From: Vairimorpha necatrix
Lineage: Eukaryota
Assembly: GCA_036630325.1 (NCBI GenBank)
Contig: CP142730.1
Span: 1,240,001-1,297,884, forward strand
Direction: 5' to 3'
DNA length: 57,884 nt
Shown: in pieces, positions 1-57,884 of the stretch
Layout of the letters: each line of letters opens with the position of its first letter
Position numbering within the stretch: the stretch's first letter is position 1
Program-made: the position numbers and the translations under genes
Notes under the pieces: generated by a model
The model's input: the letters and a program-made list of their open reading frames with translations, nothing else
What the model was told of the DNA's origin: nothing
Databases searched by the model: none

Positions 1-199
1 TGTCCAGTTTATTTTTTTTAGGAATAATTAAAATTTCTTTTTATTATTGGTTCTTATGCATTATTAACAAAAAAATTCATATTCTTTTATAATCAAAATT
101 TCGTAAATATAAATTTCGAAGTCCATTTTTTGACTAAAAAAGTAGTAAATTTATAACCGGTGTCAATTAAACATATTCAAAGATAGAATTTCCACTTAT

Positions 200-237
200 T
201 GTAGGGTTTAGAACCCTTAATAAATAAATGGTTAACA
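200..237 (+). repeat. 5' LTR, 38 bp
   Basis: Exact match to 3237-3274. Contains the AGGGTT/AACCCT hairpin, ACCC, overlapping AATAAA hexamers (219-228) and the ORF's ATG. Confidence 0.95.
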
Positions 238-3200
238 TGGCGAACACAAGGATGAACAGGGAAACAAGAGAGTCCCGTAGTCAAGAGGCTAGAACATTAG
301 AGAAAGAGGCAATTAGGATAGATAAGAGACTAAAGTTAATATTGAAAGTTGAGAAAGTTGAGTGGAAAGATGTTATGGATTTGGCATCTGCGAACTTGCA
401 GGATTATATTTTTGAAAATTTTTGTGACGGAAGGAGCAGTTGGGAGGAAATTTATAAAGGCTTACAAAAAGGAGCAGAATTTGAGAGAGAGTCAGAAGAA
501 AGACAAGAAATGATTAAAGAGATTATGGATAAAGTGTTGAAAGAGTTTAGGGAAGAAAGAAAAGAAAATCTTAGGATGTATAGGAAAAGAAGAGAAATCA
601 GAGAAACTACAAAATGTTTTATATGTAAGAAAGAAGGGCATTACGCTAGAGAATGTCATGAAAGTGTAGCTGGTAGGGAAAAATATAAAATTAAAAAGGA
701 ACAAGTTTTACAGAAAGAACCAATTATCAACAATGAAGGGAAAAGATGTAAAACAGTAAATAAGTTAGAAAATTTAATTGAAAAGTATCCGGAAGTTTTT
801 AAAGAATCAGAAGAAAAGATAAAATATCTCACAGGAGAGAAGTGTCCAATAAATACTAAGCAAGGTGAAAAGGTTGTGAAAAGAGGGCAGAATGTGCCAT
901 ACTACCTTAGGGTGAAATTTGAGGAGTACTTGAATAAGTTGGAAAATAGAGGGGTTATAAGACGTTCCAAAAGTGAGTGGAGGAGTCCAATAAGAGCACT
1001 TGAAAACCCAAATGGGGACGTAAGATTGGTAAGCAATTTGATGGCGTTAAACGATTTGGTTGACAAGGACCCGTACTCACTACCGTTAATTAAGGATATT
1101 ATGAGAGCCACACAGGGGTCAAAAGTATTTACGGTTATCGACTTAAAAGAAGGGTTTTATCATATTGAGATTGAGGAGCACCATAAGCACAAAACAGCAT
1201 TTGAAGTGAATGGTCGAGTATACGAATGGAATAGTATGGTTATGGGGTTTAAGAATTCGCCTCATATAATGCAGAGAGTAATGAACAGAGTTTTAGATGA
1301 ATTCAGAGGTAAAGGCGTGGAAGTATATATGGATGATATAGTTATTCATGGTAAAGACGTAAGAGTGCATGACGAGTTACTAGAGAGGGTAATTAAAAAG
1401 TTTAAAGAGTGTGGGTTGAGAATAAACCAAACAAAGATACAATACAAAAAAGATGAGGTGATGTTGCTGGGAGTAACAATTAATGGGGAGGTCATGGGAC
1501 CGAATGAGATTAAAAAGCAGGAGACATTGGAATATAGAAAACCTGAGAATGTTAGAGAGTTAAGAAGATTTTTAGGACTAACTGGTTGGTTTAGAGACTT
1601 TATTCCCAACTATGCGTATAGAACAGTAAGGCTTACTGAGGCTTTAAAGAAAGATGTTAAGTGGAATTGGACGGAGGATATGGAAAGAGCTTTTGAGGAT
1701 ATGAAGCAAGGCTTGAGAGATATGAAAAAGTTGAAGATTCCGGACGGAAAAAAGCTATTTAGAGTAAGAACTGATGCGTGTGATACGGGGATCGGAGCAA
1801 TTCTATTACAAGAAAATAAAGAGGGTGAGTGGATTCCGATACAATGGGCATCGAAAATGTTGACTCCTACCGAGCGAAGATATACGATAAGTGAGAAGGA
1901 GATGTTGGTGGTGTTTTTTGGAATAAAGAAGTTTGAAAGTGATTTGAGAGGAAGGAAATTTCATTTGATGACGGATCATAAAGCATTAGCAGAGATCAGA
2001 AATAAGCCATACTTCAATAATAACAGAATAAACAGATGGGTAGAACAGATACAAGAGTTTGACTTTACAATAGAGTATGTGAAAGGGGAGTTGATGACAG
2101 ATGCAGATGCGTTAAGTAGGCAGTATGATCAGGTAGAAGTTTCGGATGAACAAAAAGAAAAGGACAACAAGAGAAAAGAAGTGATCGAAAAACAAATTTT
2201 GGGAAAAAAGCAGAAACATATTAAAGAAAAGGACGGTAAACAGTATTGGGAATTTTCCACAGGTGAGGTGAAAGAGATATTGAGCCTAGATAGTAGAGAA
2301 CATGAAATAACAAGAGTACATGAGGAGTTAAACCATAGAGGTGTCAAAGGCACTTATTATAACATTAAACAAAGATGGTATTGGCCTGGTATGAAAGATC
2401 ATATTAATAAGGTAATTAAGAATTGTGAAATATGTGGGATTAACAATAGGAAAAACACAGGAGGATGTGATTTCGTAGTAACTAGAAAGAAATTGGAGAA
2501 AGTGGCGTTGGATTTAATGGACATAGGTGGAGAGAATAAGTATGTGTTACTGGGTATTGATTACTTTACTAGAAGGTTGTGGGGTTCGAATTTGAGATGT
2601 AAAGAGAGTAGTGAAGTTATAGAGGTATTACAAAAGTGGATAAGGGAAGATGGATTTCCAGAGGAATATGTGACAGACAACGGAAAAGAGTTTGTAAGTA
2701 ATAGATTTAAAGAATGGTGTAGTATTAATGATATTAAACATAGGAAAGTGGGCTTAGAAGCTCATAGGAGTAATGGTAGAATCGAGAGATGCATCAGAAC
2801 TATAAGAGAGACATTGATAAAGCAAAATGATGGGAATATTTCTGAAAAGATAGAAAGAGCAATCAAAGGATATAATAATACACTACATACAGCAATAAAA
2901 TGTACGCCGATGGAAGCGTGGAGAGATCAAACTGCTGAAGTTTTAATTGAAAATGATGAAAATGGAAAATATGCTGGTCGGTTCAAGAGAAGACACAGAG
3001 AGACATTTACAGTAGGCCAAGAGGTAAGAATCGCTAGGAGAGAAAATTTAGGTACACGTGCGAAAACAGACAAGGGAAGATTCACGGGTCGCGGAAGGAT
3101 CGTAGCTATAAGTGAAAATGATTCATATATTGTGAGACTACTGGATGGTAAAATTGTTAAAAAGAGGCATTATGATTTGAAAGAGATAAGGAAGAGTTGT

Positions 3201-3248
3201 TTAAAAGATGGAGAGACTACCCGTCTGGAGGGGGGATGTAGGGTTTAG
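228..3248 (+). CDS. Gag-Pol polyprotein (short Gag with CCHC knuckle, RT, RNase H, integrase); no protease motif seen
   Basis: 1006-aa ORF. CFICKKEGHYAREC knuckle; RT IDLKEGF...YMDD; RNase H TDAC...TDHKAL...ADALSR; integrase HEELNH...CEIC with LDLMD/TDNG/IERC; SH3-like C-terminus. An alternative ATG lies at 237. Confidence 0.95.
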   Translation: MVNMANTRMNRETRESRSQEARTLEKEAIRIDKRLKLILKVEKVEWKDVMDLASANLQDYIFENFCDGRSSWEEIYKGLQKGAEFERESEERQEMIKEIMDKVLKEFREERKENLRMYRKRREIRETTKCFICKKEGHYARECHESVAGREKYKIKKEQVLQKEPIINNEGKRCKTVNKLENLIEKYPEVFKESEEKIKYLTGEKCPINTKQGEKVVKRGQNVPYYLRVKFEEYLNKLENRGVIRRSKSEWRSPIRALENPNGDVRLVSNLMALNDLVDKDPYSLPLIKDIMRATQGSKVFTVIDLKEGFYHIEIEEHHKHKTAFEVNGRVYEWNSMVMGFKNSPHIMQRVMNRVLDEFRGKGVEVYMDDIVIHGKDVRVHDELLERVIKKFKECGLRINQTKIQYKKDEVMLLGVTINGEVMGPNEIKKQETLEYRKPENVRELRRFLGLTGWFRDFIPNYAYRTVRLTEALKKDVKWNWTEDMERAFEDMKQGLRDMKKLKIPDGKKLFRVRTDACDTGIGAILLQENKEGEWIPIQWASKMLTPTERRYTISEKEMLVVFFGIKKFESDLRGRKFHLMTDHKALAEIRNKPYFNNNRINRWVEQIQEFDFTIEYVKGELMTDADALSRQYDQVEVSDEQKEKDNKRKEVIEKQILGKKQKHIKEKDGKQYWEFSTGEVKEILSLDSREHEITRVHEELNHRGVKGTYYNIKQRWYWPGMKDHINKVIKNCEICGINNRKNTGGCDFVVTRKKLEKVALDLMDIGGENKYVLLGIDYFTRRLWGSNLRCKESSEVIEVLQKWIREDGFPEEYVTDNGKEFVSNRFKEWCSINDIKHRKVGLEAHRSNGRIERCIRTIRETLIKQNDGNISEKIERAIKGYNNTLHTAIKCTPMEAWRDQTAEVLIENDENGKYAGRFKRRHRETFTVGQEVRIARRENLGTRAKTDKGRFTGRGRIVAISENDSYIVRLLDGKIVKKRHYDLKEIRKSCLKDGETTRLEGGCRV

Positions 3249-3274
3249 AACCCTTAATAAATAAATGGTTAACA
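3237..3274 (+). repeat. 3' LTR, 38 bp
   Basis: Exact match to 200-237. Preceded by the PPT, followed by TSD CTTAT, and contains the ORF stop TAG (3246-3248). Confidence 0.95.
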
Positions 3275-6200
3275 CTTATTAATATCTCAAAGGATCTTTT
3301 TAATAGCTAGATTTAAATTTCATAACCCAAACATTATGTTCCTATTATTTTACCTTTTTAAAAATTTAAGTAAAATTTTTTAAATGAGGATAAACATACA
3401 ATTTCGAAATATGATTTTTTTTATGCCATTAAAATTGGAGATCATAATAAAAACAAAAACCTTTTTTATATTGAAAAGCCAACCATCGTACAAAAATTTC
3501 AATGGCCAATAACTTGTGATGCCTACCACAATGCTAAAAGGCTCTTGTCTGTATTAATATACAATTTTTTTTTGAACTATTTAGTAGTCCATTAGAAAAC
3601 AAGGCCATATTAAGTAATATTAAAATATTGCAAGAGCCTGTACTTAAATTACTAATTTGATCTAAGAAGTTACACGTGACAAGCAACATGTTCATTTTAA
3701 ATACTGTCAAAAGTATTCAAATTTTATCATACAGCTTCTAAAGCGTCGAATTAATTTTTGAAATTTTAGTATTTCATTTCTATTTTTTAACTCGAAATAC
3801 AAAATCAAAAAATTAGAATTGCTCAAATGAAAGATTTGAAAATCTCAATCAAATATGAGAACAAACATGAAGACTCATAGAAATTCAAACAAACAAATAG
3901 AACTATCTAGGCGCAAAAGCAAAAGTTTTTAATAATAGAAAAACATAAAATTTTTTATTAAGCTTTGAAAGAGTGCAATTTTGTTTGTCAATAAAAAATA
4001 ATGTAAACTCGAGAATATGTTCTTTGAGATACATTCCTCCATTGAATTTTATTATTCAAATTCCTTGTTTTCTATTCCACTGAGATTTATTTTAGGAATT
4101 ATTACTATCAATATAAGATTTTATATCAGCTTTCATTTCATTATGAATCTCTCGTTTCTTTGTATATAGCCTGGTATTTAGTGATTATGTTGCTACTGAG
4201 AAAACTTTTTATTATGAAAGATCAAAAAACATATTATATTGGGAATACAGACGAAACTATACATATTTACAAACCACATAAAAAATAATAGAACAGCAAA
4301 CGCAAAATATGCAAATGTAGTTAATTGTTCTAAAAAGGCGCCTTAAAATATCTATTATTCCATGAGCACATTTTTTTAAACCTGTAAAAATCGGACATTT
4401 AATGGTCAAATAAAAAACCTGTCTTTTATGATTTTTTTACAACAATATATCCGAAAAGACGCTGTATTCAACCTTTTTCAAAGACGAATGGCACATACTA
4501 ATCCGTCCCTACTTATTTAGACCATTTTTTAAAAAAGTACTCATGTAATTTGCTTTTCAGGTGAGCAATATAGAGCTATATAATAAATGTATTTTTTCTA
4601 CTACAAATGTAGTTAATTTGCTTAGGACTAATTTGATTTTGAGCTTATCTTTGTATTTTGTTATAATTCTTCATCTTGTCTTGGCTTTTTTTAGGAAAAG
4701 AATAAAGAAAACTTATATACTGACAAAGAATATCCTATCTACTGTACAAATATTATAAATTGTTTTCCTCTCTCTTTTTTTAGTACAAATTTCACTTATT
4801 ACTAATAATATAGTCTCCATAAGAAACTTAAGACGTTTTTTAATTTTTTTTGTTAGTATGAAATTGTTATACCACTATTTTTATCTAAAAAATGTATAAA
4901 TTTTTTCTTCTAAGTTTGATATTTAAAATCATAATCACAGTAGTTATTATATAGCTAATTTAACTTTCATTAAATCCGATTTTTTTTTCATTTCTAACAG
5001 TACTACAATCATCTATCAGTATTAGTTCCCTTTAAAAATTCTTGTTAAGTCTTTACGAAATATTTCCGTTTAAATTATCATGTTCTTTAACAATTTGGTC
5101 AATTTTTATAATTGACAATTTATAAATAATTTTAAACTTTGATATTTAAGCATCAAAGATACTATTTATTAGTCAAAGCTTATATTAAGAATAATAACGA
5201 AAGTCAAATATTACAATATACTACATAATTCCTATTAAAATATATGTAAACAGATATTCATAATTTTTAAATCTACGACCATATATTTGTAATATATATT
5301 ATCATTTGAAATTATTCAGTCATTTGAATTTTTTTCATATAAATAAAAGACTTTGTGTCTTATTTTGTACCTAGCTTAAAACGTGCAAAATTTATTTCAA
5401 TGGGTTTTTATAAAAATATTAATAGAGATAGATTACTTTTTTTTCCTCAAATAGTGTCAACAGTAATTTATTAAAGACGGGGACGCGTTTTAACAAAACG
5501 TAAAAAATAATATGTACCTCATAAATATTTACTTTTCAGACTTTGTATATTTTCTAAATATATATAAGTTTTTTTTCATTAAAATTTTAATTTTGATTTT
5601 AAAATTCATACTCTTATTGTATAATTTTCTAATTTGTACAAAACCACTGAGTAATTTTATTCTAACCACGAAAAGCAGCATAATAAACAATATAACAGAT
5701 AAAGTTTGATAAACAAAAAAACATATTTGTATTCAAATATCATTACCCCCTTGCGCCTTAGTACGCCATCCCTTAGAACACGCCACCAGTTTACTGTTAG
5801 ATAAGCATTGTTTTCTGTAATCGACAGATTTACTTATAAAAGTTAAATCTTGAGCCGTAAATGTTTTTAATATATCATATGATAAATTTAGATAAGGTAT
5901 AACTTTTTTAAGAAATTCCAAGTATGTGGACTTTTTTTTCCTCGCAAAAAAGTATGAAAAATTTACGAGCATTAGATTATAAATGAAATTTTAGACATAC
6001 TATATTGCTAATCAATCAAATATTTTTAATAAGTAAAAAAATTGATCAAGCATTTAAGAATTTGTTAAGAAAATATTAAGACTGAAAAATCAAAAATAAA
6101 ATCTTTTGATGTATTTGTATTTGCTAATGGGTATGCTTTTTACAGCTTAACAAATTGCAAATTTCTATGTTATCTTGTGAATTGCGTAAAATTTTTTTTA

Positions 6201-8329
6201 ATTAATACAGTCTTGCTTGATATTCAAGAAGTAATAATATATTAAAACAATATCGTGAACTTAGAATTTTTTTTCATTATGAGACTCTATTTTTGTATTG
6301 CGAAGGTATCTAGAAATACTTAAGTACCGAACGATATTAATTCTCTAAGCAATCTAATACATAATGTAGCAAAACATAAAAGTAATTTTCTTTTTCAGTA
6401 AAATTTATATAAATTTCATCAATCGAACAATTATTTATAATTTGTTGTATAACCATCATTTCGTGTAAGTTTAACTTAATCTGCTAAAATTATATTATCT
6501 GAATCACAAAAAAAAAATGAGTTTAAGCTATCATATGTTTTTTTACTTATTAAAACACTGGAAATAACTTCATTCGCGTTTTGTTAGTTTATCACATGGT
6601 ATTTTTATTTTTCTTAGTAATTTATTCTATACATTTATCAATATATAAATTTAGAATCGATTCACCGACTAATAATTTTGCCCGTTTTCAATATTCGACT
6701 TCTTCTAATTCAATTGTAAGTTTTAGTTCCTAAAGATTTTAAGTGAGTGCTTTTAAGATAAAAAATTTTTGTAAATCGCCGAGTCTAACTTACATATAAA
6801 TTGTTTCGTAAAGCATTTTTAGTGTTTCTATCATATAAAACAATGAAAGAAAATTCACATTCCCTTTGTTCACTAGCATTATTTTTAGTATTCTATAAAA
6901 AAATCTTTAATAATTCGTTTTTCGACATTCGTCGCATGCGCACTTTGTATCAATACTATGATATCTTTACCTGGTGAAAAAAAAACGTCTCTGAAAATGT
7001 TCTAGATTATTTTATATTAATCGATACTCCGATAAGTGCGCCTTCAACAAAACCTTCTTCATTTTTACAATTACTTAAATTAATTTTGTTACATTGAACC
7101 TAATTTTCGCAGTTTCATAATTTAATTAAAGCTGATTTTATAAAACCTTTTTGATTTTGTCATATAGCATTTATTTTTATGTCGAAATATAATCGCAAAA
7201 GTTCCAAAAAACGTTTCACAATCAATCTCCGAGGTGTCGAAAATGTCAAATATAAATTATTAATAATTTATAAGATATAATAACAGTGTCGTTATTACAA
7301 AAGCTAACGTAATTATGCCAATTTTTATTGCGCTAATAAGAGAATTTTATGAAAAAAGAAAGAATTTATGTTCAAAAATAAAAATTAAATTTAGAAAAAA
7401 TTCTTAAGTTTAAATTAGTTTATTCATCATGATTATTTACAAAATACTATATCCGTCGAAAGTATTGTAAAATTTTTAAAACAAATTTTTCAAATAAAAC
7501 TTGTCAAATAAAGTTTAAACTTCCTTTTCACAATATTTTTAGATATGTAAAATATTTATTTAATATTTATCTAAATATTTTACAGTAGATACCTTAAATA
7601 AGTATCTTAATATAGTAATGACAAGATGATCTCAGTAACTAGATCTTTATCCTGTAACGAACTAAAAACAAACATGTGTAATTAGGCTTTTAAAATATAC
7701 TTGAATAAAAAATAATAATTTTGAAAAAATCTAAAGGATGGGTTAGTTTTGATGATTTTCAATTAATGTTTGACAGTTACAGTATGAAATTTAAATATTG
7801 TTACTATCTTGATCATAACTACAATAAAAAGAATCAAACACTTAAATCATCGTATGTATTATATCATGATCTAAATTTATTAATATAGTTTTTATATATT
7901 TTTACAAATTTTAAAATTATCTAATTTATATGTAAATTTATAATTATTAAAATTGCACTAATATAAAAATCTGATGAATATTTTATTTTTTTTTCAGCTT
8001 GCATTTGTCTGAGTAGATCTAATTCACCATCTTTTAACAATTATCCCCACATATATTCTCTAAATGATTTTATGGCTATAATATCAAATGTAGTTTTAAG
8101 TTTAATTGACCTTTTTATATTAATTTCTGAAATGTTAAATATTAAAAATTAAATTTCTACAGAACAAACACTATAGTTGTTGACCCATGTTATTACGTGG
8201 TATTAAATATTTAATATGATATATTAATTAATGAAAAATCAAAATCAACATTTATTTAAAATAAAAAACTCTGTAACAATGTTTTTAATATGTAATATAC
8301 GAAAAAACGAAAACAAAGGCAACTAAGTA

Positions 8330-9631
8330 TTAATTTTTATTTATTTTTCTTAATAAAAATACCGAAAAAGCAAATATTAATATGAAAATGGCATATAACA
8401 ACAAATAAAGATATGGTTTGCTATTTCTGTCATTGGGATTATCTTTTGAATCATTGTTATTATTGTCGTGTTTACTATCGGGTATCGAGGTTTTTAGAAT
8501 CTTATCCGCCTTTTCATTCTCAAGATTATTATCAAATTCTGAGTTATCAAGCTTCTTTTCAGACTTTTCATTCTCGAGCCCTAAATTGCCTGGATTCTGA
8601 TCAAGCGTTTCGTCATCAAGATTTTTATCAGGCTCTGATTGCAAATAATTTAGGTTCTTATCAGGGATTTCGTCCGCAAGACCCATATCAGGAGTTTTGT
8701 TCGCAAGATTATCATAAGTTTCTGAATTTTTTGAATTTACACTATATTCTTCTTTCTCTTGATTATTATCCAGCTTTACGTTGCCATTCTTATCTGAGAT
8801 TTTATTTATAAGTTTATTATCAGATTCCAAATTGCCTAGAATCTTATCAGGCGTTTCGTCAAATAAAGTTTTGTCGGTTTCCGAGTTATTTAAATTCTTA
8901 TCAGAAGTTTCTTTATCAAGATTATTATCAGGTCTTATGTTACTTAGATCAGCATCGAGTTTTTCGTTTTTAAGATTATCAATCGGTTCTATATTCAGTT
9001 GTTTTTTATTTTCTTTAGTATTTTCATAAGTATCATTTTGCTCAAGATTCTTATTACTATTATCCAAACTATTAGTACTCTCCGAATCAGAATTATTTAT
9101 TACATTTGAACTATTCTGGCTCAAATTATTTATAATTTTTCTTGCTTTTAGTATGACTAGCTCCCCAAAATGTAATTTACCATCAAAATTAAATAATTGT
9201 GTGTAAGAAAGATCTTTGGGTCCATTATTCGCTCTTTCTAAAAGAAGTCCAAAAAAATATTTTCTTCCATCCGCTAAGTTGATTGTACATTTATAATATT
9301 TTACACTTTTAATAAATTTTCTAATACAATCGTAACGATTAAATTTTTCTGCAGCTTTTCTGATCTCACAAAATGCCTCTTTTTTTATTAGTTGTAAGTC
9401 GCTTTCATTACCTGCCATCGATAGTTCTACTTTATCATATAAATCGTCTCGATTTGGAAGCTCAGAAATAAAATCTTCGTCTTTAAGAAGCGTAATTCGC
9501 AGGTTTTCTAGACCGCTAGCAAAGCTTGTAATACCAACATATACATCACATGTATCATTTTCTTTATACTCAACAAATAGTGATAGCCAACAATATCCCC
9601 AAACAATAAATATTTGAAGCTTCCAATACAT
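8330..9631 (-). CDS. Hypothetical type I membrane/surface protein with N/D/K-rich repeats
   Basis: 433-aa ORF with ACCC 2 nt upstream of the ATG. Hydrophobic N-terminus, degenerate DKNL..E.D repeats, C-terminal TM segment YLYLLLYAIFILIFAFSVFLL followed by a short basic tail. Confidence 0.88.
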   Translation of the reverse strand: MYWKLQIFIVWGYCWLSLFVEYKENDTCDVYVGITSFASGLENLRITLLKDEDFISELPNRDDLYDKVELSMAGNESDLQLIKKEAFCEIRKAAEKFNRYDCIRKFIKSVKYYKCTINLADGRKYFFGLLLERANNGPKDLSYTQLFNFDGKLHFGELVILKARKIINNLSQNSSNVINNSDSESTNSLDNSNKNLEQNDTYENTKENKKQLNIEPIDNLKNEKLDADLSNIRPDNNLDKETSDKNLNNSETDKTLFDETPDKILGNLESDNKLINKISDKNGNVKLDNNQEKEEYSVNSKNSETYDNLANKTPDMGLADEIPDKNLNYLQSEPDKNLDDETLDQNPGNLGLENEKSEKKLDNSEFDNNLENEKADKILKTSIPDSKHDNNNNDSKDNPNDRNSKPYLYLLLYAIFILIFAFSVFLLRKINKN

Positions 9632-10299
9632 TTGGGTTTTTTTGAAAATCGAATATTTATCTCATAAAATTAATATAAATTTTATTATGACATTTATGAT
9701 AAAACAAAAAAAGAAAACTATACATTTTTTAATATCTTAAACTTTTTTCTTGTTTTCTAATTACAACTCAAAAATCAATTTAGTGAATAATCATAACGAA
9801 CTTGTGAAAAAAGTTTAGCTTAACAAATTAAAAATTGACTTTTTTCTAAATAGTTAACTACTAAAGATATTAGTTGAATATGTACAATTAACGAAACACT
9901 TTAAAGTTTATGATAACTTGTGTTCTTATACAAATAAAAGTCTCTGAACTATATCTATAATGCTTTTTAAAATAATGGACAAATAGTCTCAGAACTAATT
10001 GTCTGTATATATTCTTGGAATATACTTTACAAATAAAACATTTTAAAAATCATAAATGATGTAATGTATTTAATTCTATTATTATGATCAATCAAAATCA
10101 ATCCCATAGATGATGTTTCAAAAATGTTTATTATTATTGTATTAGTTAATTTGCAATATAAAAACCTCATTCTAAATAGGTAGCAAAAATATAGTCATTG
10201 TAATTCTTCTGTGTTTTACAATAGTTACGTTGATTTTGGCTTATGTAATTTTGATTTTAATTAAAAATGCGTCATTATAAAAAACATTTCTCTCACATG

Positions 10300-11470
10300 C
10301 TATTTTCGTGAAGAGAAAACAAAGTGATATTATTTTTTATTCTAGTTTCCGGTTATTCGAGACCTTATCATAGCAAACAAAAAATATGAAAAAAACGTCG
10401 GCTAAAATCAGCACCTGTAAGAAAAAATAACAGGGGTAAAATTTTTAAAAAATTGCCCCTTTTTTCAAAAAAAGAGATGGATAAGTAATGAAGAGGCTGA
10501 AGATTTAAAAAGCCTATTTTAAAAATAAAAACCTAAATGTACAAAGTTGAGACACCGCATAAGAATAACTGAAATTTTTTTATTAAAAAAGCAAGCAGAG
10601 ATTTTTTAATTAGGAATAATTTTTTATTTTTTAATAGTAAGATAGAATATTTATTATCTAAAATGTTATTTTGTAGATCTTTTAGGTTAACGTAACTCAA
10701 ATTTTAAAAGTGTAGATCGTAACGAACAAATCGTAGGTTACGTGTTTGAAATTTATTATAAAAATATATGATAGGCATTTGAATAACCCAGGACAGCTTT
10801 AGGCCATTAATTCGTTGTAGATATAGGCTAAATTTCAACTGGTTAAAATAAATTTTATACGAGCAGATTTGTTTTTTGTTTTTGAAAAAACTATAGCAAA
10901 AAAAATTATAGTCTTTGAAATTATGAATGAGAAAAAACAAGGATCAATGCTTCCGATTATATTCAATCATGTAAGTTTTAGATTTGTCAAAAATGCAGAT
11001 ATATGAAAGGCCTTAAACTATTTAATATTATTATAGGTATTATAAAGATGTAATTCGCCGTAAATCATTTTAAAATGAGTGTCCATTCAAACATTAAAAG
11101 CGAAATAAAGATCTTGCAAGCCTCTGTACCTCTGGGTATAAGATATATTTTCTTTTAGAAATATATTTGAATCTTTATATGATTAGAAAAAATTGAAGCC
11201 GAGATACTAAAAACTATTATAGTAAATATGTTGTCAATATTTTTTTTACTTATTATATCTTAATTTTATAACATTTCTATATACAAGTTAAGTTTTGAAG
11301 TTTTCCTTTTCTTTTCTTTTTTAAAAAGGGACAGTTTTTAAAAAATTTTGAATCCAAAAATTTTTTTACAAGAATGCTATTTTAGCCAAATTGTCTTATT
11401 TCAGCCAACAAATTAAAAAAGAAACAAATAGAAATAAGACTACCAAAGAACTACATTGTCATGAAAAATA
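10300..11470. mobile_element. Degenerate non-autonomous TIR element (MITE-like)
   Basis: Imperfect inverted match: GGCTAAAATCAGCACCTGTAA...TTTTTAAAAAATTGCCCCTTTTT (about 10400-10470) versus the reverse complement of about 11310-11390. Outer ends and TSD are not resolved. Confidence 0.45.
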
Positions 11471-11901
11471 TAGAAAAATTTAAATTTTAAAAAAGATTAC
11501 ATTTTACACATAAATAAAAAGGCCACTAGAGTTAAATCTACTTTTTTATTCATTTTACTAGAAAGCAAATTTTTTGTGATTTCAAAAGAGTTCCTATTTT
11601 TACCTACTTGTTAAAGTATGCTGAAGGCAGGTAACTTGATCTAAACTATGTTAACTATTCTTTCATGTACTTATGACATCTTTTTTTATAACTGAATTCG
11701 TCGCTCATTATTTTACAATCTTACTTGAAAAACTTGATAAGTCGTTAAAAATATTTGTCAAAATGTACAGTTTATACTAATATGTGAATTAAACTGAATG
11801 TATAAATATAATTAAAGTTAAAATTCTATGTTACGTAAAAATGATTTGCTATTTATTAATGTTTTTACAAGCAAGCTATATTGTTTTAATCAGTACCATT
11901 T

Positions 11902-12930
11902 TTATAATTCATTTATAGCATTTTTAGTATGTTTAATCTTAAATAATTTGTAAGAATAATACATAACTAGAATTATTAATGGAATAATGATGAATAATAC
12001 AACAGTTATTAGATTAGATGGAGACATCACAGGGTTACGCTTAGTATCGCCATCATCAGAAGATGAATCTTCTTCATTAACATGATTTGATTGCGAAATC
12101 TCCTGTTTGATATCAAGCTTGCTAGGATTGCAATCCTCTTTAGTACGGAAAACTGGTTTTTTGTTGTCATATAATTCTGTCTTGGTATTGTTTTCTCGAA
12201 ATTCAATTGTACTAGTATCAAAATTCTTATCAAATTCTAATTCTTTATTGGTATTATTTTCTCGAAATTCAATTGTACTAGTATCAAAATTCTTTTCAAA
12301 TTCTAGTTCTTTATTGGTATTATTTTCGCTAAATTCAATTGCATCAGTTCCAGAATTCTTTTTAAATTCTACTTCTTTATTATTATTATTTTCTCTAAAT
12401 TCAATTGCATCAGTTCCAGAATTCTTTTTAAATTCTACTTCTTTATTATTATTATTTTCTCTGAATTTAATTGCATCAGTATCAGAACGTTTTATAAATT
12501 CTAATTCATTATTGTTATTATTTTCTCTAAATCCAATTGCATCAGTATCAGAACGATTAATAAAAGCCAATACTTTAATGGTATTGTTTTCTCTAAATTC
12601 AATTGCGTCAGTATCAGAATTTTTTTTAAATTCTTTTTCGTGTTGAAATACCTCTATAAAATTAATATTTACATAATATTTATACTCTATCTTTGGTTCA
12701 CTTTTATCATCAATGATTACACTTGCAACTTCGCTTTTGAAAGATTCTATATCTAACGCATTCACATTTTGCTCTTTAATTTCTATTCTCGATTCATTTT
12801 CAATACGTAAATGCCTTCTTAATGCTTGATATTTTAAATAAATGGATACAATACCAGACAAATATTCAATAATATGATTTCCATGATTAATGAAAGTTAA
12901 ATATAAGCAAACAAACATGATAAAAAACAT
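11902..12930 (-). CDS. Hypothetical type I membrane/surface protein with 22-aa tandem repeats
   Basis: Lies within the 368-aa ORF. The likely start is the ATG at 12930 (GCCCTATT-ATG), giving a hydrophobic N-terminus MFFIMFVCLYLTF. C-terminal TM LITVVLFIIIPLIILVMYY. Confidence 0.85.
   Translation of the reverse strand: MFFIMFVCLYLTFINHGNHIIEYLSGIVSIYLKYQALRRHLRIENESRIEIKEQNVNALDIESFKSEVASVIIDDKSEPKIEYKYYVNINFIEVFQHEKEFKKNSDTDAIEFRENNTIKVLAFINRSDTDAIGFRENNNNNELEFIKRSDTDAIKFRENNNNKEVEFKKNSGTDAIEFRENNNNKEVEFKKNSGTDAIEFSENNTNKELEFEKNFDTSTIEFRENNTNKELEFDKNFDTSTIEFRENNTKTELYDNKKPVFRTKEDCNPSKLDIKQEISQSNHVNEEDSSSDDGDTKRNPVMSPSNLITVVLFIIIPLIILVMYYSYKLFKIKHTKNAINEL
12180..12640 (-). repeat. Intragenic 66-bp tandem repeat (about 7 copies)
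   Basis: ATTCAATTGTACTAGTATC recurs at 12201 and 12267. Peptide unit of type IEFRENNTNKELEFDKNFDTST. Confidence 0.92.
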
Positions 12931-13849
12931 AATAGGGCTTAAAAAATAGCAATATATAACAACAAGATCACACTTGAATTTATTAAAGATTAAATTTATA
13001 GATAACAACGAGAAATACTTTTAAAATAATTTTCTTAGATTTTTACAGTTCATAACAAGATGTAAAAATCTTTTTTTAAAATATTTGACAGGAAAAAAAT
13101 TTTGAAAATCATTTGTAAAGCATTAATATGCATAAAATAATTCGAGGCTAAGATCATATTGTCTTTTCATTGCCACATTCTTGAATAATAAATATTAAAT
13201 AGTTAGATTTAGATCGAGGCACTCAGAAGTACATTAAAATGTCATATTTTTGTAAAGATATAATAATAATCATTAAATTTATGATGGCTGTCAATTTTTC
13301 ATTTTTTTTATTTTTGATAATTTTCCCTTAAAATTTGTTTACGTTTAACAATACATACGGTTATATATTGCTAATAAATTTACAAGAAAACTTCTTTAAA
13401 GCTGAATTACTATTGACCTTAAATTTTACTCTCTAAATATATAGCCACTTATGGCTAAAGATGCTAATACAATCCCCTCTCTAAATATGTTCACTTTATT
13501 TTTTCGAACCCCTAAAAAAAAGTGCAAAAAAGCAGGAGCATGAAGGAGACAAAAATTACTAAGCACTTATGACATTAAAATAAAAAAATAAATATATTAT
13601 AAATTTAGTTTAAAATTATTTAAGGTATTGTACCTTATTTACCCTTTTTAGGGTGGAGGATACATTAGACCCCCTTTTTAAAGCGCTTCAATTTTTTTTC
13701 GAACCCCAAAATTGAAATGCAAAAAAAAGAGGAGCAAGAAAGGAATAAAAATTTCATGCCACTTTTAGCATTAAAAATACAAAATAATAAAATAAAGCGG
13801 CTTTAAATTAATTTTTAAACACAATATGTTATACAAAACCACTTTTTTA

Positions 13850-14342
13850 TCATATTTTTGAAGGGTTTGTGTTAATTATTTCTTATAAAAGTAAACAGAT
13901 AAAGAAATAGATTTACATCTTTTTTAGTCCAATATCTTGCAGAAATCACTCTTTTTACACCAGCCCATGTTCCTGTAATTGTGTTAGTATGAACACCATT
14001 CTCTATGTTTTAAAACCAAGGGAATGGTTAACTGTATGGTGTTCGTATAAGCCTAAGTGATTCAAATTTATATACCCTCTCCAACAATCAATATTTAATA
14101 CTTCCGGGATGTACATATTCTTTAGACAATCTTTCAAGAGTCATGGCTTTTCTATTTTTAACTTTAAGTAAGATTAAGCCTCGTTCCGTCGTCCTTTCCA
14201 CCATTCCAAGTACCCATACGCGTATCTTTGTGGCCATTGTTGTATTTTCTCTTTCCGAATTTAGATTCGTCAATCTCTACAATTATACCTGGACCTCCTA
14301 TTTTTTATTACCAGTTATATGCTTACTAAAGTTTTTGATAAT
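13850..14342 (-). pseudogene. Merlin/IS1595 DDE transposase, catalytic part (frameshifted)
   Basis: The minus strand reads IGGPGIIVEIDESKFGKRKYNNGH, VWVLGMVERT, DCWRGY, HTVNHS and GVHTNTITGTWAGVKR across frameshifts. The expected HTNTIEG glutamate is a T here. Confidence 0.9.
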
Positions 14343-14440
14343 TCTATTGTAGGAAGTGCTACACATGTCAAATATATTGTGTCATTGTTTTGATATATTT
14401 GACATGTTGTTTCTTTAAATATTTTATAATAATTAAACCC

Positions 14441-15667
14441 ATGTTTTTATCCCAACAATTTGGCGACAACGTCAGGAACTTTCTCATTTTCAGAAATGAA
14501 GAAAAAGATGATCCACAACAGTTCTTGGAGGACTTGCAGGATGTGGGGAGGCTGATGGAGTACAGTGAGAGTAAACTTGTACTCCTTTTCAGAATGTCGT
14601 TAAAAGATGAAGCGAGGGATTGGTTGATAGCGCAGCCAATTGGTCTTTCACTTGAAAGACTGAAATTTTTGTTTCAAGAAAGATTTGTGGGTTCTATGGC
14701 GATGAAAGTGAGTATAGATAAACTTTCCGCTCTTCAATATCATGGTGGATCGCTAATCAACTATCTAGATAAGATGGCGGGATTGGCGCGCAGGGCGAAT
14801 GTTCCGGAAGGTGTATTAATTGCTTTTGTACTAAAAGGAATTCCGAACAATATAGCAAATTCGATCTTAATAAATAACAAAGACTCATTATCCTGGGAGT
14901 ACCTATATAAAGCCATAAGGAATGTTTTGGAAGTGGATGATACACGTCATAAAGAAATTTCGCGTGGAGATTATGTGGATGTAAAAGCGATTAGCTGCAA
15001 GGTCCACGATAGAAAGATTTGGACTTCTAAAAGGAACAAAGAAAAGAGATGTTTTATTTGCGGAAAGAAAGGCCATACAGTAGCACGGTGTAAATTTAAT
15101 AGTTACCGTAGAGATATAAGCGAAGTCAAGAAACCCCAAGAAGAAGGAGAAAATAAGAAGGTGGATGTAAAGGAATTTATTTATAATTACTCTGTTGCAA
15201 AGGTCAAGGATGATAGGACTACGCTCAAAGAAGCGTCATTAAATAATTCGGAAGTTAAATTTAAAGCGCTCATCGATACTGGTGCTGATATAAATCTAAT
15301 TAGACCAGAGATTTTGCCAAATAAAACCGTTGTTAATCGTTCTAAACAACAGCTTAGGGCAGCCAATGGATCGAAAATAAGGATCATTGGAGAAACAGTA
15401 GTTAAAATAAAAATTGAGGGAATGATATTTGAAGATAAATTTATTATTACTAGGGATATCACAATTCCCTGCATTATAGGACAGGGGTTACTAGACATGT
15501 ACAAGATAAATTTAAAATTTGGAAGTAACAAAATGGAAATTGAATCTGGACTTTTGGCAAAGGGAAAAGCCATAGGATACATAAAATTATCACAAAGAAT
15601 GATAACCCAATACTATCTCAGTTATACAAATTGGGGGGAGCAAAAGAGGATATTGCGTCCCAAATAG
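14441..15667 (+). CDS. Gag-protease
   Basis: Start ACCC-ATG at 14441 inside the 5' LTR. Retrotransposon-gag-like LKDEARDW...FQERF; CFICGKKGHTVARC knuckle; protease ALIDTGADINLI...IIGQGLL. Confidence 0.9.
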   Translation: MFLSQQFGDNVRNFLIFRNEEKDDPQQFLEDLQDVGRLMEYSESKLVLLFRMSLKDEARDWLIAQPIGLSLERLKFLFQERFVGSMAMKVSIDKLSALQYHGGSLINYLDKMAGLARRANVPEGVLIAFVLKGIPNNIANSILINNKDSLSWEYLYKAIRNVLEVDDTRHKEISRGDYVDVKAISCKVHDRKIWTSKRNKEKRCFICGKKGHTVARCKFNSYRRDISEVKKPQEEGENKKVDVKEFIYNYSVAKVKDDRTTLKEASLNNSEVKFKALIDTGADINLIRPEILPNKTVVNRSKQQLRAANGSKIRIIGETVVKIKIEGMIFEDKFIITRDITIPCIIGQGLLDMYKINLKFGSNKMEIESGLLAKGKAIGYIKLSQRMITQYYLSYTNWGEQKRILRPK

Positions 15668-17934
15668 TGAAAGAGTATCTAAAACGTGGAATAGTTAGAC
15701 CAAGTGTAAGCGCATGGCGAAGCCCGATAATTATAGTCCCTAAAAAGAATGGAGACCACAGATTATGTGTGGATTATCGAAGATTAAATGATGCGACTAT
15801 TAGAGATGCGTATCCAATGCCTAGAGTAGAAGAGTTCATCAACGCTTTAGAGGGTGCAACATACTTTACTAAATTAGACGCTGAATCGGGCTATCACCAA
15901 ATAGATATGGCGCCGTGTGATATTGAGAAGACAGCCTTTGCCTGTAGAGAAGGCTTATTTGAATTTACAAAAAAGCCATTTGGACTTGTTAATGGTCCAG
16001 CTACATTTCAGCGGGTGATGAATAACATATTGAGGGAATTTTTGTTTAAGTTTGTGGTAGTATATATGGATGATATACTGATTTATAGTAAAACTGAAGA
16101 AGATCATAAGAAAGATGTTCAAATGGTATTAGAGAAGCTCAAGTCGGTAGGACTGAAACTTAATGAGGATAAATGCGAATTTAATAAGACAGAATTAAAA
16201 ATTTTAGGTCATGTGATATCAAAAGAGGGAATAAGTGTGGACGAAGAAAGGTTTAGGAGCATTCAACAGTTACCAATTCCTAAAAGTAAGAAGAAATTAC
16301 AATCTTTGTTGGGGCTGTATAATTATTGCTCTAAATTTATTAAAAACAGCCATAAAGTGGTTAGCCCACTATTCGATATAATAAGACTCAAGAATGAGGA
16401 CGCTGATAACTTTTGGAAAAATGCAGAGAATGATGCAAAATACTGCAAGGCAATCGAAGAGGTAAAACAGGCTATGAAGAGAACAGCTTTATTGACAATT
16501 CCAAATTTAAAGGATAGATTTATATTGACTACGGATGCATCGAATGAGGGAAGTGGGGCAACATTGGCTCAGATGGTCGGAGGAAAAGAAAAGATTATTT
16601 CTTATTACAGCTCTTTACACTCCAAGACAGAAAAAAACTATTCTACTACTGAGCAAGAATTGCTAGCAGTTATAAAATCGATTCAAAACTTCAGAGAATA
16701 TTTATTATTGGGGAAATTTACGCTAAAAACGGATCATCAGGCTTTAAAATATTTGTTTAAGTCTAGGAATGTAAAAGCTAGGTTGGCTAGATGGTCATTA
16801 CTGCTACAAGAATATGATTTCGACATTGAATATATTACAGGACCATCAAACCATACAGATCACCTAAGCAGAGATTTTAAAAAACAGGAGGAGATAGTTT
16901 CAGAAATAAGTTCAATACAAAGGAAAATAGTTAAAAAAGAAAGGACAATAGTGTTATTAAAGTTTTACCATGATTTATTAGGGCATGGATCAAAACAAAA
17001 TATGAAATATAATATTGGTCGAAAATTTACTTGGAAGAATATGAGTAGAGACATAGAAAATTATGTAGATAATTGTGAAATTTGTCAAAAAGAAAAACCT
17101 CAGAGAAAATTTAGAGATATTGTACCATTAGTAACAAAGACAATAGGAGAAATCTGGGAAGTAGACATAGTAGGGCCCTTGAGAGAAAGCGAGCAAGGAT
17201 ATAAATTTTTATTGACAATGATTGATCACTTTTCGAAAATTGCAGAGGTGGTGCCGATTTATACAAAAGATATGAATACGGTTATTTATCTGGTAGATAA
17301 ACATATAGTCAGGAAGTATGGTATTCCAAAGGCAATTTTATCTGATAATGGTAAAGAATTCAAAAATAATATCTGTGAGGAATATGCGAAGACCAAAAAA
17401 TTCATCTGGAAATATGGTTCCCCTTATAAACCTACAACCACGGGGCTTGTTGAGAGGTTTAACAGAACAATAGCCATAAAATTAAGGAAGGTTACAGAAT
17501 TTGGGAAATTTGATTGGGCGAAATGTGTCCCTAAAGTAGTCCGAGCCTATATGCAATCATATCATAGGGCTATAGGGTGTGCACCAATAGAACTTTTAAC
17601 AGGAATAGTTCCAAATAAGATAGATATACAAGAAGGAATGCACCTAACAAAGGATAAGAAAGAGTTTCAGAAGCAGGCGATTAAGAATTTGGAAGTTTAC
17701 AGACAAGAATATGACACGGGTAATAAAGCTAATGCTGTTGATAAGGATGCCATTAAGGTGGGAGATAGAGTTTGGTATCATTTAATTTTACCGTTTAGAG
17801 GAAAACTCGAACCAAAATGGGAAGAAAAAGGAGTTGTAGTAGAGAAAAAATTTCATTCATTTAAAGTTTTATTAGATAGTGGGAAGACTGTTACAGCAAG
17901 CCGAAATCATGTTAAGCTTTTAAAGGAGGGGTAG
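15544..17934 (+). CDS. Pol (RT-RNase H-integrase), in the -1 frame relative to gag-PR
   Basis: Frame open from 15544. HKIITKNDNPI, LCVDYRRLN, YMDD, TDAS, TDHQAL, HDLLGH...CEIC, VDIVG/SDNG/VERFN. No ATG start of its own near the 5' end. Confidence 0.9.
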   Translation: MWTFGKGKSHRIHKIITKNDNPILSQLYKLGGAKEDIASQIVKEYLKRGIVRPSVSAWRSPIIIVPKKNGDHRLCVDYRRLNDATIRDAYPMPRVEEFINALEGATYFTKLDAESGYHQIDMAPCDIEKTAFACREGLFEFTKKPFGLVNGPATFQRVMNNILREFLFKFVVVYMDDILIYSKTEEDHKKDVQMVLEKLKSVGLKLNEDKCEFNKTELKILGHVISKEGISVDEERFRSIQQLPIPKSKKKLQSLLGLYNYCSKFIKNSHKVVSPLFDIIRLKNEDADNFWKNAENDAKYCKAIEEVKQAMKRTALLTIPNLKDRFILTTDASNEGSGATLAQMVGGKEKIISYYSSLHSKTEKNYSTTEQELLAVIKSIQNFREYLLLGKFTLKTDHQALKYLFKSRNVKARLARWSLLLQEYDFDIEYITGPSNHTDHLSRDFKKQEEIVSEISSIQRKIVKKERTIVLLKFYHDLLGHGSKQNMKYNIGRKFTWKNMSRDIENYVDNCEICQKEKPQRKFRDIVPLVTKTIGEIWEVDIVGPLRESEQGYKFLLTMIDHFSKIAEVVPIYTKDMNTVIYLVDKHIVRKYGIPKAILSDNGKEFKNNICEEYAKTKKFIWKYGSPYKPTTTGLVERFNRTIAIKLRKVTEFGKFDWAKCVPKVVRAYMQSYHRAIGCAPIELLTGIVPNKIDIQEGMHLTKDKKEFQKQAIKNLEVYRQEYDTGNKANAVDKDAIKVGDRVWYHLILPFRGKLEPKWEEKGVVVEKKFHSFKVLLDSGKTVTASRNHVKLLKEG

Positions 17935-18049
17935 TGTAGGAAGTGCTACACATGTCAAATATATTGTGTCATTGTTTTGATATATTTGACATGTTGTTTC
18001 TTTAAATATTTTATAATAATTAAACCCATGTTTTTATCCCAACATCTAT

Positions 18050-18328
18050 AAATTGTTTTTCGACCAAAACTATATTTTATTTAATTGTTTTTATGGCCGT
18101 ATTTCAACAAAAAGAAATATGACTTGGCATATTATCAACCATGGCAATTTAGATCTATTAAAACCTTTCTTTTTTGATATCGTTATTTTTTCTGCAACTT
18201 TTTGTTGTACATCTCATTTGATTATGTATTTCTATACGTCTGTCTACGTTCCCACTACAAAGTAGACAAAACCTTGAATTTAAAGTAGATATAAATATTT
18301 TCTCAACGTCCTTGTAGAATTCTGTCAT
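18050..18328 (-). pseudogene. Merlin transposase N-terminal zinc-ribbon part
   Basis: CCCC motif then ATG at 18328. CLLC...MRCTTKSC. Lies between the Gypsy 3' TSD and the right TIR. Confidence 0.75.
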
Positions 18329-18672
18329 TTTTAAGGGGAAAAAAATAAAAATTATCATAAAATAAATGAATATGAATTTATTTTAAAATTTTAAGTAGAC
18401 ACTTTTTATTTTTAGATCTTGGTTTAAAATTTAATTTTAAGCCGTTTTATATTAATTTTTGTATTTTTAATGTTTAAGTGGCAAGAAATTTTTGTCCCTT
18501 TCTTGCTTTTCTTTTTTTTTGCACTTCAATTTTGGGGTTCGAAAAAAAATTGAAGCGCTTTAAAAAAAGGGGGGGGGTCTAATATACCCCACCTCACCCT
18601 TTATATTTTTTTTCAATTTTTGGTTTATTATAAAAGAAGATTTTTTTTCTAAAATCTCATTTTATAATCTGA

Positions 18673-18917
18673 TGTGGTATCCACCACAATTAATTCTTAA
18701 ATATTTCTTCCCTTTCAATTTTAGAAAATATTTTTTATAAAATAAAAATAATTAAAGAAGGTCATACAAAAACGAGAAGAAACTATCAGACAGACAATCA
18801 GCAAACATGACTCCACAGCGAGATCATGAACTTAAACCTTTAAATAAATATATATATTTATTTGTTCACTCATAGAACAACAACTTCGTTTCGGACTTCT
18901 CACCCGAGGTTATGACA
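18673..18917 (+). repeat. Probable degenerate solo LTR (TGTGGTAT family)
   Basis: Begins TGTGGTATCCACCACA like the LTRs at 43483 and 51705, shares AATCAGCA with the 43483 LTR, and ends CCCGAGGTTATGACA. No TSD recovered. Confidence 0.45.
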
Positions 18918-19334
18918 ACCAAAAAAATATAAATAACATTTATGTAAGGAAAATTTAATAATTGTTCTACAATCTAGACAGTTTGTTTAATGAAAAAATA
19001 AAATTTAAAATATGTTAAGTTACAAGAATTATGTAGTTTTTTTTTTGTTTGTATTCTTTTTTAAATCAAATTTCGTATAAAAATATATAATTATTTGGTA
19101 TTTTTACTATTTAAAGATGCAAGTAATTTGAGTGCTAATGATTGCTCCTCCTTTATTTTGCACTTCGTTTTTGAAATACAAAAAGATATAGAAACCCCTC
19201 GGAGCGGAGCGTTTTGGTGCCCAATTCTAAAAAATCAGAATAGTAAAAATGCTTATTAATTTATGTAATTGTAAGAACTCAAATTATAATATAATTGTGT
19301 ACATAAATATATATATTTTGTTATTGTTTTTAAT

Positions 19335-19975
19335 CCAGTACAAGAGATCATGGAAAATGATCGTGCAGAAATAAGAGTAGATACGAGAATATCCACTAAC
19401 ATAAATGTGACCCATAATAAGCCTGCTATTCTTGTGTTGACAAGAAGAAGAAAGAAATTTTAATAGTTGAAGTTGTATAACCAACCAGGATCGACTTACT
19501 ATACCAAGAACGAAAAACCAAGAAATATTACCTTCCTGCAAATGAACTGGGACTAATAAATCTCGGACGAGAATAGTTCCTTATGTAATGACATGGGATG
19601 GAGTGATAACTAAATATCACAGAAAGTACACCAGGGAGCTAGAAATCCAACCACGCCCGGAAGCATAAATCCAGTCTATTGTGATGAAGAAGACTCTAGA
19701 GTCCATCTCTTTGGAACTACGACGAGGATACGATCAGATGCAAAAGAAGAAGAAGAAGAAGTGGCTAGAGCTGTAAGCGCAATAGCGAATATGGCGACTG
19801 TTAAAGAAGTGGTGTCGGCAAATGGGAATGAAGCTGAAAAGGTGAAGTTGGAAAACATTAATAATTCCACAGAAACAAAAGTCTGTGAAGAGCTAAATCC
19901 CATGAGCGATACCGGGGATAGCTATGCTAACACTATTTAAAATTAATTATAAATTAGCCCAATAAATTACTTATT
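19335..19975 (+). mobile_element. 5'-truncated non-LTR retrotransposon, restriction-like endonuclease (RLE) C-terminus, decayed
   Basis: Broken frames give AEIRVDTRI..HNKPAILV, DKKKKEILIVEV, ANELGLI and IVPYVMTWDGVITKYHRKY...IQSIVMKKTLESISLE. This is a PD..E/K-type RLE pattern. Confidence 0.8.
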
Positions 19976-20294
19976 TATTGTTTTTCAATATCATAAGTGC
20001 TTGGTGATTTTAGCTCTTCTTTGCTCCTCCTTTTTTTGCAATTCGTTTTTGAGATTCGATAAAATGAACACCCTTAAAAAGGGGCTGTAGTTTGCTTAAG
20101 CCTATGGATTTGTTTTGACATTTAAACTGATGGGTTTCAAATAAAAAACATTTTTTTGCCTGTCAAAAATTTTGCTAAATATTGAAATACTATTCATTGA
20201 AAAGTTGGATGTCTAAATATTAAATAATAAAAAAAATATTAATACTTAATTTAATTAAAAATTTTTTACTATCTAAAAAAATCGTTGTAACCCC

Positions 20295-22592
20295 ATGAAT
20301 ATAATTAAATTTGTTGTAGCATTTTTAGTTGTACAATGTTCGGATATTGTGTATAATAATCTAAAAATTGCTTTTTTAAATAAAATAGCAGTAGGAGATT
20401 ATTGTTTTTTGAATAATGAAAGCAGATATTTATGTGTAATGTTTAATTTTCACCTTCGCAAAAATGCAATAAAAGCAGGAATTAAGATTACAACTTTTCC
20501 TTGGCATTTTGAAGAATCAGAATATTTGATTGTGGATATGGAGAACAAATCTATTGATAATATCTTAAAGAAATTCGAAGAAAAATTATTTATTAAATAC
20601 AAAAAAAAAGCAGCAGATGCTATAATATTAATATACAGACCAAACAATTGTAGAACTAATGCATTCTATAAAAGAATTATCAAACGGATAGAAAAAATAA
20701 ATGACGAACGAAAAGAAATGCATATACGTCCTGATATCATTTATAAATATATAATTGGCATCGATTCTCTATGGTATAGAATGACCAAAGTATTGAGAGA
20801 TGATTTGGAATTATACGGAGTTCGGATCGATTATAAAATTCCGCTATATATTGAAGAAAATACAGAAGGAATTTATTTAGTTATTAGTATTCAATTAGAT
20901 AATATATATTATTGTTTTGAAATAGATGTTAAAGAACTTGATAGAAATTTGATATTATCACTGGTGGAATTTGAGCCAACACATGAAGATGAAAGTCATG
21001 ACCTGATTAGTAGGTTGTTTTGTGATTTGTATGCTTTTGTTTCTACTGATGATATCGGTTCCTTACATCCTTCACGCTTTTCAGTTTGTGAACTCAATAA
21101 AATTGAATTTTTCGAAAACAAAATACAAATGGGTTTAGAATGTGAAAAATTATGTCTTACTATTAACACTGATAATTTTAAATATATTTTAAGAAAGAAG
21201 GTAGGTAGAGGTGAAACTAAATTATTCATTTATGAAAAAACATATTTAGAATTTCAAGGATTTTTTAAAAAAATTTATGCAATAGAACAAATGAAAGAGA
21301 AAGAAAATATCATAGAATTGTTTTATAGGTTGATGAGTAATAATAATCAAATACTTTATTTATTAAATAGAATTTTAGATAAAACAAGCACTGTTCTGAA
21401 TATTATTTTTAAATATCTTATAGACTGTCAGAATATAATTAATAAAAACGAACATGAGTTGACAATAGGAAAAAAACAGAGAAATAAAACAGAAAGGCAA
21501 ATAATCTTGGAAGCACTACAGGATATATTTTCGCGCGGCTATAAGTCATCAAGTACCTATCTAATTAAAATCTGTTTATTGCTAGAAGCTGAAGAGCTTA
21601 TTAATAAAAACGAGGTATTCGATGAACCAATATTTGGGACTTTGAAAAGAATTACTGAATTAGTTCCGTCGCAGGAAAATTCAATGAACATTATCTCGAG
21701 CGAAGATAATATTAATTTGTGTAAAGCATATCAATATTTAGTAAAAAATTGTCTTGCGGATATAAAAATATATAAAAGAAATATTTGGAAGGTTGTATAT
21801 AAATTTGCGGCATTGTTTACAGGTTTAGAAAAGACTGAATGCATTGCAGCTGATTATTATTATTATATCGTAAAAAGTAATGAGATCGCAAATTTGGGCC
21901 TCGGGGAAAATGAAGTTACTAAAAATTACGATACGGTAAGTAAAAAAATATTAGAAAAACATTTAGAAGACATTAAAAAAGAAAATTTAAAGTATTTTTA
22001 TAATATTAAAAATATTATCGAAAGCATTAGCCATCTAAAAATGAGCGAAGAAGAAATAAAGATTAAAGGATCTGAAATAACGACACTCTTAAATAAAATA
22101 AATATAAAAATACATAGATTAAAGTTAATGTCTTTGAAAAATGAAGCTTTAAATGCAAATATTGAAAATTTATACGATGAAAAGACAAGAACTAAATTTG
22201 AAAATGACTTAAGAGAAAGAGGAAAAGAAGAAATAACAGATATTTATATAGGTGATATTGAAACTCACGAATTAATTAAATTCATAGATAAATATGATAA
22301 AAATATTCTACTCGAATATAATAATTTTATTTTGATTACATTCTTTGCTGAATTGAGTGCTTTTATTGACAAAAATACAAAAAGAAGTTGTGAAAGAGAT
22401 TTACCAAGAGTTTCTGTTTTACTTATCGAAAATAGTTTAAATAATGAAGCATTTAAACAATATGCTTGCGAAAAAATTCTTAGAAGGATGGTTAACATAT
22501 TAGGTGAAATTGGCATATTAAAAAGTTTAAATAAATCAGGAATAACATTACATGATGATTTAGTAAAAACAATAAAAGATAAAGAAGAGTGA
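20295..22592 (+). CDS. Hypothetical secreted protein, 765 aa
   Basis: Long ORF in AT-rich DNA with AACCCC-ATG start. Signal-peptide-like MNIIKFVVAFLVVQCS. AATAAA just after the stop. No domain recognised. Confidence 0.9.
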   Translation: MNIIKFVVAFLVVQCSDIVYNNLKIAFLNKIAVGDYCFLNNESRYLCVMFNFHLRKNAIKAGIKITTFPWHFEESEYLIVDMENKSIDNILKKFEEKLFIKYKKKAADAIILIYRPNNCRTNAFYKRIIKRIEKINDERKEMHIRPDIIYKYIIGIDSLWYRMTKVLRDDLELYGVRIDYKIPLYIEENTEGIYLVISIQLDNIYYCFEIDVKELDRNLILSLVEFEPTHEDESHDLISRLFCDLYAFVSTDDIGSLHPSRFSVCELNKIEFFENKIQMGLECEKLCLTINTDNFKYILRKKVGRGETKLFIYEKTYLEFQGFFKKIYAIEQMKEKENIIELFYRLMSNNNQILYLLNRILDKTSTVLNIIFKYLIDCQNIINKNEHELTIGKKQRNKTERQIILEALQDIFSRGYKSSSTYLIKICLLLEAEELINKNEVFDEPIFGTLKRITELVPSQENSMNIISSEDNINLCKAYQYLVKNCLADIKIYKRNIWKVVYKFAALFTGLEKTECIAADYYYYIVKSNEIANLGLGENEVTKNYDTVSKKILEKHLEDIKKENLKYFYNIKNIIESISHLKMSEEEIKIKGSEITTLLNKINIKIHRLKLMSLKNEALNANIENLYDEKTRTKFENDLRERGKEEITDIYIGDIETHELIKFIDKYDKNILLEYNNFILITFFAELSAFIDKNTKRSCERDLPRVSVLLIENSLNNEAFKQYACEKILRRMVNILGEIGILKSLNKSGITLHDDLVKTIKDKEE

Positions 22593-22972
22593 GATCTTAG
22601 AGAAAAATAAATATCTAATTTTACTAAATTGTTGTATACTTTGTTACGTTCTAATATCTTTATATTTTTCACAAAAAAATCAATGTAATCGTCGTTGTTG
22701 TAAATACGTGAATTCGAATCAACAACATATCATGTATTTATAAATTTTTACAAGTATATTATAGTATCATCTTATAAATGACAAAGTTGTAAGTATTTAT
22801 AAACATTCTCGATTGTATATTAAACGCAGATTTTTTGATCAAAGTAATATATCAGTGAATAAAATATTGTCCAAGCATTAACACGCATAATAATGGCATG
22901 TTATACCATTTCTATCTTGTGTAAAAAGTTATTAAATCCTAAAATAAGAACTTATGAAAATAATTTTCAGAG

Positions 22973-23713
22973 TGCTGAGATTATATATTTAATAAATCCA
23001 ACTCTTAACTTACAATTATATTTAACATGGTGGAGAATGAAAAATGATTGAACCAAAACATAAACAAAGGAAGAGGTTAAAAGTTCTGCCAAGGCATGAA
23101 CGTAAAAAAATGCAGTAATGATAGAATAGGGATGGTTGGTTGTCAAAACGAAAAGAATGTAATGAATTGCATCAATCAAAGAAATCGGATAGGAGAAAAC
23201 GTAGTTGGGCCAAGAAGAGTAGCGAAGAAACAGTATTGAGGAAATTATATATGCTATGAGACATGTCCAGATGTAGCGTAGTGATATTCCTATTATTCAC
23301 ACTCAAAGCTGTGTCTGCAAGATGGCTAACAACCAGTGTAAGAAAATCCAAATAGATTTAAAAAAAAAAGAAATCAAAAAAGACAATTTTAATTTGAAGA
23401 ATGAGATACACGGACAAAATCCGTACCATTGTTTGGAAGACATGTGTAAAGAAAAATCTCATGCCCATAGATCTTTTTTTTAATAGGGAAATAAAGTACC
23501 GTAAAGACCAATACAAGAAAACATAGTAAGACGCGAAAGAGTAAAGCGCAGCCGATGGCTAATTTTCATAAAAATGCTCCTTTATTTTGAGAGCTAAGTA
23601 GTAGGGTAGAAAGTAGTAAAGATAATTACATCACCCAGTTCAAAATTTAGCGCAAGGATGTTACGAATAAAATTGTAATACATTTAACCTGTAACTTACA
23701 ATTATATTTAACA
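22973..23713 (+). mobile_element. Decayed, internally deleted LTR element with 55-bp LTRs
   Basis: Ungapped 55-bp TG...CA repeats at 22973-23027 and 23659-23713, with the last 22 bp identical. PBS-like TGGTGGAGAATG at 23028. Purine-rich interior. Flanks CAGAG/CATTG match only 3/5. Confidence 0.65.
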
Positions 23714-26700
23714 CATTGAATTTAAATATAGTGTATATAAATAAAATACAAATACTATATATTAGAATTAGATTAAAACAAAAATATTTTTAAGATAAAA
23801 TATTATTATTTTGAATATATAAAATCGATATGGCAATGTAATAATTTAAATTATTTATGTAACAAAGCTCAAGGGCTACATGTTTGACAGTTTAAAATAT
23901 TCTGATAAATAAAATTTTTTATTTTACTCCCACGTATTGTAGAAGAAAAAGAAGATAGAAAAAAAACATTTTAATATCGACCATATTGTAATTTTTATAA
24001 TATATATATATATATATATATAAAAATAAGATAAAAAGAAAAAAAAATAATTTTCTATCATGAACGCATCAAAGGACGCATGAGAAAATTTATAAAAAAA
24101 TATTGCAACCATTTAATCATAAAATTTGATTTAGATATATTTAGACAAAATATAACGTGTTATAATAAAGAGGAAATTTGCTTCATTAAAATTTTGTATG
24201 AGTACGTAAGTAAGTATTCTAAATCAATTCAATCAAAAGTCTCTATTATGAAAAATATACTTTGTATATATTTATGATATAGTTTTGTAAAAAGTTTAAA
24301 CTATATCAAATCTACAATGCCAACTTTAAGATATTTTTATGTCTTTCTTCAAATATTTAATAATAATTCCTTCATGTTTTCATTCCGACGGATTTTAATG
24401 TATAACTGTGGTATACATTTTATGATATAGTACGATTAACGCATTAATTTTGCAAGATCTAAACAAGATAGCTAAAAAATATGTACGTGATTCGAATTGA
24501 ATAAACATTTATTTTTTTATTGTATATCAGAATGATTATATTTAAAGACAAAATAATTCTTACGTATTGTGTTATTACAGCTACACAAACATCTTTATTT
24601 CTCATAGTATGTATTTTACAATTTTTAATTTTTTTACTCCTTCTTATTTTTAAATATTTTATTTAAAAAATCAATAAATTCAAGTGAGATAGACTCGAAT
24701 AAAAAAATTATTTTAAAACTTTTTAATGCCTGGCAATGATAGCCGCTCGAACATCCAGTTATTTAGAGTACTACTTTAGAGCAATGCTAATTCCTTTGCC
24801 GTTTGACAAGACTATTAATATAAAATTAAAATATGTCTAAAATTGATAATGCAATTTTTATAAAACAATATGAGTCATTTCTGATAAAAAATAAATATAG
24901 ATGATCTTATATATTAATAAAATTGTAAAAGATGTACAACATGAACATTGTTGGTTACTAAAAAGTATTCGTACATAATATATAATATTATTGAAGAATT
25001 AATGTTTATATTTTTATTACATTTTTCTAGTTTTAGTAATTTTAATGATTTTTAAGAAGATAAGACATTATCACTAAAAATAAAATGTTGAGAACAAACA
25101 CTTAATTATATTTTAATTTGTTAAATTCAAATCTATAAAACACACAAATTTATAATTAAATAATCTAAGGAGAAAAAATACCTTGAAAAATAAAATATTA
25201 TTTCTTTAAAACTGTCTAATTTTTTATTTGTGATGTATGGACTACCTCACAACAATAAGGGTCAATAATATTGTAGAAACATGTTTATAAATGGAAAAGC
25301 ATGAACTTTCACTAAAATTGCTAATAAAATTGTTATATTAAAAATAAAATATATAAAAAAGTTTGTCTTTGAGGGGCATGGAATATATGAGAAGTCAAAA
25401 CACCATCAATAAATATATTAATATTAACAATATTTTAGAAAACTAAAATAAATATAGCAAAGTTCTGTCTATACGGGACGTTATTCTTTTATTTGTATGA
25501 TAAAATAATAACATGTGAACATTAAAAATGTTACATACAGAAATTATAATTTTAAAAATGTATTTATATTTTTTGGAAATAATAAATATACACAGCCAAT
25601 ATAAAAAATTAATATTTATATGTCTTTTACACATAACAAAAAGATTTTAATGAGAGAAAATTATATAATTAATCTCGTTTTAACCCAAGAGCCGAAAATA
25701 AGGCTACAGAGATAAACCAATTACAACAGAGATAGCTTAATTGTTTTTAAATATTAAAGACACAAATTAAGTATTTTTTCGATATAAATAATATATTCTT
25801 GTCTACCAAAAATTAAATTCTCACAATATGCTTTTTATATGAAAAAATGATATACGATGTTATAAAGGATACAGAAAGATATTAATGTTTTAAATCGTTT
25901 TTTAAAGTAAAAAAAATTATGTGTACTGTTCACAACCTTAATCCCTCTTTTCAGTCACTTAAAACAAATCTAATGTTTTAATTTATAGTTAGTAGTAATG
26001 AAATTTTCTTAGTGGTTAATTAAATGATAGCTTTTTACACATTGATAAAAATTACTATCCATAAAGATTCAAAATACCCATATAAAAATAAAATTTTAGA
26101 GCAAAATATAAAACTTTTTTCAAAAAAAGTTTATACCATCACTTAAGCAAAAAAATTAATACAAATAGATCTTTTCGGTAATATATTTTACCATATTTCA
26201 ATAATTCAACAAAACTCAATCTTGTAACATCGATTTAAAGGTCAAAATATCTCAATTTTAAGACGTTATTAAAATATAGCCTAATAAAAAAAATAAAAAA
26301 CGTATAAAGTACTAAAAGTATGCAAGAACCCGGAGAAAAAGAATTTATAAAATTACAAACATCATAGATTTCATCGTATAAATTCGTAAATTTCAAATGT
26401 AATATCATACTTTAGATATTCCAGCAAGAGATTAATTCAATAGGACAAAAAAATTTAGCCCCTATTGAAAGCAAGAATGGAAATATATGTAACAAATTTG
26501 ATTATAAATTCTAATCGAATATGATAAAAAAAAATGATATTTTTTGAGGTCTATTTCATATTAGACTACTATTACAAGTAATTATATTTTTATATAAAAG
26601 AAAGAAGCCGTATAAATTAAATAAAATATTCTAAAATTATCTTAAAATAAAATGTCTCGGATTATGAGAAAAAAACCAATAATATTTCAAGTCCATATAG

Positions 26701-29700
26701 GCATATAATATTTCCAAATAAATTCTCTTAATAGAAAAGGATATTGCAAAGATATATTTATACTATTTTCGAAAAAAAATAGGAGCATGACTTTGACAAC
26801 ATAAAAAATTTTAGCATATTTATAAGAATATAAGAGATTTCTTAATGATTCAAACAACAATGATAGAATTACAAGTTATCACAGAAATAATATTTTTTTA
26901 AAGTGTCAATCAAGCGATTTTTTATGATTCAATTAAATTCGTGTTTGTAAATTATTACATTTAGAGGTATAAATATGGTAAAGCTATCATGAAAACATTT
27001 AATGTATTTGGTAGTCTGAAGAGTAAAAGAGTTAAATTGAGAACATAAAGAAGGTAATATTTGTTACCTTTCCTTTAATTTTAATCTTCCTTTGAGATTG
27101 CTTATCTACGGTAATAAGTCAAATTGACCATAAAATTCTATTAAAAAAATCTCTATACAAAGAAATTAATTTTAGCTGAAAACCAGGTAAATATTATTAT
27201 AATAAATTTTTATATGAAAATGTTTATAAAGCAAGGGTAAATATCTCATATATAATATTTAAGATGAAAACTCTTATTATAAAATAGATTATAGTTATTA
27301 AATAATTAGAAATTTCTAATTTAAGACTATTGAGAATATTTAGTGTATAAAAAATGTGAAGTTTATGTAAAAGTGGTATCCACTCTAATTTTTTTTCAAG
27401 TTACAGCCACAAAAAATGAATATGCTGTAAAATCACCAAAAACATTTTTAAAAATCCCATCATTTAGACTATATCTCATCTTTGCAACTGTTTAAAATAT
27501 TTTTTACAGAGGAGCCCAATAAAAAATAGAAAGAAACAAAAAAAAATTAAAGTTATAAAGTAAATAATACAACAAGCAAGTAATTCAAAATAAATTTTTT
27601 AATCTACTCAATTACGCAATTTTATTTGAACATTAATGTTATTAAATCTCATTTATAATAAAGAGAGAGAAAATTTTTATCCAAAACATACAAGAAAAAT
27701 ATTTGTTATGTTCTTTTTAAACATAAATCCATAAAACAAGTAGAAACGACATAAGAATTTAACCAAACATATAACAAGTATCAAAATGATTTTTAAATTA
27801 TGAAAATTTAAGGCAAATAATTTATTAATTTAGTATTTAGAACTTGTAAAAAGAAATAAAATTTTCAAAAGCATAATATGATATTAATACAAAAAGGTAT
27901 ACAATCAATACTTATGATATAACTATCTTACTTAAAACAATTTCTTTTAAAATTATGTTGTAGTTCTTTATAAGATGAGTTTAATTAATTAAGTAAAGTT
28001 TGAATTAAATATGATAATAAATATTTATATAATATAAAGTTATGAGTGATAATAAAATATTTAAAATTTACAAATTTTAATAATTTAATAATGGAATATC
28101 AATAAATATCTTTTCCATTTGAATAAATGAGACGATAAAAGATCTTGTAATATGTAAAAATTTCCAACAATAGTTTTTATTTATATTTAAAAAAGTAAAC
28201 GTTTTATCACAAATTAACTATTAGGAAAATACAAGATAAGATATATATTTACTAAATAAATTAGATGATTTGACCGAAAAGATATTTGAAACGATATATC
28301 TAATAAAAAAATTTTACTAAACCCTTAAAATCATAAAACAAGACACATGGCAAGAAATAAGTTTAATAAAAATGAAAATAGTTTCTTCTAAAAATCTTAT
28401 CATATAAAGAAATATATTTAAAGTCCAAATTTAGTTGTCCCAAAACGCTAGTAAATAAGATGTAATAAAAAATAATAAGATAAATTATATACAACCGATT
28501 GCATAAAATATTTTTATTAAACAAAGCTGCTTCAGTACAGTTTATAAAATTTAATTATTAGAATAAATGGAAGATTATATATAATATTTTATGTATCATA
28601 ACAAACCAGAGCATAAACAATTAGTATACATCGACTTTTTTCAAAACCACAATCGATATATTTCAATTACATATTCTAATGCCACAACTTTTCTTTATCA
28701 TAATATTGACAAGTCGAAAAATTTTTAATTAATTTAGGTGTACATAAAACTATATAAAATACTTTTTGGTATGAAAATGACAAATTCAAAGGCTAATATT
28801 AACAATATCGCTGTAAATTCATTTGCTCTATTGAATAGAATATGATTATCAAGTATATGCAAAGAATATATCACAAGTCTTTATATGTTTTTTTGATCAA
28901 ATAAGATTCAGACATATCACATTAAGACACAACTATTTTGCAATTATCATCAAACTATCTAGAAATTGTCCGCTTTTTTGTGCATTTTTTTAAAATAAAT
29001 TTGAAATAAAATCTAAATCAAAAAATACCTATTATATAGTATATTCAATTTATTCAACAAATTAGAATTATATTCAAAAAAATAAATAATATTTCATGTT
29101 AAATATAAAGCTACTTAATAAATATAAAAACAATTTTATTGAAAATTTCAAAACAACTAAAAAAAGTTTTTTGAGAAAGAACTTCGCATATCAAATTAAG
29201 ATACAAAAAAATATTAGAAATGTCAACTTAAAGATATGATTAATTATCTAGATTCGTTTGCTTGTTTTTTGAGATTCATGCGTTTGGTTTCTAACAAACT
29301 CTAATGGAGTATTATGCAAAAAAACTTTAATTTACGATCGTCTACCTCTTATAAACTAAATCTTTTTAAAGTACAACGATGATTGACACCCTTAACCTTT
29401 CAAAAATACCTTAAAGTTAAATGTCTGCATATATTTCTCAACACGGCGCCAAAAAATATTATAATATGATAATATTCTTTATGATCCAAATCAGTTCACA
29501 TAATACTATATGTCAAACACTGTGATTGACATTTTTTATTATATAAATAAATTTAAATAAACTATACATGCTTTTATATTAGAGCATAAAATGCATTGTT
29601 TTTTCTCAATTGATCTCCACAGATAAGCGCTTTTTTGCAGTACATCATTAGCTACCAATACTATGTTCTTATTTAAAGAATTTTTTTCTGCAAGTCTTAT

Positions 29701-30227
29701 CAGGGTTTAAAAAAAAGCGCGCTAATTTATGCTTATTATATTTTTTACCTAAAATTTTACTTTTATTAGTCTTTAGCTTGATGAATTCTTATATTTGCTG
29801 TGGTATTTTGTCTTATGGCATGACGTATAATAATATATTCTAAATTTATAAATTGAGACAAATTAAAATTTTAAATTGATATCCATCTTGTATACAAAAT
29901 ATTATATTTTCAAATATAATTGTTTATCAAAAATGTAAATTGTACAAAATTAGCAATTAACATTGTAAAGAACTTAAAGGCTGTTTAAAGATATATTAGT
30001 TATCGTTTATTCAGCAAAAATAAAAAAATATTAATATTGAAACAATAAATAATTCAAAATTCTTAATAATAATCAGGAAATAAAGCATAATAAGAACTGT
30101 AGAATATATACTTTGGTATGTATATATACATTCAATTAATAATTATGATAAGTTTTCGTTAAAAAAAGTTTAAGAATTAGTGAAGGTACAAAGATGATTA
30201 GATTATGTAGGTAAATATACGTTTCAA

Positions 30228-30288
30228 TAGGTTAGGAATCGGTAGGTTAGTTTAGGTAGGTTAGGTAAGTAGGTTGGTAGGTTAGGTA
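30228..30288 (+). repeat. Interstitial telomere-like tract (degenerate TAGG/TTAGG)
   Basis: TAGGTTAGG...GGTAGGTTAGTTTAGGTAGGTTAGGTAAGTAGGTTGGTAGGTTAGGTA, on the same strand as the terminal telomere. Confidence 0.85.
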
Positions 30289-30939
30289 TTTACTATCTAG
30301 AAAAAAACTAATTTTAAACTTTTGAAACAATTAAAGTCACAAAACAATGCAATGCAACGTATTTTCCATTTATTTATATTTTTGTATATTTAGATCATCT
30401 ATTATGGTTCGTTAGACCCTTTAAGTTTTTGAATGAACGATGTATGAAGAAGTTGTGTAAAATAACCATAATTTTTAATAGTGTAAATATAGGAATTTAA
30501 CCATTAGAATTGTAATTATAAAACAATAATATACTATATACACTATGAAGCTAAATTATTAAAAAAGCTTTAACATAACGTATTTTAACAACAAAGAGAA
30601 CATACTGTATCGAAATATTGGTTAATATATTCAAATCATTGAAGTACTAAGAAAAACAGAACTTATACTCTTTTTAAAAAATCAATTGAAATATATATAT
30701 GTATATATAAGAAGGATAATGAACTTGAAAGAAGAAGAAAATTAACTTTACTTCTAAACAAAAAAAATTAACATGTATAGTATATGTATGTTAAGTTAGA
30801 AGTATTGTTTTCTTGATGATATTTTTAAGAGAAAAATAATTTCAAAATTTTTTATAGATAAGTAACTATAGCTTAATAAACATATAAGAAGGAAATAACA
30901 ATGTCGTAAAATTTAGAACATCTCAGACTACATATTAAT

Positions 30940-31722
30940 TTTTATTATTGTTCTATAAATGACACTTGAGTATCTTTATTTGGTTTTAAAGCATTTATGA
31001 AATTTGCCATTTTCCCATCTCCTTCTATTATACATATATAAGAAGACAAATCTTGAAAAATATGAAAAATTCAGAACAGCCGAAAATGCATATAAATACA
31101 CATTATTGTTATATAAGTAAAGTTGAGTATCTTTATATGTTTTTAAAGCATTTAAGAAATTTGCCATTTTTACATCTCTTTCTTGTATATATATATAAGA
31201 AGACAAATCTTGAAAAATATGAAAAATTCAGAACAGCCGAAAATGCATATAAATACACATTATTGTTATATAAGTAAAGTTGAGTATCTTTATATGTTTT
31301 TAAAGCATTTAAGAAATTTGCCATTTTTACATCTCTTTCTTGTATATATATATAAGAAGACAAATCTTGAAAAATATGAAAAAAAAAGATGCTGAAAATG
31401 CATATAAATACACATATTGTTATATAAGTATCACTTGAGTATCTTTTTTTGTTTTTAAAGCATTTAAGAAATTTGCCATTTTTACATCTCTTTCTTGTAT
31501 ATATATATATAAGAAGACAAATCTTGAAAAATATGAAAAAAAAAGATGCTGAAAATGCATATAAATACACATATTGTTATATAAGTATCACTTGAGTATC
31601 TTTTTTTGTTTTTAAAGCTTTTATGAAATTTGTTAATTTTCCATCTCATTCTAGTATACATATATAAGAAGACAAATCTAGAAAAATATAAAAAAATTAA
31701 GAACAGCTGAAAATGCATATAA
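30940..31722. repeat. 157-bp tandem satellite, about 5 copies
   Basis: AGAAGACAAATCT recurs at 31041, 31198, 31355, 31512 and 31667. Confidence 0.95.
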
Positions 31723-33084
31723 TTGTACGGTCTTATGTGATAACAAGGAATGTGTGTATATATATATGCGTACTTATTAGTTTATATGATTTATTTTTTC
31801 TTTAAGTAAATCAAAGTATGTCTTTATTATTAAGATTTTAAAACAGAATGATTCTAAAAGTTTCTAGAGTAACCGTGGGAGTTTTACGATTTAATATTCT
31901 AACATAAGAATGATTAATAAATGTATACTAATTGGTAAAAATTTTTGTTATAATGATTAAATATTTTAAAAACTCCCAGAAACAATTTATATTTTAATTA
32001 CAATTACATCTAAATATATATACAAGTCTTTAAGTATCAGCAACATTTCTAATTTTTTTGGCTAATGGAAAGTATCTATGTATATTTGTACATGAGAGAG
32101 ATAATGAACACGAAAAAAGGAGAAATTGACATCTCATAAAACCTAGTAAAAATAACAATGTGTACATGTAAGTAAATTGTGAAGTTTTTATTCTAATTAA
32201 AACCTTTATTATATACATGATTTAAATTTTTTTAAAGGGTATCTATCTGCATATATATATATATATATAAAAGTACAAAATAAAAAACTTAAAAATCAAG
32301 AAAAATATACATAAATATTAGTGCAGTGAAATTAATTGTATTGAAATAATAGAACTTTCTATATCGTAACAAATAATATATAAGTATTTTTGTGTAATTA
32401 ATACATTCAATTATATAATTATTGCCAGTATCAACACATAGAATAAATAGATTTTGAATTAAACAAATCAGAATATAATTTGTGTATAAATCAATAACAA
32501 AAATTTTTTGTATTTAATGATGAATTCTTTATTTGGAATACATCGAGGTACATTAGAAAGAATATAATCGTAGATAAAAAACAACCAATACCCCATTGGA
32601 AAACAATACTGTATAAAAATACAACACTTTAATATAATATAAAACGAAATTTAAATATCATGAAGATTTTATATTTTATTTATTTAATACGAGAGAGCGA
32701 TTATATAAATGTATCGAAAATAAACACAATTTCTATTAATAATAATAGCAAAATCTCATAAGTACGTATGTATGAATTTAACATTGAAATTATGTATAAA
32801 TAAGAATTTTCATACAAAAATGTATATATTATCGTAGCCTCTTAAATACTGATCAATCATATTCTCACAAATTGGCTACAAAAAGTATTAAAAAAATATT
32901 CCAAAAGAGGGCATGATAATAAGAATGCAGAAATTGACCTATTTCAAATAAATAACATCTTATAAAATCAAGATACTTATATTATATAATTATATATTAT
33001 TTTTTGCATAATTCAATGAGAATTTCTAAAAAAAATAAGCTTGAATAAGAATTGTCATATTTACAAAAATTATGTTATGTCTAA

Positions 33085-33260
33085 ATAACATCCAGATGAT
33101 CACGCTACAAACCATTTCTCTGGACTAATGAAAGAGAGAATACGAAGCTGATGTGGAAAGGACTATGGAGACGAGAAGCAACCGACAAGCAGGAGACGCT
33201 AACGCGGAACCTATCCTTGTTAAACTATAAATATAAATTACAATAAGCATATCCTAATTA
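33085..33260 (+). mobile_element. Short 3'-end fragment of a probable RLE LINE (second subfamily)
   Basis: Shares the exact 25-mer CAGGAGACGCTAACGCGGAACCTAT (33190-33214) and a downstream AATA..GCATATCC tail with 43155-43345. Confidence 0.55.
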
Positions 33261-34486
33261 GATTCATTTATTTTTATGTCGAAATATAACTATATTCCAA
33301 CGATATCTTATGGTAGCATAACATAGAATTTCGCGACCCAATATAGGATATAAAATTAGTTATAACATCTTGATCTTAAGATATCTCATGATTTTTCGAG
33401 ATCAAAATTACTTTTAATAAAGGATAGTTTTAGAAAAACTTACTTCTAATATATGATAATATTGGCAAACCTGTTCATGAGATGTTAAGACCACATTCAA
33501 TTAAAACGAAATATATGTATATATATATCTGATTGTTATGTTAGTATCTTTCTATTAGAGAAAATATTTTATATCTGATCGTATAATATATACTCGTTAA
33601 ATCAGTAGTAGATCAAAAAAAAGTAAAAAGGACTCAACATTTTGAACTAATATTTTTTGTATTCTTTTATATAAAACCTCATTAATAACAATTTCTAATA
33701 TATATAAAAAATACTTTTTTGTTTAATATTTTGTTTTCAATATTTCTAAAATTTTATCCTTATACATCTGTTTTAAATTAAAAGCAAATTGAGAATTAGG
33801 GATATTTATGCATACTTCTTAATTAAAAATATTCATTGTTAATCGTATAGTGTTATAACACTAAACATGATAACATTTTGAATTTTCACATTTATTTATA
33901 TCATTATATGGAAGGGAAACAAAAAATTTTAAGCATTCTAAATGTTTTCATAAATTATTTATTTAAATTCTTATAATCATAAATAAAAAAACTAGAATAA
34001 TCATCAAAATACTCCTGTTTACTCATATCACACAATTCAATGTTTAGTTACACAATTCATCAGACTGATGTTTTATGAATAATATTAGTAAGTAAATTTA
34101 TTTAAATAGTCGAAATGTTTAAAGACGCACCTTTATTCTACGTAAAACTGTTTCCAAATAATCTAATATTCATAATTTTGATCTTAATTCTAATATCCCT
34201 TTTTATAATTGATACATTTGCTCAGATAATGGTAAACTTATATCTATAGAAGTTCTCGCAACCAAAACTATCACAATGATTATGTAATAATCATACTTAT
34301 GTTTGATTGGCAATAATTATGTATAAATGCGATCATTAAAATCATTATTTTCTACGGACTAGAAATATATGACCGGAGAAACCTTATGTTTATCAATAGA
34401 TTATATGACTAAATTTGGGTAAAGCACATGTAGCGGAAGGGCTTTTATATAATTATAGTAAAAAACTGCAAGTACAATTCTTGTGA

Positions 34487-34801
34487 CAGCCCGTGTTTTT
34501 TTTTCACTGTTAATGTAATTTTTTTTATGTTATGCTCATGATCTTATTTATCAGCTAATGATTATTATACAATTTCATACTTCGGAAATTTGAGTATACA
34601 TCTGTATTCCAACTTTTCAACTTCTCGCGACACGTGGGATGCGCAAGCGCTATAAGGTCTTGTCCATTGAAGTTGGTATAACTAACGGTACTCAAATTTC
34701 TGAAGTATATAATTCGTATCATCATCTTCAGCTGATAAAAAAGAATATAAACATAAAATATTGAGTTTATTACACTAGCAGAAAAAAAATTGACTGGGCT
34801 G
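34487..34801. mobile_element. Foldback/MITE-like long imperfect palindrome
   Basis: CAGCCC...TTATCAGCT...ATACTTCGGAAATTTGAGTA...CCAACTT is mirrored by AAGTTGG...TACTCAAATTTCTGAAGTAT...AGCTGATAA...GGGCTG. Confidence 0.7.
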
Positions 34802-35435
34802 GATTATAAATTATATAATACTTATTTTTATAATACTATATATTTTTAAAACTTCATTGTCATTCCAAACTTGTCTTATCTCTTTATTGCACCAATCCAA
34901 TCTTTGATTTATCATTGCCCCTCAACAAAAAAATTTTATTTAATATTTTAGGAGGGAAATTTAAAATAAACAAAATATAGAAAAGAGCGTAGATTTTGAA
35001 TTTAAAGGATTTAATAGCAAAAATAAAACAACTTTTTGTTATAAATTAATTAAAAATATACAATCAAAAACTAAACAAATATGTTAATTACTCTTTATTC
35101 AATGATCTTTATTTGAAATTTATTATTAATTTTTCTTTGTCTACAGAGTAACAACTCAATTAAAAAGATGACCAGATAATATTTTTTGAAATTTAATACG
35201 GCTTTTAAATTTTTATAATTCTCTTGACATTTTTGAAGAAATTCAAAATTTAATTAAATTTTTACTAAAAATCAAACGTAATGTCAAAATAAAATATTTT
35301 TTCCAAAATAATTTTAAAGTTGTAAAATTTTAAAAGTTTAGGAATTCATTATTTCTAAACTATATTATTATTGTGTACATATATATTAATATTTTAAAAT
35401 CTTATTTGCATTCTGCAGAAATTTAAACATTTCTG

Positions 35436-35740
35436 GAAGCATACATTCAGTCTAATGTGATGAAGAAAACTCCAGAGTCCATCTCTTTGGAACGACGAAC
35501 AAGATACGATAAAGATTATGCAGAAGAAGAAGAAGTGGGTAGAGCTGTAAGCGCACTAGCGAATATGGCGACTGTTGAACAAGCGATGTCGGTATAGGAG
35601 AATGAAGCTCAAAATTTGGAGTTGAAAAACATAAATAATTCCACATAAATCAAAGTCTATGAAGAGCCGAATCTAGTATCGATACCGAGGGAAACTGTGC
35701 TAATCTAACCTAAATGATAAATTAACTCAATAAATCTTTT
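35436..35740 (+). mobile_element. 3' fragment of the RLE LINE family seen at 19335-19975
   Basis: Colinear with about 19659-19965 (GAAGCATA..CAGTCTA.TGTGATGAAGAA...AGAGTCCATCTCTTTGGAAC...AGAGCTGTAAGCGCA.TAGCGAATATGGCGACTGTT). Confidence 0.85.
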
Positions 35741-35743
35741 ATA

Positions 35744-36870
35744 TGTTGTCAACACTAAACACAAACATTGGCGTACTTACGAATGTAGTAACGACCATGC
35801 AACTTTCGTTTGATTGTGTGACCCAACTTGACATGCCTTTCAAAACGGTTGACATATTTTTGACATCTGTCCATGTGTTGTAGTAATGTACATCACAGTA
35901 TCTAAGAAAAACAAAATCTCAATAAAGAATATTAGTTAAATCACATAAATATGTTTTTATAATTTTGTATTCGAAATTATTAAAAGAATGTAGTTCATAT
36001 ATAGTTGTAGCAGATCAAATACATATTAAACATATTCTTACAAATGACAGTTTTAACTTGTTGAAAAAATTATTTAAAAAAATTTACTTTAGAGGGTATG
36101 GAAAATATAAATAACAAAATTGCCAGATATAATAGAGAAATTGAAATAGATGCCAGTATATCATAAAATTTGCGATCACATATGAAAGTTTTTTGTATAT
36201 AATATAGGATATATACTCGTTTTTGCCGTGTAAAATGTATATTATTTTTTAGTATAACATGTATATATATTAGAAATGTATATTCGGATCGAAGAAAATC
36301 TTATATAATTTTATTTTATATAAGAAAGCATAAACCAATATTGTAAATTATTCTATTATTTGGTAAAATCGCTTAATGATCTTTCAATCTGACTGATATG
36401 AAATGTTTCTTTATGCATAGAAAAAATCAAAAATTAAAGGAAGTTGAAAATATAATTGGTTTTCTTAAAGGATAACAAAATTTTAAATAAGTGTGCTTGG
36501 CAGAATAATTGCACCTTGATTTGTGATATCGAAGGTCCAAGGTTCGATTCCCGATGGCAATAAAATTAAAATTTATTTTCGCTGTGTAGAAATAGATGCT
36601 GTTGCATACAGACGTCACTAAATATAATATTTCAAAATTGATAGACTAAACAAATATTATGAAAAGTATCTCTTGTAATGAATTGTGTGATGTACATTGC
36701 TACATCACATGAACAGATGTCAAATATGTCATCTGTCACTGATGTCCAAAGACATGTCAAGCATTTCAAGTTACATGTCAAGATGAGTCACACAAACAAA
36801 CAAACGAAAGTTGCATGGTCGTTACTACATTCGTAAGTACGCCAATGTTTGTAGGTTAGTGTTGACAACA
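35744..36870. mobile_element. Non-autonomous DNA transposon with about 150-bp TIRs
   Basis: Termini TGTTGTCAACACTAA / TTAGTGTTGACAACA. Perfect inverted core ACAAACATTGGCGTACTTACGAATGTAGTAACGACCATGCAACTTTCGTTTG. The inverted match extends to about 35897 and 36686. The flanks share ATCTTT. Confidence 0.88.
36487..36559 (+). pseudogene. tRNA-His(GTG)-like pseudogene
   Basis: Anticodon arm TTGAT-TTGTGAT-ATCGA, variable loop AGGTC, B-box GGTTCGATTCC and 3' ATGGCA. The T-stem and acceptor stem do not pair properly. Confidence 0.55.
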
Positions 36871-37589
36871 ATCTTTAAATTAAAAATAAACTATAAAAGA
36901 AATATGGCTGAGAAGGGTACGCGGATATGATGAAAGAAGATTCATTAAATAATCAGAACAAAGATTATAATAAACAAAATAAAACTATTAATATAAAAAA
37001 CTATTTAGAAAAATACTATAAGGATGGCCATGTACCCCGGATACATGACAAATTGATCATTAATTTCTTAAATATATTCACAATTCGAATTCTGATTACG
37101 TATAATTTGTTCTTCTGTGTTTCAAAATACCATAGCTGTATATATTATAGGGATCTAAAAGCCAATTATGGCACTCTTGATGTAGAAATTTATGAAGTTT
37201 GTTTTTATACAAACAAGATATAGTATTAGATGGAGATCTGTTCAATTATTCATTAATGACAAAGAAGTTTAATGAGTTTGCTTTTAGTGTTCTGTGTGAG
37301 AGAAAGACACATCTTAGATCTAGATGATTTATTTATATAATATCGACACTAGATTAAAATGATAAATCTACACTGAGTTTTTAAAATCTTCATTTTAATA
37401 TATTTATTGATTTAATGAGCGATAGAGGCTTGTATATAAAAAAATTCTTACTAAATCAAATCTAAATGGTTACGTCGGAGATAGTGAAGCGCAAGTATTC
37501 GGTAATAGTTAAGTGAGTAGAAATACCCTATATCAATTGGATAATTAACTCTCTTTCTTTTGAGTTCATGTATAATATTTCATCTTCTC

Positions 37590-38080
37590 TTCTACTCGCC
37601 AAGAATATGAAATTTTAAAGTAAATATATAGGCTATAAGTCGAAATTTTGTTTTTGAACTTCCAAATTTTTAATATTCCAAGGATGACAAGAATATATAT
37701 TTAAACAACAAGAATAAGAATAAAATCATGAAAAAATAAATTTTCTGAAATGACATAATTTTGATTTTATTTTTTCATTGATGAAAAGAATATATACACA
37801 TTTATAGAAAAAAAAAGTTGATAAAAATCATGAAAAAATATTTGTCTAAATTGCAATAATTTCTAATTTTAGAGTTTTAAAATTTTCATTTTATAATGAA
37901 GAAAATTCTATATACATATATATATACAATAAGACAGAAAAGAAAATCATGAAAAAATAATTAGTCTAAAATGTCATAATTTTGAATTTTAGAGATTTAA
38001 ATTTTAGATTTTTCAGAGATGACAAGTATATATAAAAATGTAAAAAGAAAAGAAGAAAATCATGATAAGTAACTGAGGAA
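37590..38080. repeat. Degenerate tandem repeat, about 100-120-bp unit, about 4 copies
   Basis: AAAATCATGAAAAAATA...CT.AA.TG.CATAATTT recurs near 37723, 37825, 37944 and 38057. Confidence 0.75.
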
Positions 38081-41000
38081 ATTAATCACCTCAAAATAAT
38101 TCATTACAAAAGAACTTAGATATATCACGAAGGCTTAAAGTAATTATTCTTGACATTTTAAACGACTAACTAATTATTAATAAGAGATGTATTTGTATAT
38201 GTATATATATTTAAGAAGAGATAATAATATCGACAAGACGAAAATAATCTATTATTAAAATTCAGAATAAACAGTATTGTAAGTACAAAACTTCAAAATC
38301 AGACATAATATTCTTTACGATTGAAAAATTATAATTATATCTATCGCTTGCAAACAAAGTAAAGTTAGTATATATACTAGAGAAAATAAATAATTAGTTT
38401 AATCGTTTATTCAACAAACACTGTTAAATACATTGTTTTGGAAATATATATATCTATATAATCGACTATGATGATCTAAGAAATTTTTATTTCGAACAGA
38501 TTCTATATCAATACTACAGAATTGTTAAACTATTTGTGACGAGTCATTTGCATACTAAGACGTTCTTTCCAAAGGAATAGCTATTATTTCCAAGTATATT
38601 GAAAGACAATAACAATGATTGACTTTAGATGGCAAAATGAGCAGGTATATATCTGTAATGTTGACATATAAAGATTTATATAACAAATGTTTCTTGTGTT
38701 TTAAATATCTCCAATTAGTCATTAGCATTTTACTTAAACAAGACACTTTTAGGGAAAGACTGGGAAAGATTAAACATTAAGGATCGAAAAGCGCAGAAAA
38801 AATTAACTTATTAAACAAAACAACAATATTCCTTTTTTAAGGCGTAAATCAACGTCGAAGTCTATATATAAAATAAAATAAAAATTATATGATACTAGAA
38901 ATTCAAAATGCCAACAAAACTAATAAATTTTTACTGAGTTATGTGTAGATATAATAAATATGGCAAGTGCTTAATATAAATATACTAAGAAATAAAAATC
39001 ATATTAATAAGTTCATATTTATTGCAACAATCATATGTATCTATGTATAAAAGAATGAAATACCCCAGAATCAATTACATCATATATTTTATTCTTACAG
39101 ACTAAACATAATGAACAATAGTGTTTTTAATGATATATAATAAGAAGTTATGTTTGTTTCTGAGTTATGAACAATATCGATTAATTAATAAAAAAAAATA
39201 TTTCATATGTAAAAAGAGTAAACAAATTATATTAAAGAACCCAATCGATGAAAATTAAGTATTGTAAACAACCAAACTATTGTTCTTTTTGTCAAGATAA
39301 TGGCTAAAAACCTAAAAAAAATAAAAGACAATTTAAAAAAGAAAATTTACGTTTCATTTATCCTCTAAGAATAGAAAGTCAATGTGAATATACTATTAAC
39401 AATATTCTATAGGACTGATATAGTAATTTTGACTTACAAAACCAAAAATAGAAGAGAAATAATCAGTTATGTAAGATAGTAAATGAACAAAAGTTGAAAA
39501 ATAAAGGAAATATACAGTGGAAATGACGAGAATATAATTATTTGTGATTTTGATTAAAAAAAATCATTTTTTTACAACATGTATACAATAGAGTAATAAC
39601 AATCCGCAATTTAATATTTGATATGTTTAGATTTCATTACGTTAACATTTTATTGTGAAATTATATAATCTTAACAATGAAAATTTTATATTTTATGATA
39701 CTATATTTTTTGAATATTCCAGAGATAAAAGTATTTTTCATAAGATGGGGTGAATGATCATTTAAATATAACCTTTCTAAAAAAACAATTAAATTGATAT
39801 ATTTTTGACTTACATCCCCTAATAGATATACTTTCTGTTTGCAAATAATTAGACTATCTAAATCATACATATTTCAAATAGAGAAGAGGACGATATATAC
39901 AATATAAAAGGAAACAAATAAAAAGATTACAGATCTAAAAATAGTTATAAAACTGTACACTAAATCGAATTTATTCGTTCACATTAGATATTATACCATG
40001 GAATTAATAATTGCAGACATAAATTTTGACTACATCTTCCTGGGATTGATTTGGTTGCAAATTAAATTTTTATAAAAAATGCACATATTTTAATTCTGTT
40101 CCATATAAAAAAGTAAAAGAACATTATAATTACATTATAAGTCACTTTAAAAATATTTTGACACAAAATAAAGTATGCAGGAAACAAAAATTCGTTTCGT
40201 CCTTATTTCTAATTTCTAAAACAAAATTCCGTACACAATTTTAATTTGGCAGAAAAACAAATCCCTAGATGAAAGATTATCGAAATATCGTTTCTTACAA
40301 AAACAATTTTGATGTTAAGTTCAAGCCAATTATAATATTAAGGGCGAAATATATATATATATGCGAGAAATTAATATTTACAAAATAAAAGAATCAATTT
40401 CTTTAAAGAAACAGTCCAATTTTTATTTTAGATGAATCAATAGCTTACATTCCTCGTATTAAGAACAAGAATCAAATATAGCGACTTTAAAATAGTAATA
40501 CTGTCATTGTTTTTTTTTGTTCCTTAAATCCGAACCTAATCCTCTATCGTATAACAAAACATAAGGTTAAACATTTAATAATCTTTAAATATTTTTAGAT
40601 TGGAATGGATCTGTTTCTTTAATAGAGATATATTGTTTTAATAAATCTCAGTTGTAGATAAAATCTAGACAAGAAATAAATATGAAAATTACCTTATAAA
40701 ACCTAGATGAAATACGCTTAATACGTACAATTAATGTCGAATTAATATAATCAACTTGTTATAAGTTTAGATTATTATGTTAAGCTGCATGATTCAATGT
40801 ATCTGTGTAAATTAAAAATAAGATAAATTCTTAGTTAAAAAATACATTATGTTAAATTTAATAATTCAAGTATTTATATTTTTTAATTATTATTTGAAAA
40901 TGACAAGAAACGTATCCACAATAAAAATATAATACTAGTATCAAAATGATGCAAATCTAACACACTCGTAAAAATCAAAAACAACTTGCATTATAGACAT

Positions 41001-42618
41001 AAAACTATCTATGTAGAAATTTTTAAGATGATAAATTTGAAAATAAAACTTGCATCAGCAATATATATAGAGTGGATAAAAAATATTATGTTTAAAACAA
41101 AATAACAAACCTTTTTTGATACAATTTTATAATCAATAGTGTAATATAAGGAAAATTTACATATAGAGTATTAATAAACTGAAAACGAATGTTCTATATT
41201 TAAATTAGAGATGTGTATTGTATAAAAAATAATAAGTAATTGTGTATAAAGAAGCTTTTAATATTAAATTTTAAAATTATATTTTTTGTAGTAGACACTG
41301 AATATGTAGAACAATTTGAAAATATTTATGAGATATAAAATAAATATCCAATCCTTTATCTTTAAGATTAACGTCGCTAGAAAAAAACATTGTAACTAAG
41401 CCTTTTCCATAATGACAATTAAGATTTACTTTTTTTGAAAAAACTTTTTTGTTCCCCGCACGACAAAGTTCTTTTTGATAATTATAAAAAAGTTTTATGT
41501 AACAATGAGCTTTAAAAAATGAAAAAATGGAACTTTACTATAAATGAACAACTTCACTTACAACTAGAAATAAAATTGATGTTTACATCGACCGTGTTTT
41601 CAAAAAAGGCAAGTTTTTTAAAAAAACATTACTGATGCAGTGTTTAATGGAATTTGTAAATTGGAGAATTAACGACTAGAAGAATTTATCTAGGAGCATC
41701 TTCTTTTATTTTATTACGATTCTATATCTTCATTTGACAAAATTCGAATAACTGGTGGTCAAAGAAGTTCGTAGAAAGCAGGATCGAATTTTAGTAATGT
41801 TAGAAGTCGCGTAAAAGATTCGTGTAATGATAAGTGACATTCGTGTAAATTATGTGCATGGTTTTGCAATTTAGAATTTATTTAAATCCTAGTTTTTTAT
41901 CAGCAGTGAATCTTGACGATGTAATATAAAGATAGATAAAAACATATGTTCTGAAACGAAAAAATTATACAATATGTACTTTCTGTAGTTTGTATGAGAA
42001 TTCAAATCGGTATTTATCAATAAACTCTATACACGAAACGTATGAGAACAAATTCATTGTTAACAAAATTCTAAGTAATAGTTTTCTCTTTTCTTACATG
42101 GGTAAAATAAAAATTAGGAAGAGAGTAATATTATGAGAAAAGAAGGTAATGTCTAGAAATATTATCATATGAAGGTTCATTAACAATTACGAAAAATTTA
42201 TAACAATCGAAAAGCGAAATTATTAGATAAGAAATTTAGCATATAATAAAATTTGAAAGTTTGTGCATACGGTAATTGATTGCAATTACATATCTGCCAT
42301 ATAAAGTATATATTGACACTGATTCAGACAAAGTTTAATATCAGCTTTAAAAGTCTTTATTAGTAAACATTCAACTTTAGATAATATAATAGTAATAAAA
42401 AGATAGTGTATTATCATATAAACTGTTTACAGTTATAATTAAGATGAATCAGTAGAACAAAATATTTTAAATGTAAAGTCATAAATAATTAGAACATTAT
42501 ATTAACCATATTAAAGACTTTCATTCTATTATAATGAATAATTAAATGAGTTTAATAAAATAAAATATTATAAAAACGTATATATGATATAAATTTCTAT
42601 AAATAAATAAGAATGATT

Positions 42619-42626
<8 letters not shown>

Positions 42627-42659
<33 letters not shown>
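42627..42659. repeat. (TA)n microsatellite
   Basis: Uninterrupted TA run. Shorter runs occur near 24000 and 50100. Confidence 0.9.
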
Positions 42660-42662
<3 letters not shown>

Positions 42663-43154
42663 TAAAAATCTAGAATATAGTATAAAAAAAATATATTTAG
42701 AAAATACATGTTGGCCATGTAAAAGAAGGTGTGTAGTAATTTGGTAGTCCGTAATGAATTTTGCTTTTTTAAGAGAATAAAATAATTTTGAAAACGGATT
42801 ATATTACAATAAATACTAAATGAAGGATAAATCATCAGATCAAGCCTTGTAGAATTCTAATATTTTTTATCAATGTAAGGTTCAATTAAATCTTGTCTAT
42901 TATATTTAATGAAACTAATCTTTTTGTAATATTTAATTTATATATTTTGGGATTTGAAATTATCTTCATTTAAGGAAAATATTTTAAATATTTTATGATT
43001 AAACAAAAATGATATATTAAAAATTAAATAAGATAGTTTATAGAGTATAATAAAGAAGATATATATACATTTAGATAAAAAATATAATATAATATTAATA
43101 TTGTTTTTTTATATAAAATAAAAAATAGGTTAAATTATCAAATACTCTAAGAAA

Positions 43155-43345
43155 GTAGAAGCGTACATCAAGATGATGAACAGAAGACAAACTAAAGCAT
43201 TCCAATAGAATACAAAAGAGGTGTGTTGGTTCCGATTTAAAAAGGACTAAGAGTCGATAAGCTGCCCACAAACAGGAGACGCTAACGCGGAACCTATTCA
43301 GAATATACTACAAATATAAAACGCCAATAGCATATCCCGTTATAA
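43155..43345 (+). mobile_element. Short 3'-end fragment of a probable RLE LINE (second subfamily)
   Basis: EAYI...SIPIEYKRG remnants resemble the EA.IQ...SISLELRRG end at 19660-19728. The 25-mer at 43273-43297 is shared with 33190. Confidence 0.6.
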
Positions 43346-43482
43346 TTCATTTTTTCTTCTAAAAAAATTATAGTAATTATGTTGTATTTATTTGTAAAGA
43401 TTGTTTAAATATATTATAACAATGGAATTTATTACGTTATTTTCTGAAATAAACTATATTATTTCCATATTAAATATGATTT

Positions 43483-45458
43483 TGTGGTATTATTTACCAC
43501 ATTATTATATTTTCCCTCTAATTGAATTTTCTTGAATTTATTTTTCTAAAAATATTTTCTTTTTATTTTTACCCTTACCAAAATATGTCAAGAAGAACAG
43601 AGGAGTCTAGAAATCAGCAGTATCAATCACTGCATCCCCAGAATAGGAATATAAAGCCCAAGAAGGCAGATTTAATTTTACAACTTTAATTATAATAAAA
43701 CTTTAATACTGGCAGAAGCATTATAGAATGATATCTGAGGAGCAGCCATCTCCCGGGTAATACCTCAATGAGCTCATTAGTATTAGAAAAAAGTAATAAT
43801 ACTTGAAACAAAATGATGATAAAGCATATACCACATTTGATAAAACCATAGATGGAATTACAATAGTGGTTAAAGAAAAAATTGAAAAATGTAAAACGAG
43901 ACTGCACCATAAAGCATCTCGAGTTGTTTGAAGAGATAGGAACGGTCAATAAATGGACTTATGAGCAGATGGGACTCATCTACCATTCTTTGTTAAATAT
44001 TCTAAGGTGAAAGATAAGCTAAATAAAAAAGCTTCAAAACACAAAAAAAAAAGAACTACTAGAATTTAGATATCCAAAAATGATGTAGCTTTATTATTAA
44101 CAGAGATGGAAACTGTAAAACAGGTAAATTATAGACGTATAGCAGATTACTATGAGAAAATAGAGTCGATGATTGAAATATACGGACTATCTATGAACCT
44201 ATCGAAAAAGGAATCTGATGTTAGATTGAAACAGATTTTTGAGAGAGGATTAGGCAGATCAACTGCCATTGAAGTTATAAAAATAGGAATGAAAAACAAG
44301 GGAATGAACGAGCTATTAAAATATTCACAAGATCTGGAAGAAATGATTATTTTACAGGCTAAACTGAAAGGGACACGAATATCTCAATTAATATCTAAGA
44401 AAGAGAATTATGAAAGACCTTAAGAAACAGGAAGATACTTTAATAGTGATAAGTGGTGCTCTATACATCGAGCAAGATCACATGACACACGAGATTGTCG
44501 TCTACGAAAACCAAAAGAAAACGATAGAGAAATAAAAAAAGAAGGAAAATCGTTAATGATAAAAAAAATTCCTAACGATGAATTGGATGAAAAACATAAA
44601 AAAACCGACTGCCTATTAATTCAGAAACAAAAAGAAAATAAAATCATCAATAAACAGAAATGTCCAAATGAAAGAATAAATAATGTAGATAATCGTATTA
44701 AAAGGAATTTGAATAAAAAATAGACAATCTTCCAGCTAAAGTCTTAACTAATATAGTTGTTTTTTGAAAAGGACAGGGAATACGATACCATCAGATGATA
44801 TATATTCAAGAATTATTAAAATAAATAACAAAGAAAGAAGCAAGCCTCTTAATAAAATTAAAGATAACCATTAACAGGTAAAAGATTTGGCAACATCTAA
44901 ATATGATAGTTAGGAGAATAAACTATATTAACTCTTTGAACTTTCAGAAAACATTGCCTCAAAAAAAAAATTCCGCAGATGCCATTTAGCATATGTAGAT
45001 ATGGAGTAAACGGTGAATTTGAGAAGCTCAAATATGATAAGTTGACTTCAATTCTTGATTTGAGGTTTAAAATATCCAACCCAGCTATTACTAGGAAACG
45101 GCGGAAAGAACTATTTATTGATTTCGGAGGAATCCGTATTCTAATTTGCTGACCCTTTAGAGGAGGTAGTATGTGGTATTATTTACCACATTATTATATT
45201 TTCCCTCTATAAGAATTTTCTAGAATTTATTTTTCTATAAATATTTTCTTTTTATTTTTACCCCCACCAAAATATGTCAAGAAGAACAGAGGAGTCTAAA
45301 AATCAGCAGTATCAATCAATGCATCCCCAGAAGAGGGAAGATAAAGCCCAAAGAGGCAGATTTAATAATACAACTTGCATTATAATAAAACTTTAATACC
45401 CGGGAGAAGCATTATAGAATGCTATCTGAGGAATGGCCAACTCCCGGGTAATACCTAA
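43483..45458 (+). mobile_element. Non-autonomous gag-only LTR element with about 285-bp LTRs (family C)
   Basis: Diverged LTRs at 43483-43767 and 45172-45458, both starting TGTGGTATTATTTACCACA. PPT-like AGAGGAGGTAG before the 3' LTR. Flanks GATTT/GAATT. No RT or IN motifs seen inside. Confidence 0.85.
43800..44500 (+). pseudogene. Decayed gag
   Basis: Fragment ORF 44106-44423 (DYYEKIE...FERGL) and a variant knuckle WCSIHRARSHDTRDC at 44454-44498. Confidence 0.65.
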
Positions 45459-48400
45459 GAATTAAACATAAAAACAAGAAATAAATATATGACAAATTAA
45501 TAATTTTTTTTTCTTTAGGGAGTATCTACACATCTTATATCCGGCATGAAGCCTGATCCGAAGTTGAAGTGGTGAGTCTAAATTTACATATTGATTTATA
45601 TTATTTGTTTGTTTTGCTGCTCATCGGAATTTGTGGTCAGGGGTAAATTCCGTTTAAATAGTCAATCAGATTAACTGTCAAACTCTTTGAGATGTAATCA
45701 AACAAACATGAAACCGAAGTTCTACTGAATTAGTAGTACTTCATGTGACATGCACTTGTCTTACTTTTAGTTTTTAATGTCAAACATGTCTAATGTTTAT
45801 TTACAATACTCTTAGACGTTTGACAGTACCAATAATCATTGTATAATTATAAACAAGATTCGTCAGTGCAGGTCTGCAGCCTCACACATCTGAAGAAAAT
45901 ATTAATATTGTTATTTTGAAAATTATTTCTTGCACAATTTAGTACATTTTTTTTAGAGGTTGCCAACGTATGTATCTGTATAATTAATATTTTAAGAAAT
46001 TTAGATTTATTTGTCTTTTCATATGAGTACGTAAGTATATAATTTGCTGTATATAAAATAAGTATTAAACGCATTATGTGCAGAATCGACATAAAAATAA
46101 AAAATTGAAGTAAAGTTAAACATATTAATTCGGCTTTGGACAAATACGTTAATTAAACGCAATATTTACTTCTTTTTGCAAGGTAAAAACATATTTTTCA
46201 AAACAAGTAAATTAGATTCTTTCAAAAAGAAATTAAAACACAATCATTGAGTGATTTAAATACAAGAAATGTCTGACACTATATAACAATCATTTAAGAC
46301 ATATAATTTAGTCTAACAATATATTTGTTGAAAGAATTAGGACATATTTATATACAAGAAATAAGATTATAAATCTATTTAAAATAATTTATGTATATGC
46401 ATTAAAGCATTTAAATTAATGTTAAATATACCAAAACTTGATAAACTAAATACAAAGGTTTTATGGAAGTGTGTAATAACGATTACATCATAAGGACAGT
46501 TTTCAAAGTTTACTCTGTCAAATATTCACCAACAACGTTCCAACACATTAATAATACAACAAAAAATAAATTTTTTTATATGTTTATTTATGCAAAATAA
46601 TTAAACTTTAACTTACGTGGCTAAAAATCATTACAATAAAAATAAAATTTAAAAAAAAAGTTTGTGTATGAAGGGCAAGGAATATCTATGAAGCAAGTAC
46701 ATAATCATAAAGTTATTAATAGTAAAATATTTTTAGTCTTCAAAGTTTTATCTATGAAGAACAGAGAAATAAAGAAAAAATAAGAAGGAACATTTTGGTT
46801 ATCAGAAAAAATATTTTTAAAACGAACTCTACAATCTATCTAAATTTACAACGTAGGTAATAACAAGATAATTTAAATTTGATCTTTCGCTTTTTCATTT
46901 GGTATAAATACGAAAGCAAACAAATAAAATTTCTTTTACGATCAATATAGCACTGTTTTAGAAGTGATACAAATAATATTCATTTATTATAACTAGATAG
47001 TATTGGATTATAAAGAAAAAATATACATATGATTCATACATATTGCTTTGCAAGATAAATACATAAGAATTCAAAATATAGATATACGATCAAGATATTA
47101 ATTGAAATGTAATTTTCTTTTATATTAAAATCTACGCCAAGATAAACAAAAATAAATCCCAATATTGCATATAGTATTAATTAAGTACAATTAACATTGC
47201 ATTTTAGTTTTTTAATTATCTAGAACATATCAGACGATTTTATAAATGAAAATTATACTAAAAAATCAACTATATTATATTTATATATGACCAATATGTA
47301 CACGTTATTAAGTATAATAATTACTAATGGTAAAAAAAGAAAACAAATTTTATATTAAAATTTTCAACGAATTAAGATTGACCTCGTATATTACATTTTT
47401 TTGATTGATAGAATTCTAAAGAAGATTCAGTTATAAAACATTGTAGACTTTTGAAATCGAAGTTGGTAAAAAACAATTGTCACAAATATTAATTTGTTGT
47501 TTACAATCATATTGACCACACAAAATTTGAAATTATGACCAAAAAATTTTTAAAAGTAAAATCATTAATACTAGTATCATAATTATAAAAATAAATTATT
47601 TTATTATTAATTGAAATAAAAAATAAAACAATTCAAATATCTATCGGTTAAATATTTAAGAATTGCTCTTTTGTTGTATATAATACCTTCTAAATCCGTA
47701 AAGTATAATATTTTTATATAATATTTAGATTAAAATTTACGTATGAAGATCGAAATATTATAAAAAAGTTCATTTACGAAAGAAAAAAAAATTTAAAATT
47801 CAATCAACAATTATCGTAAAATTATATAATCATTAGAAAATCATTTATTTAATTATAATTAGAAGAATTGATGAAAATTATTTAAATTAACAATATAAAA
47901 TAAAACCTATTCATTGTAAAATCGTTCAGCAACAGTAAAAAGAATTTTACTTAGAAACGACATTTATGTAATTGATTTTAAAAATCCTAGGGAACCCCTA
48001 CTTAAATATATTTTCCATATTATAATATAATAAGAAATAATAAGTTTATTTTCAATTATGAATAATTAAATAAAAACAATAGATCATACAATTTAATATA
48101 AGGTTGCTGTAAAATGGGTTCGAGATTTTGAAAAAGGCGTCGCATATCTCAAAAAAATAAAACAAAAATAATGAGGGGAGTAGAATAGAAATGCATATAA
48201 ATCCAATACATTTAATAGCAATAAAAAATTAATTATGAAATGCTATATTTATTAAAAAATCTTTTATGCTATAGTTACACGCTAACGGAATATAATTTTC
48301 AAAATTTATATATTTAAGCAGAAAATAATTTAAAGTAATATAAAGAGTAATAACATAATATAAAATGATTAACACTTGCTTAATTTAAATTAAAGAACTT

Positions 48401-51400
48401 ATAAAAAACGTTAAATTAGAATAAGTATTTCTTAACTATAATACTATATAATATTTCACCTGGACGTTTTCAAGATTATTTACAAAAAAATAAAAAATTT
48501 CGAAAAGTTTGAATTGCATATATTAAATATTAACAATATGATAATACTTCGGGAAAACAAATAAGAATCTTAGAAAAAACACCTAAATAATATTTATATA
48601 TCGTTAGTTTAAAAAATTTACAAGTATTCTTAAGAAATTAAATTTTTAGAATATATAAGAATTCATTTGCACATATTTAAATAAAAAAAAAAAAATTTAT
48701 ATTATTTAGCATAAAAATGAAATATTATTAGTTAAAAGAAAAACTTAAAAATTCCTCTTATAAAATAAAAAATTTTGTTCTTTGTCTTATAATTATCAGA
48801 TATTTAAATTTTTTGAATCAAAAATTTTATATAACTGTTATAGTCAATATTTTTGAAGAAAAATTGAAATTTAATTTTGATATTATATATTGTATAGTTC
48901 AATAAAATGCGTTAGATTAATTCTAAGTATGAAAAGGTCAAGAAAAGTTATACTTCAATATAAATTTTTAATACACAAAGATTGACCTACAAGTAAAATA
49001 AAATAATGCCAATAAAAATCTTTGAAAAAACTAATATATTTCGAAATGCAATTTCAATAATGATATTTGAGGTTAATATTACAAAAATAATTAAAAGAAA
49101 ATATATTTAAAGTAGTAGGATAACTTTTTTTAAAAAAAAACATATTGGACTAAAACTCGTTTTGAAAATAAATCTTAATATCTAAAATAGTATAAAAAAC
49201 ATTCAAACTAAACGTTCAAATAATTTTAGATAAGTAAAAAGATGGATGTTTCATACGATTAAATTTTCACGACTAATTAATCTAGAAGTCTCAACCACTA
49301 AAACGAAAATAATATTTTTTGATCATTAAATTGAATTTTATATTTTCAAATTTTGGTCTTTATAATACACATACGACTGATTAAAATAAGTAGAGTTTAG
49401 AACATATAACGACTCAATTTTTTTTTAAAAATAATATATCAATTAAAAATTTAATACGCAATATATTACACCTACATTATTAAACATGTTTATATATTCA
49501 ACCTACACGAGAAACATATGATTCAATAACGAAAAATTTATAAAAATGTTAATAATCATCTATTAAAATTTTTTTATATTTGTATTTCAAAAGAAACCAT
49601 ATCACGGAGGGTTTTAGAAAATTGTAGATTAAAGTTTTAAAAAAACTATCAATATTTCAAAAAGTTTTAAAAATGATTTAAATTATTCTTATAGTAAAAC
49701 ATTAAAACTATTTATCGCAAGGAAACATTGGAAAGTTCTTCATTTCTAAAAACTCATTTCTTATGCTTAACTTAAGTTTTTAAAATTATTATAAAAATGT
49801 AGCATATATAAACCAAATAATATCAAGAAAATTTATAATAAAAATTTAAAGTTTTAAAGAAACATGAAGACATACGACGAAAATAAAATATAAACATCTA
49901 TAGAGAAACACAACGAAGACATTTCATTCTGTTATCATTTATTACAACAGTATTTTGAAATTTTAGGTTATAATCTGTAAAAATATAAGAAAATTAAATA
50001 CAAAAATTTTTTTTAATGGAAATAATGATAAATATCTGAGAAAAAAATTAATAATGAATAGAAAACATATTAAATACATTATAAATGATAAGATTATCAA
50101 TATATATATATATATATATATATATACAAATTGTAAATTTATACACAAAACAAAGCTGGATATGAATTTCTTATTTCTTCATGTGAATTTTTCTAGTAAA
50201 TATAATATAGTCCACGTATTTCTTAATGATACTATAATTATGATAATTAAAATCAAAATAAATTATTTTAAGTAAATTTTTGGAAAATATCTTACACTAA
50301 CCGAAGAATTTAAAAATATAAATCAATAAGAGCTAAGAAGGTTAAATAAAACAAATAAACAAAACCCAATGCAACTAATTAATAGATATTTATATAAATT
50401 TTTAGATAATTTAATGTAAGAGCGTATAAATTAAAAAAACAAAACTTATCTTTAATAACGACAGAAAATAGTTTAATTGAAATATAATAATGCATAAACC
50501 CAATTACATGGTAAACATAGATGCATTTGACGATTTCTAATAATTTTTTTTTATATTTACTTAAAATATTTATTTAGAAAAAAAAAATATAATAAATTGA
50601 AAAATTAAATTGTAAATATTTTAACAAAAAAATCTTTATAAATTTTTTTTGGAATAAACATTTTGATTTTGTAGAATGAAATCAATCTAATGATTTAATT
50701 AAAAATTAGAATTTTTCAATAATCCATGAATTGGTGTTATCATAAAAAATAACATTTTAACATAACACATTATGTAAAACATTTTCATAGATAATGATAG
50801 GTTACTTTTAAACTATTCGCAATTTTTTAAGCAATAATTTTGAATATACAACATATTTGAATCGCAAAAATTTATCAATTTTAACTGGTTATCAAATATA
50901 TCAAACTAATTCTCTTCATAATTGAAATTATATGAAGATCAATCAAGAAGTAAATCTTACGGTTATAAAAGAAAATATATAAGTACAAACAAAACATATC
51001 CTGGGCATTATGATCACATATCAAATATATTTTTTATAGGATTTATTTTTCAATTATCCAATATTTTCACTCCCCCTTACTTTTAAAATATAATATTTTC
51101 TACCATAGAAAATTTGAATCCCAAAGAGAACATAAAAAATAGACACAAATACATTTGTAATTAAAAAAGACTTCCTGGACAGTTAGGCAAATACATAGAT
51201 AAATAGATGTAAAATAGAAGAAGCCTCATCCCTATGCAGCAGCCAAGTAGATATAAATATTCATAAAAAATTAAAAAAAACAAAATTTTGCGAAAATATT
51301 TTATTTTATAAAAATTAATTAAATCATATTAATCTGATAAATCTTAAGTACTTTCATTGATCTATTTTAATATCACATAATTTTATACTGAAATATTCAA

Positions 51401-51704
51401 ATGTAATTAGTTATTTCTATTGAATTTTCAAACAAACACTGGAATCAAGTCCTTAATGTTTCCAAGTTATTAAGTCCTTTTACTTTCTTGGAATAATGAT
51501 CCAATTTTTTTTTCAAAGTCATTATCATAAGTTTTCCTAAAGAGTATAAGTTTCTGTTTCTGTATATATGCGTTAGTACATCTTTCGAGATTTAGGTTAT
51601 TTGTATAATATCGCTAAAATATTTTTTTTAGTATAATACGATTTTTTTAAGTAAAAAATATGTTAAAACACAAAAATGACCTTTTTTACAATAATATATA
51701 TTAC

Positions 51705-51958
51705 TGTGGTATTAACCACATGGGATTTTTGAATTGTTGAGATGTCAAAAATCTCAACGAATTTTCTAGAATTATTTTTTGTATAAATAAAAATAATTTG
51801 TTTAGGGGCAAGTATTTCAGAGAGAATGAACAAGAACCATAATAACAATAAATATATTAACCACAGTAAAAATTATATTAAACAAAATCTAAAACACTAT
51901 AACAAATATAGTAGAGAGTTTTCTCAGTACGGGGAAGGTCCCGCTGAGAAATACCACA
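51705..51958 (+). repeat. Solo LTR, 254 bp
   Basis: Termini TGTGGTAT...ATACCACA (8-bp inverted repeat). Perfect TSD ATTAC at 51700-51704 and 51959-51963. AATTTTCTAGAATT is shared with the family C LTR. Confidence 0.85.
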
Positions 51959-52056
51959 ATTACAAATTAAAGAAGTAATTTCATTTTTTTACAATATATT
52001 ATTACATAAATTTATTCGCAGAAAAACATTAAAAATACTTTAAGTATTAATTATAA

Positions 52057-55000
52057 TATTAAAGTCGAACCTATTATTAAATAAATGTATAACATGGCGA
52101 ACACAAAATACGAAAGGTTAACACAAGTGAGACCTGTGTTTAAGAGAAGAAAAAAATACTAAAAGAAGCTCGGAGAGTGAGACAATCATCATAATGCAGA
52201 AAGATGTACAAGATGTGACAACATAAAAAGGAAGCAAGTAAGTACTGAACTTCAAAATTTTAATATTGATAAAAAACTACTTAGTATGATAAATTGGAAT
52301 GATATTATTGATAGAATTGATAAATTAGTTGTGAAGAGAAAGAGATAAGAACAAGAAAAAAATAAGGTGTAGAGAACTAGAAGATATGGTAGAGGGTATG
52401 AAAGAAAAATTAAAAAGAGAGAAAAAAAAAAAGATTTCACTAGAACTGTAGCAGTGCCAGGAAGTTACTTATAATATCAAAGACGAAAAAAAAACATTGT
52501 TTTATATGTGTAAGAATTATACATATAGCTAGAGGTTGTATGGAGCGTAAAGGAAGACATGAAGAGAATAATGAAAATAAAAGTGTTAAATATTTATGCA
52601 TTCGTGGTAATAGTAAAATGAAAATATTAAAAGGAATTGATTTCAAATTGAGACTACCAGTGGAGGTAGAAAGAGAGAACTCAAGAAACAGTTTTTATGT
52701 AAAAAATTCAAACCAAGATAAAAGAAGAAAAAATATTAATAAATATGAAGAATTAGAAGGAAAATTTTCGAGGTATTGTGAAAAGACGAAGGAAAAAGAA
52801 AATACTCAACAGGGATAAAATGTTCTTTTAAAACAAAACAATGAGTGAAATTAGTGCAAAAGAAACAAAATATTCCTTATAAACTTTGAGAAAAGTTAGA
52901 AAAGTATATTAATTTATTAGAAAGTAGAGGTATTATCAGAAGGACAAAGAGCAAATGGAAAAGCCTAATAAAGCCCATAGAAAAACCAAATGGTAAAGTA
53001 CAATTGAGAAGCAATTTGATGGCTTATAATGAACTGGAATAAAAAGATCTGTATGAAATGCCATTGATTAGAGACATATTAAAGCAACGCAAGGTTCTAA
53101 AGTATTTATGGTTATAGACCTAAAGGAAAGATTCTATCATATAGAAATTGAGAGAGCTTACAAACATAAGACAGCTTTTAAGATAAATGGTAGAGTTTAC
53201 GAATGGAATGGCATGGTAAAAAATTAAAAAATGCTCCCCATATTCTGCAAAGAGTGATGAACGGAGTTTTAAATAAGTTTAGAGGCAAGAGTGTTGAGTT
53301 GTACATGGATGATATTATTATTTATGCATGAGATAGTAATATACAAGAAAATTTTTTAAAACAAGTAATTCGAAAATTTAACGAATGTGGATTTAAAGAA
53401 ACTTAAAAAAGATACAATATAAAGGAGAAGTAAAACTACTGGAGTAACAATTAACTGAGAAGACATTAAAATGAAAAAATATATAGGAGTAGACATTAGA
53501 ATACAGAAAGCCTAACAACATAAAAGATCTTAGAAGAGTTGAGGAGCGGGCAGGCTGGTTAAGAGATTTTATTCATCATTATGCTTATCGGTCAGCGCTT
53601 CTTACAAGAGCACTAAAAAAAGATAGTAAATGAAAATGGTTACAAGATATGGAAAGAGCTTTTATGGATATCAAAGAGGATTTAAAGGATGTGAAAAAAT
53701 TAAAAATAGAAGATAGATAAAAAAAATATTTAGAGTAAGAACGTGTGCATGCGATACGACAATTGGAGCCATACTTCTGCAAGAAGACAAGGAAGATAGG
53801 TGGATTTGAAACAATGGGCATCAAAAATGATAACATTAACAGATAAAAAGTATATGATTACTAAAAAAGAGATGTTGGCAGTGTTATTCGGAATAAAGAA
53901 ATTTGAGTCAGATTTGTGAGGAAGAAAAATTCATTTAATAACAGATCATTAATCACTGGCCGAGATTAGAAACAAACCGTTTTTCAATAATTACATAATT
54001 AAGAGATGGATAGAATATATACAAGAGTTCGATTTTATTTTTGAATATGTAAAAGGAGAATTGATCACGTATTTATATGCTCATAGTAGACAATTTAAAA
54101 AAACGAAGTGAAAGTAAAAAAGCGAAAGTAGAAACGGCCCAAAAACAGATGAAAGAAAAAGAAATAAAGCGCATGGTCAATAGAAAAGGTAAAAACTATT
54201 GGAAGTTTTCAACAGGAGAAATTAATAAATACAACACAAAGAAATAAGTGAGAACAGAAATTCATAGAGTTCATGAGGAATTAAATCATCGAGGAGTTAA
54301 GGGAACACATTATAAGATTATACAAAGATGGTACTGGCCAGGTATGAAGGACCAGATAACCACATCGCTAAAAAATTGTTAAGTATGTAGCATTAATAAC
54401 AGAAACGCGACCTGAGGTTGCAATTTTGTAACAACATTCAAGAAATTAGAAAAAGTAGTTTAGACGTATTGGATATTGTAGAAAAAGAAAGGTACGTGCG
54501 GTTAGGTATTGACTACTTTGAGAGAAAGAGTATGGGGCGCAAAGATGAAAAATGAGAGAAGTGATGTTATTACGAAAATTTTAGAAAAAATTGTTTAAGG
54601 AAGATGGATACACAGATGAATATTTTACGGATAACGGTAAAGAATTTGTCAGTAATAAGTTTGTAACTTGGTGTAAAGTAAACGAAATTATGCAATAGAA
54701 AGTAGGTTTAGAAGCTCATAGGAGTAATGGAAGAATAGAACGATGTATTTGAACAATAAGGGAATCGATGATCCATGAAAAAGAAGGAAACCCAGAGGAA
54801 AAACTAGAACAAGCTGTAAGAACTAATAATTCTTACACACAGCGATTAATTCAACACAATTGAAGCATGGAAAGAACAAGGAAAATAAGTCTTTATTGAA
54901 AACAATAAAAAGGGTGTGTATTCAAGTAATTTTAATTTAAGGCATAGAGAAAAATTTGAAGTAGATCAGGCTGTGAGAATTGCAATAAGAGAAAACAAGG

Positions 55001-55228
55001 GTAAATAGATGAAAAGTATGAAAGGAAGATTTACAAATGTTGATAAAAGGAGGGGAAAGTCTGAGAATAATTCTTATATTGTAAGGATTGATAGCGGAAG
55101 ATACATTAAGAAAGACATTATGACCTAGAATTTTATAAAAATGATAAATTAGAAGCTTGTAACCTGAGACTACCCGTTTGAAGGAGAAATGTTAGGGTTG
55201 AACTTTCCTATTAAATAAATGTATAACA
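52057..55228 (+). mobile_element. Decayed full-length family A Gypsy element with 38/39-bp LTRs
   Basis: LTRs at 52057-52094 and 55190-55228 end in identical TATTAAATAAATGTATAACA. TSD TATAA on both sides. Same PBS TGGCGAACAC and pre-PPT GAGACTACCCGT as the copy at 200. Colinear pol (YMDD near 53302; HEELNHRG near 54272) with many stops and frameshifts. Confidence 0.93.
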
Positions 55229-55391
55229 TATAATCATTAATCTGAAAAAAAAATAATTGAATAAAAAAAATAGTTAGATAAATTTTTATTAAAAATTTTC
55301 TTTTTTTATTTATTTTAGTTACATATTGATTTAACTGATAAATTTTTTAAACAAAAGATTGAGGAAGTTTTGAGGGCTAAAAGCTTACGTG

Positions 55392-57884
55392 TTAGTTAGG
55401 TTAGGTAGGGTAGGTTAGGTAGGTTAGGTAGGGTAGGTAGGTAGGTTAGGTAGGTGGTAGGTAGGTGGTGGTGGGGGTAGGTTAGGGTAGGGTGGTTAGG
55501 TGGTTAGGTAGGTGGTGGTAGGTAGGGTAGGTAGGGTGGGGTAGGTAGGTGGTAGGTTAGGTAGGTAGGTTAGGTAGGTAGGTAGGTAGGTAGGTAGGTT
55601 TAGGTAGGTTAGGTAGGTAGGTAGGTAGGTTAGGTAGGTTAGGTTAGGTAGGTAGGTTAGGTAGGTAGGTTAGGTAGGTAGGTTAGGTTAGGTAGGTTAG
55701 GTAGGTTAGGTAGGTTAGGTAGGTTAGGTAGGTTAGGTAGGTAGGTAGGTAGGTAGGTAGGTAGGTGTAGGGTTAGGTAGGTAGGTAGGGTAGGTAGGTA
55801 GGTTAGGTGGTTAGGTTAGGTTAGTAGGTTAGGTTAGGTGTTAGGTTAGGTAGGTTAGGTAGGTAGGTTAGGTAGGTTAGGTAGGTTAGGTAGGTAGGTA
55901 GGTTAGGTTAGGTAGGTAGGTAGGGTGGTTAGGTAGGTAGGTAGGTAGGTAGTAGGTAGGTAGGTTAGGTAGGTAGGTAGGTAGGTAGGTAGGTTAGGTA
56001 GGTTAGGTAGGTAGGTAGGTGGTAGGTAGGTTAGGTAGGTAGGTAGTAGGTTAGGTAGGTTAGGTAGGTTAGGTAGGTTAGGTAGGTTAGGTAGGTTAGG
56101 TAGGTAGGTTAGGTAGGTTAGGTAGTAGGTTAGGTAGGTTAGGTAGGTAGGTAGGTTAGGTAGGTTAGGTTAGGTAGGTAGGTAGGTAGGTAGGTTAGGT
56201 TAGGTAGGTTAGGTTAGGTAGGTTAGGTAGGTTAGGTTAGGTTAGGTAGGTTAGGTTAGGTAGGTAGGTTAGGTTAGGTAGGTTAGGTAGGTTAGGTAGG
56301 TAGGTTAGGTTAGGTAGGTTAGGTAGGTTAGGTTAGGTTAGGTAGGTTAGGTAGGTAGTAGGTAGGTTAGGTTAGGTAGGTAGGTAGGTTAGGTAGGTTA
56401 GGTTAGGTTAGGTAGGTTAGGTTAGGTAGGTAGGTTAGGTAGGTAGGTAGGTTAGGTAGGTAGGTAGGTAGGTTAGGTAGGTAGGTTAGGTTAGGTAGGT
56501 AGGTAGGTAGGTAGGTTAGGTAGGTTAGGTAGGTAGGTAGGTAGGTTAGGTTAGGTTAGGTAGGTTAGGTAGGTTAGGTAGGTTAGGTAGGTAGGTAGGT
56601 TAGGTAGGTTAGGTAGGTAGGTTAGGTAGGTTAGGTAGGTTAGGTAGGTAGGTAGGTAGGTTAGGTAGGTAGGTAGGTTAGGTAGGTAGGTTAGGTAGGT
56701 TAGGTTAGGTAGGTTAGGTTAGGTTAGGTAGGTTAGGTAGGTTAGGTTAGGTTAGGTAGGTAGGTAGGTTAGGTAGGTAGGTAGGTTAGGTTAGGTAGGT
56801 TAGGTAGGTTAGGTAGGTAGGTTAGGTAGGTTAGGTTAGGTTAGGTTAGGTAGGTTAGGTTAGGTAGGTAGGTTAGGTAGGTTAGGTAGGTTAGGTAGGT
56901 AGGTTAGGTAGGTTAGGTTAGGTAGGTTAGGTAGGTAGGTAGGTTAGGTAGGTTAGGTTAGGTAGGTAGGTAGGTTAGGTAGGTTAGGTTAGGTAGGTAG
57001 GTAGGTTAGGTAGGTTAGGTAGGTAGGTTAGGTAGGTAGGTTAGGTAGGTTAGGTAGGTTAGGTAGGTTAGGTTAGGTAGGTTAGGTAGGTTAGGTAGGT
57101 AGGTTAGGTAGGTTAGGTTAGGTAGGTAGGTTAGGTAGGTAGGTTAGGTAGGTTAGGTAGGTAGGTAGGTAGGTTAGGTAGGTAGGTTAGGTAGGTAGGT
57201 AGGTAGGTTAGGTAGGTTAGGTAGGTTAGGTAGGTAGGTAGGTTAGGTAGGTTAGGTAGGTTAGGTAGGTAGGTAGGTTAGGTAGGTAGGTTAGGTAGGT
57301 AGGTTAGGTAGGTAGGTTAGGTTAGGTAGGTTAGGTAGGTTAGGTAGGTTAGGTAGGTTAGGTTAGGTAGGTAGGTAGGTAGGTAGGTTAGGTAGGTTAG
57401 GTAGGTTAGGTAGGTAGGTTAGGTTAGGTTAGGTAGGTTAGGTAGGTAGGTTAGGTTAGGTAGGTTAGGTAGGTAGGTTAGGTAGGTAGGTAGGTAGGTT
57501 AGGTAGGTAGGTAGGTAGGTTAGGTAGGTTAGGTTAGGTTAGGTAGGTTAGGTAGGTAGGTAGGTTAGGTAGGTTAGGTAGGTTAGGTTAGGTAGGTAGG
57601 TAGGTAGGTTAGGTTAGGTTAGGTAGGTAGGTTAGGTTAGGTAGGTTAGGTTAGGTAGGTTAGGTAGGTTAGGTAGGTTAGGTAGGTAGGTTAGGTAGGT
57701 TAGGTAGGTAGGTTAGGTAGGTAGGTTAGGTAGGTTAGGTAGGTAGGTTAGGTAGGTTAGGTAGGTTAGGTAGGTAGGTAGGTAGGTTAGGTAGGTTAGG
57801 TAGGTAGGTTAGGTAGGTTAGGTAGGTAGGTTAGGTTAGGTTAGGTAGGTAGGTAGGTTAGGTAGGTTAGGTAGGTAGGTAGGT
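55392..57884 (+). repeat. Telomeric tract, irregular mix of TAGG and TTAGG
   Basis: About 2.5 kb of G-rich repeats running to the window end. The proximal part has TAGGG/TGG/TAG variants. Beyond about 56360 I see only TAGG and TTAGG. Confidence 0.97.

Follow-up and report, generated by a model that had tools for sequence, protein, structure and literature searches.

A structurally complete Ty3/gypsy element with 38-nt LTRs in the microsporidian Vairimorpha necatrix, and evidence for a short-LTR lineage

Results

Structure of the 3.1-kb element

The stretch of DNA analysed in this study (57,884 nt of V. necatrix contig CP142730.1; hereafter the window) carries a host gene that assigns it to a chromosome end of this microsporidian. 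It contains a 3.1-kb element bounded by identical 38-nt repeats (copy 1), a decayed relative of that element (copy 2), and a member of a second gypsy family (Table 1).

Table 1. Coordinates of the retroelements and their features in the window
Feature	Position	Strand	Remarks
Left TSD, CTTAT	195..199	.	identical to 3275-3279
5' LTR, 38 nt, TGTAGGG...TTAACA	200..237	+	repeat match
Polyprotein ORF, 1006 aa	228..3248	+	helical N-terminal region, zinc knuckle, RT, RNase H, integrase; no protease
PBS-like TGGCGAACACAAGG	238..251	+	adjoins left LTR; codons M-A-N-T-R
Zinc knuckle CX2CX4HX4C, nucleocapsid-like (aa 130-143)	615..656	+	Pfam zf-CCHC match below cut-off
Reverse transcriptase (aa 261-418)	1008..1481	+	YMDD in translation; RVT_1 E = 9.7e-31
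Ty3/gypsy-type RNase H (aa 481-611)	1668..2060	+	RT_RNaseH (aa 508-611) E = 6.6e-29; RT_RNaseH_2 E = 1.2e-26
Integrase: H2C2 (aa 690-741), DDE core (aa 764-839)	2295..2744	+	Integrase_H2C2 E = 2.7e-14; rve E = 1.5e-10
PPT GGAGGGGGGA	3227..3236	+	10-nt purine tract abutting 3' LTR, inside ORF, encodes ..E-G-G
3' LTR, 38 nt	3237..3274	+	identical to 5' LTR; last three ORF codons and TAG, then AATAAA (3256-3265)
Right TSD, CTTAT	3275..3279	.	identical to 195-199
Second gypsy family	14348-18044		110-nt identical LTRs; TSD TCTAT
Copy 2, decayed lineage member	52052..55233	+	67.7% identity to copy 1 over 2252 nt
Copy 2 TSD, TATAA	52052-52056 and 55229-55233
Copy 2 5' LTR, 38 nt	52057-52094
Copy 2 PBS	52095-52106		same 12 nt as copy 1
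Copy 2 purine tract	55180-55189
Copy 2 3' LTR, 39 nt	55190-55228

[quoted passage not shown] The two repeats are the only matches to the 38-nt sequence in the window with up to three mismatches allowed, and none of 100 dinucleotide-shuffled sequences contained two or more matches. CTTAT directly flanks the element on both sides; the probability of a chance 5-mer match at a spacing of 3080 nt in this window was about 0.0036 (200,000 sampled pairs), and 5-nt TSDs match in all three window elements for which both ends are present. The PBS-like sequence, beginning with TGG, starts at the first base past the 5' LTR, and the PPT ends at the last base before the 3' LTR. Read from left to right, the parts follow the canonical order LTR-PBS-ORF-PPT-LTR, and the element was inserted by a DDE integrase through a 5-nt staggered cut that left the duplication.

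The 5' LTR contains GGG (204-206), CCC (214-216), two overlapping AATAAA motifs (219-224 and 223-228) and ATG (228-230). The 12-nt part of the PBS, TGGCGAACACAA, occurs in the window only in copy 1 and at the equivalent place in copy 2. Neither solo LTRs nor further copies were detected in the window, where a degenerate LTR-end pattern retrieved only the four known LTRs. Neither the window nor contig L001 (see below) contains a tRNA gene, and Rfam gave no match in the window. Self-priming of the Tf1 kind was considered and dropped, as the LTR contains no stretch complementary to the PBS (judged by eye).

Identity of the two LTRs had also been taken to indicate recent integration. This argument is weak at 38 nt: LTR divergence of 1% corresponds to about 0.4 expected differences, so that identity of two such short repeats says little on age. 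The uninterrupted frame of 1006 codons in a background of 23% G+C is a better argument for recency.

Polyprotein ORF and its domains

The single ORF of 1006 codons runs without a break, as previously noted, and begins and ends within the repeats: the left repeat holds its first ATG (228), and the right repeat its stop codon TAG (3246-3248). A second in-frame ATG (237-239) spans the junction between repeat and PBS. The assignment to Ty3/gypsy was upheld by the order RT-RNase H-integrase in Pfam and by Saccharomyces Ty3 Gag-Pol (7q5b) as the best relative of solved structure in PDB (E = 1.4e-63). The zinc knuckle residues C130, C133, H138 and C143 are invariant among 29 aligned family members.

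The N-terminal part of the product was analysed for capsid and protease. No protease family was detected in the window protein by Pfam at E values up to 0.1, a search that does detect the protease of the neighbouring gypsy family, and none of the 55 relatives (see below) carries a protease Pfam family in precomputed annotations. The D[ST]G motif is missing upstream of RT in the window protein and in 50 of the 55 relatives, and the gap from zinc knuckle to RT is about 80 residues versus about 320 in Ty3. There was no Pfam match to Retrotrans_gag in the window protein. In the AlphaFold model, the N-terminal 127 aa are predicted to be helical, with one helix of 56 residues, and aa 1-260 contain no beta-rich domain. 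Foldseek comparison of the aa 1-260 model with PDB gave no match at E values up to 0.001; what was left were local matches of zinc-knuckle size with E above 2. The earlier designation of the element as intact is therefore too strong: its structure is complete and its reading frame open, but a protease is absent and a capsid fold was undetected. Any autonomy of the element is accordingly putative.

Relatives and conservation of the 38-nt LTR

Copy 2 has its own TSD, LTRs of 38 and 39 nt, and the PBS of copy 1. Its coding region has decayed to at least nine fragments in changing frames, and each frame contains 81-93 stops. A third member was found as a single locus in one scan of genome contigs. 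This contig, L001, is an unrelated public contig from another organism, carries only the 3' end of the element, and shows 71.4% identity to copy 1 over 2511 alignment columns. The similarity stops exactly at the final base of the 38-nt LTR of L001 (2724-2761), after which an unrelated flank of 25% G+C follows. The LTRs of copy 2 and L001 start with TGTTAGG and TGTTGGG, respectively, which fit the published consensus TGTTRNR, and both elements have PPT-like purine runs at the corresponding place. The block GACTACCCGTYTGRAGG...A is kept upstream of all three 3' LTRs (copy 1, copy 2, and the L001 alignment). Three elements with a nucleotide divergence of about 30% have thus retained the length of 38 nt, and the short LTR marks a lineage and is no accident.

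These comparisons bear on whether the element ever transposed in its present form. The 38-nt repeats could instead be remnants of longer LTRs after post-insertion deletion, chance microhomology, or an assembly error, as might be suspected from the presence of only one intact copy of the lineage in the window and from the absence of LTRs this short from the literature searched. Deletions in both LTRs would, however, have destroyed the arrangement of a perfect TSD directly outside and PBS and PPT directly inside the repeats; the exact 38-mer repeat did not arise in the shuffled sequences; and the 38/39-nt unit recurs with equal boundaries in two further elements about 30% diverged. This explanation is already contradicted by these data, and we regard it as very improbable.

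At the protein level, the family comprises at least 55 relatives with 37-73% identity, full-length ORFs of about 1000 aa, and conserved RT, RNase H and integrase; named sources are Nosema granulosis, Vairimorpha necatrix and V. apis. The residues MANT, encoded by the PBS, are conserved at the N-termini of relatives. Among the 32 of 55 family members with complete N-termini, 18 have a Met leader of 2-6 residues followed by [N/H/D/Y]-M-[A/G], and 8 start directly with M-[A/G]. In 21 of 22 cases the junction Met follows N, H, D or Y, corresponding to the NAY codons expected from ...ACA|TGG. At the other end, which is complete in 35 relatives, 10 of these read through a glycine run, encoded by the purine tract, into C, ML or DV (TGT...). 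The contigs carrying relatives were also considered as a proxy for LTR length, since 17 full-length relatives (at least 996 aa) lie on contigs of 3035-3159 nt, that is, ORF plus 25-100 nt. This proxy was rejected because short-read graph assemblies break at repeat boundaries and can yield the internal region with k-mer overhangs at any LTR length.

A second gypsy family in the window

The second gypsy family resembles the 38-nt-LTR element in its TGTAGG...AACA ends, its 5-nt TSD, a PBS beginning with TGGCGA, a purine tract abutting the 3' LTR, and a gag ATG inside the 5' LTR right after CCC, all in the same genome. It differs in having 110-nt LTRs, Retrotrans_gag and retropepsin domains, and a pol frame at -1 that overlaps gag-pro, whereas the 38-nt-LTR element has a single ORF. 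Pol identity between the two is only about 30%.

The presence of this protease-encoding element with identical LTRs, 11 kb from copy 1, raises the question of whether copy 1 is a crippled or non-autonomous derivative that has been deprived of its protease, and perhaps of most of its LTR, and relies on the proteins of other elements for its copying. The family with 110-nt LTRs would be one candidate helper, the 38-nt ends would barely meet the needs of integrase and strand transfer, and transcription would be driven from outside. Apart from the nearby helper, such dependence would account for the lack of a detectable protease in the window protein and all 55 relatives, for the missing D[ST]G motif, and for the shortened gap upstream of RT. 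On the other hand, intact RT, RNase H and integrase, conserved in at least 55 relatives, are unexpected in a parasite of other elements' enzymes. Since the families are only about 30% identical in Pol, and their LTR ends and PBSs differ despite the likenesses above, cross-mobilisation would have to be limited to protease. Loss of the protease is, moreover, common to the whole clade, and thus old and stable. We therefore consider a crippled derivative unlikely, and favour a compact lineage that is structurally complete in its own right.

Discussion

The element probably represents a compact Ty3/gypsy (Metaviridae-type) lineage of microsporidia of the Nosema/Vairimorpha group that is structurally complete and has its LTR reduced to about 38 nt. 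LTRs usually measure hundreds of bases, since a promoter, a poly(A) signal, the R region used in strand transfer and two integrase sites have to fit in them; those of yeast Ty1 and Ty3 are about 330-340 bp. Extension of coding sequence into LTRs has precedent in the same yeast elements: the gag start codon of Ty1 lies in its 5' LTR and its PBS inside the ORF, and POL3 of Ty3 runs into the 3' LTR. Both Ty1 and Ty3 encode a protease and a capsid domain.

The closest parallels to LTRs of this size are FRetro129 and the SMART elements of grasses, which, as reported (PMC3281118), share very short LTRs, TGT...ACA ends and a 5-bp duplication with the present element. FRetro129, according to the same report, is a non-coding, non-autonomous plant element of 292 bp with 85-bp LTRs, over twice as long as those described here. 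The 38-nt element, unlike FRetro129, supplies RT, RNase H and integrase from its own ORF. The literature searched contained no LTR below 85 bp and no LTR length for Nosema or Vairimorpha, with the LTR lengths of Xu et al. 2006 and Parisot et al. 2014 outside the comparison; 38 nt is less than half the shortest LTR length found in print (85 bp). Among microsporidian elements, the microsporidia-specific Ty3/gypsy groups of Parisot et al. 2014 (PMC4202319) are like the present element in domain order and in having a single polyprotein ORF in place of gag plus pol. In the Anncaliia consensus, as judged from excerpts, the repeat at the two ends clearly exceeds 38 nt. For Nosema bombycis, home of the Nbr elements (Xu et al. 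2006), a paper citing that study (PMC2474625) reports elements with Gag, a protease, RT, RNase H and integrase, whereas the 38-nt lineage lacks the protease.

If replication is canonical, and only then, U3, R and U5 would all lie within 38 nt, with overlapping functions. The outer 7-15 nt or so at each end (TGTWGGG..., ...TAACA) would serve as integrase attachment sites. One article (PMC3601003) is reported to place integrase specificity in the terminal 8-15 bp, gives the consensus LTR ends as TGTTRNR...YNYAACA, and reports R regions of 10-11 nt. CCC, 14 nt before the ATG, resembles a motif that microsporidian genes carry shortly upstream; together with the adjacent A/T-rich stretch it may direct transcription initiation inside the 5' LTR, and the two AATAAA signals may direct 3'-end formation at the 3' LTR terminus or just past it. 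On this model, R would span no more than about 20 nt, from behind the CCC to the LTR end, leaving about 17 nt for U3 and almost nothing for U5. A CCC 1-8 nt upstream of ATG was found in all three host ORFs examined in the window, and the second gypsy family has one ahead of its gag ATG as well. In N. ceranae, a CCC motif is described within 15 nt of start codons, with a peak reported at -10 to -3 (PMC2685015); the CCC of the element lies further out. The reported position of a TATA-like element, -27, would here coincide with the edge of the LTR or lie in flanking DNA, on which promoter activity may therefore depend.

Minus-strand strong-stop DNA would be primed at TGGCGAACAC... and transferred through the short R, and plus-strand synthesis would start from GGAGGGGGGA. 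Translation may start at the ATG in the LTR or at the ATG of the CA|TGG junction, and would end at TAG in the 3' LTR. With start and stop codons in the LTRs, the element is almost without non-coding sequence. The polyprotein may work unprocessed, or protease may be supplied in trans.

Whether these features hold for a whole clade of microsporidian Ty3/gypsy elements, replicating with LTRs of about 38 nt and overlapping signals, with no protease or canonical capsid, and with an unprocessed polyprotein, is a proposal to which we give slightly less than even chances. If it is true, the LTRs of this clade, at about 38 nt, would be shorter by a wide margin than the functional LTRs of any other retroelement. 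Start and stop codons, a poly(A) signal, the two integrase sites, an R of at most 20 nt and a U3 of about 17 nt with a CCC initiator of host type would all overlap in these LTRs, setting a new lower bound on required LTR content. The missing protease raises the question of how the polyprotein is used.

Structure-based LTR finders set to a minimum of 100 nt, or even 50 nt, will overlook such elements or report them as LTR-less, which may bias the annotation of repeats in compact genomes, those of microsporidia included. The V. necatrix genome paper masked transposable elements with RepeatModeler, and the words LTR and retrotransposon are absent from its main text. A 38-nt LTR kept through long divergence would show compression of LTR functions and their overlap with coding sequence, and the lineage may provide a natural minimal system for probing what reverse transcription and integration need.

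Ends of the 38-nt-LTR element

The ends of the Ty3/gypsy-type element at 200-3274 (copy 1) were found as claimed in the preliminary description (see table of features). The two 38-nt repeats are exact copies, and are the only matches to TGTAGGGTTTAGAACCCTTAATAAATAAATGGTTAACA at ≤3 mismatches in the 57,884-nt window, a pair that did not appear in any of 100 dinucleotide-preserving shuffles of the window. The perfect 5-bp duplication is expected by chance in about 0.36% of 5-mer pairs at the element's spacing (200,000 sampled positions). The PBS-like site and purine tract abut the repeats, and the 1006-codon frame is open throughout. The first ATG of this ORF (228) falls within the left repeat, the CA/TGG repeat junction creates another in-frame ATG (237-239), and the stop codon TAG (3246-3248) lies within the right repeat; these three details are missing from the preliminary description. 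Non-coding sequence in the 3075-nt element is limited to 28 nt at its left end and 26 nt at its right end. Within the 38 nt of the LTR lie the end motifs, a GGG...CCC pair, two AATAAA motifs that overlap (LTR positions 20-29) and an ATG (LTR positions 29-31).

Features of the two gypsy families in the window (aa, residues of the 1006-aa polyprotein)
Feature	Position	Strand	Remarks
Left LTR, copy 1	200-237	+	38 nt, TGTAGGGTTTAGAACCCTTAATAAATAAATGGTTAACA; read directly from the sequence
Right LTR, copy 1	3237-3274	+	38 nt, identical to left copy
Target-site duplication CTTAT	195-199 and 3275-3279		Directly outside both repeats
PBS-like site	238-251	+	TGGCGAACACAAGG; adjoins inner edge of left repeat
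Purine tract	3227-3236	+	GGAGGGGGGA, all-purine; adjoins inner edge of right repeat
ORF, 1006 codons	228-3248	+	Uninterrupted
CCHC zinc knuckle	aa 129-144	+	Pfam, below threshold
RVT_1	aa 261-418	+	Pfam, E = 9.7e-31
Gypsy-type RNase H families	aa 481-611	+	Pfam
Integrase_H2C2	aa 690-741	+	Pfam
rve core	aa 764-839	+	Pfam
Left repeat, copy 2	52057-52094	+	38 nt, followed by 12-nt TGGCGAACACAA identical to copy 1
Right repeat, copy 2	55190-55228	+	39 nt, TGTTAGGG...TATAACA; GAAGGAGAAA directly before
Second gypsy family	14348-18044 (14343-18049 with duplications)		Identical 110-nt LTRs, duplication TCTAT
Second family, gag-protease ORF	14441-15667		Pfam RVP and Retrotrans_gag

The same LTR unit in related elements

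Comparison of the window with the element by blastn/tblastn revealed copy 2, a decayed relative at about 52.8-55.0 kb with 67.7% identity over 2252 nt. The 12-nt sequence following its left repeat is found nowhere in the window beyond copies 1 and 2, and the outer 5-mers are TATAA on both sides. The coding region is shattered into 9 tblastn pieces whose frames shift, and each frame holds 81-93 stops; the 5′ LTR has drifted from the 3′ LTR, mostly by G to A changes; copy 2 is an old insertion. Copy 2 spans 52052-55233 with its duplications, and a mere 164 nt separate the element from the telomeric array.

A scan of genome contigs with the element yielded one locus, L001, a 3024-nt contig (NZ_JBOFRG010000340.1) filed under a Clostridium sp. 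metagenome-assembled genome (MAG). This contig is evidently eukaryotic despite its bacterial filing, and is probably a mis-binned contaminant because it carries a microsporidian-type gypsy polyprotein and an A/T-rich eukaryote-like flank. L001 showed 71.4% identity to the element over 2511 columns, and the alignment stops at 2761, the final base of a 38-nt unit TGTTGGG...CTAACA (2724-2761) directly preceded by GGAGGAGGGGA. The last 263 nt bear no relation to the element and have 25% G+C, vs 38% in the element part. In an alignment of the five LTR ends from copy 1, copy 2 and L001, the block TTAAATAAATG..TAACA was nearly invariant, and similarity started at TGT and stopped at ACA in all five, indicating that three elements about 30% apart have a common 38/39-nt unit with the same boundaries. 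The short-LTR lineage proposed in the preliminary description is thus matched by both copy 2 (38/39 nt, TATAA duplication) and L001 (38 nt).

Because the ORF spans both the LTR/PBS and the PPT/LTR junctions, these junctions are visible in proteins. Among the 55 closest relatives of the polyprotein (P0001-P0055), 32 had a complete N-terminus, defined as a Met start with 100 aa or more before the zinc knuckle; in 18 of these, a Met leader of 2-6 residues precedes [N/H/D/Y]-M-[A/G], eight open directly with M-[A/G], and six show neither pattern. In 21 of the 22 proteins with such an internal Met, it follows N, H, D or Y, which are encoded by NAY codons, as expected from an ...ACA/TGG junction. 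At the other end, 10 of 35 relatives with a complete C-terminus have a glycine run (the purine tract) that leads into C, ML or DV, as TGT... reads in its three frames. An ORF start in the LTR, a coded PBS and often a coded PPT are therefore general in the clade, the LTR lengths not being given by proteins. Seventeen full-length relatives lie on contigs of 3035-3159 nt, which fits a 3.1-kb element; these lengths were rejected as evidence since graph assemblers cut contigs at repeat edges.

Polyprotein without a recognisable protease or capsid

The best solved relative of the polyprotein was yeast Ty3 Gag-Pol (7q5b, E = 1.4e-63; query 223-633 vs chain 600-1010), and the four zinc ligands of the knuckle are unchanged across 29 aligned family members. 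No protease family was detected in the polyprotein by Pfam at E ≤0.1, nor in the precomputed Pfam lists of any of the 55 closest relatives (37-73% identity), whereas more distant matches in the same table do list one. D[ST]G was absent before RT from the window protein and from 50 of the 55 relatives; the other five have a single occurrence at unrelated positions. The model that AlphaFold gave for aa 1-260 from the 29-sequence alignment (mean pLDDT 77.8) placed helices at 14-38, 46-52, 55-65, 72-127 (56 residues) and 147-162, with the zinc knuckle between the last two and a low-confidence linker from 147-162 to RT, and contained no beta-rich domain. A Foldseek search of PDB with this model returned 31 matches at E ≤10, of which none reached E ≤0.001; the only suggestive ones overlap zinc fingers of retroviral nucleocapsids over 16-27 columns. 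The other gypsy family of the window, serving as positive control, scored on both RVP and Retrotrans_gag. The element is thus Ty3/gypsy-type by Pol, LTR ends, duplication and PPT, but it lacks the protease of Ty3/gypsy elements and no capsid is recognisable in it.

Age of the insertion

LTR identity, taken in the preliminary description to show recent integration, is weak evidence of youth at 38 nt, since no more than about 0.4 differences would be expected at 1% divergence. More weight goes to the uninterrupted 1006-codon frame: together with the G+C content (36% in the element vs 23% in the host background) and the >80 stops per frame in copy 2, it points to a recent or still-selected copy.

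CCC motif and proposed replication scheme

The CCC motif, described close upstream of start codons in Nosema ceranae (PMC2685015), precedes all five start codons examined (228, 14441, 20295, 9631 (-) and 12930 (-)). It lies 1-8 nt before ATG in the three host ORFs examined and the 110-nt-LTR element, and in the 38-nt LTR begins 14 nt before ATG. In published LTR comparisons (PMC3601003), an AATAAA motif and a weak TATA are conserved modules along with the ends TGTTRNR...YNYAACA; integrase specificity is assigned to the terminal 8-15 bp, and R as short as 10-11 nt is reported. We infer that transcription would start inside the 5′ LTR, downstream of CCC, and that 3′ ends would form at or just past the 3′ LTR end, the extra RNA flank not being copied; R would then be the last ≤20 nt, U3 roughly the first 17 nt, with almost nothing left for U5. 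Minus-strand strong-stop DNA would be primed at TGGCGAACAC and transferred through the short R, with plus-strand priming at GGAGGGGGGA. As there is no room inside the LTR for a -27 TATA, flanking A/T-rich DNA may contribute to the promoter. The absent protease is another weak point of this scheme.

Chromosomal setting

A 2.5-kb irregular TAGG/TTAGG array (periods 4, 9 and 13) occupies 55393-57884, to the window end, with its G-rich strand pointing outward and many 4-nt TAGG units intermixed. This array is a telomere, consistent with the TAACC unit given for the V. necatrix genome in PMC10759460. V. necatrix VNE69_01001 matches the 765-aa ORF at 20295-22592 with 99% identity along the entire ORF, and by these two sequence features the window is placed at the end of a chromosome, either of V. 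necatrix or of a very close strain. This ORF is also 66% identical to VNE69_02230, has no Pfam family, and looks like a member of a subtelomeric paralogous family.

ORFs 8330-9631 (-, 433 aa) and 11902-12930 (-, 342 aa) contain many short peptides repeated in tandem (..DKNL.. and ..SDTDAIEFRENNNNKE..). Both have a hydrophobic C-terminal segment, and neither matches a Pfam family significantly; they could be parasite proteins of the membrane or surface that carry repeats. A G+C-richer patch at 44070-44723 (+) has two adjacent stop-to-stop frames, the second with a C..H..C-type motif, KWCSIHRARSHDTRDC, and may represent decayed gag sequence from a different retroelement.

Relation to known elements and to the second family

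The V. necatrix genome paper (PMC10759460) states that transposable elements were masked with RepeatModeler, and its main text contains neither 'LTR' nor 'retrotransposon'. In the literature searched, no LTRs <85 bp and no LTR lengths for Nosema/Vairimorpha elements were found; the shortest found was that of FRetro129 (PMC3281118), at 85 bp compared with 38 nt here. Parisot et al. (PMC4202319) report gypsy groups specific to microsporidia that have one polyprotein ORF, and Nosema bombycis elements are said in PMC2474625 to include a protease, unlike the present element. In outline, the biology of the element is that of an ordinary Ty3/gypsy; two features, the 38-nt LTRs overlapping both ORF ends and the lack of both protease and canonical capsid, are unusual and seem to be undescribed.

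In the second gypsy family, a conventional Ty3/gypsy element, pol uses the -1 frame, which is open from 15550 or earlier, and overlaps the gag-protease ORF by >100 nt around a G6 run; the PBS, TGGCGACAAC, follows a 3-nt spacer. Its gag ATG is inside the 5′ LTR, immediately after CCC, and its stop codon is directly before the 3′ LTR. Given these 110-nt LTRs with an ATG inside, shorter LTRs and the overlap of LTR with coding sequence look like a trend in the V. necatrix genome, with the 38-nt family at the extreme.

Follow-up and report, generated by a model that had tools for sequence, protein, structure and literature searches.

Positions 200–3274 of the window, the whole 57,884-nucleotide stretch of DNA analysed here, are occupied by an LTR retrotransposon of the Ty3/gypsy type, hereafter element A, which belongs to a Nosema-like microsporidian. 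It is complete at 3075 bp, and its long terminal repeats (LTRs) measure 38 bp each. On balance, we think it probable that this is a miniaturised element of a microsporidian Ty3/gypsy-type clade, working by the mechanism proposed below. The repeat, TGTAGGGTTTAGAACCCTTAATAAATAAATGGTTAACA (38 nt, TG..CA), was found exactly twice when the whole window was searched for exact matches, as the 5′ LTR (200–237) and the 3′ LTR (3237–3274), both on the forward strand. The window holds no additional copy at up to three mismatches (expectation 0.00 from 100 shuffles), and no solo LTR was found in it by loose motifs either. The element is bounded by a 5-bp target-site duplication (TSD), CTTAT, at 195–199 on the left and 3275–3279 on the right, and is apparently young. 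The predicted primer-binding site (PBS), TGGCGAACACAA, occupies 238–249 on the forward strand, its first 10 nt being TGGCGAACAC (238–247), and abuts the 5′ LTR. The polypurine tract (PPT), GGAGGGGGGA, occupies 3227–3236 on the same strand and abuts the 3′ LTR; it has related tracts in a decayed copy within the window and in L002, an element from a different organism, and the conserved stretch that runs up to its end (3216–3236), which encodes ..TTRLEGG, is present in both as well. The Ty3/gypsy typing is given by the TG..CA direct repeats, the 5-bp TSD, the order reverse transcriptase (RT), RNase H and integrase, and the PPT, and does not rest on a protease, which is usual in Pol and absent here.

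The coding capacity consists of a single ORF of 1006 aa (228–3248, forward strand), with a short Gag, RT, RNase H and integrase. A putative CCHC knuckle lies at aa 129–144, RT at 261–418, RNase H at 481–611 and integrase at 690–839, and the profile matches follow in that order: RVT_1 (9.7e-31), RT_RNaseH (6.6e-29), Integrase_H2C2 (2.7e-14) and rve (1.5e-10). The zf-CCHC match on the Gag knuckle scores 20.8 bits, exactly the curated cut-off, and no capsid family matches the Gag region. The exact protein does not occur in a collection of 15 billion proteins. Among its best 56 matches, the closest named homologues come from Nosema granulosis (70–73%), Vairimorpha necatrix (48–49%) and Enteropsectra breve (44%). 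By its single ORF and these closest named matches, element A appears to fit the microsporidian single-polyprotein Ty3/gypsy groups.

The missing protease leaves the autonomy of element A unproven. It could be non-autonomous, obtaining protease or particles from relatives, or it could belong to a dead lineage that still looks intact. In keeping with this, no protease family matches aa 1–270 at E values up to 10, only about 35 aa separate the zinc knuckle from the N-terminal region of RT (judged by eye), and 29 of 31 relatives lack D[TS]G in the interval from knuckle to RT. Moreover, a protease is encoded in the same window by a related element, element B (14348–18044, forward strand; 3697 bp, with 110-bp LTRs and the TSD TCTAT). 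However, the protease-less form is widespread and has retained open frames of about 1000 aa, with no protease family in any of the best 56 protein matches, which argues for long-term selection on that form; in addition, element A combines identical LTRs and an intact ORF with a polymorphic insertion, described below. Although help in trans is compatible with all of this, we regard a non-autonomous or dead element A as unlikely.

The order of features within the 38-bp LTR is TG, stop codon, CCC, AATAAA pair, ATG and CA. The last four sense codons of the polyprotein and its stop codon are encoded by the LTR, the frame being open through to TAG at 3246–3248, which corresponds to LTR nt 10–12. The motif ACCC, which resembles the CCC motif of host genes, is found at 213–216 (LTR nt 14–17), about 12–14 nt before the first in-frame ATG, on the same strand. 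It also forms the 3′ arm of a small inverted repeat, GGGTT-TAG-AACCC (204–216); an LTR hairpin at this repeat was considered and rejected, its stability being that of shuffled sequences (z of −0.24 in element A, −0.09 in L002 and 0.03 in the decayed copy). Two overlapping AATAAA hexamers at 219–228 constitute, in the 3′ LTR copy (3256–3265), a candidate poly(A) signal. The first in-frame ATG (ATG228, 228–230) directly follows an in-frame TAA (225–227) and overlaps the second hexamer, so that an RNA started upstream would carry a poly(A) signal at its extreme 5′ end. A second in-frame ATG, 9 nt downstream (ATG237, 237–239), is made of the last A of the LTR and the TG of the PBS, and a third lies at 252. 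The PBS (read as A-N-T) and the PPT both lie within the ORF. A sequence-only reading of this DNA had derived the TAG, the ACCC, the AATAAA pair and ATG228 from the same 38 bp and had described the junction ATG, and every coordinate was found in the sequence as proposed. Its further claim of an ORF running from LTR to LTR, with PBS and PPT translated and no internal untranslated region, is borne out by the ORF at 228–3248. The same few LTR bases thus appear to serve copying, candidate transcription signals and coding.

The layout recurs in related elements, beginning with the decayed A-type copy near the telomere (52057–55228, forward strand). This copy has LTRs of 38 and 39 bp (52057–52094 and 55190–55228) and its own TSD, TATAA (52052–52056 and 55229–55233), and is 73–79% identical to element A over aligned internal blocks; it contains many stop codons and no ORF of at least 150 aa. 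Its positions 52095–52106 are identical to the 12-nt PBS of element A, and AACATGGCG at 52091–52099 shows that the context of ATG237 is kept there, as had been claimed. L002, whose protein is 66% identical to that of element A, ends in a 38-bp 3′ LTR that contains its stop codon and has GGG, CCC, hexamers, ATG and LTR end at matching positions. Both L002 and the decayed copy have ATTAAA/AATAAA at the LTR positions that the hexamers take in element A. Between CCC and the LTR end there are 21 nt in element A, 20 in L002, 19 in a further relative, L004, and 17 in element B. Element B has an ATG at 14441, within its 5′ LTR and immediately 3′ of AAACCC; its ORF translates the PBS and closes with a stop codon (TAG, 17932–17934) that abuts the 3′ LTR. 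A scan of metagenomes yielded a single distant relative, L001, which at 27% identity was left out of the comparisons.

Five related elements were intact at the 5′ end: A, B, L004, L007 and L009, with LTRs of 38–176 bp. Each of them has its first in-frame ATG in the 5′ LTR or at its last base, and each translates the PBS. The junction ATG is in frame in four of the five related elements with readable 5′ DNA. Homologous proteins were compared in a set of 32, each of 900–1200 aa and 40–66% identity; in 23 of them, the place at which A|TGG would be read shows a methionine with A, G or V after it. The residue before the junction methionine, where there is one, is N, H, Y or D (NAC/NAT codons), as an LTR with a CA end would predict. 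These comparisons mark the junction ATG237 as the candidate start codon conserved most widely, and the LTR-to-LTR layout appears to be a conserved trait of the clade rather than a quirk of one copy. At the 3′ end, the ORF clearly runs through the PPT into the 3′ LTR in 10 of the 32 homologues, stops earlier in 18 and is cut off or unclear in 4 (scored by eye); we treat this overlap as probably tolerated, not selected.

A start further downstream, at ATG252 or later, would make the open frame across the LTR end and PBS a by-product and place the PBS in a short 5′ untranslated region. The junction sequence CA|TGG gives an ATG wherever LTR and PBS have no spacer, and the stretch 228–252 comprises only eight codons, a length that is often open by chance. 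Such a start is nevertheless hard to reconcile with the in-frame junction methionine in most homologues and elements counted above, and no ATG other than the junction one precedes residue 30 in the open frame of L004. A peptide of the form E-T/S-S-x-S-R-x-Q-E-A, seen by eye about 8 residues past the junction methionine, recurs in several lineages with differing PBSs, whereas ATG252 is not conserved. We therefore hold a downstream start to be very unlikely and retain ATG228 and ATG237 as the candidate start codons.

Evidence on mobility was taken from the contigs (Logan) of one public DNA run; among the runs listed as containing positions 1–3600 of the window, none is recorded as RNA. A 194-nt contig joins position 189 to position 3269, which we read as an empty site; its flanks show several differences from the window, and it may for that reason derive from another haplotype or strain. 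A separate contig in the same run extends up to position 200, representing the filled site, and three contigs bearing other flanks start exactly at 200. The element contigs, which differ from the window copy at 5 positions, have a depth of 60–65 compared with about 3 for the flanks, a ratio of about 20 (Logan contig depth is not a copy number). Together, these data suggest that element A was probably mobile recently. They also bear on the notion that the 38-bp repeat arose by misassembly or is what survives of longer LTRs, as independent contigs break precisely at the LTR edge. The LTR length is moreover equal in three diverged copies, two of them with their own TSDs. Nothing was found in favour of that notion, and we consider it extremely improbable.

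In microsporidia, CCC has been described within 15 bp of start codons and AAUAAA near stop codons, and 5′ untranslated regions of less than 7 nt have been reported for Encephalitozoon cuniculi, according to the accessible parts of two papers (PMC2685015, PMC2803860). Outside transposable elements, the window has four ORFs of 110 aa or more; three of them have CCC 3–7 nt before the ATG, and the fourth is antisense within one of these three. Both the window ORFs and the published data fit the earlier proposal that element A carries host-like signals. Its own CCC is 14 nt away from ATG228 and 23 nt away from ATG237, on the upstream side, which is beyond the published host peak at −10 to −3. Judging from the sequence, element A may mimic the compaction of host genes. 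The repeated region R of its RNA had also been predicted to be tiny, and the geometry agrees, giving at most 38 nt, with an upper limit of about 21 nt for a transcript that begins 3′ of the CCC. So small an R had been taken to raise a question about minus-strand transfer; it is no paradox in itself, since short R regions exist in retroviruses.

As for the primer, no tRNA gene lies within the window, and a search of another genome, G001, with a strict acceptor-stem pattern built on the PBS found no match; the 76 tRNA matches in G001 occur in bacterial-type clusters. The PBS would call for an acceptor stem unusually rich in A/U. Self-priming of the Tf1 kind was considered and set aside, as no complement of the PBS was seen by eye in the LTR.

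The room left for a promoter in U3, at most about 17–21 nt, raises the alternative that element A has no promoter of its own and is transcribed by read-through from its flanks or by pervasive microsporidian transcription. All 38 bp would then be R, transfer would precede arrival at the RNA 5′ end, and CCC and AATAAA would be chance features. E. cuniculi is known to produce read-through and multi-gene transcripts, according to the accessible text of PMC2803860. By contrast, at least three other flanks and the approximately 20-fold depth suggest many insertion sites, each of which would need an upstream promoter, and the CCC/GGG and hexamer positions are kept across lineages whose proteins are only 66% identical. 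Under the standard model, furthermore, strong-stop DNA with a flank-derived 3′ end should not be extendable after transfer. We judge the absence of a promoter quite unlikely, and favour a start site within the LTR.

In the mechanism that we propose, RNA polymerase II would start in the 5′ LTR a few bases 3′ of the CCC, at about LTR nt 18–28, and translation would initiate at ATG228 and/or the junction ATG237. The AATAAA pair of the 3′ LTR would direct cleavage about 10–20 nt downstream, at or just past the LTR end; with cleavage there, the whole stretch from the start site to the LTR end would act as R. The resulting terminal redundancy of about 10–21 nt would be R with little or no U5. A tRNA annealed to TGGCGAACACAA would prime a minus-strand strong-stop DNA of about 10–21 nt, which would transfer onto the same bases in the 3′ copy, and, as for LTR elements in general, both LTR boundaries would be set by PPT and PBS. 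The protease-less polyprotein might remain unprocessed, or be cut by a host enzyme or by the protease of a relative such as element B.

A bolder reading, which we hold to be doubtful, is that the clade marks the lower size limit of autonomous LTR retrotransposition and that its junction ATG acts as a switch between messenger and template. If this joint reading were true, a 38-bp LTR, a redundancy of at most about 20 nt, no protease and 3.1 kb would suffice for autonomy, and the primer tRNA and the initiating ribosome would compete for the same bases at the LTR/PBS junction. Such competition could be a built-in switch that assigns each RNA to one of two roles, that of messenger or that of reverse-transcription template. 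Irrespective of this, element A illustrates how few bases carry integrase ends, a candidate promoter, a candidate poly(A) signal, redundancy, start and stop. It offers a natural minimal system for asking what length of R minus-strand transfer requires, what a core promoter must contain in microsporidia, and whether a Gag-Pol fusion can function without its own protease. LTR-finding tools usually expect LTRs of at least about 100 bp by default, and the default settings of LTR_FINDER were those applied in the published analysis of the N. apis genome. A clade with LTRs of 38–75 bp would be overlooked or annotated as bare ‘pol’ genes, in which case the activity of transposable elements in microsporidian genomes would be under-counted.

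Among known systems, the Nbr elements of Nosema bombycis represent the microsporidian single-ORF Ty3/gypsy type. The single-ORF groups described by Parisot et al. 2014 (PMC4202319) share with element A a Gag-Pol fusion and the succession RT-RNase H-integrase; the accessible text of that paper does not mention LTR length, PBS, PPT, protease or ORF start. Our literature search found no paper linking microsporidia with short LTRs, a PBS or a PPT, although the supplements of PMC4202319 may hold such data. Ty1 of Saccharomyces cerevisiae resembles element A in having its PBS inside the GAG ORF but is 5.9 kb long and of copia type (PMC4974528, accessible text). It also differs in its separate GAG and POL, the presence of a protease and a start codon that does not come from the LTR/PBS junction. 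Ty1 GAG starts within the 5′ LTR, and Ty1 LTRs are about 330 bp long. In retroviruses, coding sequence overlaps the PPT and U3 in HIV nef and MMTV sag, and MMTV carries out strand transfer with a short R. The genes involved there are accessory ones and the LTRs are hundreds of bases long, whereas in element A it is the main polyprotein that ends in the LTR. Very short LTRs, TG..CA termini and a 5-bp TSD are features that element A shares with the grass elements FRetro129/SMART (85-bp LTRs, 292 bp in all) and FRetro64 (76/90-bp LTRs, 5.2 kb in all) (PMC3281118, accessible text). FRetro129, which as of 2012 was described as the smallest LTR retrotransposon on record, is non-coding; compared with the coding FRetro64, element A has an LTR half as long and a total length of 3.1 instead of 5.2 kb (PMC3281118).

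Element A, the compact retrotransposon at window positions 200–3274, is bounded by an exact 38-bp direct repeat, TGTAGGGTTTAGAACCCTTAATAAATAAATGGTTAACA, at 200–237 and 3237–3274, which constitutes its LTRs. No third copy with up to 3 mismatches is present in the window, and none is expected by chance (100 shuffles); the window is A+T-rich, with a G+C content of about 19–36% in 2-kb windows. The LTR begins with TG and ends with CA, and the outer flanks (195–199 and 3275–3279) carry the target site duplication (TSD) CTTAT. The PBS, TGGCGAACAC, adjoins the 5′ LTR with no gap, and the PPT, the purine run GGAGGGGGGA at 3227–3236, is located immediately 5′ of the 3′ LTR. A single ORF extends from an ATG at 228 (ATG228), right behind an in-frame TAA, to a TAG at 3246–3248, with additional in-frame ATGs at 237 and 252. 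The sequence-only reading had assigned the stop codon to LTR nt 10–12, an ACCC to 213–216 and an overlapping AATAAA pair to 219–228, and had described a second in-frame ATG composed of the last A of the LTR and the TG of the PBS (the junction ATG, 237–239), all of which was borne out in the sequence. The product, of 1006 aa, contains a CCHC zinc knuckle (aa 129–144), RT (261–418), RNase H (481–611), an integrase zinc-binding domain (690–741) and the integrase core (764–839), in that order. Element A, 3075 bp long, is an LTR retrotransposon of the Ty3/gypsy type.

No match to a protease family was obtained in aa 1–270 of the product, even at E values up to 10, and the knuckle is separated from the N-terminal region of RT by only about 35 residues (by eye). 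The closest named relatives are partial proteins of Nosema granulosis (70–73% identity), other named microsporidian relatives being found in Vairimorpha necatrix (48–49%) and Enteropsectra breve (44%). No protease family is listed for any of the top 56 matches (P0002–P0057), while many of the longer, more distant ones have one. A crude motif scan, covering the 31 relatives with both anchors located, detected no D[TS]G from the knuckle to RT in 29. A recognisable aspartic protease is missing across the whole clade of ~1000-aa proteins, while longer distant relatives possess one; the homologue P0046 retains a protease-like stretch, with D-R-G where D-T/S-G is expected (by eye).

The short LTR recurs in two other copies. 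The decayed copy at 52057–55228, which adjoins telomere repeats, is 73–79% identical to A over the aligned internal blocks and contains no ORF of at least 150 aa; it has LTRs of 38 and 39 bp, its own TSD (TATAA) and the same 12-nt PBS. The second, L002, is a contig of 3024 bp that belongs to a different organism and is found in a Clostridium-labelled MAG; it encodes a protein 66% identical to that of A. It terminates in a 38-bp LTR whose motif positions match those of A (GGG at nt 5–7, CCC at 15–17, an ATTAAA/AATAAA pair at 20–29, ATG at 29 and the end at 38), and, as in A, the stop codon falls within this LTR. The 38-bp length is real and conserved. About 12 nt 5′ of the PPT (ACTACCCGTCTG) are also kept, at window 3216–3236, at about 2700–2723 of L002 and at window 55169–55189; the conservation of this stretch, although the adjacent coding length differs between copies, suggests an extended plus-strand primer signal.

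DNA sequence that includes an intact 5′ end was available for five related elements: A and element B (14348–18044) from the window, and L004, L007 and L009 from the Clostridium-labelled MAG. Their LTRs and total lengths are 38 and 3075 bp (A), 58 and 3364 bp (L004), 75 and 3590 bp (L009), 110 and 3697 bp (B), and 176/172 and 3957 bp (L007). In all five, the first in-frame ATG is within the 5′ LTR or starts on the final base of that LTR, and translation covers the PBS. Only B, in which a short spacer is present, lacks an in-frame junction A|TG; the other four have it, and in L004 no earlier ATG occurs in the open frame. Upstream of the first ATG there is a CCC or GGG triplet, positioned at −3 in three elements (B, L007 and L009), at −14 in A and at −21 in L004. 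The distance from the CCC to the LTR end is 21 nt in A, 20 in L002, 19 in L004 and 17 in B.

The N-termini of 32 homologous proteins of 900–1200 aa (among P0001–P0046), which are not phylogenetically independent, were also surveyed, several counts being made by eye from printed termini. The pattern [N/H/Y/D]-M-[A/G] is found within the first 7–9 residues in 16 and at residue 29 in one, five proteins start with M-[A/G] and one has D-N-M-V (the last by eye), so that a Met occupies the expected A|TGG position in 23 of the 32. Any residue standing before this Met is N, H, Y or D, all of which have NAC/NAT codons, and this is what an LTR with a terminal CA would give. A further in-frame Met lies upstream in 18/32, and the nine proteins outside the 23 have incomplete or different N-termini. 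At the 3′ end, read-through of an E-T-T-R-L-E-G-G-like tail, encoded by the PPT, into the LTR is clear in 10 proteins, whereas 18 stop earlier and four are incomplete or ambiguous (by eye). The LTR-to-LTR ORF is a trait of the clade, its 3′ overlap being less constant than the 5′ one; we take the 5′ overlap to be selected and the 3′ overlap to be tolerated. About 8 residues past the junction Met, the peptide E-T/S-S-x-S-R-x-Q-E-A (window 237–300; P0003–P0025) is kept in lineages whose PBSs differ; it may represent a motif of the Gag N-terminus or an RNA element that acts in cis beside the PBS.

The signals within the LTR were compared with those of host genes. Leaving aside the elements and the telomere, the window has four ORFs of 110 aa or more; three have CCC 3–7 nt upstream of the ATG, the fourth being antisense within one of these, and in two of the three an AATAAA or ATTAAA follows the stop at a distance of up to about 20 nt. 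Published data are in line with this: for N. ceranae and E. cuniculi, Cornman et al. describe a cytosine triplet up to 15 bp from the start codon, enriched between −10 and −3 (PMC2685015). For E. cuniculi, Peyretaillade et al. report mapped 5′ UTRs of <7 nt, AAUAAA near the stop in about half of the chromosome II genes examined, AUUAAA in 25% of observed cases, and frequent read-through (PMC2803860). Taken with the window ORFs, the LTR of A looks like a host-type gene end fused head-to-tail to a host-type gene start.

Transcription would start in the 5′ LTR, a few bases 3′ of the CCC; in the 3′ LTR, the equivalent bases would precede the cleavage site directed by the AATAAA pair. Since the second AATAAA ends only 9 nt short of the LTR end, less than the usual hexamer-to-cleavage spacing of about 20 nt (PMC2803860), cleavage is expected at or just beyond that end. 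R would then comprise everything between the start site and that end, about 10–21 nt, with little or no U5, and PBS-primed strong-stop DNA would be equally short. Retroviruses with short R regions exist, and an R of this size, though small, may be workable; we know of no obstacle. ATG228 satisfies the rule of a CCC within 15 nt but overlaps the second AATAAA, and the candidate start codon conserved clade-wide is the junction ATG rather than ATG228.

Contigs of one public DNA run aligned to window 1–3600 bear on recent mobility. Depth is 60–65 in element A contigs and about 3 in the flanks, although contig depth, as the tool itself warns, does not equal copy number; the high-depth contigs show just 5 differences from this copy. 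In three contigs with different upstream sequence the match to A starts exactly at 200, and one 108-nt contig spans the left flank as far as 200. In a 194-nt contig, position 189 is followed directly by 3269, with 3079 bases omitted, and given the similar bases on either side of the joint we read it as an empty site; it mismatches the window at several flank positions and may therefore represent another haplotype or strain. With these caveats on depth and on haplotype or strain, the data of this single run suggest that the family is young and present in multiple copies, and that the insertion is polymorphic.

Several other features were observed. The 110-bp LTRs of B contain a 16–17-bp inverted repeat (RNA fold z −2.55; 2/200 shuffles equally stable), and its Gag-protease ORF (14441–15667) shares 124 nt with the RT-integrase frame, which is open from 15544 and lies in −1; this arrangement reflects a programmed pro-pol frameshift or else a recent mutation. 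The Clostridium-labelled MAG (G001) yields 49 matches to the A polyprotein, spread over many short contigs with a G+C content of about 30–47%; eukaryotic, partly microsporidian-like, retroelement contigs are binned into this bacterial genome. Two retroelement contigs there have identical ends (L006, 1–117/4119–4235; L010, 1–139/4005–4143), as is seen in circular assembly paths; tandem elements with a common LTR, or one-LTR circles, would produce such ends. The last 2.5 kb or so of the window (55384–57884) consist of irregular telomere-like repeats, built from TTAGG and TAGG units at spacings of 9 and 13; the decayed copy is about 150 bp internal to them, and a small patch of the same repeat is present at 30241–30288. 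A 157-bp unit is repeated five times in tandem at 30966–31748, and dispersed pairs of 83–94% identity are found at 19641–19899/35417–35673 and 43483–43647/45172–45336. A 66-bp unit occurs seven times (12106–12705) within the minus-strand ORF 11902–12930, which thus encodes a repetitive protein. This ORF and two other large host ORFs, 20295–22592 and 8330–9631 (minus strand), gave no Pfam match above threshold and look like lineage-specific subtelomeric genes.

A literature search for microsporidian elements with such LTRs, their PBS/PPT, a junction start codon or protease loss found no description, and an earlier one may lie in the N. bombycis Nbr paper or the supplements of PMC4202319, which were outside the search. 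Single-polyprotein Ty3/gypsy elements are already known in microsporidia (PMC4202319, PMC13174016). The smallest LTR retrotransposon on record in 2012 was non-coding, with 85-bp LTRs, and its coding relative has 76/90-bp LTRs and a length of 5.2 kb (PMC3281118). The PBS is also translated in Ty1 (PMC4974528), as it is in element A.

What the first reader, a model, noticed from the sequence alone, without database searches (positions are those of the whole stretch)
200..3274. Intact 3.1-kb Gypsy retrotransposon with only 38-bp LTRs
Seen: identical 38-bp TG...CA repeats, a perfect 5-bp TSD, a PBS abutting the 5' repeat, a PPT abutting the 3' repeat and an uninterrupted 1006-aa ORF. Known: Ty3/Gypsy LTRs are normally hundreds of bp, and LTRharvest/LTR_FINDER default to a 100-bp minimum, so such elements would be missed or called LTR-less. 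Inference: U3, R and U5 functions and both integrase attachment ends fit in 38 bp. Identical LTRs plus the TSD show recent integration in this form, making it a candidate minimal LTR retrotransposon lineage.
Basis: partly seen in the sequence, partly recalled or inferred. Interest (0 to 1): 0.92.

Follow-up and report, generated by a model that had tools for sequence, protein, structure and literature searches.

The report
Protease-less retrotransposon with 38-base repeats
This is a real, recently mobile 3.1-kb jumping gene of a microsporidian parasite whose end repeats are only 38 bases long and which has lost its protease and apparently half its capsid gene, as have dozens of relatives, so it shows how little such an element needs in order to copy itself.

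Summary
Observation confirmed: identical 38-bp TG…CA repeats (200-237, 3237-3274), TSD CTTAT, an abutting PBS and PPT, and one 1006-aa ORF that starts and ends inside the repeats. Independent runs hold an apparent empty site and near-identical copies. Tiny LTRs are a lineage trait: 38-50 bp in five families, against 58-176 bp in five protease-bearing elements.

There is no aspartic protease (0 of 58 lineage proteins; control 33.6 bits), and Gag seems cut to one capsid half, a long helix and a zinc knuckle, while RT, RNase H and integrase catalytic residues are kept. The lineage nests among protease-bearing microsporidian Ty3/Gypsy elements.

Likely working: a host-type CCC promoter and poly(A) signal fit in the LTR, R is about 10-20 nt, and the polyprotein acts uncleaved (about 50%) or is cut in trans. 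Half the lineage carries a floating NK-x4-Y motif that may be an internal poly(A) site giving Gag-only mRNA.

One relative (50-bp LTR) is listed without comment in a 2014 supplement; I found no description in print. This scan noted the lineage before on other pieces of this genome. New variant of a known kind.

The parts
195..199 (.). left target-site duplication CTTAT
200..237 (+). 5' LTR, 38 bp, TG...CA
203..217 (+). small GGG/CCC hairpin in the putative U3; CCC at 214-216 is the host-type promoter motif, 11 nt before the ATG
   Evidence: fold (similar hairpin in L002 and in the second window family); only CCC before an in-frame ATG in the element; motif role from PMC11592040; function inferred
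219..228 (+). two overlapping AATAAA hexamers; in the 5' copy they overlap the predicted transcription start
   Evidence: inference
238..249 (+). primer-binding site abutting the LTR (12 nt shared with the second family); the LTR-end A plus TG form the second ATG, so the PBS encodes the protein's N-terminus; primer tRNA not identified
228..3248 (+). single 1006-aa ORF from 5' LTR to 3' LTR: mini-Gag, RT, RNase H, integrase; no protease
267..476 (+). helical capsid N-terminal-half remnant (aa 14-83)
   Evidence: profile match to Gag of protease-bearing sisters over aa 21-83, E 1.9e-5, probability 77.6; helices in model
441..608 (+). long charged helix (aa 72-127) where sister Gags have the second capsid half
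615..656 (+). CCHC zinc knuckle (aa 130-143)
657..764 (+). 36-aa linker from knuckle to RT leader, the place of the missing protease; holds a weak candidate internal poly(A) hexamer ATTAAA at 690-695 with an in-frame TTA 12 nt later
   Evidence: the poly(A) role is speculative for this copy
765..1667 (+). reverse transcriptase (aa 180-480; Pfam RVT_1 aa 261-418, YMDD)
1668..2060 (+). RNase H (aa 481-611)
2295..2450 (+). integrase HHCC zinc domain (aa 690-741)
2511..2879 (+). integrase DDE core (D762, D817, E853)
3021..3185 (+). integrase C-terminal beta domain (aa 932-986)
3213..3226 (+). conserved GAGAC...GTCT motif before the PPT, read in different frames in relatives, so probably an RNA/DNA-level cis element of unknown role
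   Evidence: retro L seen by eye
3227..3236 (+). polypurine tract abutting the 3' LTR (coding: E-G-G)
3237..3274 (+). 3' LTR, identical; holds the stop codon (3246-3248) and hexamers at 3256-3265; the LTR ends 13 nt after the first hexamer
3275..3279 (.). right target-site duplication CTTAT
52057..55228 (+). second, old and frameshifted family of the same lineage: 3172 bp, 38/39-bp diverged LTRs, TSD TATAA, about 68% nucleotide identity over RT-IN, no protease trace

Best explanation
A recently mobile, miniaturised LTR retrotransposon of a Nosema/Vairimorpha-type microsporidian. It belongs to an old lineage derived from microsporidian Ty3/Gypsy elements that lost the aspartic protease and probably the second capsid half. 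SHOWN: the anatomy, the lineage, the protease absence, intact catalytic residues, and an apparent insertion polymorphism. INFERRED: (1) Host Pol II signals are so compact that promoter and poly(A) signal fit in 38 bp. Transcription starts between the CCC motif and the ATG (about LTR 18-28) and is cleaved at or near the terminal CA, so U3 is about 17-27 nt, R about 10-20 nt and U5 about 0-3 nt. (2) A tRNA primes at the abutting PBS; a 10-20-nt strong-stop DNA jumps to the 3' R; the PPT primes the plus strand; the DDE integrase inserts the TG...CA ends with a 5-bp TSD. (3) The Gag-RT-RNase H-IN polyprotein works uncleaved, in cis on its own RNA, in a ribonucleoprotein held by the helix and knuckle rather than in a matured closed particle. 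Extra mini-Gag may come from an internally polyadenylated short mRNA. Confidence is about 0.93 for the shown part, 0.7 for the LTR layout and 0.5 for the uncleaved polyprotein.
For:: 55 of the 120 listed homologues form a block at 423-1358 bits (all others 302 or less), about 1000 aa when complete. For 18 of 22 Logan contigs with near-full ORFs the contig exceeds the ORF by at most 100 bp. Protease absent: 0 of 55 have a D[ST]G motif before RT (some rows are partial). A profile of 18 sister proteases scores at most 1.5 bits on 58 of 58 lineage rows and at most 1.3 on the element's six frames, but 33.6 on the window's conventional element and over 15 on 45 of 160 other proteins. Only 36 aa separate the knuckle from the RT leader. 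The model has no beta-rich domain there. RT, RNase H and IN catalytic residues are kept in 37-38 of 38 rows. Trees: a 53-row protease-less clade at SH-aLRT 99 and a 21-row clade at 100/98, nested among protease-bearing lineages; the sister group shows altered catalytic triads (DLG, DRG, DAG, DPG in 5 of 9 rows with the motif). LTR geometry repeats: the LTR ends 13 nt after the first A(A/T)TAAA in 3 of 3 families with 38/39-bp LTRs. 3 of 3 host ORFs checked have CCC 0-4 nt before the ATG. Microsporidian 5'UTRs are under 7 nt (PMC2803860). An R of 16 nt works in MMTV (PMC6088434). Mobility.
Against: No transcript ends, particles or proteins were observed; R, U5 and the uncleaved state are inference. 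A protease-bearing Gypsy element lies in the same window (14348-18044) and could supply protease or capsid in trans. The NK-x4-Y motif also occurs just upstream of the protease in some protease-bearing relatives, so it could be a retained cleavage site; this copy and its three closest relatives lack it. Pfam Peptidase_A17 gave weak hits in 3 of 38 rows (best E 0.047, position not shown), and PMC3248453 warns that protease profiles miss diverged proteases. The CCC motif is 11 nt from the ATG, further than in the three host genes. A single origin of protease loss is not secure (73/36; 74% of bootstrap trees). The capsid homology is modest (probability 77.6). The window copy differs at five sites from the form in X1/X2, one at a nearly invariant residue, so this particular copy may not be active.
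Confidence: 0.55

Rival explanations
1. Semi-autonomous element: it keeps its own RT, RNase H and integrase but is co-packaged with, and cleaved by, the protease (and perhaps the capsid) of co-resident protease-bearing Gypsy elements.
For: A conventional element with an intact DTG protease lies in the same window. The three contaminated MAGs that hold lineage members also hold protease-bearing elements. NK-x4-Y sits near where a Gag/protease cut would fall in some sisters.
Against: No conserved candidate site was seen in the query's own linker. The motif floats 2-17 aa from the knuckle. One DNA example has Ile-Lys (ATT AAA) in place of Asn-Lys (L016), which fits a poly(A) hexamer better than a protease site. 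The sister group's own proteases show altered triads.
Confidence: 0.28
2. The polyprotein is cut by a host protease in the flexible linkers (aa 144-179 and about 630-665).
For: The model gives low-confidence, exposed linkers at aa 156-176 and near 631-650.
Against: No conserved linker sequence besides NK-x4-Y, which is absent in 20 of 40 rows. No host protease was examined, since no genome is held.
Confidence: 0.12
3. A very diverged or cryptic protease is present but undetected.
For: Weak Peptidase_A17 hits in 3 of 38 rows; known poor sensitivity of protease profiles (PMC3248453); a few relatives have linkers long enough (134-195 aa).
Against: The query has 36 aa available, against the roughly 100-aa protease segments aligned. 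The sister-derived profile finds even distant proteases but nothing here. The model is helix and coil.
Confidence: 0.02
4. A dead deletion derivative or assembly artefact whose short repeats are remnants of longer LTRs.
For: X2 shows much higher depth at the ends than in the middle, so deleted derivatives probably exist.
Against: The TSD abuts both ends; the empty-site skip is 3079 against 3080 expected; five divergent families share 38-50-bp LTRs with the same layout; ORFs and catalytic residues are intact across the clade.
Confidence: 0.03

Closest known systems
Anncaliia algerae 'retro L' consensus (Parisot et al. [quoted passage not shown]
   Same: 3127 bp, LTR listed as 50 bp, ORF 32-3049. 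By eye: ATG inside the LTR, second ATG at the LTR/PBS junction, one knuckle running into RT without a protease motif, same pre-PPT motif.
   Different: LTR 49-50 against 38 bp, with CCC after rather than before the hexamers; its ORF stops before the 3' LTR. The main text has 0 occurrences of 'protease' and no remark on LTR size in the passages and section read. Identity was not computed.
Microsporidian Ty3/Gypsy elements with protease (L007/P0121 group, P0137/L009 group, P0143 group; window element 14348-18044; most Anncaliia families; Nbr elements of Nosema bombycis, not read)
   Same: RT-RNase H-IN order, TG...CA LTRs, ORF starting in the LTR (43 of 50 complete Anncaliia families), short LTRs (58-110 bp in four elements, about 176 bp in a fifth; median 191 bp in the Anncaliia table).
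   Different: They carry a retropepsin (some with an altered triad) and a two-half capsid; they are mostly 3.3-4.3 kb.
Ty3 of yeast / Metaviridae (recalled)
   Same: tRNA-type PBS, PPT, 5-bp TSD, CCHC knuckle, RT-RH-IN order.
   Different: Ty3 has LTRs of hundreds of bp, a frameshift-controlled Gag:Pol ratio, a two-domain capsid and obligatory protease maturation.
TRIM/SMART miniature LTR elements (FRetro129, 85-bp LTR; PMC3281118, passages)
   Same: Very short terminal repeats and a 5-bp TSD.
   Different: Non-coding and non-autonomous; this element is 98% coding and its LTR is less than half as long.
Plant Ty1/Copia short-GAG mRNA (EVADE; PMC5580714, abstract)
   Same: A single-ORF element making extra Gag from a prematurely terminated transcript, as proposed here for the NK-x4-Y members.
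   Different: There it is coupled to splicing, and the protease is retained; here no intron is proposed and the stop would be completed by poly(A).
Protease-free reverse-transcribing elements: DIRS/Ngaro, LINEs, hepadnaviruses (all recalled)
   Same: Replicate without an encoded protease; LINE ORF1p is a coiled coil plus a nucleic-acid-binding domain.
   Different: They lack DDE integrase with TG...CA LTRs and tRNA priming; the resemblance is functional only.

Membership tests
Ty3/Gypsy (Metaviridae) | direct terminal repeats beginning TG and ending CA | tested here: met
   (38 bp)
Ty3/Gypsy (Metaviridae) | 4-6-bp target-site duplication | tested here: met
   CTTAT; apparent empty site
Ty3/Gypsy (Metaviridae) | PBS complementary to a host tRNA 3' end | tested here: inconclusive
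   TGG-start abuts the LTR and 12 nt are shared with the second family; no tRNA gene in the window, none matching in three MAGs, no host genome held
Ty3/Gypsy (Metaviridae) | polypurine tract before the 3' LTR | tested here: met
   3227-3236
Ty3/Gypsy (Metaviridae) | domain order RT - RNase H - integrase, with HHCC and DDE | tested here: met
Ty3/Gypsy (Metaviridae) | RT/RNase H groups with Ty3/Gypsy elements | tested here: met
   nested among protease-bearing Gypsy-type proteins; limit: no Copia, BEL or named reference element was in the trees, and the root is midpoint
Ty3/Gypsy (Metaviridae) | aspartic protease between Gag and RT | tested here: not met
   so filed as a derived offshoot that works like Ty3/Gypsy, not as a canonical member
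Ty3/Gypsy (Metaviridae) | two-domain capsid protein | tested here: inconclusive
   only the first half aligns to sister Gags, and the rest is one long helix, which leans to loss of the second half; fold searches gave nothing specific
Ty3/Gypsy (Metaviridae) | virus-like particle with proteolytic maturation | not testable with these tools
   needs experiment
TRIM/SMART non-autonomous LTR elements | no protein-coding capacity | tested here: not met
   1006-aa ORF
DIRS/Ngaro tyrosine-recombinase retroelements (definition recalled) | tyrosine recombinase instead of DDE integrase, usually no TSD | tested here: not met
   rve DDE core and a 5-bp TSD
Anncaliia 'retro L'-type lineage | about 3.1 kb, LTR of 50 bp or less, LTR-to-LTR ORF, knuckle running into RT | tested here: met
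   table values and reading by eye
Anncaliia 'retro L'-type lineage | retro L groups with the query in a tree | not testable with these tools
   the supplement sequence could be read but was not available to the alignment tools

The most novel reading that the evidence does not exclude
A fully autonomous LTR retroelement that needs neither a protease nor a closed capsid. One uncleaved Gag-RT-RNase H-integrase chain copies and inserts its own RNA through a 38-bp LTR with almost no U5. The Gag:Pol ratio is set by an internal poly(A) site whose tail completes a UAA stop codon after the zinc knuckle (NK-x4-Y = AAUAAA + 12 nt + UA).
Probability: 0.3. Interest if true: 0.93.

Novelty: new variant of a known kind. 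Interest (0 to 1): 0.8.

Why it matters
Protease maturation, a two-domain capsid and LTRs of 100 bp or more are treated as basic to LTR retrotransposons and retroviruses. An old lineage that keeps transposing with 38-50-bp LTRs, no protease and apparently half a capsid sets a natural lower bound on the parts list. It makes open questions testable in a 3-kb construct: whether RT and integrase can work while fused, and how short R and U5 can be. It also means that default LTR finders (100-bp minimum) miss an active family in microsporidian genomes, and it shows the host's compact transcription signals driving reduction of its parasites.

Tried and rejected
No whole genome was held, so per-copy TSDs, solo LTRs and the primer tRNA could not be tabulated. 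The metagenome scan gave 1 unrelated locus from 47 pattern matches; the viral-contig scan gave 0 of 81. The cluster-member look-up could not be made, so accessions of relatives stay unknown. No RNA holder was listed among 19 runs; this is no evidence on expression.

Fold searches of the N-terminal model: Foldseek found nothing at E 0.001 or better, only knuckle matches to nucleocapsid proteins. The best VIA-align Z was 6.1, to generic helical bundles; the Arc C-lobe came at Z 5.5 (rmsd 3.1, 63 aligned), not above background. The ESM Atlas gave Gag-like clusters at 0.78-0.82, a lead only. The homodimer prediction for aa 10-146 gave no verdict.

Pairing between the 5' region and the pre-PPT motif was rejected: 264 of 399 control windows pair as well. 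An internal promoter for a separate Pol was rejected: no CCC lies before any internal in-frame ATG. A -1 frameshift into a stop at 770 (A AAT TTA) was rejected as unsupported: 9 such heptamers occur in the ORF and it is not kept in L002. A tRNA-pattern search in three MAGs found 0 of 3. The profile search of representatives was swamped by concatenated predictions; of 16 single-length hits checked, 11 scored over 13 bits with the protease profile and 5 did not.

Dating by LTR identity was rejected as weak. Contig depth (about 60 over the element against about 3 on the flanks in X1) is only suggestive, since the tool states it is no copy number.
Full report
1. Observation. The element spans 200-3274 (3075 bp). 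Its ends are identical 38-mers, TG...CA, flanked by CTTAT on both sides (chance about 0.003). TGGCGAACAC follows the 5' repeat with no gap, and a 10-nt purine run precedes the 3' repeat. One ORF of 1006 aa runs from an ATG at LTR position 29 to a stop codon inside the 3' LTR, so the PBS, the PPT and parts of both LTRs are coding. Pfam finds a zinc knuckle (129-144), RT (261-418), RNase H (481-611), integrase HHCC (690-741) and core (764-839), and no protease or capsid family.

2. Are the junctions real, and is it mobile? Four runs were laid, all Logan contigs. X1 covers 220-1630 and 1601-3265 with 1 and 4 differences, at a depth of about 60 against about 3 on the flanks; the tool warns that depth is no copy number. 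X1 and X2 each hold a contig joining 189 to 3269, a skip of 3079 against 3080 expected for an empty site. The letters between are marked not known and those flanks differ by about 7% from the window, so this may be another allele or a paralogous site. Foreign flanks join at 3236 in X2 and X3 and at 196 in X2; 47 further loose ends were not shown. The window copy differs from the X1/X2 form at five positions (1007, 1909, 2539, 2943, 3204), one at a nearly invariant residue. LTR identity itself dates little, since 0 differences in 38 bp allow up to about 7.6% divergence.

3. Host. No genome is held. The named close homologues are from Nosema granulosis and Vairimorpha necatrix. The window ends in a telomere of 318 TAGG and 220 TTAGG units, a mix described for Nosema muscidifuracis (PMC11592040, passages). 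I take the host to be a Nosema/Vairimorpha-type microsporidian.

4. A lineage, not a single oddity. Of 128 homologues found among 7999 scored candidates, 120 were listed; 55 form a block at 423-1358 bits, and all others score 302 or less. Complete ones are about 1000 aa. For 18 of 22 Logan contigs with near-full ORFs the contig exceeds the ORF by at most 100 bp, so the internal region has almost no untranslated sequence. Of 34 rows with a full N-terminus, 27 have M-A or M-G within the first 11 residues; this is the ATG formed by the LTR's last A and the PBS's TG, as seen in the DNA of the window, L034 and the sister L007. LTR lengths where DNA exists are: 38 (this copy); 38/39 (a second, broken family at 52057-55228 with TSD TATAA); 38 (L002, 66% amino-acid identity, 3' end only); 47 and 46 (L034 5' end, L035 3' end); and 50 as listed for Anncaliia retro L. 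Protease-bearing elements have 58 (L009), 67 (L007), 75 (L020), 110 (window 14348-18044) and about 176 bp (L015). Among the 50 complete Anncaliia families the median is 191 bp, 4 are listed under 100 bp, and the ORF starts inside the LTR in 43 (from the table). The MAG loci with both LTRs show no matching TSD, as expected of collapsed repeats, so they give lengths only.

5. No protease. None of the 55 proteins has a D[ST]G motif before RT (several are partial and one, P0042, looks permuted). In a Pfam scan of 38 members no retropepsin family is among the 25 of 47 families shown; Peptidase_A17 hit 3 rows weakly (best E 0.047). Protease profiles are known to be insensitive (PMC3248453, passages), so I built one from 18 sister-lineage proteases. 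It scores at most 1.5 bits on 58 of 58 lineage rows and at most 1.3 on the element's six frames, but 33.6 on the window's conventional element and over 15 on 45 of 160 other proteins. The 58 rows were first labelled by lack of the motif, so the two tests are not independent. Space settles it for this copy: 36 aa lie between the knuckle and the RT leader. The knuckle-to-RT distance is 51-195 aa (median 74, 42 rows) against 124-144 in 6 of 7 protease-bearing sisters, one not measurable. The AlphaFold models show only helix and coil there. RT, RNase H and integrase catalytic residues are kept in 37-38 of 38 rows, so these are not decaying passengers.

6. Gag. The model has helices at 14-39, 46-52 and 55-65 and one long helix at 72-127, then the knuckle. 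Profile comparison aligns only aa 21-83 to the first half of sister Gags (E 1.9e-5, probability 77.6; weaker, 27-32, against two other groups), whereas the sister groups align to each other over 92-145 columns. I read this as a retained capsid N-terminal half with the second half replaced by a long helix; the evidence is moderate.

7. Descent. In an RT-RNase H tree of 97 rows (6 dropped for short cover), 53 protease-less rows form a clade at SH-aLRT 99. In a careful tree of 47 chosen rows, 21 do so at 100/98. Both nest among protease-bearing lineages, with a midpoint root, no named reference elements, and some outgroup rows labelled protease-bearing without a check. Two further protease-less rows (P0049, P0135) are unresolved, so there may have been one or two losses. 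In the sister group 5 of 9 rows with a visible motif have an altered triad (DLG twice, DRG, DAG, DPG), which suggests relaxed selection on the protease before its loss.

8. How 38 bp can suffice (inferred). Microsporidian 5'UTRs are under 7 nt, with a CCC motif just upstream, and AAUAAA or AUUAAA lies near the stop codon (PMC2803860, passages and section 6). In Nosema the CCC motif lies within 20 bp of the start codon (PMC11592040). Three of three host ORFs checked here have CCC 0-4 nt before the ATG, and the only CCC before an in-frame ATG in the element is at LTR 15-17. Two hexamers lie at LTR 20-29, and the LTR ends 13 nt after the first one in 3 of 3 families with 38/39-bp LTRs; in the six longer LTRs examined the distance is 14-26 nt. 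This gives U3 of about 17-27 nt (att end, hairpin, CCC), R of about 10-20 nt and U5 near zero. In the 5' copy the hexamers overlap the start and would not act. An R of 16 nt is known from MMTV (PMC6088434, passages). How RNase H frees so short a strong-stop DNA is unexplained. A GAGAC...GTCT motif before the PPT is kept in different reading frames, so it is probably a cis element; pairing with the 5' region was not supported.

9. How it may live without a protease. I put the odds at about 0.5 for an uncleaved polyprotein acting in cis, 0.28 for cleavage in trans by co-resident elements and 0.12 for a host protease. One new lead bears on this. Within 32 aa after the knuckle, 20 of 40 rows carry N-K followed by Y, against a mean of 3.8 and a maximum of 12 in 2000 shuffles, and 1.2% of 4275 background windows. 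The Y lies exactly 4 residues after the K in 19 of 26 occurrences, against 6 of 194 elsewhere, while the motif floats relative to the knuckle. In DNA it reads ATTAAA + 12 nt + TAT in L016 and AATAAA + 9 nt + TAT in the second window family, and AATAAA + 12 nt + TAT in retro L (by eye). Cleavage 13-14 nt after the hexamer, the spacing seen at the LTR end, would let poly(A) complete a UAA stop and give a Gag-only mRNA. That is analogous in outcome to the short GAG RNA of plant Copia elements (PMC5580714, abstract). Against it: related rows are not independent; this copy, its three closest relatives, L034 and 16 other rows lack the motif (this copy has only ATTAAA at 690 with TTA 12 nt later); and the motif also precedes the protease in some sisters, so it may be a cleavage site.

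10. What is known. Parisot et al. 2014 (PMC4202319; passages, section 13, supplement parts 1, 10, 11, 51, 52 and two searches) list retro L as complete with a 50-bp LTR and 3127 bp. By eye it has the same build, but the text never mentions a protease and the parts read do not comment on LTR size. The shortest LTR I found discussed in print is 85 bp, in a non-coding element (PMC3281118, passages). The LTRharvest default minimum is 100 bp (PMC2253517, passages). Ten full-text searches (listings only unless cited) and passages of PMC12449221, PMC13174016, PMC3614468 and PMC7313128 (the last had no occurrence of the terms) showed no description of a protease-less or tiny-LTR lineage. Xu et al. 2006 on the Nbr elements was seen only as a reference and Repbase could not be searched; either could reduce the novelty. 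Earlier notes of this scan on other pieces of the same genome reach the same reading. They are unchecked AI notes, seen after I had stated my reading, and are not counted as support; a search of them for the internal poly(A) idea found nothing.

11. Verdict. The element works like a Ty3/Gypsy and descends from them, but it fails the protease criterion, so I file it as a derived offshoot: a new variant of a known kind. Interest 0.8. The structure and lineage are well supported and would surprise a specialist; the mechanism is inferred and untested.

Noticed in passing
window 14348-18044: Conventional protease-bearing Gypsy element with identical 110-bp LTRs and TSD TCTAT, ATG inside the LTR after CCC. 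Gag-protease and RT-IN are in different frames, with an in-frame G GGA AAA heptamer at 15562 and a weak hairpin downstream: a possible programmed -1 shift after the protease rather than after Gag.
   Followed up: partly
window 52057-55228: Old, frameshifted second family of the protease-less lineage next to the telomere; its 5' LTR carries several G-to-A differences from the 3' LTR.
   Followed up: yes
window 43483 to about 45480: A roughly 2-kb element with diverged direct repeats of about 300 bp, a PPT-like run before the second, and fragmentary Gag-like frames with a zinc motif; no hit among the fetched proteins. Probably a decayed or internally deleted LTR element.
   Followed up: partly
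window 55393-57884 and 30228-30287: Composite TAGG/TTAGG telomere (318 and 220 units), and a short interstitial telomere-like patch at 30228.
   Followed up: partly
run X2 laid on window 1-3600: Depth is far higher over 287-671 (1228) and 2685-3254 (465) than in the middle (61-143) or on the flank (20), suggesting abundant internally deleted, non-autonomous derivatives mobilised by this family.
   Followed up: no
P0121-P0132 (sister clade; L007): Protease present but with an altered catalytic triad in 5 of 9 rows and no zinc knuckle: a possible intermediate stage of protease decay.
   Followed up: partly
L002-L038 (G001-G003): Bacterial MAGs in the genome collection carry many microsporidian-type retrotransposon contigs (50, 4 and 16 matches), i.e. 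contamination.
   Followed up: no
N-termini of clade proteins (M-A-N, M-A-S, M-A-T, M-A-P, M-G-A): The PBS is coding and varies between families, which suggests switches of primer tRNA under a coding constraint.
   Followed up: no
window 12172-12634 and 30944-31722: A 66-bp tandem repeat inside a 342-aa minus-strand ORF, and a five-copy 157-bp tandem array.
   Followed up: no
PMC4202319 Supplement, retro S: Listed with a 45-bp LTR, but by eye its PBS starts near position 80, so the listed length may be too short.
   Followed up: no

Follow-up and report, generated by a model that had tools for sequence, protein, structure and literature searches.

Can an LTR retrotransposon be built without a protease of its own? 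In the textbook view, an aspartic protease and a capsid-forming Gag are obligatory in LTR retrotransposons and retroviruses. The stretch of Vairimorpha necatrix DNA analyzed here (57,884 nt in full, referred to as the window) carries an element, family A, whose polyprotein was said in an original prediction to have no aspartic protease and a very short Gag. Both points stood. The prediction missed the element's bounds at the LTRs and target-site duplications, the overlap of the ORF with the LTRs, and the clade-wide nature of the design. With moderate confidence, we interpret family A as intact and as belonging to a microsporidian clade of miniature elements, derived from Ty3/gypsy, in which the retropepsin was lost once, the Gag was reduced, and the product is probably left unprocessed.

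Structure of the family A element

The intact family A copy is a complete LTR element of 3075 bp spanning window positions 200–3274, and 98% of this ~3.1-kb element is coding. See Table 1 for all features. The 38-nt LTRs were found with blastn at word size 7; a search for direct repeats of at least 40 nt from a 12-nt seed had missed them. The LTR has two matches in the window at three or fewer mismatches, versus 0.00 expected from 100 shuffles, and its 3′ half is invariant across five aligned LTR copies. The Ty3/gypsy trait of direct TG..CA LTRs with a 4–6 bp target duplication is thus present, with repeats far below the usual length. Within the 5′ LTR lie a GGGTT/AACCC inverted pair, words resembling AATAAA, and the earliest in-frame ATG (position 228). 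If translation starts there, U3 is at most 28 nt; where a promoter would come from is hard to explain, and we count this against our preferred explanation.

The ORF overlaps the terminal signals of the element. It starts in the 5′ LTR, runs through the PBS-like site and the purine tract, and stops in the 3′ LTR. The PBS-like site doubles as codons 4–8, and the N-terminal MANT(R/K) that these encode is conserved among relatives. Directly after the 5′ LTR, both family A copies in the window carry TGGCGAACACAA, which begins with TGG and is PBS-like. A tRNA search of the window returned no genes, leaving no cognate for comparison with TGGCGAACACAA as primer. The polypurine-tract-like GGAGGGGGGA has purine-rich counterparts in the second copy and in L001, a relative with 66% identity.

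Pfam identifies zf-CCHC, RVT_1, RT_RNaseH, Integrase_H2C2, and rve in the 1006-residue protein. The order RT-RNase H-integrase is that of Ty3/gypsy elements, all homologues are Ty3/gypsy-type polyproteins, and the RT-integrase tree described below agrees. Catalytic positions are invariant, including Y367, D369, and D370 of the reverse transcriptase in the family alignment, and H698, H703, C733, C736, D762, D817, and E853 of the integrase across 15 sequences. With its ORF intact, these residues invariant, and purifying selection acting (see below), family A is not a LARD- or TRIM-type non-autonomous element. Nor is it of the DIRS type, as it carries rve and Integrase_H2C2 rather than a tyrosine recombinase.

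Table 1. Coordinates of family A and family B features in the window
Feature	Position (nt)	Strand	Evidence
5′ target-site duplication copy, CTTAT	195–199	+	Direct reading; same as 3275–3279
5′ mini-LTR, 38 nt, TGT...ACA	200–237	+	100% identity to 3237–3274
Single ORF, 1006 aa: helical N-terminus, CCHC, linker, RT, RNase H, integrase	228–3248	+	ORF list, Pfam
Reduced Gag-like region, aa 1–129, all helical; 56-residue helix aa 72–127	228–614	+	AlphaFold2
PBS-like site TGGCGAACACAAGG, directly 3′ of 5′ LTR; also codes conserved N-terminal MANTR	238–251	+	First 12 nt identical in decayed copy (52095–52106)
CCHC zinc knuckle (nucleocapsid-type), aa 130–143, C-x2-C-x4-H-x4-C	615–656	+	zf-CCHC 20.8 bits, at cut-off
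Linker at expected protease site, 41 aa, HESVAG...NKLENLI	657–779	+	Sequence, AlphaFold2
Pre-RT segment and reverse transcriptase (RVT_1 aa 261–418; YMDD 367–370)	780–1481	+	Pfam E 9.7e-31
RNase H, aa 481–611; holds the protein's only DTG	1668–2060	+	Pfam
Integrase: H2C2 zinc domain aa 690–741, DDE core aa 764–839	2295–2744	+	Pfam
Polypurine-tract-like GGAGGGGGGA, abuts 3′ LTR, within ORF	3227–3236	+	Direct reading
3′ mini-LTR, 38 nt; holds ORF stop codon 3246–3248	3237–3274	+	blastn, direct reading
3′ target-site duplication copy, CTTAT	3275–3279	+	Direct reading
Family B, Ty3/gypsy with protease (~15239–15514), 110-nt LTRs, target duplication TCTAT	14348–18044	+	Pfam RVP E 8.6e-06, above cut-off
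Decayed family A copy with target duplication TATAA (52052–52056, 55229–55233)	52052–55233; element 52057–55228	+	tblastn, end alignment
Decayed-copy parts: 5′ LTR remnant; PBS-like site; 3′ LTR	52057–52094; 52095–52106; 55190–55228	+	End reading, alignment

The second family A copy has decayed. Its coding part is broken across several frames, with tblastn pieces spanning aa 189–979 at 45–72% identity. Within it, frame 52444–52818 reads through a degenerate knuckle, CFICVRIIHIARGC, a hydrophilic stretch longer than that of the intact copy, and a pre-RT-like segment. This frame contains no D[TS]G and no protease motif, as had been noticed beforehand. The two copies have homologous ends, each with its own target duplication (TATAA versus CTTAT), which shows that family A in the window represents two independent insertions. 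In our preferred explanation, the transposing unit is the whole 3075-bp element. Only one of the window copies is intact, which we also count against our preferred explanation.

Search for a protease in the family A polyprotein

The predicted layout of the region between the knuckle and the reverse transcriptase proved accurate. The knuckle ends at nt 656, the EKYPEVF segment begins at aa 185 (nt 780), and the 41 residues between them are 39% D/E/K/R and lack D[TS]G. The sole D[TS]G of the protein is the DTG at aa 519 (nt 1782), inside RNase H as claimed. None occurs upstream of RNase H, nor in any of the three plus-strand frames of nt 1–1100. No Pfam peptidase family matched at E ≤ 1 over the whole protein or at E ≤ 10 over aa 1–261.

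A highly divergent or relocated protease could nevertheless be present and have been missed. The precomputed Pfam lists overlooked real, divergent proteases in P0045, P0046, P0050, and P0054, so absence from Pfam is by itself weak evidence. We therefore built a custom protease HMM from the nearest protease-bearing relatives and ran it with all filters off. None of 45 proteins, namely the window protein over its full 1006 aa and the 44 database relatives P0001–P0044, scored below E = 1; six of the 45 are N-terminally incomplete and cannot be judged. The same HMM recovered P0045, P0046, P0054, L002, and family B at E values of 1e-31 to 1e-35 (these being training rows), P0050 at 2e-09, and 20 of 23 L002 relatives at E < 1e-3.

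Structure prediction gave the same answer. The AlphaFold2 model of aa 1–261 is wholly helical except for the knuckle and has no beta domain, with pLDDT above 90 over most of aa 20–150 (27-sequence alignment). The control model of L002 has a beta domain at aa 213–298, and its Foldseek search gave 231 PDB matches at E ≤ 0.001, with Ddi1 and HIV-1 proteases on top. No retropepsin fold is thus predicted in the N-terminal 261 residues of family A.

Spacing leaves little room for such a domain. In family A, the end of the knuckle lies 62 aa from a conserved anchor, Cys206. Among 35 family members with a knuckle, this distance is 56–105 aa in 32 and 134–195 aa, of low complexity, in the other three. 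In protease-bearing relatives, the ~100-aa protease domain ends 6–31 aa before the anchor. The 41-aa linker is too small for a fold of ~90–100 aa, and RT, RNase H, and integrase take up the remainder of the protein. The only other ORF of at least 80 aa overlapping the element is an 87-aa frame on the minus strand. Family A therefore has none of the marks of a retropepsin (peptidase family A2): no D[TS]G loop, no beta fold, and no HMM match. The positive controls indicate that a divergent protease did not escape detection, and we consider a missed protease, whether divergent or relocated, barely credible. What is absent is a domain, so chance is not the question.

A protease-less clade and its protease-bearing sister lineage

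The species named for relatives of family A are Nosema granulosis, Vairimorpha necatrix, and Enteropsectra breve, and identity within the clade, which spans several genera, has fallen to about 45%. Many assemblies contain proteins of ~1000 aa, frequently encoded on contigs of 3.0–3.2 kb. Some family A-type elements were seen binned into bacterial MAGs. We placed 55 rows in a tree of the RT-integrase region by a quick search under LG+G4. The protease-less rows (38 plus the window protein) form one clade of 39 with an SH-aLRT of 99; six rows of this clade are N-terminally truncated and unscored for protease. The clade adjoins the protease-bearing P0045/P0046/L002 clade.

This sister lineage consists of compact elements of ~3.5 kb whose polyprotein is 38% identical to that of family A. 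It shares the single ORF and a very short TGT..ACA LTR (67 nt in L002) that holds the start codon and is followed by TGG. It differs in having a ~100-aa retropepsin (DTGS in L002), a longer Gag without a CCHC knuckle, and an ORF that stops ~80 nt before the 3′ LTR. Family B, the protease-bearing Ty3/gypsy element in the same window, has a Pol 30% identical to that of family A and the same LTR design, with a TGTAGG start, an AACA end, and an ATG inside the LTR. LTR length runs from 110 nt in family B through 67 nt in L002 to 38 nt in family A.

Evidence for selection comes from the DNA of one relative, L001, which has a homologous 38-nt 3′ LTR. Between family A and L001, synonymous differences are saturated (pS ~0.77), while pN rises from 0.125 in RT through 0.14 in RNase H and 0.23 in integrase to 0.41 in the knuckle and linker. 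As read from this coding-sequence comparison, RT, RNase H, and integrase are shown to be under purifying selection.

One of the two window copies is decayed, as would be expected if family A were made up of dead copies derived by deletion from a normal element with a protease. We consider this very improbable. By HMM, spacing, and tree, the close relatives also lack a protease between knuckle and RT, so the window copies are not private deletion derivatives; no protease was found in any of the 45 clade proteins, and proteins of the same length recur across assemblies. The protease-less proteins form one clade under purifying selection, and L001 shares the 38-nt 3′ LTR. Target duplications flank the short form in both window copies, and the LTRs of the intact copy are perfect. 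To judge from tree and HMM, the protease-less design belongs to the whole microsporidian clade, and the sister lineage retains the protease.

The reduced Gag-like region and the linker

The original prediction of a Gag of about 145 aa including the knuckle was close, with 129 aa before the knuckle and ~143 aa with it. Pfam found no Retrotrans_gag or Ty3_capsid match in the family A protein. A Foldseek search of the aa 1–261 model against the PDB gave no match at E ≤ 0.001, and thus no capsid fold. The 49 matches at E ≤ 10 are local ones of 15–20 residues, to retroviral nucleocapsid fingers, so no capsid assignment is possible for this model. When a profile of the Gag parts of 22 family A sequences was compared with one of the Gag of six relatives, the alignment was collinear but not significant (4.3% probability). 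An ESM Atlas search with aa 1–184 gave scores of 0.81–0.83 to clusters with Retrotrans_gag and CCHC families, which serves as a lead only. Furthermore, phmmer with aa 1–205 against 1.84 billion representatives gave 61 matches at E ≤ 0.001, mostly short Gag fragments or unrelated knuckle proteins, and no longer, protease-bearing form.

All 27 aligned family members share the knuckle residues C130, C133, H138, and C143. The linker that follows varies in length and sequence among relatives; AlphaFold2 predicts a helix at aa 147–162 and then a low-confidence stretch at aa 163–177. Within it lies a basic patch, GKRCK (aa 171–175, nt 738–752), which recurs in position among relatives and, to go by the pattern match alone, may be a nuclear import signal. 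Three short database proteins, P0121 (155 aa), P0122 (139 aa), and P0124 (149 aa), end 2–9 aa past the knuckle. These may be fragments, or some relatives could make Gag separately, and we list them against our preferred explanation.

How the polyprotein might work

With no protease encoded, the product is most likely one unprocessed polypeptide. In this mechanism, the clade would have undergone a single loss of the retropepsin and a reduction of Gag to a helical segment and one CCHC knuckle. The N-terminal helices and knuckle would bind and chaperone the RNA in a nucleocapsid role, RT-RNase H would copy it, and the still-fused C-terminal integrase would insert the cDNA. A ribonucleoprotein route would thereby take the place of a protease-matured capsid particle. 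RT-integrase fusions occur naturally, for example in the beta subunit of avian retroviruses and in an RT-IN species of Ty3. Protease-defective Ty1, Ty3, and retroviruses are not known to complete replication, and these elements depend on an excess of Gag over Pol, whereas one unprocessed ORF yields the two at 1:1; both points count against the explanation we prefer.

A host protease that cut the polyprotein into a Gag-like part, RT-RNase H, and integrase would also make an encoded protease unnecessary. The linkers between knuckle and RT and between RNase H and integrase are variable and partly of low confidence (as at aa 163–177), and such regions are protease-accessible; the former also evolves faster than the enzymes, by the pN values above. 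Eukaryotes encode Ddi1, a protease of the retropepsin fold, and Ddi1 ranked first among the fold matches to the protease of the sister element. However, the linker alignment shows no evident conserved cleavage-like motif, a 2A-like NPGP skipping site occurs in none of the 45 family proteins, and the fit to the data is no better than that of the unprocessed model. We consider host cleavage unlikely, if worth keeping in mind.

That elements with a protease elsewhere in the genome supply the enzyme in trans appears more doubtful still. Family B, with its RVP domain and similar LTR design, would be the candidate donor in the window, and protease-bearing relatives are also named from microsporidia (e.g., Dictyocoela muelleri P0196). 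However, purifying selection acts on family A's own knuckle, RT, RNase H, and integrase, which sets it apart from typical non-autonomous elements, and its Pol is distant from that of family B. Retropepsins act within particles, and co-assembly of family A in another family's particle is hard to picture for a Gag-like part without detectable capsid similarity. The divergence of the clade across genera would also require a lasting partnership. Of these three mechanisms, all offered in the original prediction, we rank the unprocessed polypeptide first and trans-complementation last, by inference, as sequence alone cannot separate them.

If the element is indeed capsid-free and unprocessed, then at 3075 bp with 38-nt LTRs it is close to a minimal self-sufficient LTR retroelement, and protease and capsid are dispensable for the LTR class. 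Its RT, RNase H, and integrase have long been under selection without a protease or capsid-forming Gag, which makes the clade a test case for the essentials of LTR retrotransposition. Microsporidian genome compaction here extends to parasites of the parasite, with shrinking LTRs and an ORF that overlaps LTRs, PBS, and purine tract. LTR-finding programs in common use expect LTRs of at least about 100 nt, and elements of this kind would be annotated as stray reverse transcriptase genes or binned into bacterial MAGs.

Comparison with known elements

Microsporidia-specific Ty3/gypsy groups were described by Parisot et al. (2014, PMC4202319), who stress the single polyprotein ORF; the word "protease" does not occur in the main text of that paper. 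Those groups and the Nosema bombycis Nbr elements (Xu et al., 2006) resemble family A in host phylum, superfamily, and the use of one polyprotein ORF instead of gag and pol. As summarized by Williams et al. (2008, PMC2474625) from Xu et al., "nearly all" Nbr elements have the order Gag-protease-RT-RNase H-integrase. Protease loss, 38-nt LTRs, and a reduced Gag are not described for the published groups in these texts. Our literature search found no paper on a protease-less Ty3/gypsy lineage or on microsporidian mini-LTRs, and an earlier passing mention is possible in Xu et al. (2006) or in supplements.

The tentative reading that we draw for the clade, possible though not one we would lean on, is that it gave up both capsid shell and proteolytic maturation and turned from a Ty3/gypsy ancestor to a LINE-like cis strategy, with one polypeptide in a naked ribonucleoprotein. 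Ty3 of Saccharomyces and Tf1 of Schizosaccharomyces share with family A the RT-RNase H-integrase order, the CCHC knuckle, a 5-bp duplication, and TG..CA ends, and Tf1 also has a single ORF. Unlike family A, they need their protease for maturation; their capsid domain is two-lobed, their LTRs measure several hundred bp, and their total length is ~5 kb. DIRS-type elements and hepadnaviruses, with their P protein, likewise replicate without an element-encoded aspartic protease. However, DIRS elements rely on a tyrosine recombinase, with repeats that are split or inverted, and hepadnaviruses lack an integrase. Family A, by contrast, combines a DDE integrase with direct LTRs and target duplications.

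LINE ORF1p-type RNA-binding proteins have a coiled coil and, in some lineages, CCHC knuckles. They resemble the family A N-terminus, where a long helix leads into a knuckle and a capsid fold is lacking. By analogy, this likeness suggests a ribonucleoprotein rather than a shell. The two differ in that there is no sequence or fold match between them, and in that the family A module is fused to RT and works alongside an integrase instead of target-primed reverse transcription.

Boundaries and coding content of family A

A sensitive self-comparison of the window showed that nt 200–237 and nt 3237–3274 are identical 38-mers (two matches in the window, none expected) that begin with TGT and finish with ACA. 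CTTAT lies on the outer flank of each (195–199 and 3275–3279), TGGCGAACACAAGG directly follows the 5' 38-mer, and GGAGGGGGGA directly precedes the 3' one. Together these features identify a 3075-bp LTR retrotransposon insertion made by an integrase. The window starts only 199 nt upstream of this intact copy. Because the ORF has its first ATG (nt 228) within the 5' LTR and its stop codon within the 3' LTR, ~98% of the element is coding; a second ATG spans the LTR/PBS border. Were translation to start at nt 228, U3 would have room for no more than 28 nt, which leaves the promoter unexplained. The PBS-like word TGGCGAACACAA (238–251; 52095–52106 in the decayed copy) encodes the N-terminal MANT(R/K), MANTR in the window, which is conserved at the N-termini of the database proteins P0002, P0004, P0005, P0007, P0121, P0124, and P0127. 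What is conserved here is probably the nucleotide sequence, as a primer-binding site; no tRNA matching the word was found.

Features of the family A and family B elements (nucleotide positions in the window, or residues of the family A protein)
Feature	Position	Strand	Remarks
Family A ORF	228–3248	+	1006 aa
CCHC knuckle	aa 129–144		Weak Pfam match
RVT_1	aa 261–418		Pfam
RT-linked RNase H	aa 481–611		Pfam
Integrase zinc domain	aa 690–741		Pfam
Integrase core	aa 764–839		Pfam
Decayed family A copy	52052–55233		Both mini-LTRs and target duplication TATAA
Decayed copy, 5' LTR remnant	52057–52094
Decayed copy, 3' LTR	55190–55228
Family B, complete Ty3/gypsy element	14343–18049		Including TSD TCTAT
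Family B LTRs	14348–14457 and 17935–18044		110 nt
Family B ATG	14441		Inside LTR, just after CCC word
Family B gag-protease ORF/pol ORF overlap	15631–15667

The decayed copy is organised in the same way, with an identical 12-nt PBS-like word and its own target duplication. Its 5' and 3' LTRs differ by several G-to-A changes (TGTTAGGG vs TATTAAAG), and ~150 nt separate the copy from the terminal repeat array. L001, a 3024-nt database contig whose ORF is 66% identical to family A, carries a homologous 38-nt LTR at its 3' end, with the stop codon again inside. Therefore, from the ends of both window copies and L001, the short protease-less form is what gets inserted. Mini-LTRs were verified in five family A LTR copies, in L002 (a protease-bearing sister element; 67 nt), and in family B (110 nt), with the DNA of one close relative covered.

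No peptidase family matched the whole protein in Pfam at E ≤ 1. The original prediction had the knuckle end at nt 656 and the pre-RT segment EKYPEVF begin near nt 780; both positions are exact, the knuckle occupying nt 615–656 and EKYPEVF starting at nt 780. As it held, the 41 residues between them contain no D[TS]G, and the sole DTG of the protein is in RNase H (aa 519). The longer hydrophilic stretch described for the decayed copy is likewise present in the frame at 52444–52818, again with no D[TS]G and with a degenerate knuckle.

Gag is indeed very short. The 129 residues before the knuckle matched no Gag family in Pfam and no solved capsid in a Foldseek search of the PDB. They are collinear with the relatives' Gag N-termini, though not significantly, and their nearest neighbours in a language-model search are Ty3-type Gag clusters, with scores too weak to be taken as matches. 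What remains is predicted to comprise a short bundle of helices, one helix of 56 residues, and a single knuckle; most family members also have a basic patch of the K/R-K/R-x-K/R type ~30–45 aa past the knuckle. Three cluster representatives of 139–155 aa (P0121, P0122, and P0124) match aa 1–145 and end 2–9 residues past the knuckle. They could be fragmentary, or some relatives may have Gag-only ORFs.

Search for a hidden protease

We looked for a hidden protease by four approaches, namely relaxed Pfam searches, a custom HMM, available space, and predicted fold, each with a positive control. Muszewska et al. (2011, PMC3248453) point out that divergent elements frequently escape protease profiles, and clade-specific controls were used for this reason. 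Residues 1–261 of family A had no Pfam match even at E ≤ 10; gag-asp_proteas matched L002 and the database protein P0045 over its full length (E ~5e-4). The custom HMM was seeded with L002, P0045, and family B, widened to 10 sequences, and run with all filters off. Among the window protein and its relatives P0001–P0044, 0/45 had a match below E = 1 (six are N-terminally truncated and not judgeable), and the only rows were noise in three proteins (E 2–9.6). The same HMM recovered P0045, P0046, P0054, L002, and family B, which are among its training rows, at 1e-31 to 1e-35, as well as P0050 at 2e-09 and a protease in 20 of 23 relatives of L002.

Space is also short. Family A has 62 aa from the knuckle end to the invariant Cys206, ~28 of which form a conserved pre-RT helix and strand. 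In protease-bearing relatives, a ~100-aa protease domain ends 6–31 aa before this anchor. An AlphaFold2 model of aa 1–261 (27 aligned relatives; mean pLDDT 77.6) contains helices at 14–37, 46–52, 55–65, 72–127, 147–162, and 178–191 plus the knuckle, with a low-confidence stretch at 163–177. It has no beta domain, with no retropepsin fold predicted in the N-terminal region, and Foldseek returned no PDB match at E ≤ 0.001. The control model, L002 aa 1–400, was built from only 5 sequences and has a beta domain at 213–298, with 231 PDB matches at E ≤ 0.001 headed by the Ddi1, HIV-1, and foamy virus proteases. The predicted lack of a protease stands, with all four approaches negative and the sister-element controls positive. 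A cryptic protease is contradicted by the Pfam, HMM, space, and fold data alike and is the least credible explanation we weighed.

Relatives, phylogeny, and selection

A homologue search found ~50 close relatives, most of them ~1000 aa long and many on 3.0–3.2 kb contigs; those with a named source come from Nosema granulosis, Vairimorpha necatrix, and Enteropsectra breve. These nearest named relatives, a low G+C content, and the TTAGG-type terminal array point to a microsporidian host. In 35 members including the window protein, the knuckle lies 56–195 aa before the anchor (56–105 aa in 32/35), and the three long linkers are low-complexity. The contigs L001–L004, which carry eukaryotic retrotransposons of this kind, are filed under bacterial MAGs (Clostridium sp., Erysipelotrichales, Turicibacter sp., and Thermoguttaceae), most likely through bin contamination by a microsporidian-like eukaryote.

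A tree was inferred from the RT-to-integrase region of 55 rows (quick IQ-TREE, LG+G4), leaving out eight short rows; it is unrooted apart from the chosen outgroup, and truncated rows were unscored for protease. Every protease-less row falls in one clade of 39 (SH-aLRT 99), made up of a subclade of 37 rows that have the knuckle, together with P0041 and P0043, which have neither knuckle nor protease. The protease-bearing clade of P0045, P0046, and L002 adjoins it; P0054 (knuckle and DSG protease) and P0050 lie further out. A single loss of the protease would be the simplest reading.

Family A and L001 are saturated at synonymous sites (pS ~0.77), and pN is lowest in RT (0.125), followed by RNase H (0.14), integrase (0.23), and the knuckle and linker (0.41). 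Across 15 sequences there is no change in YMDD, in the acidic residues of RNase H, or in the HHCC and DDE residues of integrase. These values and invariant residues indicate that the lineage kept functional enzymes long after protease loss. It is very unlikely that the copies are dead deletion derivatives of a protease-bearing element, as the boundary, clade, and selection data contradict this; with 0/45 proteins carrying a protease by HMM, no protease-bearing sister copies were found, and the protease-less form is shared by a whole clade.

In four of nine aligned sister-clade proteases (P0184, P0185, P0187, and P0045), DLG, DPG, or DRG replaces the usual D-T/S-G triplet, with the fold-defining segments kept. 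Constraint on the protease may have eased already before it was lost.

How the polyprotein may act

The original prediction offered three mechanisms without a protease of its own, which we could rank. We lean toward an unprocessed protein, by somewhat better than even chances and with the structural claims included: the polypeptide would stay uncut, and knuckle, RT, RNase H, and integrase would act together as a ribonucleoprotein. We favour this because every activity is kept except cutting and shell formation, because the linker at the would-be cutting site is short and variable, and because RT-integrase fusions are active elsewhere. Accessible linkers would fit cleavage by a host protease equally well, an explanation that we consider possible but unlikely. 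Supply of a protease in trans by elements such as family B is more doubtful still, given that family A retains its own enzymes, its Gag-like part is unrelated, and its clade is old. A 2A-like skipping motif was found in 0/45 family proteins.

Family B and the rest of the window

The family B LTR resembles that of family A, beginning with TGTAGG and ending with AACA, and the family B stop codon adjoins the 3' LTR. Irregular TTAGG/TAGG/TAGGG repeats fill the last ~2.5 kb of the window (55384–57884); this stretch has a strong excess of G over C and looks like a telomere. Tandem repeats occur at 12106–12705 (seven copies of a 66-nt unit, within the minus-strand ORF 11902–13008) and at ~31 kb (30966–31748, five copies of a 157-nt unit). 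Dispersed direct repeats pair 43483–43709 with 45172–45399 (92–94% identical, 1.69 kb apart, with similarity extending beyond the aligned stretch) and 19641–19899 with 35417–35673 (83–86% identical, 15.8 kb apart). The ORFs 8330–9631 (−, 433 aa) and 20295–22592 (+, 765 aa) had no Pfam match at E ≤ 0.01.

Comparison with known elements

In a full-text literature search, neither a Ty3/gypsy lineage lacking a protease nor microsporidian LTRs as short as 38 nt turned up; an earlier tabulated mention of either may exist. Parisot et al. (2014, PMC4202319) described Ty3/gypsy groups specific to microsporidia in which one ORF encodes the polyprotein, and their main text never uses the word "protease"; of this, a 2026 genome paper (PMC13174016) repeats the single-ORF point alone. 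Gag, protease, RT, RNase H, and integrase are reported in "nearly all" Nosema bombycis elements (Xu et al. 2006, as given by Williams et al. 2008, PMC2474625). According to Gao et al. (2012, PMC3281118), most reported LTR elements exceed 4 kb, and a non-autonomous element of 292 bp is the smallest LTR retrotransposon.
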